Below, piece after piece: positions 1 through 20,658 of a stretch of 20,658 nucleotides of DNA. The translations under genes and the position numbers were made by a program. Source of the stretch: Candidatus Thorarchaeota archaeon (lineage in GTDB: Archaea > Asgardarchaeota > Thorarchaeia > Thorarchaeales > Thorarchaeaceae); NCBI GenBank assembly GCA_048882385.1, contig JBHLRQ010000054.1:1-20658 (forward strand), read 5' to 3'. The notes below the pieces were generated by a model that searched no databases, had not been told where the DNA came from, and saw nothing but the letters and a program-made list of their open reading frames with translations. Positions within the stretch are counted from its first letter, which is position 1, and each line of letters opens with the position of its first letter.

Positions 1-60
1 CTGAAGACTGAATCTCTTCTGCAATTCAGGTCTATATTCCTACCTCTCTTGGCAGTAACT

Positions 61-177
61 CTATCCTCTCTTTAAGACAATGAACGCAAACATTACTACG
101 AATGCAGCTCCACCGTCGATTGCCAACAACTCAAGAGGCAATGCTTTTGGAAGAAAAAGAGAATCAAAAAACCTCAT
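61..177 (-). CDS. Small hydrophobic ORF (38 aa), possible single-pass membrane peptide or relic of a C-terminal membrane anchor
   Basis: Hand-translated as MRFFDSLFLPKALPLELLAIDGGAAFVVMFAFIVLKRG*, ATG at 177-175 and TAG at 63-61. Hydrophobic stretch followed by a basic KR tail. Below the ORF-track length cut-off. Confidence 0.3.
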   Translation of the reverse strand: MRFFDSLFLPKALPLELLAIDGGAAFVVMFAFIVLKRG

Positions 178-206
178 ACTTGGAAGCCATTAAGGAATAC
201 TGATAT

Positions 207-240
207 GAGTTAAATTCTCTTTGCCGCACAATCCTTGGAG
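207..240 (+). promoter_or_regulatory. Putative archaeal TATA-like box (GTTAAATT, 209-216) and SD (GGAG, 237-240) for the rSAM gene
   Basis: AT-rich box about 33 nt before the ATG at 249, and GGAG 8 nt before it. Confidence 0.35.
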
Positions 241-248
241 ACAGCAGA

Positions 249-1556
249 ATGAAGAGTCTCTGTCCGATATGTGGACGTCTTGTTGAAAATTCCGAAACAG
301 TGGAGGGTGAGAATGTCTATCTTGACAAGACCTGTCCTGAACATGGTCCTACTCGAACCCTCGCATCATCAGATGCGGAATACTGGAAGGAGGCTCTCAA
401 ATACAACAGACCAGGAACATCTCCTTTGGTCTGGTCATCTCAGATAGACAAAGGGTGTCCTGATGACTGCGGCATCTGTTCTGCACACAAACAACACACC
501 TGTGTTGGAGTGATGGAGATAACTGGACAATGCAATCTGAACTGCAACATCTGTTTCGCTGATGCTCCATCTGGTAGTCATGTTCCATTTGATCAGATTT
601 CTCGCATGATTGATGCCTATGTGTCATATGAAGTAGAACCAGAACTCCTGCAATTGAGTGGAGGCGAACCAACTCTTCATCCAGACATTCTTGAGATTGT
701 TGGCTATGCAAAGACCCTTGGTATCCAAGATGTCGCTGTTTCAACAAACGGTCTGAGGCTGCTTGAAGAAGATTTTGCAGTAGAACTGGCAAAGACAGAC
801 CCAGTGATCTATCTCCAATTCGACACCTTTGATTCAAAAGTATCACAATTCATTCGAGGAAGAGACCTCGTCAATGAGAAGAAACGTGTTGTTGAGGTAT
901 GTAACGAACTGGGAATGACCACAGTTCTTGTTCCTACACTGATCAAGGGTATCAATGACCATGAGATTGGAAAATTGGTTCACTATGCTTTGGCTCAGAA
1001 GAAGGTCTTTGGTGTCAACTTCCAACCGGTTGCACTGACTGGAAGGATAGGAGTTCCTGAAATCTCAGCGATCTCGCTTCCCAAAGTTCTGAATGCAATC
1101 GAAATTCAGACAAACGGAATATTGGAGAAGAGTGACTTTCGCCCAATACCTTGTCCACATCCTCATTGCACTGCAATATCGTATGTATTGGTTGATGACC
1201 ATAAGGTGACACCACTAACTGACATCGTAAATGTTGACGAGTATATAGACTATGCACGAGACCGTACTCTAGTGAAAGAAGCTGTGCTGATGGATGAGGC
1301 GTTCAAGAGCCTATTCTCTACACGAGCTGTCCCAGGAACCGAGAGTAATCTGGAAGCATTCTGTGATGCATGTGGAATGACTATTCCTGAGGTCATAGGG
1401 AAATCTGTGAAGATAGTATCAGTTCATGCATTTATGGATCGTCAGACTTACCAGCTTGAGCGAGCCCAGAAGTGTTGTATCCATATCATTCAGCCTGATG
1501 GGAAGATGATTCCATTCTGTAACTATAACATGTTTCGAAGACATCAGGAGGGCTGA
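249..1556 (+). CDS. Radical SAM protein, tetraether lipid synthase (Tes/GDGT-MAS, MJ0619/COG1964)-like
   Basis: N-terminal rubredoxin-like SLCPIC...KTCPEHG, auxiliary cluster motif GCPDDCGICSAH, rSAM CNLNCNIC, SGGEPT, internal PCPHPHC, and C-terminal KCCIH...PDGKMIPFCNYN. This full motif set is characteristic of the family. Confidence 0.85.
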   Translation: MKSLCPICGRLVENSETVEGENVYLDKTCPEHGPTRTLASSDAEYWKEALKYNRPGTSPLVWSSQIDKGCPDDCGICSAHKQHTCVGVMEITGQCNLNCNICFADAPSGSHVPFDQISRMIDAYVSYEVEPELLQLSGGEPTLHPDILEIVGYAKTLGIQDVAVSTNGLRLLEEDFAVELAKTDPVIYLQFDTFDSKVSQFIRGRDLVNEKKRVVEVCNELGMTTVLVPTLIKGINDHEIGKLVHYALAQKKVFGVNFQPVALTGRIGVPEISAISLPKVLNAIEIQTNGILEKSDFRPIPCPHPHCTAISYVLVDDHKVTPLTDIVNVDEYIDYARDRTLVKEAVLMDEAFKSLFSTRAVPGTESNLEAFCDACGMTIPEVIGKSVKIVSVHAFMDRQTYQLERAQKCCIHIIQPDGKMIPFCNYNMFRRHQEG

Positions 1557-1560
1557 GTCC

Positions 1561-2358
1561 ATGAAGGTCGATGACTCTGTAGAGAAGGAACTTGGTATCT
1601 GCTGTGGAGATTTCTATAACCATCCAATCGTATCACAGTTACTCGATGGCATTTTTCATCCCGGAGGTCTTGCTCTGAGTAAGCTGATGGTTGACAGAAT
1701 GGGTGTTAACAGTCATTCCAGGGTTCTAGATATAGCCTGTGGTGATGGAAAGACTGCAACCTATCTTGCACGAAGCCTGGGTTGTAGAGTTTCTGGAATC
1801 GATGCTAGTCAGAAGATGATTGACTCAGCCAAAGAGCTTGCTGAGGATCTGAGAGTGAAAGATCTTACAGAATTCGAAGTGGCTCTCGCAGGAAAGATTC
1901 CTTATGGTGATGGAGAGTTTACTTCGGCAATCAGCGAGTGCTCTCTCTGCACCTTCTATGATAAAGACCAAGCTATGATCGAGATTGCGAGAGTTCTGAA
2001 GCCTGAAGGTATCTTTGGATTGAACGATGTGACAGTCCAAATCCATGAAGAGCTTGATGATGAACTGAGGAGTCTGCTTGGAAGAGTGGCATGTGTTGCC
2101 GATTCACTTTCTACAGAAGAATATGTGAACCTTTTCGAGAACAATGGTTTCAATCTGCTCGAATCATCAAACCATTCAGACCTTCTTGAGGACCTAGCGA
2201 GGAAAGCAAAGAGTCGTGCTCGTTTCTTCAGAGATGTTGCAAGAGACGATGAAACCATTGAAAAGATGAACGAGGCTGTGCGAATCATAGGTTTGATCGA
2301 GAACCAGATTACATCAGGAAACATTGGTTATGAGATGTTCATCTTCCAACAATCATGA
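1561..2358 (+). CDS. Class I SAM-dependent methyltransferase with ArsM-like cysteine pattern
   Basis: HPGG motif, motif I VLDIACGDG, ISECSLC, RVLKPEG and ACVADSLSTEEY...NGF. N-terminal CC. Starts 4 nt after the rSAM stop, so likely co-transcribed. Confidence 0.85.
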   Translation: MKVDDSVEKELGICCGDFYNHPIVSQLLDGIFHPGGLALSKLMVDRMGVNSHSRVLDIACGDGKTATYLARSLGCRVSGIDASQKMIDSAKELAEDLRVKDLTEFEVALAGKIPYGDGEFTSAISECSLCTFYDKDQAMIEIARVLKPEGIFGLNDVTVQIHEELDDELRSLLGRVACVADSLSTEEYVNLFENNGFNLLESSNHSDLLEDLARKAKSRARFFRDVARDDETIEKMNEAVRIIGLIENQITSGNIGYEMFIFQQS

Positions 2359-3015
2359 TTTTCTTGGCCTGTACAGGTCTTCGTAGAACATTCCTGAATA
2401 CATGAGTCTACGATAGACTGGTCTGAACATTTTAGATGCAATGTCACTTATTGGTACCGAATATGTTTGAGAGTTTCCACCAAGTCTTGTTGAGAGAAAG
2501 ATAGCAATTGGGTTGTAGATTCGAAGGAGACCCCTGAACTTTTGACAGTCCAAGAGCATGATGTAGCCGTCCTCACAGACTGTTTTTTCTATCTCCCTTA
2601 AAACAAGAGGGGAGTTGGGAATGATTGATAACGAATAGGTAGACATGACCAGGTCAAAACAACCTGTCACAAACTTAGACATCTCTCTGGCATCTACAAG
2701 TTTGAGATCGACATTCTCCCAACTCTGTTCACGGACTCTTCTAACAGCCTGTCTCAGCATGGCTGGGGTGTAGTCTATTCCTACTATCTCCTGATAATCC
2801 GGATACTTTTCAACAAGGAGAGGAAGGTTTGCTCCAGTCCCGGTGCTCACATCAAGTATTCTTGGTCGTTTCAGCTCTGGAAGTCTGTTTATTGCCTCTC
2901 TTCTCCATTTTCCAAGATTGACACCAAGAGCTCGATAGAACTTGATGAGCATCTGATACTGAAGAGCTGATGAACTGTAGATGTGACGAACTCTGTCTCC
3001 AGTCACATCCGTCAT
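2353..3015 (-). CDS. Class I SAM-dependent methyltransferase (UbiE/PmtA-like)
   Basis: ILDVSTGTGANL motif I, GIDYTPAML, VDA, FDLVMSTYSLSIIP. Confidence 0.85.
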   Translation of the reverse strand: MTDVTGDRVRHIYSSSALQYQMLIKFYRALGVNLGKWRREAINRLPELKRPRILDVSTGTGANLPLLVEKYPDYQEIVGIDYTPAMLRQAVRRVREQSWENVDLKLVDAREMSKFVTGCFDLVMSTYSLSIIPNSPLVLREIEKTVCEDGYIMLLDCQKFRGLLRIYNPIAIFLSTRLGGNSQTYSVPISDIASKMFRPVYRRLMYSGMFYEDLYRPRKS

Positions 3016-3027
3016 GTCACAATTACC

Positions 3028-3741
3028 TCAGATTGCATATTTGTAACACTGAATAACTCCAAACAGATGAAGCAGTCGAAAAGCGTTCTCTATGCGAATC
3101 TCATCTTTTGTATGGATTTCGGAATCCTGCAAAATCTCCGATGGTCGTCGCTTCTCTTCTAACAAATCGCAGATTCTAACTATATCTTCCATTGGCAGAT
3201 CGATGGTTTTGAGTAGAGGTGATGGTAGAAGATAGTTCCTGAACAGTGCTAATCCATTCCATCGCTCGTTGTCATGTTCAGAGAGTTGAAATGTGTGATC
3301 ATCATCCCAGAAGAAGACATCGTCTTGCTCTGCGAAGATTGTTCGAGCATGACGAGAGATTATGGTATCAATCTGAGACGTTTTCTCTGCTGTACGTATC
3401 TCAAAGTCATCCGTGAAACCAAGGCTTTCAATCTCCATCCCTATATGCTCGAGCTCTGGTTTTGCTTTTTCTATGAATGTACTGATACCTTGGTCAGTCA
3501 ACAGAACCACCAGACTGTTCTCAGTTCTGGAATAGACCAGCTCGTACGCTCTGAATCTTATAGTGTCTAGAGCGACATCTCCTTCCAGACCAAGACTGAC
3601 TCCGACATTCTCTATTGCTGATAATAGACCACCAAATAGTGCATCATCAATCTGGATATGTCCAGTTCCAACATGAGTGATTGGTATCCCACTCTTGTGA
3701 ATGATGAAGAGTTCTCTGACTGCCTGTTTAACCACTTGCAC
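3028..3741 (-). CDS. Hypothetical protein with N-terminal longin/roadblock-like domain and probable C-terminal winged helix
   Basis: ELFIIHKSGIPI...DDALFGGLLSAIE pattern typical of Asgard longin/roadblock-like domains. C-terminal helix-helix-'LHLFGVIQ' wing. GTG start with GGAGG upstream, overlapping the preceding gene. Confidence 0.7.
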   Translation of the reverse strand: MQVVKQAVRELFIIHKSGIPITHVGTGHIQIDDALFGGLLSAIENVGVSLGLEGDVALDTIRFRAYELVYSRTENSLVVLLTDQGISTFIEKAKPELEHIGMEIESLGFTDDFEIRTAEKTSQIDTIISRHARTIFAEQDDVFFWDDDHTFQLSEHDNERWNGLALFRNYLLPSPLLKTIDLPMEDIVRICDLLEEKRRPSEILQDSEIHTKDEIRIENAFRLLHLFGVIQCYKYAI

Positions 3742-4744
3742 TACCCTCCTTACCAGCGATTATCCAGTTATCACCAATTGTCTGCACAGTTAGGGCATGC
3801 TTCTGGAATGTTTCAGTGATGAAATCCCTGTTTAGGGGTTGTGGGTACCCATCTATCGTTTGCATCAGGACATAGGCAGGTGTACTTACAGTCTGTCCTG
3901 GAGACAAAGTTGGGTCGTTAGTAACGACTCGACCTCCAGGTTTTAGGTAGTCCGATATCGTCTTGACTCTCTCATCCACTGTTTCGTGGTAGAAGGAGAA
4001 AATCTCCTCTCCGTAAAAGAGATCTAGACCTGTACTCAAATCCCGTCCTAGTAGGTCCGGAACGAGTTTGAAGAAGATGTCATCCCAAGACAGAAGCTGA
4101 AGAATTGTTTTCAGAGGTGTAAACCATCTCAAGTCTTGAAGGAAGATATGTATCCTCTCTGGATTGAAGATTTCATCAATTTGTTTGAGGGTAAAGGGCA
4201 GACCAACATCTGCGAACGCGGACACTCCAATCTCTTTAGTATTCTTTGGAGAGAAAGACCGAAGAAGAACTCCTCTACCTTTTTCAGTCAATGTGCTGCT
4301 GAAAACTGTTTCCAGCACTACTCTTGGTACATCGTTCAAAGAAACCTTTTTTCCAATGAGTGCTTCTGGGAGATACTTAGAACAGTCATAGTAGAAATTG
4401 GTCATTGCGGATCCTACATCTTCTGGACGAATGGATGTGGTTTTCACTTCACGAATTTGGTATTTGCCATCTACAAATGAAACTATATTTTCTCCGACAA
4501 GGACACTTAGGATATCACTGAGAAGACGCATGTCTGTGTATCCGTTCTCTCGCGCGAGCTCTTCCATAGTCTTCGGATTTGAGAGTGTGATTATCCAACC
4601 CTCAGCTAGTATAGTGTTCACTATTAACCGTAATGCGGTTTCCTCTGACTCCTTGTATTCTGCATAGGCTTTCCTCAGATCACCGTCTGTAAGGTATTTG
4701 CCAACACGCTTGAGTCCAAATATGGTCCCACTAAACCGTTCCAT
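3728..4744 (-). CDS. Winged-HTH plus methyltransferase-fold protein with degenerate SAM-binding motif
   Basis: PKTMEELARENG...LSVLVGENIVSFVDGKY wHTH and C-terminal DLFY...YLKPGGRVVTND. Start moved from 4780 to the ATG at 4744, which overlaps the DUF547 stop (TGATG) and follows AGGAGG. Confidence 0.7.
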   Translation of the reverse strand: MERFSGTIFGLKRVGKYLTDGDLRKAYAEYKESEETALRLIVNTILAEGWIITLSNPKTMEELARENGYTDMRLLSDILSVLVGENIVSFVDGKYQIREVKTTSIRPEDVGSAMTNFYYDCSKYLPEALIGKKVSLNDVPRVVLETVFSSTLTEKGRGVLLRSFSPKNTKEIGVSAFADVGLPFTLKQIDEIFNPERIHIFLQDLRWFTPLKTILQLLSWDDIFFKLVPDLLGRDLSTGLDLFYGEEIFSFYHETVDERVKTISDYLKPGGRVVTNDPTLSPGQTVSTPAYVLMQTIDGYPQPLNRDFITETFQKHALTVQTIGDNWIIAGKEGSASG

Positions 4745-5481
4745 CAATTCTCCTCCTGCGCACTGACATTGAGTGCCCAATCGTATCCAATGTATTTTAG
4801 TTTGACCTTGCCATTTTGCTCATCGATATACTTCCTAATATCACTCGGTGCGTACTCTTGGATAAACTCTGTTACACTCTTGCCAGTTACTTCAAAGTCC
4901 TTCTTGTACCACTTGAAGATCATACTGGCATAGAGCACACCCTCATTCTTGTCCAGTTGAAGACCCTCTTTGCTTCTGAGGTATAATTTCGTAGCTGCTT
5001 CTAATTCAGCATCAAGATTCTCAGCGCTGTAGAATCCGTCCTTCAGAAGGGGACATCCCAATGAGGAGCAGTTTAAAGCAAAGTGGACCCTTGGGTCTTC
5101 AAAGTCTTTTCTAATATTGTCCTCGATTGTCCTCAGTGTATATTCTGTTCCTCCTACATTGAATTTTTGGAGAGCAAAAAATCTCACACGACTGAACCAG
5201 CTCTTGTTACCCTTGTTGGCGAAATCTGGATCCTTTTGCAGCTTTTTGACGACTCCGTAGATTGACAAAGCATTGTAGCTGTTTATCCAGAAAGCCATCT
5301 TTTCCTCTCTAGTCTTCAAACCATTGAGGTCAAAATCTGCTAGCGTTTCAGCATAGTCAACCATCGATTTGTCTGCCATCAGAGCGAAGTAGTTTACTTT
5401 GCCCTGAGGGTCTCGATATCTTTCGATGATGCTGTTCAGATTTTGGTTAAGACTTGTGAGTTCTGTGGTGGCATCAGACAT
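4744..5481 (-). CDS. DUF547 domain-containing protein
   Basis: G-VNY, EKMAFWINSYNA, DPRVHFALNCSSLGCPLL, SMIFKWYKKDF and YDWALN, the DUF547 signature motifs. Confidence 0.9.
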   Translation of the reverse strand: MSDATTELTSLNQNLNSIIERYRDPQGKVNYFALMADKSMVDYAETLADFDLNGLKTREEKMAFWINSYNALSIYGVVKKLQKDPDFANKGNKSWFSRVRFFALQKFNVGGTEYTLRTIEDNIRKDFEDPRVHFALNCSSLGCPLLKDGFYSAENLDAELEAATKLYLRSKEGLQLDKNEGVLYASMIFKWYKKDFEVTGKSVTEFIQEYAPSDIRKYIDEQNGKVKLKYIGYDWALNVSAQEEN

Positions 5482-5555
5482 GTTTTCACATCCAGTCTTC
5501 CGTTTGAAGGAATGATTACACTATGATTTCCGGGTTTGAAAGTATTGATACTCAA

Positions 5556-5936
5556 TCATGTTCCAAGCTTGGACCAATCAATAATGATCACCAGAAATGT
5601 GAGTCCACCTAGCACGACCTTTAGCGTATTGAGAAAGTTGCCCAGATCAGCAGCAACTCCCATTGTTGATGGGAAGAATGGTAGTATTCCCATGAACAAT
5701 AGGATAAGACCTACTGTCAGTAACCAGAGCTTACCATTGAGCATCTCCATATCTGTTTCTCGAAATGCTACTATGAGTGTGATTAGTGCAACAATGATCT
5801 TTATGATGCTCAGAACAGTTCCTCCATCAAAGAACAGTATTGCTGCAGTTTCGGGTACAAGCGATAGTGCACCCACAATGATCAAGCTTATCCCATTGAT
5901 CCACATCCATGCTTTAGTACCTAGAATGTTCATCAT
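5556..5936 (-). CDS. Small integral membrane protein (4 TM) made of two internal repeats
   Basis: Four hydrophobic segments, GAGGAG SD before the ATG, and two alignable halves of about 62 aa. Confidence 0.75.
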   Translation of the reverse strand: MMNILGTKAWMWINGISLIIVGALSLVPETAAILFFDGGTVLSIIKIIVALITLIVAFRETDMEMLNGKLWLLTVGLILLFMGILPFFPSTMGVAADLGNFLNTLKVVLGGLTFLVIIIDWSKLGT

Positions 5937-5967
5937 GAACTCCTCTGACTTTACAATAGTTAAGTTT

Positions 5968-6002
5968 CACTTAAGTGTTTGGTTGTCATCGACAATCTTG
6001 TC
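5968..6002. promoter_or_regulatory. Inverted-repeat cluster in the promoter region of the 5936-2353 block
   Basis: CACTTAAGTG palindrome (5968-5977) and TTGTC-atc-GACAA-tc-TTGTC (5983-6002) in the intergenic gap. Confidence 0.35.
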
Positions 6003-6039
6003 ACTATCAATATCCGTGATGGAGAAACTACTATCCCAC

Positions 6040-6906
6040 TCATACTGCTGCTCGCAAGAATCTAAAGAAGAGTCTGACCCTACTTGGACGAACCAGAAGG
6101 GCTGGTACTTCCTTTCTATACTCAGCATACCCATCACCAAATCGCTCAATCAGTTCTTTCTCTTCTCTCACAATCTGCAACCTGAAGACCAAGAAGATTA
6201 TCACAAATAATAGGATGGAGTATACTGAGAACCTGAAGAAGAGACCTGCAGCACCTAGCATCACGCCACCAAGATAGGTTGGGTGTCGAATCACGGAGTA
6301 GATTTCATTGTTCTGGACCTCAGATTCCTCAGGGAAATAGAGATACACAACAGCCATGTAATCTAAGCCAAATGTAAGAATCGCGCTTCGTACAGTGGCT
6401 GCTCCCAAAATTATGAAAACAGCTGATATGATAATTCTCAACCATACATCGACTTGAGGGTCAACTCCAATCATCGCCAAAAGTGATCTTGACCATTGGA
6501 TTGTAAGTTCATTTACAGGGGGTCCTGGAGGAAGTGAACGAATTGATGTGAATGCATGAAATACAAGCGGTGGAATCAGGAAAACACCAATCAATCCCCT
6601 GGGAATCATTTTTTGATAAGCACGGTCCCCTAAACTTGCTTTCATCTCTTCTCTCTTGCTCCAGACCTGACCTATAAGCCCAAATCCCAGTGCAGCTATT
6701 AAGATGCTACCAACAAGCGGTAGAAAGGGTTCAATCATTACCAATATCGAACTATCACTAAATACTCTGGGAATGATATCCAGAACGATAATGAAGGCAA
6801 ATGCCAGAACTGATGCCAAAGCACACAGCAGAGGTAGTACAACAAGTCTCTTCCCGGGATATGCTGGAAGTTTCTCGCGAAGTTTGTCCATTCCTTTCAA
6901 ATGCAT
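6040..6906 (-). CDS. Isoprenylcysteine carboxyl methyltransferase / phospholipid methyltransferase (ICMT/PEMT) family membrane protein
   Basis: IYSVIRHPTYLG and EEKELIERFGDGYAEYRKEVP motifs with multiple TM helices. Start uncertain (TTG 6933, ATG 6906 or ATG 6891). Confidence 0.85.
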   Translation of the reverse strand: MHLKGMDKLREKLPAYPGKRLVVLPLLCALASVLAFAFIIVLDIIPRVFSDSSILVMIEPFLPLVGSILIAALGFGLIGQVWSKREEMKASLGDRAYQKMIPRGLIGVFLIPPLVFHAFTSIRSLPPGPPVNELTIQWSRSLLAMIGVDPQVDVWLRIIISAVFIILGAATVRSAILTFGLDYMAVVYLYFPEESEVQNNEIYSVIRHPTYLGGVMLGAAGLFFRFSVYSILLFVIIFLVFRLQIVREEKELIERFGDGYAEYRKEVPALLVRPSRVRLFFRFLRAAV

Positions 6907-6972
6907 CTTATCCGCCTTTTGTAGGTGAATCAAACGCTCTTATCAACGTCACGTACAACAAGATAGGATGAA

Positions 6973-8277
6973 TCAAAGTTTGGTCAATTTTCCAGCAGCA
7001 TTTGAAATTCCTTCTAATGTTCTTTCGATGTCTTGTTCTGAATGTGTGAACGATAGGGCTCCTAATCCGTGATATCCGAAAACACCCTCTTGCATCAAGA
7101 ACCCTTGGAAGAGGTCCTGCTTGGCATGATTAAAGAGTGCTCCAAGCTGACCTGGTGTCTTAGGCGGTTCATCAAGGACTTTCGTCAAATGACTCACAAA
7201 GTTGATTGATCCGTAACCAGTCCCTATGAGAGGTGCATTCATGTCTTGAAGCATCTGATTCAATCGCTCTCTAAAGGAGTCGCCCTTTTTATTCAGCGTC
7301 TTGTATTCGTCCTTTTTTTCCTGCAACAGTCCCAAGACCGCTATACCTGCAGCCATCGTTAGTGGATGACTTGAGAATGTTCCACCACCGACCCACCGAC
7401 CCCCTTCAGCTCCTGGTACTGCTAGAGCCATGATATCCTCACGACCTCCGTAGACTCCTAATGGCATCCCACCCGCGGCTGCTTTCCCGAGCGTCAAAAG
7501 GTCAGGTTCTGCTCCAAACACCCCGTCACCTGCAGTCCCAAATCTTAAACGAAAACCAGTAATGATTTCATCAAAAACCAGTAGAATGTCTCGAGAAGCT
7601 GTTTCTTCTCTCATGTAAACGAGAAACTCATTTTCTGGAGGAATCCCGCCACCTGCACCAATCACTGGTTCAATGATGACAGCTGCAAGGTCTTTTCCAT
7701 GCTCCTTTAGCATTCTGTCAAAGCTCTCTCTGTCATTATAATCAAATGAAACACCATTGTAAAATGGCGCGTCTGTATATGGGTGACTCATATGAAAAGT
7801 GAGCGCATCATTTCCTCCATGCCAGCCACCCAGTGACTTTCCGATGAGTTTCCTTTTAGTGAACAGCCTTGCTAGCCTCACTGCATATTGAGTTGACTCT
7901 GCTCCAGTGGCTGTGAATCGCATTTTTCTGAGTAATGGAACAGCTTCTTTGAGTAGTTCTCCATACTTGACTTGAGGTTCATTTGGAATTCCGAAGTGGT
8001 GGCCTCCTTCGAATTGGTCGATGATCGCCTTCTTCACAACTGGGTCATTATGGCCAAGAATGAGAGAGTAGTGAGTCATCCACCAGTCAATGTACTCGTT
8101 CCCGTCCACATCCCAGATGTGTCCCCCCTTTCCATGACTCACATAGGGTGGGTAAGCACCACAACCGGGCATACCAAAATTGCGGATATTGTGACTCACT
8201 CCGCCTGGAAACAGAGTGACAGCTCTCTTCCAGAGGGCTTCTGATTTTGGTGTTCTTGCTTTATATTCATCGAGCAT
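6973..8277 (-). CDS. Class III PLP-dependent aminotransferase (GSA-aminomutase-like)
   Basis: DVDGNEYID, LILGH, AAVIIEPV, LLVFDEIITGFR, PDLLTLGK (PLP lysine), GTFSSHPL. ATG at 8277 follows GGAGGAG (ORF track start 8292). Confidence 0.9.
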   Translation of the reverse strand: MLDEYKARTPKSEALWKRAVTLFPGGVSHNIRNFGMPGCGAYPPYVSHGKGGHIWDVDGNEYIDWWMTHYSLILGHNDPVVKKAIIDQFEGGHHFGIPNEPQVKYGELLKEAVPLLRKMRFTATGAESTQYAVRLARLFTKRKLIGKSLGGWHGGNDALTFHMSHPYTDAPFYNGVSFDYNDRESFDRMLKEHGKDLAAVIIEPVIGAGGGIPPENEFLVYMREETASRDILLVFDEIITGFRLRFGTAGDGVFGAEPDLLTLGKAAAGGMPLGVYGGREDIMALAVPGAEGGRWVGGGTFSSHPLTMAAGIAVLGLLQEKKDEYKTLNKKGDSFRERLNQMLQDMNAPLIGTGYGSINFVSHLTKVLDEPPKTPGQLGALFNHAKQDLFQGFLMQEGVFGYHGLGALSFTHSEQDIERTLEGISNAAGKLTKL

Positions 8278-8293
8278 TTTGTGCTCCTCCACG

Positions 8294-9319
8294 TTATTCT
8301 TCTTTCCAAACTCGCGATGTGTTTCTTGGTACTGGAAGGTCTTTCATTGTCTTGAGACCAGGTGATTCTTGAATCACAATTGGAATCAAGTTGATGATCA
8401 TACCAATTGTGCCTAGGTCTCCCTGAACACCTCCCTTAATCCTCTGTTGTATTGGAGGAAGACCATCTATTATGATCTCATCATATTGAGGTGTTGCCTC
8501 TGCATAGGCTTGAAAGTCAAGAGTGACTATTTGTTTGCCCTCCCTTCTTCCCACTCCAACACTTCTCAGACCAAGAACATCACCTTTTTTGATGGTTGTA
8601 AATGAATTTGTTATCTCTTGATCTGCAATGATTGCCTCAGGGGGAATCTCTTCTATCTCATCCAATCCTAGGTGCAGTCCTGCATCAATCATCTGGATTG
8701 ACTCTACAAGTCCCACGTGCCCAGTGATATTTCCATCATCGATCTTCCTTCGAAATTCGTCCACTGTCATTCCTGTTCCAATCTTCTTCTGGAATGATGG
8801 TCTCCTGTGACTTGAATTCATATGACGAGTAACTGTGATAGTGTCCACATGCTGACAGGGTCCCGTGAGCACAATAGGAAGCAAATCCATCAGATATCCT
8901 GGATTGATTCCAGTTCCCACTACTGTCTTGCCCTCCTTCTTGGCGATTCTATCAAGCCTTTTAGCTATCACAGACTGTTTCCGATACGGGAATGATAGTT
9001 CCTCACAAATAGAGATAACATCAAGACCATTCTCTAGACATGTTTCGATAGTTGAGGTAACAGCTTCAAGAGAGGATGCAGTAGCAACTATGGCGATATC
9101 TGCAGGACTGGCCTTAAGGACCATCTTCAGGTCATTAGTAATTATAATGTCGCTATCAGTTTCTTCCTCCATCAACTCTCCTACTGTCTTATTCTCCAGA
9201 TCTGGATTTGCATCAATCACTGCCACAAGCTCAAGATTTTCTCTATTGATGATAGCACTAGCAATATGACGGCCCAGTGACCCAAATCCAACCTGTATTA
9301 CTCTGAATGGCTTTGCCAT
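8294..9319 (-). CDS. NAD(P)-dependent amine dehydrogenase, 2,4-diaminopentanoate dehydrogenase (Ord)-like
   Basis: GFGSLG Rossmann motif, DVISICEEL, GTGINPGYLMD, KKIGTG, GHVGL, GGVQGD. ATG at 9319 follows AGGAG. Confidence 0.85.
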   Translation of the reverse strand: MAKPFRVIQVGFGSLGRHIASAIINRENLELVAVIDANPDLENKTVGELMEEETDSDIIITNDLKMVLKASPADIAIVATASSLEAVTSTIETCLENGLDVISICEELSFPYRKQSVIAKRLDRIAKKEGKTVVGTGINPGYLMDLLPIVLTGPCQHVDTITVTRHMNSSHRRPSFQKKIGTGMTVDEFRRKIDDGNITGHVGLVESIQMIDAGLHLGLDEIEEIPPEAIIADQEITNSFTTIKKGDVLGLRSVGVGRREGKQIVTLDFQAYAEATPQYDEIIIDGLPPIQQRIKGGVQGDLGTIGMIINLIPIVIQESPGLKTMKDLPVPRNTSRVWKEE

Positions 9320-9366
9320 GGAAGTATGCTCCTTGAACTTAGTCACGCGAGTGAATTACAGTTTAA

Positions 9367-9915
9367 TCAGTCTATCGAGAAGGAAAGAGTAAACAAAAAC
9401 ATGCCAGAGTTTTCAAGAAATGCCTCCTTGTATCTTCTCTTTCTGCACAGAGAAACCGCACCTTCATGGTCGGTATAGTATACAATGCCATCAAATCCAG
9501 CCTTCGAAACATAGTCTTCAAAAAAGGAAAAGACCTGATGACCATAGCCCTTTCCTCGGTGGTCCGATTTCAACCAGAGTTCGTGTAATTCAACAAGATT
9601 GTCCTTCTTACCTCCGAAGAGTTGTTTCAAACATTTCCTATCCTCCTCCCCTCGAGGATCACCAGGAATCATCTCTTCGGTGCTTGTTTCATGCCATATA
9701 CAGTGCCCTACAATTTGCTCTTCTTCTATCCATGTAATCAGATGATTCGCATCTCGTTCAATGTGCTGTTCTTCATCTGTTCCGAGATCGAAGGATCCTG
9801 ATTGTCTTGAACCGATGCTTATGTAGTACTCTTGCAGATCCGATAGACTACGGTAGTATTTCCTGAACTCTTCAATAGAAAATCCGCCCACAATGAAGTC
9901 TAACAATGAAATCAC
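9367..9915 (-). CDS. GNAT family N-acetyltransferase
   Basis: ELHELWLKSDHRGKGYG acetyl-CoA motif A. Start may instead be TTG at 9906 after GGTGA. Confidence 0.8.
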   Translation of the reverse strand: MISLLDFIVGGFSIEEFRKYYRSLSDLQEYYISIGSRQSGSFDLGTDEEQHIERDANHLITWIEEEQIVGHCIWHETSTEEMIPGDPRGEEDRKCLKQLFGGKKDNLVELHELWLKSDHRGKGYGHQVFSFFEDYVSKAGFDGIVYYTDHEGAVSLCRKRRYKEAFLENSGMFLFTLSFSID

Positions 9916-9918
9916 CTT

Positions 9919-10872
9919 CTATTCAGTCCAAACATGGCTGATAGAACCGCGTACCTTTTTGAATCCGAGCTTTTCGTAGAGTGCAATTGCTCTAACATTC
10001 TCAATATCTACTTCAAGTACAACTTTCTCCATTCTGTTCTTAGCTGCCCTCGCAAGACTAGCTGTCATTAACTTCTTCGCCAGACCTTTCTTCCTAAATT
10101 CCGGGTGTATCCCAATTCCGTTAACAAAACCACCAATGCTAATGATATTGATCTTCATGAACCCAATAATTTTCTCGCTGGAATATAGGAGCAGAGACGC
10201 ATCCTCCTCTATTTTTTTCGATCTTTCAAAGAAGTTGTCAAAGCTCTCCCTACGTTGTTTCTCTGTCTGATCCAAGTATCTTCGGTCCCCACTAGATAGG
10301 AATGTTTCATTGTAGCATGGCCAGATCTCCTCGTTGTTCACATCAATTATACGTTTCAAGAAGAATCCCTCTGGAAAATCAGGCTCTGTGAATTCTGATG
10401 ATGTCAGTTCACATATCATCTGACTCCATTCATTCCCCCTTCTCATACCTGCGGCTTCGTAGAGTGGTCTGTATCTTTCATATGTCGATCTCACATCGTC
10501 AGTCAGTTCCATCAGAAAGACTTCCAAGCGATTTCGTCCAATTGAAATTGTGTGACTAATCGCTTCCTTGACTAAGCGTTTAAACACAATCTCAAAATCC
10601 TCTCCTGGTAGTACAAGAGGGTGCCAAGAGTCGAGATAGACCATTGACTCCGACAAAACATAGAGACCTGCCCAACCAACTAACTTCTTTTCCTCGCGGG
10701 CTAGTAGGTAATAATAAGGAACCTCTGCAGCGTTTTGGATGAACCTCTCGACTTCTTCTATTGTGTTTCCACATCTCAACTGAGCATCAAGCTGCTTTTG
10801 AGATTCCATAGTGAATTGAACAATCTCTTCAACATCTATGTCGTGATGCTTGAGAATTTCAATGACAACCAA
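9919..10872 (-). CDS. Tandem-domain GNAT N-acetyltransferase
   Basis: C-terminal IGIHPEFRKKGLA...LEVDIENVRAIALYEKLGF plus a degenerate N-terminal GNAT domain. TTG at 10872 follows GAGGTG and avoids the 26-nt overlap implied by the 10911 call. Confidence 0.85.
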   Translation of the reverse strand: MVVIEILKHHDIDVEEIVQFTMESQKQLDAQLRCGNTIEEVERFIQNAAEVPYYYLLAREEKKLVGWAGLYVLSESMVYLDSWHPLVLPGEDFEIVFKRLVKEAISHTISIGRNRLEVFLMELTDDVRSTYERYRPLYEAAGMRRGNEWSQMICELTSSEFTEPDFPEGFFLKRIIDVNNEEIWPCYNETFLSSGDRRYLDQTEKQRRESFDNFFERSKKIEEDASLLLYSSEKIIGFMKINIISIGGFVNGIGIHPEFRKKGLAKKLMTASLARAAKNRMEKVVLEVDIENVRAIALYEKLGFKKVRGSISHVWTE

Positions 10873-10885
10873 CCAAGGAACACCT

Positions 10886-11752
10886 CTAGGTGCTAAATTC
10901 AGCTTTCCCATGTGTCAAAACTAGAATGTCATTCTCATCTCTCGTTTCAAAATGCACAACCTGTAATCCTTCTTCATTTACTCCTCCATCATATACCTCT
11001 GTCGTGATGGTCTGATCAAGCAATACAGGACTGGAGAAACGAACGCTCATACTCTTCAACCGAGTTGGATCTCCATTGAGTAGTCCATCAACAATCACCT
11101 GAGAAGCCATCGCCATTGTGCATAAACCATGAAGGATTGCTCTGGGAAGTCCTACACTTCTAGCAATCTCATCGCTAACATGTATCGGATTGTGGTCCCC
11201 AGAAGCCTCCGCATATCTCACGCCTTGATCTGAAGTTACTCCAATACTCTGCTTCGTAATCAACTTCCCTCTCTTAGGTTCTTGATATTCAGGTGGAGTC
11301 TTCTTCTCTCCTTCCTTTTTCTTGCCCCTCACTAGTATACGGTAGTCCATCTGTACAACAATGTCATCATCTCGCTTGCAGTAAATCTCAAGATCCAATA
11401 TCTCGTTCACACCACGTGTTTCTATGTTGACAATCTTTGCTGTGGTGTGAATCTCATCACCTGGTCTGAGAATCCCTCTCCATATCATCCTGTGCTCAGC
11501 ATGGACAGCTCTCAGAATGTTGAAGTCCATATTTTCAGCATCATCACCTATCTGGCTCAGGATGCCCGGTAGAAAGACAACTGGATATATTGGAGGCGTA
11601 ACCGTTTCTGAGTCAGGAGCACTGTATCGAGGATTCTCATCATTTGTCCCTAACGCATATTTTTGTATGCTCTGCGGATCCACAATCTGAGAGTCCACAC
11701 GATACACCTTCCCAAGAAAATCTCTGTTCAGCTTTGTAGTTTCTTCGCTCAA
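10886..11752 (-). CDS. MaoC-family double hot-dog (R)-enoyl-CoA hydratase/dehydratase
   Basis: YAEASGDHNPIH...GLPRAILHGLCT hydratase-2 motif, VRFSSPV and an N-terminal hot-dog half (VHAEH). TTG start overlaps the ligase stop. Confidence 0.9.
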   Translation of the reverse strand: MSEETTKLNRDFLGKVYRVDSQIVDPQSIQKYALGTNDENPRYSAPDSETVTPPIYPVVFLPGILSQIGDDAENMDFNILRAVHAEHRMIWRGILRPGDEIHTTAKIVNIETRGVNEILDLEIYCKRDDDIVVQMDYRILVRGKKKEGEKKTPPEYQEPKRGKLITKQSIGVTSDQGVRYAEASGDHNPIHVSDEIARSVGLPRAILHGLCTMAMASQVIVDGLLNGDPTRLKSMSVRFSSPVLLDQTITTEVYDGGVNEEGLQVVHFETRDENDILVLTHGKAEFST

Positions 11753-13443
11753 TTTTGACCCTCCAACTTGACTATTTCTTCTTCCCTAAGGATTTTCTTG
11801 TGGAGCTTCATTATATGAGTCAATGGGAGCTCATCTCGGAACTCTACAAACTTGGGCACTGCATACGGTTTGACCTTATCCCTCAAAAACTCGATTATTT
11901 CCTCCTCTGAGATCTTGCCTCTATGCTCTTGCTCTAGCTGGATGAACGCTTTTACACGCTCGCTCCCAGGTCGTTCAGGGTCTGGTACGCCAATAACTCC
12001 TGCTACTTCAACTGCAGGATGTTCATGGAGGATGTCATCTATGACCCGACTGTAAACCTTGTTCCCTCCGACAATAATCATGTCCTTGATTCGGTCGACC
12101 ACTGTGAAGTATCCATCATCATCAACAGTTACCATGTCCCCCATTCTGATCCAACCGTCTGCTTCAAGACCTGAACCAGGAGTCGGCCAGTAGCCCAGCA
12201 TGCATTGAGGCCCCCTGACCCAGATCTCTCCAGTATCTCCATACGGGAGTTCTTCTCCAGTTTCCGGGTCGATGACCTTTACCTCCGTGTCTGGCAAGGG
12301 AACACCAACACCCCGCTTGACCTGCTTCATGAACCCAGTCACCTTAGAGAATGCAGAGATGTTGACTGAAACTCCACCAGAGGTCTCTGTTGCTCCGTAC
12401 CCCTCGCCCATAGGAACACCTGCAATCTTCTCGAACTCCTCTGCGAGCTCCGGTGGGAGAGCAGCTGCAGCGGAGTAGTAGAATATTTGCCCCTTCTTCA
12501 GTGGCATATTGCAGAAAACAGTGTAATGGGCAGGCACTGCGAAGACAATGGCAGGTCTATACTCGTTGATCACTTCTACTATCTTGACCATATCTCTAGG
12601 ATCCATGAGAAACATCTTGAGACCCCAAGAGATGCTTGCATGGATTGCCCAGTGTCCATATGTGTGAAATATGGGAACACAGATTGCAGTTGCAGCCTTT
12701 CCAACTATTCCAGCCTTCAGAGGGTCCATCATCCAGTGAACTGTCTGCACTACATTTGAGGTGAGGTTGTAATGTGTCAACATTGTCCCCTTGGGCACAC
12801 CCGTGGTGCCACCTGTAAAAGGAAGCAAGGCTATATCCTCTCTCGGGTTGATTTCGACAACTTCTGTGTGGGGCTCATACTTTTCGAGTAGTTCTTCAAA
12901 GCGGTAGTATCCAGGCCCAGAGATGTCTTCCATTTCGGGGAACTGATAGTCTGGGAATATCTTGGTAGGAGCATAAATGACTGTCTTCACTTCTGTGTGA
13001 GGTTTGATTTCGTTCACTCGAGGTATTCTCCTGTATGAACAGAAGACCAGCTCTGATTTACTCTCCTTGATCTCATGAAGAAGGTCATCGGTCTTGTGAA
13101 GAATACTCAGGGGAACATGAATGGCTCCTATCTTCATACAGGCAAAGTCGACAATGATGAACTCTGGACATGATGGCAGAACCGAAGCGACGGTGTTGCC
13201 CTTCTTCACTCCGAAGTCGACTAATGCGGATGCCAAGCGATCCGCTTTGTCTTTCAAATCTGGATAAGTTATCTCCTCATCTGCATACACACAAGCGATA
13301 TTTTTCGGAAACTTTTCTGCGGCCTCCTCCAAGAACGAATACACATTGATCTCTGGATATGGTTGCATCGAGTGCTTCAACTTGAAGGGTCCGAGAGAAT
13401 ATGATTTGAGCCAGGGTTTGTCTTGATAACTCAACGTAATCAT
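11749..13443 (-). CDS. Long-chain fatty acid--CoA ligase (AMP-binding)
   Basis: FTGGTTGVPKG P-loop, EGYGATE, GEIWVRGPQ, MGD, VDRIKDMI, VPKFVEFRDELP. Confidence 0.9.
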   Translation of the reverse strand: MITLSYQDKPWLKSYSLGPFKLKHSMQPYPEINVYSFLEEAAEKFPKNIACVYADEEITYPDLKDKADRLASALVDFGVKKGNTVASVLPSCPEFIIVDFACMKIGAIHVPLSILHKTDDLLHEIKESKSELVFCSYRRIPRVNEIKPHTEVKTVIYAPTKIFPDYQFPEMEDISGPGYYRFEELLEKYEPHTEVVEINPREDIALLPFTGGTTGVPKGTMLTHYNLTSNVVQTVHWMMDPLKAGIVGKAATAICVPIFHTYGHWAIHASISWGLKMFLMDPRDMVKIVEVINEYRPAIVFAVPAHYTVFCNMPLKKGQIFYYSAAAALPPELAEEFEKIAGVPMGEGYGATETSGGVSVNISAFSKVTGFMKQVKRGVGVPLPDTEVKVIDPETGEELPYGDTGEIWVRGPQCMLGYWPTPGSGLEADGWIRMGDMVTVDDDGYFTVVDRIKDMIIVGGNKVYSRVIDDILHEHPAVEVAGVIGVPDPERPGSERVKAFIQLEQEHRGKISEEEIIEFLRDKVKPYAVPKFVEFRDELPLTHIMKLHKKILREEEIVKLEGQN

Positions 13444-13464
13444 CTCTGACTAAGACACAAGTCC

Positions 13465-15339
13465 TCAATAAATCTGGTCTATAAGCCACTCAAGACCTAG
13501 TTCATTCAGTTTTTCCTTAGTAGGCTTGCCCTCCTGGTCCCAGCCACGGAACTCATAGTAGCTGTTGAGAATCGGGTCCAAGTTAACTACCTGTCCCTTT
13601 GCAGGTCCTTCTGGCATTGGGTCTTTCAAGAGCCTGGGTGGCAAAGTGTCATCAGATCGAGTCGCCCCTTCACGAATGTTGTACACTTTCTCCAGGTTGT
13701 AGATTCTCTCTCCAGTCTTTCTGAAGTCAGCAGCTGTGTATTCGATTCCCATCAGCTTGGACAGCAACACTGCCCAGTCCTCGGCAGTCATGACAATGCC
13801 CATGAATTTACAAGCGCCAACAGCATCAAAGATCTGAAAAGCATCTTCAAAATCCTTTAGAATCACTGACTTCTCAGGAATCTCTTTCTGTGGGTCTCCT
13901 ACGTCTGCGTCATCTACAACCATAAATGGCATTGATAGAAAGGCTGGTCCCTCTATCCAAGCTGTGATGTGGTCCCCTCCACGGTTAGCTGTAGCATAGG
14001 CGAGTCCAGTAATCTTTGCAGCACGACTGTCATATGCAGGAAGTTCTAATCCCTTCACATGCATCGCGAAGTGCTCAGAACCTTGACCGAACCTCTCCGC
14101 CATTCTCTTTGTCCCCAAGGCTAAGATGTCCCCAAATCCTTCGCGCATGGCAATCTTTGGTACAATGTCAACTATGATGTCTTTGTCTCCGAACCTGAAC
14201 TCAAGACCTCCTGTATCCTCTGTAGTTATGATTCCCTTCTCAAAGCACTCCATGACAAAGGCCACTGATGTTCCCGCGGAAATCACATCTAGACCATAAT
14301 CATTACACAGGAAATGTGCCATGGAGATTGCCTCAAGGTCATCGACCCCGCATATACTGCCAAACGCACCGATGGTTTCGTACTCAGGTCCCTCTCCCCT
14401 TATTTTTCCCTCTTTGCTACCTTTGATATCTGCAATTCTACCACATGCAATTGGGCAAGCAAAACAGGGCTTGCGTTCCACAAGTATGGTGTCATTTAGT
14501 GCAGTCCCATTGATGTTCTCGGCTCCCTCGAATATTCCAGTCTGGAAGTTTCGTGTGGGCAGTCCTCCTACTACTTGACATAGGTCTACCATTGTGGCAG
14601 TTCCATATGTTTCAAGAGTCATTTTGAGAATACTCTGGTTTACCCAGTCGAACCTTTTCTTGGCTTCAGTCCGGTACGCCTCTGGATTTGCAACAGGAAT
14701 CTGTGCCTTTCCATAGGATACTACTGCCTTCAGGTTCTTTGACCCCATCACTGTTCCAAGGCCACACCTTCCAGCAGCACGACCGTAATACTTCTCGTCA
14801 CAGTCGTTCATGATAGCAGCGTAAAGAACCCCATTCTCTCCTGCAGGACCAATACAGGAAACATTGTGCTTGGGTCCATGTTTCTCCTTCAGGATTCTTG
14901 TTGTTTCGGATGTAGTCTTCCCCCAGATTTCAGCAGCATCTCTGAGTTCGGCTTTCCCATCTTCAGTAAGAAGGTAGACGGGTTTTGGAGAGATTCCCTC
15001 GAAGATGATACCATCAAATCCTGACCTCTTGAAGTCCTTCGCCCAAAAGCCTGCAGAGTTAGCCTGACCCCAGAGGTTTGTTAAAGGTGACTTGGCCACA
15101 ACGCTATATCTTCCTGCACTTGGAGATGGTGTCCCAGTCAAGGGTCCAGTCATGAAGATTAATTTGTTCTCAGGACCCAGAGGGTCTATTCCCTTCACAG
15201 TTTCATTGATCAAATACCAAGTAGCAAGACCTGCGCCACCTAGATACATCTTCAGAATCTCTTCGTCTGGGAACTCCTCAGTTATTGTTCCATCAGTAAG
15301 ATTGACTCGAAGTATCTTGCCCATGTATCCCTTCAACAT
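13465..15339 (-). CDS. aor: Tungsten-dependent aldehyde:ferredoxin oxidoreductase family protein
   Basis: GYMGKILRVNL, KSPLT, IGPAGE, AAGRCGLGTVMGSKNLKA, CFACPIAC, GPEYET, GLDVIS, DDTLPPR, YYEFRGWD. Confidence 0.93.
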   Translation of the reverse strand: MLKGYMGKILRVNLTDGTITEEFPDEEILKMYLGGAGLATWYLINETVKGIDPLGPENKLIFMTGPLTGTPSPSAGRYSVVAKSPLTNLWGQANSAGFWAKDFKRSGFDGIIFEGISPKPVYLLTEDGKAELRDAAEIWGKTTSETTRILKEKHGPKHNVSCIGPAGENGVLYAAIMNDCDEKYYGRAAGRCGLGTVMGSKNLKAVVSYGKAQIPVANPEAYRTEAKKRFDWVNQSILKMTLETYGTATMVDLCQVVGGLPTRNFQTGIFEGAENINGTALNDTILVERKPCFACPIACGRIADIKGSKEGKIRGEGPEYETIGAFGSICGVDDLEAISMAHFLCNDYGLDVISAGTSVAFVMECFEKGIITTEDTGGLEFRFGDKDIIVDIVPKIAMREGFGDILALGTKRMAERFGQGSEHFAMHVKGLELPAYDSRAAKITGLAYATANRGGDHITAWIEGPAFLSMPFMVVDDADVGDPQKEIPEKSVILKDFEDAFQIFDAVGACKFMGIVMTAEDWAVLLSKLMGIEYTAADFRKTGERIYNLEKVYNIREGATRSDDTLPPRLLKDPMPEGPAKGQVVNLDPILNSYYEFRGWDQEGKPTKEKLNELGLEWLIDQIY

Positions 15340-15382
15340 CTTGTGTCCATCCTCGCAATCTTGTCTTGGAAACTTACTTCTA

Positions 15383-15832
15383 TCAGTCGTAAAACTCTGT
15401 TTCTATAGTTGTTGCACTTGAAACCAATTCTTTGGCTGCTTCAGTGGCTCGTAAAATCTTGGGCATATCTCCTTCAACTTTAGCCTGTCCTGAAAGCAGA
15501 GCTCGAATTGGATCCAACTCTTTCTTCAGAATCTGTTCCCACACGTCAATTCTAGCAGAGTAGATGAATTCTACCTCAAACGGTTTCCCTGATGATTCAT
15601 CCCCCTTCTTTAGGAGGGTGAACTCTTCATCATCCTTTAGAATCTGTGTGCCAGTACATTTACCATGGTATAGTCCAACCCATATCCTGATCTGATTGGT
15701 AAGTCCTCCGTGCGGGTCTACTCTGAAAATGAAATCACCTTCCCACCAGTCTGCTGCTTTTGCATAAGCTTCATTGGAGTTCACTGCTTTTTCAAACAGT
15801 TCCGCCCATTCTGGACTTCCGAATTTTACCAT
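15383..15832 (-). CDS. SCP2 sterol/lipid-binding domain protein
   Basis: FGSPEW...VNSNEAY...WEGDF, LYHGKC, WEQILKKELDPIRALLSGQAKVEGDM. GGAGG SD. Confidence 0.85.
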   Translation of the reverse strand: MVKFGSPEWAELFEKAVNSNEAYAKAADWWEGDFIFRVDPHGGLTNQIRIWVGLYHGKCTGTQILKDDEEFTLLKKGDESSGKPFEVEFIYSARIDVWEQILKKELDPIRALLSGQAKVEGDMPKILRATEAAKELVSSATTIETEFYD

Positions 15833-15847
15833 TTATCATTCCTCCCT

Positions 15848-16252
15848 CTATCTTTTGTCTAATACCAGTATTTTGGGCAGAGCCAGAAGTTTTCCATATG
15901 CCCGTCCCTTGAATCGAAGTTTTCTCTTACCAAATCGATTCTTTTTCATCATCATATGCATGACTGAATACTGACCATTACAGAAGAACATCAAGTCTTC
16001 TGGATCTGCAATCAACTCTAGGTCTCGATCCTCAAGAGAATCTCTTGAAACAGTGTACTCCCCGTCTTTTGCTACCAGATTTATCCAAAGTATCTCATCT
16101 TCCTCTACGTGGAGTCCGATATTGATTCTGCCCTCGAAAGAATCTAGTCTCTTTGTGTTCTTTGGATTCTCGCGCTTGTCTGCTATGATTCCGTCAATCA
16201 CAGATTTGATTGTCAGAAACAGTGTTTCTCTCTGTGTGTCATCCATCCTCAT
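15848..16252 (-). CDS. SCP2-like domain protein
   Basis: DLELIADPEDLMFFCNGQYSVMHMMM...KLRFKG...KLLAL resembles the SCP2 C-terminal pattern. Lies 15 nt upstream of the SCP2 gene. Confidence 0.65.
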   Translation of the reverse strand: MRMDDTQRETLFLTIKSVIDGIIADKRENPKNTKRLDSFEGRINIGLHVEEDEILWINLVAKDGEYTVSRDSLEDRDLELIADPEDLMFFCNGQYSVMHMMMKKNRFGKRKLRFKGRAYGKLLALPKILVLDKR

Positions 16253-16409
16253 TCACAACTCAACATTGCTTCCTTTTGAATGTCCTGAACACCCATTTCA
16301 ATATTGTCTTTGATAATTCTGTAAACGAGCGAGAAGTTTGTAGTATAGGCAAAGATGTTTTAGGAGGAATACATTACGTATACAGGGATGCAAGGGAAGG
16401 GGATAGAAG

Positions 16410-16841
16410 ATGGCGGAAATGAATATACATCAGAGGACAGCTCTGGTCGGTTGGCTTGTGGTTGGTTGGCTCATGACACTTGCTGTTGTGTTTCTATGGT
16501 TTCTAACGGACACAATCACAACAGTAGTCTTCTTACTTGGTATCGGGTTGGGACTGGGTATTGGCTTCATAATTGTCGTAAATGAAGCACTAATTCTGAC
16601 AACGATCCATACACTCCAGAAGGCAGGAGAAAGTGCAGTGCAGATACTAAGTCTACGCAAGAATATGAGAGCCGTATTGGCAGTCTGGATATTTGCATTG
16701 TTCACATTAGTAGTTGTCATGACACTATTCAATCAAATCGAGTTAGATCGATTTAGCGCTATAATGGGTGTACTTGGCAGCTTCGTTGCATCTGTGGTTG
16801 CATATTATTTCGCAGTGAGTAGAAATCAGACATCCTCATGA
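16410..16841 (+). CDS. Hypothetical membrane protein (4 TM)
   Basis: Four hydrophobic segments, C-terminal 'GSFVASVVAYYF' and a purine-rich leader. Divergent from the SCP2/AOR operon. Confidence 0.7.
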   Translation: MAEMNIHQRTALVGWLVVGWLMTLAVVFLWFLTDTITTVVFLLGIGLGLGIGFIIVVNEALILTTIHTLQKAGESAVQILSLRKNMRAVLAVWIFALFTLVVVMTLFNQIELDRFSAIMGVLGSFVASVVAYYFAVSRNQTSS

Positions 16842-17014
16842 GATTGATTCGTCACTCTACTTTCAATATAGTTCAATCTTCCAAGAACCAACACACGAAA
16901 GATAATCAGGAGCAATACTATTAGTGCTTGTCCCAGTAGATAAGAGAAAACAACAAAAAATAGCGATGCTGCTTCTAAACCTCTGGATGTAGAATTTCTA
17001 AAACTAGGGAACAA
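16826..17014 (-). CDS. Possible small membrane peptide downstream of tetR
   Basis: 62-aa ORF with one long hydrophobic stretch, filling the gap between tetR and the convergent gene. No recognisable motif. Confidence 0.2.
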   Translation of the reverse strand: MFPSFRNSTSRGLEAASLFFVVFSYLLGQALIVLLLIIFRVLVLGRLNYIESRVTNQSHEDV

Positions 17015-17579
17015 ACATCTCTACAAGATCTTTTGAAACAGTTTCAGGATCTATTTGATTTTCAAAATCCCCCGATATGAATAAGGATGAAAGGCCCTCC
17101 AATGAGGCAATTAGAATACGAGCCCTCCCTTCAGGGTTTGAAATGCCACATTCCTGGTACAGTTTCATTGCAAGATTCATGTGGTCTTTATACGATCTCA
17201 GCCATTCCGTACATTGGTCTTTCCTGTTTTCACCCTCCTCGTATACTTCATAGGAAAATCGACGAAATGAAGGATGTTCCATAAACATCTGAACCGAACT
17301 TCGGATGAACTGTGTCAGTTTTTCTTGAGGAGTTCCTTTGCTGATGATTTGCTTGAGATGCGGGCTCCAGAGTTTATTGAATCCTTGAAGAAGTGATTCG
17401 CAAGCAAGATCATACTTAGAGTTGAAATAATGGAAAACTGCACCTTTTGAGATGCCTAGTTCAGAGCAGATACTGTCTATACTTACCTTATGATAGGACC
17501 GATTGATGAACTGGCGAAATGATTCATTAACGATGTTCTCTTTGGTTTCTGGTTCTGTCATTACAACCAGGTTGGACAT
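17004..17579 (-). CDS. TetR/AcrR family transcriptional regulator
   Basis: ETKENIV...F...SYHKVSIDSICSELGISKGAVFHYFNSKYDL HTH. Start likely ATG 17579 (after GAGGT), or 17630 or 17561. The 17717 call overlaps the upstream gene. Confidence 0.9.
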   Translation of the reverse strand: MSNLVVMTEPETKENIVNESFRQFINRSYHKVSIDSICSELGISKGAVFHYFNSKYDLACESLLQGFNKLWSPHLKQIISKGTPQEKLTQFIRSSVQMFMEHPSFRRFSYEVYEEGENRKDQCTEWLRSYKDHMNLAMKLYQECGISNPEGRARILIASLEGLSSLFISGDFENQIDPETVSKDLVEMFVP

Positions 17580-17629
17580 GTCACTTGCTACCTCATTAGT
17601 TTCACGCTTCCTGCCTCTGGTCATAGTCA

Positions 17630-19018
17630 TCAATTCCGATATCTGTTGAGAATACTTCTGAAAGCAACTTTGAAGAACTCGAGATTCTTCATTTTGATCT
17701 GTTTCCAGATGAGACATGGTCTTGTATAGAATTTGTAGTATGCTCTAGTGAGAAGTCGTTTAATTACTTCTCGTGATAATTCTGGAAACTCCATAACAGG
17801 CTCAAGTACTGTAAATTCCGACCAATTAGACGCAGTCAGCCATCCATTCTCCCTGACCTCATCGTACATGGGTGTACCTGGATAGGGAGTACAAATTGTA
17901 AACTGAGCTAAATCAGGATCCAGTCTGCATGCAAAATCGATTGTAGACTCAATATCCTCTTTTGATTCACCAGGTATTCCCAAAATGAATGAAAGAACCA
18001 GTCCCAAACCCGCCTGTTTTGCTAGTTTCACAGAACGAATTATCTGGTTAAGCTGTATTCCCTTCTTTATCCTATCAAGGATTCTTTGGCTTCCTGACTC
18101 AGCACCAATGTACAGAGTATGACAACCTGCTTTCTTCAACCAATTTGCCATTTCTGGATGACGCGATAAGATGTCTGCTCTTGTTGAACAAGTCCATGTA
18201 ACTTCATCCATATCCATAATCATCTTCGAACAGATTTCTTTGACGCGTTTATGATCGAAAGTGAAGAGATCGTCAATGAATGTAACATCACGCACACCAT
18301 ATCGTTTTTGCAACAACTCAATTTCTTGCATGACATTCTCTGGAGACCTGCCTCTCCAGCGTTTTCCAGTGATTCTTGAGGATGAGCAGAATGTGCACTG
18401 ATATGGGCAACCTCTACTTGTGATCATCGGAGCAATTCTCTGATTTTTAGGAAAATAGCTACGCAGGTCCAAAAGATCATAATCCGGAAATGGAAGGTTA
18501 TCCAGACAATCGATATATGGCATGTCCGGATTCTTGATAATTGAATCTCCTCTACGAACCGTAGTTCCAGGCACTCCATCGTATTGCTGCTTCTTTTCCA
18601 TTCTTTCGAGAATGGCATTCATAGTTATCTCTCCTTCTCCCCTTACAACTACATCAATGTCTGGACAATCATTCAGTACCTGTTCATCCTGAAAGGTCAC
18701 GTGGGCTCCTCCAACAACAACAGGGATTGTTTTGTTGTGGTTTTTGACAACTTTGGCCGTACGATATACATCGTAGATAGAGGGGGTTGTCTGTCCGCTG
18801 ATACCAACCACATCTGGAGAGAAGGAAGACAGGACTGTTTCGAAATCCGGAATCCTGGAGTCTTTGAGGAGCCCATCGTGTATTCTTACATTGTGATTTC
18901 CATATTTCTTCAGATAGCTCGCAATGTATCCAATCCCAAGAGGAGGACTTGTATAATCGAAAGAGTTTCGTATGTCACAATTCGAAGATGGAACTGTCAG
19001 CAGAACTTTGGCGAAACC
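17630..19018 (-). CDS. Cobalamin (B12)-binding radical SAM protein (class B methylase-like), start codon anomalous
   Basis: Frame is open upstream of the 18811 call: GFAKVLLTVP...TSPPLGIGYIASYL...FSPDVVGIS (B12-domain N-terminus), then VVGGAH, VVRGEGE, TSRGCPYQCTFC, FIDDLF, GAESGSQ, TPYPGT. Confidence 0.88.
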   Translation of the reverse strand, partial: GFAKVLLTVPSSNCDIRNSFDYTSPPLGIGYIASYLKKYGNHNVRIHDGLLKDSRIPDFETVLSSFSPDVVGISGQTTPSIYDVYRTAKVVKNHNKTIPVVVGGAHVTFQDEQVLNDCPDIDVVVRGEGEITMNAILERMEKKQQYDGVPGTTVRRGDSIIKNPDMPYIDCLDNLPFPDYDLLDLRSYFPKNQRIAPMITSRGCPYQCTFCSSSRITGKRWRGRSPENVMQEIELLQKRYGVRDVTFIDDLFTFDHKRVKEICSKMIMDMDEVTWTCSTRADILSRHPEMANWLKKAGCHTLYIGAESGSQRILDRIKKGIQLNQIIRSVKLAKQAGLGLVLSFILGIPGESKEDIESTIDFACRLDPDLAQFTICTPYPGTPMYDEVRENGWLTASNWSEFTVLEPVMEFPELSREVIKRLLTRAYYKFYTRPCLIWKQIKMKNLEFFKVAFRSILNRYRN

Positions 19019-20539
19019 TCATCCCTCCACGAAGTTGGGTTTTACCATCGAATTCGATGCTCTCAACAGTACTTCCAAATCTGAAGTGCAAGATCCAACT
19101 AGCTGGTCCCAGTAATCCTTGTTGTGAATACACCCTGGATCTGGGGCTAATTCGTCTCCAAAATAAGCAATCGCTCTTGCTCGACAACCACCGCAGACAT
19201 GGCGTTTCTCGCAACTTCCGCAAGCATCTCTCAGAAGATCCTTATTTCTCAAACGTTGAAGAAGTGCGGAATGAGTCCATAGTGAGTCAAAATCCTCTTT
19301 TACGATATTTCCTATCTTCATTGAATCAATATGAGGGAAAAAGACACAGGGATAGATGTCACCATTTGGCTCAAGAGCAACGTAGAATCTTCCTGCACCA
19401 CAACCACCTATAAACTCAGTAAGACTTTGCATTTGTTTTGGGATTCGTGTATTGTTGAAATGAGTAGGAGATATGATCTCCTCTTGGTTTGTACATAGTA
19501 AATTAGCATCAGATGCAACTCTACCAAACTGAGGAGCAGTTGTCAAAACCTCTAACGAGGATTTTTCTTTGCTTGAAGCCCTTTTCCATAGTTCTTCCAG
19601 AAGATGTTCTCGTTCATCCGGAGTCAAATCCAAATCAATCAATTCAGCTCCTCTACCTACAGGAACCAGATTGTAAAGCATGAGCCATCTTGCTTTCAGA
19701 CTCTCACTCAGCGTGATAACATCATGAATTTCGCTGATATTATGTCGAGTCACAGTTGTAGATATTTCAACAAAGAGACCCTCAGATACACAATTCTTTA
19801 TTCCTCTAATCGTCCTTTCAAAAGCTCCAGAAACACCTCTGAAATTGTCGTGAGTGTCAGCATTGGCTCCATCTACACTGATTTGTACAAATTTCATACC
19901 AGCATTTTTGAAACGTTTGACTCGTTCAGGATTTGAGAACGAAATTCCATTTGTAGCAACTGCAACATAGATTCCTCGCTCGGTTGCTCTCCGAATTAAT
20001 CTGAGGATGTCGGGTCGAATTGTTGGTTCTCCTCCAGAGAATGCGAGAAATACAACACCTGCGTCAGCTAGTTTATCGACACATTCAAGCGCCTCGTTAG
20101 TCGACAGCTCATTTTGGTCCTTCTGACCTGCGCTTTCATAGCAATGCTTGCATTTCAGGTTGCAAGCTCTTGTTACGTTCCAGACTACCTGAAACGGAGC
20201 ACCCGGTGTAAATGGTCTTGTTACGCCAAATTTCGCAAGTCCACTAACTATACTTGACATAGACCTCCTGAATATGTTGTCTTCAAGCCCTCTCTCAATG
20301 TCATCTGATGTTGTTCCGAACGCCCTGGCACCTATTGCAAGAATCAAACGAGTGAGATATGCTGAAATCCTGCACAATCTGCATGCGTCATCTCTCTTGC
20401 CAGCGATGAGATCCAGAGCAACATTGAGGCGAGTGTCACCATCAGACATGCAGTTCCTAGTTATTGCTACCAGAAAATGCCGTATGAGTCGAAACGAAGT
20501 CAGGCTTGTTAGCAGACCGATTTTCGAATCCGTTTTCAC
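19019..20539 (-). CDS. Radical SAM/SPASM domain protein with N-terminal extension (GMGT synthase Gms-like architecture)
   Basis: APFQVVWNVTRACNLKCKHCY, FSGGEP, SPASM GCGAG...YPC...CGSCEKRHVCGGCRARA...DPGC, and N-terminal C...ACRLC. GTG at 20539 is preferred because the 20644 call runs through the promoter/operator. Confidence 0.88.
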   Translation of the reverse strand: MKTDSKIGLLTSLTSFRLIRHFLVAITRNCMSDGDTRLNVALDLIAGKRDDACRLCRISAYLTRLILAIGARAFGTTSDDIERGLEDNIFRRSMSSIVSGLAKFGVTRPFTPGAPFQVVWNVTRACNLKCKHCYESAGQKDQNELSTNEALECVDKLADAGVVFLAFSGGEPTIRPDILRLIRRATERGIYVAVATNGISFSNPERVKRFKNAGMKFVQISVDGANADTHDNFRGVSGAFERTIRGIKNCVSEGLFVEISTTVTRHNISEIHDVITLSESLKARWLMLYNLVPVGRGAELIDLDLTPDEREHLLEELWKRASSKEKSSLEVLTTAPQFGRVASDANLLCTNQEEIISPTHFNNTRIPKQMQSLTEFIGGCGAGRFYVALEPNGDIYPCVFFPHIDSMKIGNIVKEDFDSLWTHSALLQRLRNKDLLRDACGSCEKRHVCGGCRARAIAYFGDELAPDPGCIHNKDYWDQLVGSCTSDLEVLLRASNSMVKPNFVEG

Positions 20540-20575
20540 TCCACACTTCTTCCATTGCCGAATAACCAACTTAAT

Positions 20576-20595
20576 CATACCGACTAGTCGGTATG
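20576..20595. promoter_or_regulatory. Perfect 20-bp palindrome CATACCGACTAGTCGGTATG, putative TetR operator
   Basis: Exact self-reverse-complement read from the sequence. Lies between a TATA-like box and the probable GTG start of an operon ending in a TetR gene. Confidence 0.75.
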
Positions 20596-20618
20596 TCATA
20601 ACAGTAGAAGCTTCTTTC

Positions 20619-20628
20619 AGATATAATA
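20619..20628 (-). promoter_or_regulatory. Putative TATA box (TATTATATCT on - strand)
   Basis: TTATAT at 20626-20621, about 25-30 nt upstream of the palindrome, which would place the transcription start at the operator. Confidence 0.5.
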
Positions 20629-20658
20629 TCATTGACTGACGCAAAGGATGTTCTAACT

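What the first reader, a model, noticed from the sequence alone, without database searches (positions are those of the whole stretch)
249..2358. Tes-like radical SAM enzyme paired with an ArsM-like methyltransferase: candidate metalloid-lipid or other non-canonical pathway
Seen: the rSAM enzyme keeps all Tes/GDGT-MAS metal motifs but is only 435 aa. Its partner, 4 nt downstream, has C14-C15, C127 (ISECSLC) and C178 (ACVADSLSTEEY...NGF). Known: arsenite methyltransferases have catalytic Cys about 50 residues apart in SNCV and GCxAGAL..EEY...AGF contexts (here 51 apart). ArsM works with rSAM enzymes in arsenosugar (ArsS) and arsinothricin (ArsL) synthesis, and Tes activates terminal alkyl C-H bonds. 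Inference (speculative): this is a Tes paralogue that might couple an alkyl radical to a methylated metalloid (arsenolipid-like) or thiol rather than make GDGT.
Basis: partly seen in the sequence, partly recalled or inferred. Interest (0 to 1): 0.7.

Follow-up and report, generated by a model that had tools for sequence, protein, structure and literature searches.

The report
Tes-like radical enzyme–methyltransferase cassette
Two adjacent genes of an Asgard archaeon encode a relative of the archaeal tetraether-lipid synthase and a cysteine-rich, arsenite-methyltransferase-like partner; the same pair occurs in many archaea and bacteria, so it probably carries out a still unknown two-enzyme reaction rather than ordinary lipid or arsenic metabolism.

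Summary
Window 249..1556 encodes a 435-aa radical SAM (rSAM) enzyme with all four GDGT-MAS/Tes metal motifs. Four nucleotides downstream, 1561..2358 encodes a 265-aa class I methyltransferase (MT) with near-invariant C14, C15, C127, C130 and C178.

It is neither Tes nor ArsM. The same genome has a canonical Tes (630 bits, cut-off 450) and a canonical ArsM (314 bits, cut-off 263) elsewhere. In a careful tree the rSAM lies on the far side of a 100/99 split from both Tes and NCBI's TrsS. It also lacks the Met439 and Tyr459 equivalents of Tes.

The pair is a conserved cassette. The Tes-like rSAM lies upstream on the same strand in 79 of 80 MT-bearing loci, from Asgard, Thermoplasmata, Nitrosopumilaceae, Actinomycetota (many Streptomyces), Armatimonadota and Chloroflexota. 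In the related TrsS/DVU_1556 system the two proteins occur fused. A complex prediction supports binding (0.72; best control 0.01).

MT C127 and C178 align with the two ArsM arsenic-binding cysteines, and the CC pair with an ArsM N-terminal CC. No ars genes were seen nearby; neighbours are thiol-redox, lipid-binding and further MT genes.

The substrate is unknown. My best guess is radical C–H activation coupled to methylation of a cysteine-held soft atom. The arsenolipid idea remains open but unsupported.

The parts
249..1556 (+). Radical SAM enzyme of the Tes/GDGT-MAS fold, 435 aa. It belongs to a third branch of the family ('clade A'). It has four metallocofactor motifs and an extra C372-X2-C375.
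1561..2358 (+). MT1, a class I SAM methyltransferase of 265 aa. C14, C15, C127, C130 and C178 are near-invariant (ArsM-type positions). An invariant HPGG motif lies at the predicted interface with the rSAM.
2353..3015 (-). MT2, a UbiE/CpaM-like class I methyltransferase of 220 aa. It is convergent with MT1 and overlaps it by 6 nt. It is kept in 16 of 17 orthologue loci of the Thorarchaeota family and is absent from the non-Asgard loci.
3028..3741 (-). Asgard-specific protein of 237 aa with no known family, kept in 10 of 10 Asgard loci.
3728..4780 (-). Cryptic class I methyltransferase-fold protein (350 aa as listed; it probably starts at residue 13). It has no Pfam hit and is kept in 9 of 10 Asgard loci.
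4744..5481 (-). DUF547 protein of 245 aa, kept in 8 of 10 Asgard loci. A DUF547 gene also lies directly upstream of the rSAM in one Armatimonadota locus (L062).
5556..5936 (-). Small hydrophobic protein of 126 aa, judged hydrophobic by eye from the translation. It sits at the end of the conserved minus-strand block and is found in 6 of 10 Asgard loci.

Best explanation
The two genes are one functional unit. They belong to a widespread, uncharacterised two-gene cassette made of (i) a four-metallocofactor radical SAM enzyme with the GDGT-MAS/Tes fold, from a family branch separate from both Tes and TrsS, and (ii) a class I methyltransferase that carries ArsM-type cysteines on a RebM/CMAS-like scaffold.

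Shown:
- the pair is conserved across two domains of life;
- it is distinct from the genome's own Tes and ArsM;
- the same kind of pair occurs fused in the sister TrsS/DVU_1556 system;
- structure prediction places the two proteins in a complex.

Inferred mechanism (about 30% likely in this form):
1. The rSAM abstracts a hydrogen from an unactivated carbon of a hydrophobic, probably lipid-like substrate.
2. As in Tes, it traps the radical on a soft atom. That atom could be cluster sulfide or a thiol-, selenium- or metalloid-type atom. The enzyme does not couple two lipid tails, because the Tes-specific Tyr459 and Met439 are replaced and the C-terminal domain is remodelled with an extra CxxC.
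3. The partner holds the soft atom between C127/C130/C178 and the N-terminal CC and methylates it with SAM.
4. The resulting cysteine disulfide is re-reduced by the thiol-redox proteins that recur beside the cassette.

The product would be a methyl-heteroatom-substituted alkyl compound. The pair is neither the GDGT synthase nor the housekeeping arsenite methylase.
For: Linkage:
- rSAM followed by MT1 on the same strand in 16 of 17 Thorarchaeota-family orthologue loci; the 17th is cut by a contig end. The same arrangement holds in 3 more distant Asgard loci.
- Starting from the MT, 79 of 80 loci from named genomes have the Tes-like rSAM upstream on the same strand. The estimated gap is 206 nt or less in 78 of the 79.
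- Fusions among true TrsS proteins: P0294 (DVU_1556 MT followed by TrsS) and P0387 (TrsS followed by MT).
- Complex prediction: ipSAE 0.72 (runs 0.69, 0.72, 0.74), best of 3 controls 0.01. The runs agree in at least 61% of contacts and the partner's pLDDT is at least 81. The mark was reached by 116 of 157 solved complexes and by 2 of 215 mismatched pairs. My own alignments were used, so those counts hold only roughly. The interface includes the family-invariant HPGG segment of the MT.

Not Tes, TrsS or ArsM:
- NCBIfam scores: TrsS 349.6 (cut-off 490), Tes 323 (cut-off 450), DVU_1556 MT 128 (cut-off 155), ArsM 68 (cut-off 263).
- The genome has its own Tes at 630 bits and its own ArsM at 313.7 bits.
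- In the careful tree a 100/99 split separates Tes plus TrsS from the window clade and the other MT-linked clades.
- The Met439 position is His in 7/7 clade A rows and Gln in 10/12 clade B rows, against Met in 6/8 Tes rows. The Tyr459 position is never Tyr in clades A or B, against Tyr in 6/8 Tes rows. An extra CxxC is present in A and B and is a gap in Tes and TrsS.
- Streptomyces and Amycolatopsis genomes that carry the cassette have no Tes above the cut-off.
- In Nitrosopumilaceae, 37 of 41 genomes have a canonical Tes and only 1 of 41 has the cassette type.

Soft-atom site:
- C127 and C178 align with the ArsM SNC and GC(I/V)GG cysteines, and the CC pair aligns with the ArsM 'SCCG'.
- These cysteines are invariant in the family.

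Lipid and thiol context:
- The fold matches lipid-bound GDGT-MAS (Lloyd 2022 passages).
- Sister-clade proteins are fused to an Lgt domain.
- Recurring neighbours are SRPBCC, CDP-alcohol phosphatidyltransferase-like, AhpC/Redoxin, DsbA, OsmC, AhpD-like, DsrE and CxxxxC flavoprotein disulfide reductases.
Against: - No substrate, product or activity is known for any member of this family, nor for TrsS.
- The neighbour genes vary between phyla. Most counts come from Streptomyces, so they are not independent.
- Outside the pair itself, nothing is universal.
- The MT's overall fold is closest to small-molecule, isoprenoid and lipid C-, N- and O-methyltransferases (AtmM, MitM, CmaA1, GPP-MT, PMT). 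The cysteines could therefore serve another role, such as a metal site, a redox function or a methyl-cysteine carrier.
- The predicted interface involves the outer helices of both proteins. The residue list gives no indication that the two active sites face each other.
- The ArsM 'GCGNP' cysteine is missing.
- The tree is unrooted, and clade B has only 87/79 support.
Confidence: 0.45

Rival explanations
1. Organo-arsenical or other organo-metalloid lipid synthesis. MT1 binds and methylates As(III), or Sb, Se or Te, like ArsM. The Tes-like rSAM then couples a terminal alkyl radical to the methylated metalloid, by analogy with ArsS and ArsL.
For: - ArsM-type cysteines sit at homologous positions.
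- After DVU_1556, the next best NCBIfam matches of MT1 are the arsinothricin ArsM_2 model (79 bits) and arsenite methyltransferase (68 bits).
- There is a precedent of rSAM plus ArsM in arsinothricin synthesis (abstracts seen in the listing).
- The rSAM has the fold of an enzyme that abstracts hydrogen from a terminal lipid carbon.
- The patchy, accessory distribution resembles that of resistance or specialised-metabolism genes.
Against: - All ArsM models score far below their cut-offs.
- The genome already has a canonical ArsM.
- The GCGNP cysteine is absent.
- No Acr3, ArsB, ArsC or mer genes were recognised in the scanned flanks. A single ArsR-type HTH was seen, in L066.
Confidence: 0.12
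2. Lipid-tail C-methylation or cyclopropanation. The rSAM desaturates or activates a lipid or isoprenoid tail. MT1, a CMAS/GPP-MT-like enzyme, then methylates the resulting olefin. The cysteines replace the usual acid/base residues.
For: - The top structural neighbours of MT1 include mycolic-acid cyclopropane synthases, CFAS and GPP/FPP C-methyltransferases (Z 23-26, all tied).
- Lloyd 2022 discusses a terminal-olefin route for Tes.
- Neighbours include SRPBCC and CDP-alcohol phosphatidyltransferase-like genes.
- The Asgard block holds two further MT-fold genes.
Against: - Five invariant cysteines at ArsM positions are not a feature of the CMAS or GPP-MT matches listed. Sequence identity to those structures is 12-19%.
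- By sequence profile, the family aligns to ArsM with 99.6% probability.
Confidence: 0.13
3. Split radical methylase. MT1 methylates one of its own cysteines. The rSAM abstracts hydrogen from that S-methyl group and transfers a methylene to the substrate, in the manner of RlmN/Cfr (mechanism recalled from memory). A second cysteine resolves the adduct as a disulfide.
For: - The MT has invariant cysteine pairs.
- A complex is predicted.
- Thiol-disulfide reductases recur nearby.
- MJ0619 was once classed as a radical SAM methylase.
Against: - This rests purely on analogy.
- The interface residues listed do not include the cysteines.
- The methylase assignment of MJ0619 could not be corroborated by Lloyd 2022.
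Confidence: 0.08
4. The pair is simply a divergent member of NCBI's TrsS/DVU_1556 system, or a second GDGT synthase with an accessory methylase, with the same function as those systems.
For: - The best NCBIfam names are TrsS and the DVU_1556-family MT.
- The metal motifs are shared with Tes.
Against: - Both scores are below the cut-offs.
- The tree places the rSAM across a 100/99 split from both TrsS and Tes.
- No DVU_1551 or DVU_1553 family genes are found in the genome.
- The cassette occurs in Streptomyces genomes that have no Tes above the cut-off.
Confidence: 0.1

Closest known systems
Tes / GDGT-MAS (MJ0619; PDB 7tol, 7tom)
   Same: It has the same fold (TMq 0.88). It shares the rubredoxin-type CX2CX20CX2H motif, the N-terminal auxiliary cluster motif, the radical SAM CX3CX2C motif and the conserved C-terminal cysteines.
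   Different: - Identity to the genome's own Tes is 29%, and the protein is about 50 aa shorter in the C-terminal domain.
- The Met439 position is His and the Tyr459 position is Ile. There is an extra CxxC, and C85 is conserved.
- It lies outside the Tes clade.
- It always has an MT partner.
- The cassette is also found in genomes that lack a Tes above the cut-off.
TrsS radical SAM (seleno)protein with the DVU_1556-family methyltransferase (NCBIfam NF045646 and NF045667; attributed to Haft & Tolstoy 2025 in the table of PMC13188914. I could not read the original paper.)
   Same: These are the best-scoring named families for both proteins. It is also an rSAM-plus-MT partnership, sometimes fused. 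The DVU_1556 MT keeps cysteines aligned with C127 and C178.
   Different: - Both proteins score below the cut-offs.
- They lie on opposite sides of a 100/99 split.
- TrsS keeps Met at the Met439 position and lacks the extra CxxC.
- C130 and the HPGG motif are not kept in P0294.
- The genome has no DVU_1551 or DVU_1553 partners.
- There is no in-frame TGA, so this protein is not a selenoprotein.
Arsenite S-adenosylmethionine methyltransferase ArsM, and its rSAM partners ArsL and ArsS
   Same: The cysteines align with the ArsM SNC and GC(I/V)GG cysteines and with an N-terminal CC. The logic of pairing an rSAM with an MT is the same (abstracts seen).
   Different: - The score is 68 bits against a cut-off of 263.
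- The GCGNP cysteine is missing.
- The C-terminal helical lid is of the RebM/CMAS type.
- The rSAM partner is of the Tes type, not ArsL. The ArsL model matches a different gene in the window, weakly.
- There is no ars gene context.
Two-component rSAM plus methyltransferase pairs in natural-product synthesis (C10P/C10Q, cyclopropane formation)
   Same: A radical SAM enzyme and a class I MT-fold protein act on one substrate. I saw only the title of Jin et al. 2018, in the reference list of PMC13459092.
   Different: As far as I recall, the rSAM there is of the HemN type. No sequence relationship was tested here.

Membership tests
Tes / GDGT-MAS | Score at or above the NCBIfam NF045702 cut-off (450 bits) | tested here: not met
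   323.1 bits, with the best stretch covering only profile positions 3-313 of 486; 310.9 bits in the genome search.
Tes / GDGT-MAS | Falls inside the clade of proteins that score above the Tes cut-off | tested here: not met
   The Tes clade (8 rows, 100/97) excludes it. It lies across a 100/99 split (quick tree agrees).
Tes / GDGT-MAS | Four metallocofactor motifs (rubredoxin Fe, [4Fe-4S]N, [4Fe-4S]RS and C-terminal cluster cysteines) | tested here: met
Tes / GDGT-MAS | Labile Met439 ligand, and Tyr459, which is strictly conserved in archaeal homologues according to Lloyd 2022 | tested here: not met
   H393 and I413 occupy the aligned positions. Clade A has His in 7/7 rows and no Tyr.
Tes / GDGT-MAS | Forms biphytanyl C-C bonds (GDGT or macrocyclic archaeol) | not testable with these tools
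   This needs complementation or an in vitro assay.
TrsS (NF045646) | Score at or above the cut-off (490 bits) | tested here: not met
   349.6 bits, matched over the full length.
TrsS (NF045646) | Falls inside the clade of proteins that score above the TrsS cut-off | tested here: not met
   The TrsS clade (100/99) is sister to Tes. The window clade lies on the other side of the 100/99 split.
TrsS system | Partner genes of the DVU_1551, DVU_1553 and DVU_1556 families above their cut-offs | tested here: not met
   The best scores in the genome are 49 (cut-off 315), 29.8 (cut-off 300) and 126.5 (cut-off 155). That these families are TrsS partners is inferred from the fusions seen.
ArsM (NF008823 and related models) | Score at or above the cut-off (263 bits) | tested here: not met
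   68.2 bits; ArsM_2 79.2 bits against a cut-off of 240. The genome's real ArsM scores 313.7 bits.
ArsM | Cysteine pair after beta-4 (SNC) and at GC(I/V)GG that binds As(III) | tested here: met
   C127 and C178 align with them. Their role in As binding is recalled from the ArsM literature and was not checked here.
ArsM | N-terminal cysteines (a CC or SCCG motif, and the GCGNP cysteine before the SAM motif) | tested here: inconclusive
   The CC pair aligns with the ArsM SCCG. The GCGNP cysteine has no counterpart.
ArsM | Methylates As(III) | not testable with these tools
   This needs an enzyme assay.
Conserved rSAM + five-Cys MT cassette (defined here) | Tes-fold rSAM directly upstream of an MT that carries the CC...ECS(L/V)C...ACVA cysteines | tested here: met
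   The locus scan used the ECSLC motif as its pattern, so conservation of that motif in those loci is circular. The linkage to the rSAM is not.

The most novel reading that the evidence does not exclude
The cassette is the missing enzyme pair that makes carbon-metalloid or carbon-chalcogen bonds at the ends of lipid tails. Products could be dimethylarsinoyl hydrocarbons or fatty acids, or their Se/S analogues. A Tes-type enzyme would generate a terminal alkyl radical and couple it to an atom held and methylated by the ArsM-like partner. A corollary follows from the fact that an MT partner occurs on both sides of the deepest split of the family: tetraether synthase itself may have evolved from such a heteroatom-alkylating two-enzyme system by losing the partner.
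Probability: 0.08. Interest if true: 0.9.

Novelty: new variant of a known kind. Interest (0 to 1): 0.6.

Why it matters
- Lloyd et al. 2022 noted bacterial GDGT-MAS homologues of unknown function. This finding gives a large part of them a defining feature, an obligate cysteine-rich methyltransferase partner, and so a concrete experimental handle. Many carriers are cultivable Streptomyces, Nocardiopsis and Amycolatopsis.
- It warns against counting every Tes-like gene in metagenomes as a GDGT producer. That matters for lipid biomarker work. In the Thorarchaeota family sampled, 17 of 77 genomes carry this paralogue.
- If the chemistry joins an unactivated carbon to a soft heteroatom, it would be a new reaction type for the radical SAM superfamily.

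Tried and rejected
- Literature. 'TrsS' appears only as a table row in PMC13188914. The source paper, Haft & Tolstoy 2025 (PMC12013261), is not held, so what it says about TrsS and DVU_1556 is unknown to me and may bear on novelty. The DVU_1555/1556/1557 terms gave 0 papers. COG1964, IPR034474, PF23545, NF045646 and NF045667 gave only Lloyd 2022, that review and an unrelated paper. The Tes-homologue/Streptomyces search and the passages of the 2026 lipid-rSAM review mention no MT-linked paralogue. DUF547 papers were uninformative.
- RNA evidence: no RNA holder was listed, so no reads were laid.
- PDB by sequence with MT1: no ArsM chain at E <= 1e-4.
- Foldseek and VIA-align lists for the MT1 model show no ArsM row among those printed. 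This does not exclude similarity.
- The MerA idea for the flavoprotein neighbours was rejected. All score under the MerA cut-off, and only 1 of 14 has the C-terminal CC pair.
- Other window genes (AFOR, acyl-CoA ligase, MaoC, SCP2) were considered as TrsS-like partners and rejected. The ligase scores 29.8 bits for DVU_1553, and these genes are not kept in the related Asgard loci.
Full report
**What is there.** The window is contig C54 of a 3.7-Mb genome that is 95% complete. The closest homologues of its proteins are named Candidatus Thorarchaeota or Promethearchaeota. ORF 249..1556 (+) encodes 435 aa. ORF 1561..2358 (+) encodes 265 aa and starts 4 nt after the first one's stop codon. Pfam finds Zn_ribbon_HMPTM plus Radical_SAM in the first protein and class I methyltransferase domains in the second.

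**Checking the observation: the rSAM.** Lloyd et al. 2022 (PMC9433317; I read passages) describe MjGDGT-MAS (MJ0619). They report a rubredoxin-type C9X2C12X20C33X2H36 site, an N-terminal [4Fe-4S] cluster on C73/C77/C80 plus His, the radical SAM cluster, and a C-terminal cluster with a labile Met439. They also report that Tyr459 is strictly conserved in 1,000 archaeal homologues.

The only PDB sequence match of the window protein is that enzyme (7tol/7tom, E 2.7e-75). In that alignment the window protein has:
- C5, C8, C29 and H32;
- C70, C74, C77 and H80;
- C95, C99 and C102;
- conserved C-terminal C307, C409/C410 and C424.

These are conserved over the 99 family members I aligned and in A3. 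An AF2 model (pLDDT 87.0) superposes on 7tom with TMq 0.88. The next hit, MoaA, has TMq 0.40. The missing 50 or so residues lie in the C-terminal half.

**Checking the observation: the methyltransferase.** Of the 120 homologues listed, 105 are at least 240 aa long (31-100% identity). In these, C127, C130 and C178 are present in 105/105, C15 in 101/105 and C14 in 98/105 (also A1 and A2).

BLASTP (E 4e-14) and hhalign (probability 99.6%, 191 columns) both align MT C127 with the SNC cysteine and C178 with the GCIGG cysteine. hhalign also aligns the family's CC pair with the ArsM 'SCCG'. The GCGNP cysteine has no counterpart.

**It is not Tes, not ArsM and not TrsS.**
- NCBIfam ranks the rSAM highest against TrsS (349.6 bits, cut-off 490), then Tes (323.1 bits, cut-off 450).
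- It ranks the MT highest against the DVU_1556-family methyltransferase (128 bits, cut-off 155), then two ArsM models (79 bits against 240; 68 bits against 263).
- The same genome has a canonical Tes on contig C7 (630.3 bits) and a canonical ArsM on C22 (313.7 bits).
- It has no DVU_1551, DVU_1553 or DVU_1556 family member above the cut-offs.

I took the 150 best 50%-identity representatives from an exhaustive search and classified 119 of them with NCBIfam (96, 23). I then built trees that also held the named MT-linked proteins.

The careful tree has 52 rows (LG+G4, ultrafast bootstrap/SH-aLRT). For speed I kept 8 TrsS rows and a hand-picked 14 of the 'neither' rows. It shows:
- Tes as one clade (100/97);
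- TrsS as one clade (100/99);
- the two as sisters (96/90);
- a 100/99 split separating them from a group that holds the window clade, the bacterial and thaumarchaeal MT-linked clade and other unnamed clades.

The window clade ('clade A': Thorarchaeota, Promethearchaeota and Thermoplasmata) has 99/91 support. The bacterial and thaumarchaeal clade ('clade B') has 87/79. The quick 99-row tree agrees on the Tes clade. Both trees are unrooted.

Column counts show further differences:

| Position | Clade A | Clade B | TrsS | Tes |
|---|---|---|---|---|
| Met439 equivalent | His 7/7 | Gln 10/12 | Met 14/14 | Met 6/8 |
| Tyr459 equivalent | no Tyr in 7 rows | no Tyr in 12 rows | Val 12/14 | Tyr 6/8 |
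| Extra C372-X2-C375 | 7/7 | 11/12 and 9/12 | gap in all | gap in all |

**The pair is a conserved cassette.**
- Within the phylum sample of 301 genomes, orthologues of at least 61% identity occur in 17 of 77 genomes of the window's family and in 7 of 25 of its genus.
- All 17 loci carry MT1 directly downstream on the same strand, one of them cut at a contig end. Sixteen also carry the convergent MT2. Three more distant Asgard relatives also have MT1. Nine Tes-like loci have none.
- Starting from the MT, a scan of one genome per species found 314 loci. The best 80 are from Thorarchaeota/Promethearchaeota, Thermoplasmata, Nitrosopumilaceae/Thaumarchaeota, many Streptomyces, Nocardiopsis, Amycolatopsis, Streptacidiphilus, a Mycobacterium MAG, Solirubrobacterales, Gaiellaceae, Armatimonadota, Dehalococcoidales and others.
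- In 79 of these 80 loci a Tes-like rSAM (31-44% identical outside Asgard) lies upstream on the same strand. The exception is a 2.2-kb contig with only 392 nt upstream.
- Estimated gaps are 206 nt or less in 78 of the 79 loci and 1.5 kb in the remaining one.
- The scan pattern was the ECSLC motif itself. Conservation of that motif in these loci is therefore circular, but the linkage to the rSAM is not.
- Streptomyces (G301) and Amycolatopsis (G305) genomes with the cassette have no Tes above the cut-off. A Thermoplasmata genome has both a Tes and the paralogue.
- In Nitrosopumilaceae, 37 of 41 genomes have a canonical Tes, and only the genome that brought the locus has the cassette type.

The cassette is therefore accessory and patchy, and it is independent of GDGT synthesis.

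**Physical link.**
- Among true TrsS proteins, P0294 is a DVU_1556 MT followed by TrsS, and P0387 is TrsS followed by an MT. Others are fused to the DVU_1551 NTP transferase, the DVU_1553 ligase or DUF5714.
- The P0294 MT keeps cysteines aligned with C127 and C178.
- A complex prediction for the window pair scored 0.72 (runs 0.69, 0.72, 0.74), against 0.01 for the best of three controls. The runs agree in at least 61% of contacts, and the partner's pLDDT is at least 81. The mark was reached by 116 of 157 solved complexes and by 2 of 215 mismatched pairs. Because my own alignments were used, those counts hold only roughly.
- This supports binding but does not show it.
- The interface comprises rSAM residues 60-61, 118-131 and 153-158, and MT residues 34-42 (the invariant HPGG segment), 68-72, 93-97 and 208.

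**Context.** In ten Asgard loci the conserved block is rSAM and MT1 on the plus strand. On the minus strand it is MT2, a 237-aa Asgard-only protein, a 350-aa protein, DUF547 and a small hydrophobic protein. This corresponds to window 249..5936. The 350-aa protein has no Pfam hit, but both language-model features and the Atlas structure place it among class I methyltransferases (a lead only).

Outside Asgard nothing but the pair is universal. Recurrent neighbours in the 81 loci examined:
- MauE in 23 loci;
- SRPBCC in 22;
- a CDP-alcohol phosphatidyltransferase-like protein in 18;
- DUF3179 in 14;
- CxxxxC flavoprotein disulfide reductases in 14 loci from 7 taxon groups. These are MerA-like but under the cut-off, and only 1 of 14 has the C-terminal CC;
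- DsbD_TM in 13;
- DUF427 in 11;
- Crp regulators in 11;
- AhpC/Redoxin in 6;
- single cases of DsbA, OsmC, an AhpD-like protein, DsrE and further methyltransferases.

Thirty-seven of the 80 fetched loci are Streptomyces, so these counts are not independent. No Acr3, ArsB, ArsC or mer genes were recognised. One ArsR-type HTH was seen, in L066.

Two representatives of a neighbouring 'neither' clade are fused to an Lgt (prolipoprotein diacylglyceryl transferase) domain. This points to lipids as substrates in that part of the family.

**Methyltransferase fold.** The AF2 model of MT1 (pLDDT 90.3) is closest to AtmM, MitM, RebM and SpnF, to phosphoethanolamine and sarcosine N-methyltransferases, to mycolic-acid and fatty-acid cyclopropane synthases, and to GPP/FPP C-methyltransferases. 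Foldseek E-values reach 3e-20. VIA Z-scores are 23-26 and all tied. MT1 thus looks like ArsM-type cysteines on a generic lidded small-molecule or lipid MT scaffold.

**Interpretation.** What is shown is a conserved, probably complex-forming pair that is distinct from Tes, TrsS and ArsM. The mechanism is inferred. The rSAM should still cleave SAM and abstract a hydrogen in a hydrophobic pocket. It has lost the residues that Lloyd et al. single out for Tes, and it has gained a CxxC. Its partner places five invariant cysteines where ArsM binds its thiophilic substrate.

I therefore favour, at about 30%, radical formation of a bond between carbon and a soft atom (S, Se or a metalloid), followed or preceded by methylation on the MT, with neighbouring thiol-redox proteins recycling the cysteines. 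Other rivals are olefin C-methylation or cyclopropanation of lipids, a split RlmN-like methylase, and plain TrsS or Tes function.

**Use of an unpublished genome.** One search flagged the genome of locus L063 (G304, Armatimonadota) as unpublished. The following rest on it:
- the Armatimonadota row;
- the L063 entries, including one of the 14 disulfide-reductase neighbours and one of the 12 clade B rows.

None of the main conclusions depends on it.

**Limits.**
- I could not read Haft & Tolstoy 2025.
- No expression data were found.
- The neighbour ORFs in high-GC loci were called with a crude longest-ORF/GC3 rule. That rule missed the MT itself in many loci, replacing it with an antisense ORF, so absences in those maps are weak evidence.
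- CmArsM residue numbers and roles are recalled from memory and were not checked here.

Noticed in passing
P0284, P0337 (representatives): These are Tes-like radical SAM proteins fused to an N-terminal Lgt (prolipoprotein diacylglyceryl transferase) domain. They belong to a clade that is neither Tes nor TrsS, which hints at another lipid- or thioether-related function in the family.
   Followed up: partly
P0276, P0302, P0321, P0328, P0377, P0288, P0334 (representatives): True TrsS proteins occur fused to the DVU_1551 NTP transferase, the DVU_1553 AMP-dependent ligase or DUF5714. This outlines a multi-enzyme TrsS pathway.
   Followed up: partly
window 3728..4780 (-): A 350-aa protein has no Pfam or NCBIfam family, yet the protein atlas places it among class I methyltransferases (score 0.94; TM 0.7-0.79). 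It would be a third MT-fold gene in the conserved Asgard block.
   Followed up: partly
window 17630..18811 (-) and 19019..20656 (-): Two more radical SAM genes sit at the window's end. One is a B12-binding HpnJ/BchE-like enzyme that also gives a weak ArsL match (72.8 bits; cut-off 450). The other is a SPASM AhbD/NirJ-like enzyme that runs off the contig. A TetR regulator lies next to them at 17004..17717.
   Followed up: no
window 6973..9346 (-) and 9367..10911 (-): A 2,4-diaminopentanoate dehydrogenase-like gene (284.5 bits; cut-off 400) lies next to a class III aminotransferase/GSA-aminomutase-like gene and two GNAT acetyltransferases. This may be a diamino-acid degradation module.
   Followed up: no
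window 10886..16252 (-): This stretch holds a MaoC-like double hot-dog dehydratase, a long-chain acyl-CoA ligase, a tungsten-type aldehyde:ferredoxin oxidoreductase and two weak SCP2-like genes. It looks like a fatty-acid/aldehyde module. It is not conserved with the cassette in the related loci.
   Followed up: partly
window 6040..6933 (-): A membrane ICMT/PEMT-family methyltransferase lies just beyond the conserved block. It is shared with only one other Asgard locus (L054).
   Followed up: partly
L068 versus L067: The rSAM of a MAG labelled 'uncultured delta proteobacterium' (70% GC) is almost identical to that of a Solirubrobacteraceae MAG (end branches 0.014 and 0.054). The label or the binning of L068 is doubtful.
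   Followed up: no
L104 and L116 (Streptomyces sp. NBC_01092 chromosome): One Streptomyces genome carries two copies of the cassette, about 8 Mb apart near the two chromosome arms.
   Followed up: no

Follow-up and report, generated by a model that had tools for sequence, protein, structure and literature searches.

The window, that is, the whole stretch of 20,658 nucleotides that was analysed, carries an operon of three genes on its minus strand, which abut or overlap one another. After a TATA box and a palindrome, the gene order in this Thorarchaeota genome is radical SAM/SPASM (gms-type), B12 radical SAM and tetR. The gms-type gene (19019..20539, minus strand) encodes 506 aa and runs from a GTG start (20539) to a TGA stop (19019-19021); this start is the one that relatives indicate, since 506 aa is the length in 14 of the 24 closest clusters. 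The B12-binding radical SAM gene (Gmm-type; 17630..19018, minus strand) is 462 codons long if counting begins right behind the gms TGA and ends in a TGA at 17630-17632, which shares one A with the ATG of tetR. The tetR-family regulator gene (17004..17630, minus strand) encodes 208 aa and ends in TAG, and its PF00440 match scores 41.6 bits (cut-off 24).

The operon promoter contains a TATA box-like element GATATTATAT (20621..20630, minus strand), 26 nt upstream of an 18-bp perfect palindrome ATACCGACTAGTCGGTAT (20577..20594, no strand assigned), a candidate TetR operator that has arms of 9 nt each and precedes the gms start by about 39-54 nt. An earlier reading of this DNA, made from the sequence alone (the sequence-only reading), had listed the same elements as tightly packed on one strand, and all of them are present on the minus strand at these positions. 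The listing of the B12 gene needs a correction, as no ATG, GTG or TTG occurs before codon 70, where the first canonical start is found (GTG at 18811).

Family placement of the radical SAM/SPASM protein

In the 506-aa protein, the Pfam Radical_SAM domain (PF04055, 105 bits) starts at residue 121, and there are therefore about 115 extra N-terminal residues, which contain Cys30, Cys52 and Cys55; about 110 such residues with cysteines had been noted from the sequence. A SPASM domain (PF13186) is also present. The CX3CX2C motif (C126, C130 and C133) and the SPASM cysteines (C380, C398, C440, C443, C449, C452 and C470) are conserved without exception in 54 sequences.

Published similarity cut-offs for GMGT synthase (Gms) are E<=1e-80 with at least 400 aa, or E<1e-50 with more than 30% identity over more than 420 aa. 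Aligned over 485 aa with P0280, a protein named P. furiosus DSM 3638 that is putatively PF0647, the window protein shows 38% identity (350 bits; pairwise E of 1e-119) and thus falls within these cut-offs as measured against P0280, while the papers used other references. The alignment takes in the six-helix N-terminal domain. PF0647 is AAL80771.1, and the Gms lists of the papers also hold Odinarchaeum LCB_4 and Bathyarchaeota B71_G16.

A published trait of Gms is that about 100 additional N-terminal residues (COG4001) fold into a six-helix domain. In the AF2 model of the window protein (pLDDT 88), N-terminal helices span residues 6-15, 17-26, 37-46, 54-73, 78-84 and 88-104, and the six-helix N-terminal domain, bridging helices, beta-hairpin and SPASM domain are as PMC11186832 describes them. 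An HMM built on the N-terminal domain (42 rows) matches residues 28-138 of the P. furiosus protein (E 1e-10), 10 of the 12 N-extended proteins that had been held out and none of 4 outgroups; among the bacterial N-terminal domains, P0271 reached only E 0.35 and P0330 gave no match. In the tree, 42 N-extended proteins, with the P. furiosus protein among them, stand apart (UFBoot/SH-aLRT 97/95) from four outgroups, namely three paralogues called AhbD-like by their likeness and one TIGR04053 member.

The data place the SPASM protein in the published Gms family, with GMGT synthase as its predicted activity. The Gms-like assignment of the sequence-only reading is thus strengthened, with an N-terminal domain in common with the P. 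furiosus protein and a place in the same clade, separate from the outgroups. That reading had also named the grouping that would speak against it, and the protein was found with the Gms-type proteins, not with the AhbD-like or TIGR04053 outgroups.

The best NCBIfam matches come from the AhbD/NirJ family (TIGR04545, TIGR04055), whose radical SAM/SPASM core resembles that of the window protein: AhbD scores 264.1 bits and NirJ2 264 bits. Together with the top match of the B12 enzyme (BchE, 253.7 bits), they could suggest a tetrapyrrole module, in which an AhbD/NirJ-type heme or heme d1 enzyme is paired with a BchE-type cyclase. However, the three scores are far under the curated cut-offs (500, 500 and 481.35), and the Gms-type protein of P. 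furiosus has the same sub-threshold AhbD/NirJ2 profile. The window protein also has the Gms N-terminal domain, which AhbD is without, and is separated in the tree from the AhbD-like outgroups, and we regard a tetrapyrrole module as very improbable. A RiPP maturation cluster, consisting of a SPASM maturase, a B12 C-methyltransferase and a cluster-specific TetR, is scarcely credible. Weak NCBIfam matches to mycofactocin, sactipeptide and ApyD maturases were obtained, and PqqE, SuiB and SkfB are the solved structures closest in fold, but these similarities are generic to SPASM proteins, with all scores under the cut-offs, and the family placement is with Gms. Moreover, on inspection, which was unsystematic for small ORFs, no precursor gene was seen between the packed genes.

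Compared with known Gms proteins (T. guaymasensis X802_RS00105, P. furiosus PF0647 and M. okinawensis METOK_RS04425), as described in PMC11214058 and PMC11186832, the window protein is alike in its radical SAM and SPASM domains, N-terminal helical extension (about 100-140 aa), predicted fold and clade. It differs in its Asgard lineage and as a predicted enzyme. Its Cys30, Cys52 and Cys55, and the CxxC...CxxC of many relatives, are lacking in Thermococcales, while its close clade has a conserved C-terminal tail of 24 residues that ends in ...NFVEG. As a radical SAM/SPASM enzyme of the Gms type, it would bind lipid with its six-helix N-terminal domain.

The B12 enzyme and its junction with gms

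The B12 enzyme contains a B12-binding domain (PF02310, 82.8 bits) and a radical SAM domain (PF04055, 100.3 bits). Besides BchE, HpnJ was matched in NCBIfam, also below its cut-off (249 vs 577.6). The enzyme is 74% identical to its neighbouring counterpart in L001, the closest genome, and 37-40% identical to the gms-adjacent enzymes of Euryarchaeota. A B12 gene lies directly downstream of gms in 14 of the 80 loci, and this position is kept across Asgard, Archaeoglobales, Thermoplasmatota and Thermococci loci. The same position is that of Gmm in the characterised Tg-gms/Tg-gmm pair, according to PMC11214058. The synteny proposed for a check in relatives was thus found, and it agrees with the Gmm-like partner of the sequence-only reading, with the assignment made by position. 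The published criteria for Gmm are similarity to Tg-Gmm at E<=1e-65 and a position inside the Gmm clades of the published tree. With Gmm (T. guaymasensis X802_RS00110), Cgm, Pgm and Ted, the window gene has in common that it encodes a B12-binding radical SAM enzyme and is downstream of, and coupled to, gms; it differs in having no canonical start and in continuing the reading frame of gms beyond a TGA.

By synteny, the B12 enzyme would act on the hydrocarbon core, with a Gmm-like methylation as the most likely reaction. Gmm homologues comprise GDGT methylases and a desaturase, and Ted, which is 31% identical to Gmm, has a different activity (bioRxiv 10.1101/2025.10.20.683597). In addition to this divergence, the low identity to the Euryarchaeota enzymes and the backbone of the B12-enzyme tree, whose deep branches lack resolution, leave room for a correct Gms assignment with a B12 enzyme that is not a methylase, but performs desaturation like Ted, cyclisation or other C-C chemistry on the tetraether core. 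The wide conservation of the gms-downstream position, as in Tg-gms/Tg-gmm (PMC11214058), argues against it, and we consider a non-methylase unlikely.

The enzyme pair gms and gmm is not new. In PMC11214058, gms clusters with gmm are reported with Thorarchaeota among the lineages; since such clusters had been published before, the sequence-only reading overrated the novelty of the pair. No Thorarchaeota entry stands in the supplementary tables of that paper, and its Dataset S2 is restricted to genomes that also encode GrsA/B.

At the gms/B12 junction (19001..19022, minus strand), the B12 reading frame is in frame with gms, two codons past the gms TGA, in the window and in a second species. An out-of-frame ATG (19020-19022) overlaps the TGA, a TTC (19013-19015) occupies the place of the ATG or TTG of relatives, and a CTG at B12 codon 6 (19001-19003) is conserved. 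The layout in L001 is the same, with TTA replacing TTC. From B12 codon 3 onwards, the differences show a third-position bias, indicating coding conservation of the B12 N-terminus.

The three genes would be translationally coupled. To make the B12 enzyme, ribosomes may either re-initiate at a non-canonical codon just past the gms stop or read through the TGA. Reassignment of TGA is rejected, because 14 of the 21 window genes terminate in TGA. A SECIS element or stimulatory hairpin after the TGA finds no support (0 Rfam matches; z of +1.19 in the window and -1.21 in L001 for 106-nt folds). Also rejected was a +1 frameshift that begins at the overlapping ATG, for which TTT-C is suitable in the window but no matching slippery site exists in L001. 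No natural Gms-B12 fusion with PF02310 was found among the 120 listed of 405 matches (532-1696 aa), and, the window's own protein excepted, coverage of the junction-spanning region is at most 48% in those 120. Complex prediction for Gms and the B12 enzyme with separate alignments gave a score of 0.00, which has no bearing either way. A start-less B12 gene that lies in frame past the gms stop and is conserved between species gives a modest yet concrete case for the study of non-canonical translation in Asgard archaea, and the in-frame junction bears on the question whether Gms and Gmm act as one unit.

The TetR regulator and the candidate operator

In a PDB search with the TetR protein, all 41 matches belong to the TetR family. 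The orthologue in L001 is at the same position and 81% identical, and it is the only one found in the 80 loci. Other regulators adjoin gms elsewhere. For example, in L003 an unrelated TetR gene immediately precedes gms, and in L062, L064 and L019 the gms-B12 pair has TrmB-type genes beside it, indicating that regulators recur beside the module. Lipid-sensing repressors of the TetR family, such as archaeal FadR (PDB 6el2, which we take to be the Sulfolobus acidocaldarius protein), are similar in the TetR_N helix-turn-helix (weak match, E 2.3e-4) and in a palindrome near the promoter. However, the likeness is limited to the DNA-binding part. The ligand domain of the window protein matches no named family, and the window tetR stands at the end of the operon that it would control.

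The TATA-like element is identical at 10 of 10 bases across the window, L001 and L002, and in these two Thorarchaeota contigs the element and the palindrome are at equal distances to the gms start codon, while the flanking DNA has diverged. The 16-bp core of the palindrome is a single site in the whole window (chance expectation 0.12, up to 3 mismatches allowed). The window, L001 and L002 each contain a single copy of the palindrome, every time before gms, and its core was not found in the remaining 78 of the 80 fetched loci. Its link with this TetR is a co-occurrence in two genomes, the contig of the third genome stopping within gms.

TetR proteins bind as dimers to palindromes of such kind. 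In the operon, the TetR dimer would occupy the 18-bp palindrome, which lies shortly past the TATA box and close to where transcription is expected to begin. There it would silence the operon that encodes it until released by a hydrophobic or amphiphilic ligand. The palindrome is a candidate binding site, and the dedicated repressor of the sequence-only reading, though putative, gains from a promoter and palindrome footprint conserved in three Thorarchaeota genomes. The link between operator and regulator is positional, and tetR is the last gene rather than divergent as is common in bacteria; hence another factor might bind the palindrome, or TetR might have its main targets outside the operon, for instance the fatty-acid and aldehyde genes close by. 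We find this somewhat unlikely, as the site stands singly before gms in all three sequences, is of the type bound by TetR dimers, and lies in L001 without neighbouring fatty-acid genes.

GMGTs and their methylated forms are environmental and palaeoclimate markers, and to our knowledge it is not known how cells decide to make them. We consider it reasonably probable that gms-gmm-tetR is a Thorarchaeota operon in which a lipid cross-linker and its B12 partner stand under their own TetR and are translationally coupled. Such a self-contained operon, with its own candidate ligand-sensing repressor and a defined operator, would offer a direct handle on GMGT control. It would also extend the recently reported response of amphiphile-induced lipid methylation to Asgard archaea. 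A further reading, which we hold to be doubtful, is that in one Thorarchaeota clade Gms and a start-less B12 partner come from one reading frame, either as a fusion via TGA read-through or by non-AUG re-initiation, and that this module is switched by a lipid- or amphiphile-sensing TetR. If true, the first regulator would be assigned to GMGT formation. The amphiphile-induced methylation of lipids is ascribed to Gmm homologues, which MarR genes adjoin (bioRxiv 10.1101/2025.10.20.683597, section 7), and the sole mention of TetR in the same preprint is a laboratory tetR tool. In the texts consulted, we found no description of a dedicated TetR with a conserved TATA box and palindrome, and no lipid data for Thorarchaeota.

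Neighbouring genes in the window, i.e. a Tes-like ORF, SCP2 proteins and an acyl-CoA ligase, had been said to fit a lipid-remodelling module. They are not conserved with the operon, and none is beside it in the closest genome (L001, 0 matches). For the Tes-like ORF (249-1556), the NCBIfam score for Tes is 323.1 (cut-off 450) and that for TrsS is higher, at 349.6 (cut-off 490), both below the cut-offs, and GDGT-MAS (7tol) matches over residues 3-319 only. At the other end of the operon, a T-rich tract TTTTTTGTTGTTTTCTC (16944..16961, minus strand), read from the sequence about 44 nt past the tetR stop, is a possible archaeal terminator.

Gms family placement of the SPASM protein

Three minus-strand reading frames were found in 17004–20658: a SPASM gene (19019–20539; Pfam Radical_SAM and SPASM), a B12 gene (17630–19018; Pfam B12-binding and Radical_SAM) and tetR (17004–17630; Pfam TetR_N). 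The SPASM reading frame stays open up to the end of the window, and its start was assigned to GTG 20539 because 14 of the 24 closest clusters are exactly 506 aa long with a shared N-terminus (M/V-K-[TA]-D-S-K). The nearest database protein to the SPASM protein (86% identity) is named Candidatus Thorarchaeota, as are the nearest ones to the B12 protein (73–74% identity, besides one 100% match).

PMC11214058 and PMC11186832 define the GMGT synthase Gms, a radical SAM/SPASM enzyme that resembles AhbD and carries about 100 extra N-terminal residues (COG4001); the Gms proteins tested come from T. guaymasensis, T. celer, P. furiosus (PF0647) and M. okinawensis. The sequence-only reading had tentatively assigned the SPASM protein to Gms, and this assignment is supported by alignment, phylogeny and a profile of the extension. 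Against P0280, a 548-aa database protein matched to P. furiosus by its name (DSM 3638) and not by the PF0647 accession, BLASTP aligns 485 residues at 38% identity (E 1e-119), from residue 9 onwards, and so takes in the N-terminal extension. In a tree of 46 proteins, the 42 extended ones including ours form a clade (UFBoot/SH-aLRT 97/95, branch 0.83) apart from four outgroups (three AhbD-like paralogues and one TIGR04053 member); the clade contains Pyrococcus, Thermococcus, Aciduliprofundum, Bathyarchaeota B71_G16 and bacterial forms. An N-terminal HMM built from 42 rows (Asgard, Bathyarchaeota and others) matched 10 of 12 held-out extended proteins in the N-terminal region, with P0280 at E 1e-10; the two unmatched are Acidobacteria-type proteins, and none of the 4 outgroups was matched.

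The NCBIfam models for AhbD and NirJ2 each give the SPASM protein 264 bits, well short of their cut-off of 500. P0280 shows the same sub-threshold picture, indicating that the library has no Gms model, and these matches are therefore not evidence for AhbD; an AhbD identity is very unlikely. The Gms model in the available text of PMC11186832 runs from six helices through the radical SAM domain, two bridging helices and a beta-hairpin to the SPASM domain. In the AlphaFold2 model of our protein (mean pLDDT 88.1), residues 6–104 likewise form six helices, a hairpin lies at 354–367 and the SPASM part is present; among solved structures, PqqE, SuiB and anSME have the closest folds. The CX3CX2C motif is invariant in the alignment, and so are seven cysteines of the SPASM domain.

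The N-terminal domain also carries Cys30, Cys52 and Cys55 (residues 30–55, window 20375–20452). Many relatives have CxxC...CxxC at these places and the Thermococcales proteins have none; the cysteines may form a metal site, of which no discussion was found in the available text of the literature. Three Gms-type database proteins of 959–1018 aa (P0258, P0259, P0306) contain intein domains (PF14528, PF14890).

B12 enzyme and the gms/B12 junction

The enzyme pair and its occurrence in Thorarchaeota are already published: the available text of PMC11214058 reports gms-gmm clustering, naming Thorarchaeota, and methylation of GMGTs by the gms neighbour (Gmm) of T. guaymasensis; our B12 gene is likewise placed beside gms. 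Of the 80 fetched loci, 14 have a B12 radical SAM gene immediately 3' of gms and in its orientation (L001, L003, L013, L015, L019, L023, L025, L029, L057, L061, L062, L064, L068 and L075; many other contigs end too early to judge); the pair is conserved in these genomes, the Asgard loci L001, L003 and L025 among them. The B12 protein has sub-threshold NCBIfam matches to BchE and HpnJ, and it groups with other Asgard gms neighbours in a tree whose backbone is without resolution. In a 2025 preprint (bioRxiv 10.1101/2025.10.20.683597), both GDGT methylases and a desaturase are found among the homologues of Gmm; our B12 enzyme is therefore most likely, though not certainly, a methylase.

The gms stop (TGA, 19019–19021) is followed by the B12 reading frame in the same frame. 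The conserved strand with which the B12 domain opens (A-K-V-L-L-T-V-P) begins at the third codon past this stop; the first in-frame ATG, GTG or TTG is codon 70. An ATG overlapping the TGA is out of frame and meets a stop after 15 codons; in L003 and L025, which are more distant, this ATG is in frame. The close Thorarchaeota contig L001 (74% identity) has the same junction layout as the window. Some B12 relatives start with M-A-K-V-L-L or L-A-R-V-L-L, and their first codon corresponds to TTC in the window and to TTA in L001. Five of the 24 closest clusters start at the usual N-terminus and gene callers truncated 13 by 15–69 residues; 29 of the next 36 contain the first strand. Across the first 30 codons, window and L001 show 14 synonymous and 8 non-synonymous codon differences, and the differences by codon position (6, 3 and 18) show that these codons are translated.

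From this evidence, three possible mechanisms were ranked. The first is that ribosomes terminate and then re-initiate at a non-canonical codon, for which a conserved CTG at codon 6 is a candidate. It is followed by read-through of the TGA, which would yield a Gms-B12 fusion; no natural fusion was found among the matches listed. Another mechanism is ranked last. Reassignment of TGA to a sense codon was rejected, for it is an ordinary stop terminating 14 of 21 genes in the window. The Rfam search of the window gave no family matches, and no unusually stable fold was found after the gms stop. No mention of a start-less gms/B12 junction was found in the literature searched, as far as its available text goes.

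The gap of canonical starts behind an in-frame gms TGA thus occurs in two species (window 19001–19022; L001 9579–9600). An NCBI record (P0122) matches 96% of the length of the window B12 protein at 100% identity; its annotated start lies 15 codons inside the conserved domain, and it begins with ML where the window has IR.

Promoter, palindrome and regulators

A TATA box-like element (GATATTATAT, 20621–20630, minus strand) is conserved in L001 (SMTZ1-45) and in a second close Thorarchaeota contig, L002 (TM2M.152). A perfect 18-bp palindrome (ATACCGACTAGTCGGTAT, 20577–20594) lies 26 nt downstream of it. In the alignment, both elements are kept at equal spacing in the three contigs, while the flanking DNA diverges. 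The 16-bp palindrome core occurs once each in the window, L001 and L002, in every case 38–54 nt ahead of the gms start codon; the remaining 78 loci lack it. From the TATA position, transcription should start near 20598, which would place the palindrome just inside the transcript start, where a bound repressor could block RNA polymerase.

The tetR gene (208 aa) and the B12 stop share one base, the first of tetR and the last of the stop. An orthologue with the same placement (81% identity) is present in L001, and none was found in the remaining loci of the 80. In L003, gms is immediately preceded by an unrelated TetR gene of the same orientation, and a TrmB-type gene lies right after the gms-B12 pair in L062 (7174–7599) and L064 (5521–5958) and upstream in L019 (7651–7959), these winged-helix genes coming from Thermoplasmatota and Archaeoglobales MAGs. 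Therefore, regulators recur beside the gms-B12 module in different lineages. The L003 gene (845–1792, TetR_N and TetR_C_7, Promethearchaeota MAG) has no similarity to the window TetR detectable by BLASTP, and an inverted repeat lies at L003 1140–1167.

In the available text of the literature searched, no description of a dedicated gms-gmm regulator or operator was found; SI Fig. S7 of PMC11214058 may show these neighbours. The available text of the 2025 preprint mentions TetR as a laboratory tool only, reports Gmm-homologue genes in the neighbourhood of AMP-binding enzymes, transporters and MarR regulators, and describes an increase in lipid methylation by Gmm homologues in response to hexanoic acid or penicillin G.

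Neighbouring genes and other loci

The stretch downstream of the operon (10886–16252) encodes an aldehyde:ferredoxin oxidoreductase, an AMP-binding (acyl-CoA) ligase and a MaoC dehydratase, along with two proteins weakly similar to SCP2. The first three echo the context of GDGT methylase (Gmm-homologue) genes in the available text of the preprint, and all three are absent from L001. Both SCP2 matches fall below Pfam's cut-off. The Tes-like gene (249–1556, plus strand), whose radical SAM product has an HMPTM zinc ribbon, scores higher on TrsS, a (seleno)protein family, than on Tes (349.6 versus 323.1 bits, both under the NCBIfam cut-offs), and matches the GDGT-MAS structure 7tol over residues 3–319 only.

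In L071 (Thermoprotei MAG), AhbD-like and true TIGR04053 radical SAM/SPASM genes stand in tandem directly upstream of gms (5361–7622). The gms-B12 pair of L075, labelled Cloacimonadota bacterium, is almost identical to that of the Thermococci MAG L068 (branches 0.056 and 0.039), which may reflect a binning error. In Jordarchaeum madagascariense (L014), the gms homologue (72–1568) is interrupted by one in-frame stop (ORFs 72–458 and 561–1568), representing either a pseudogene or an assembly error.
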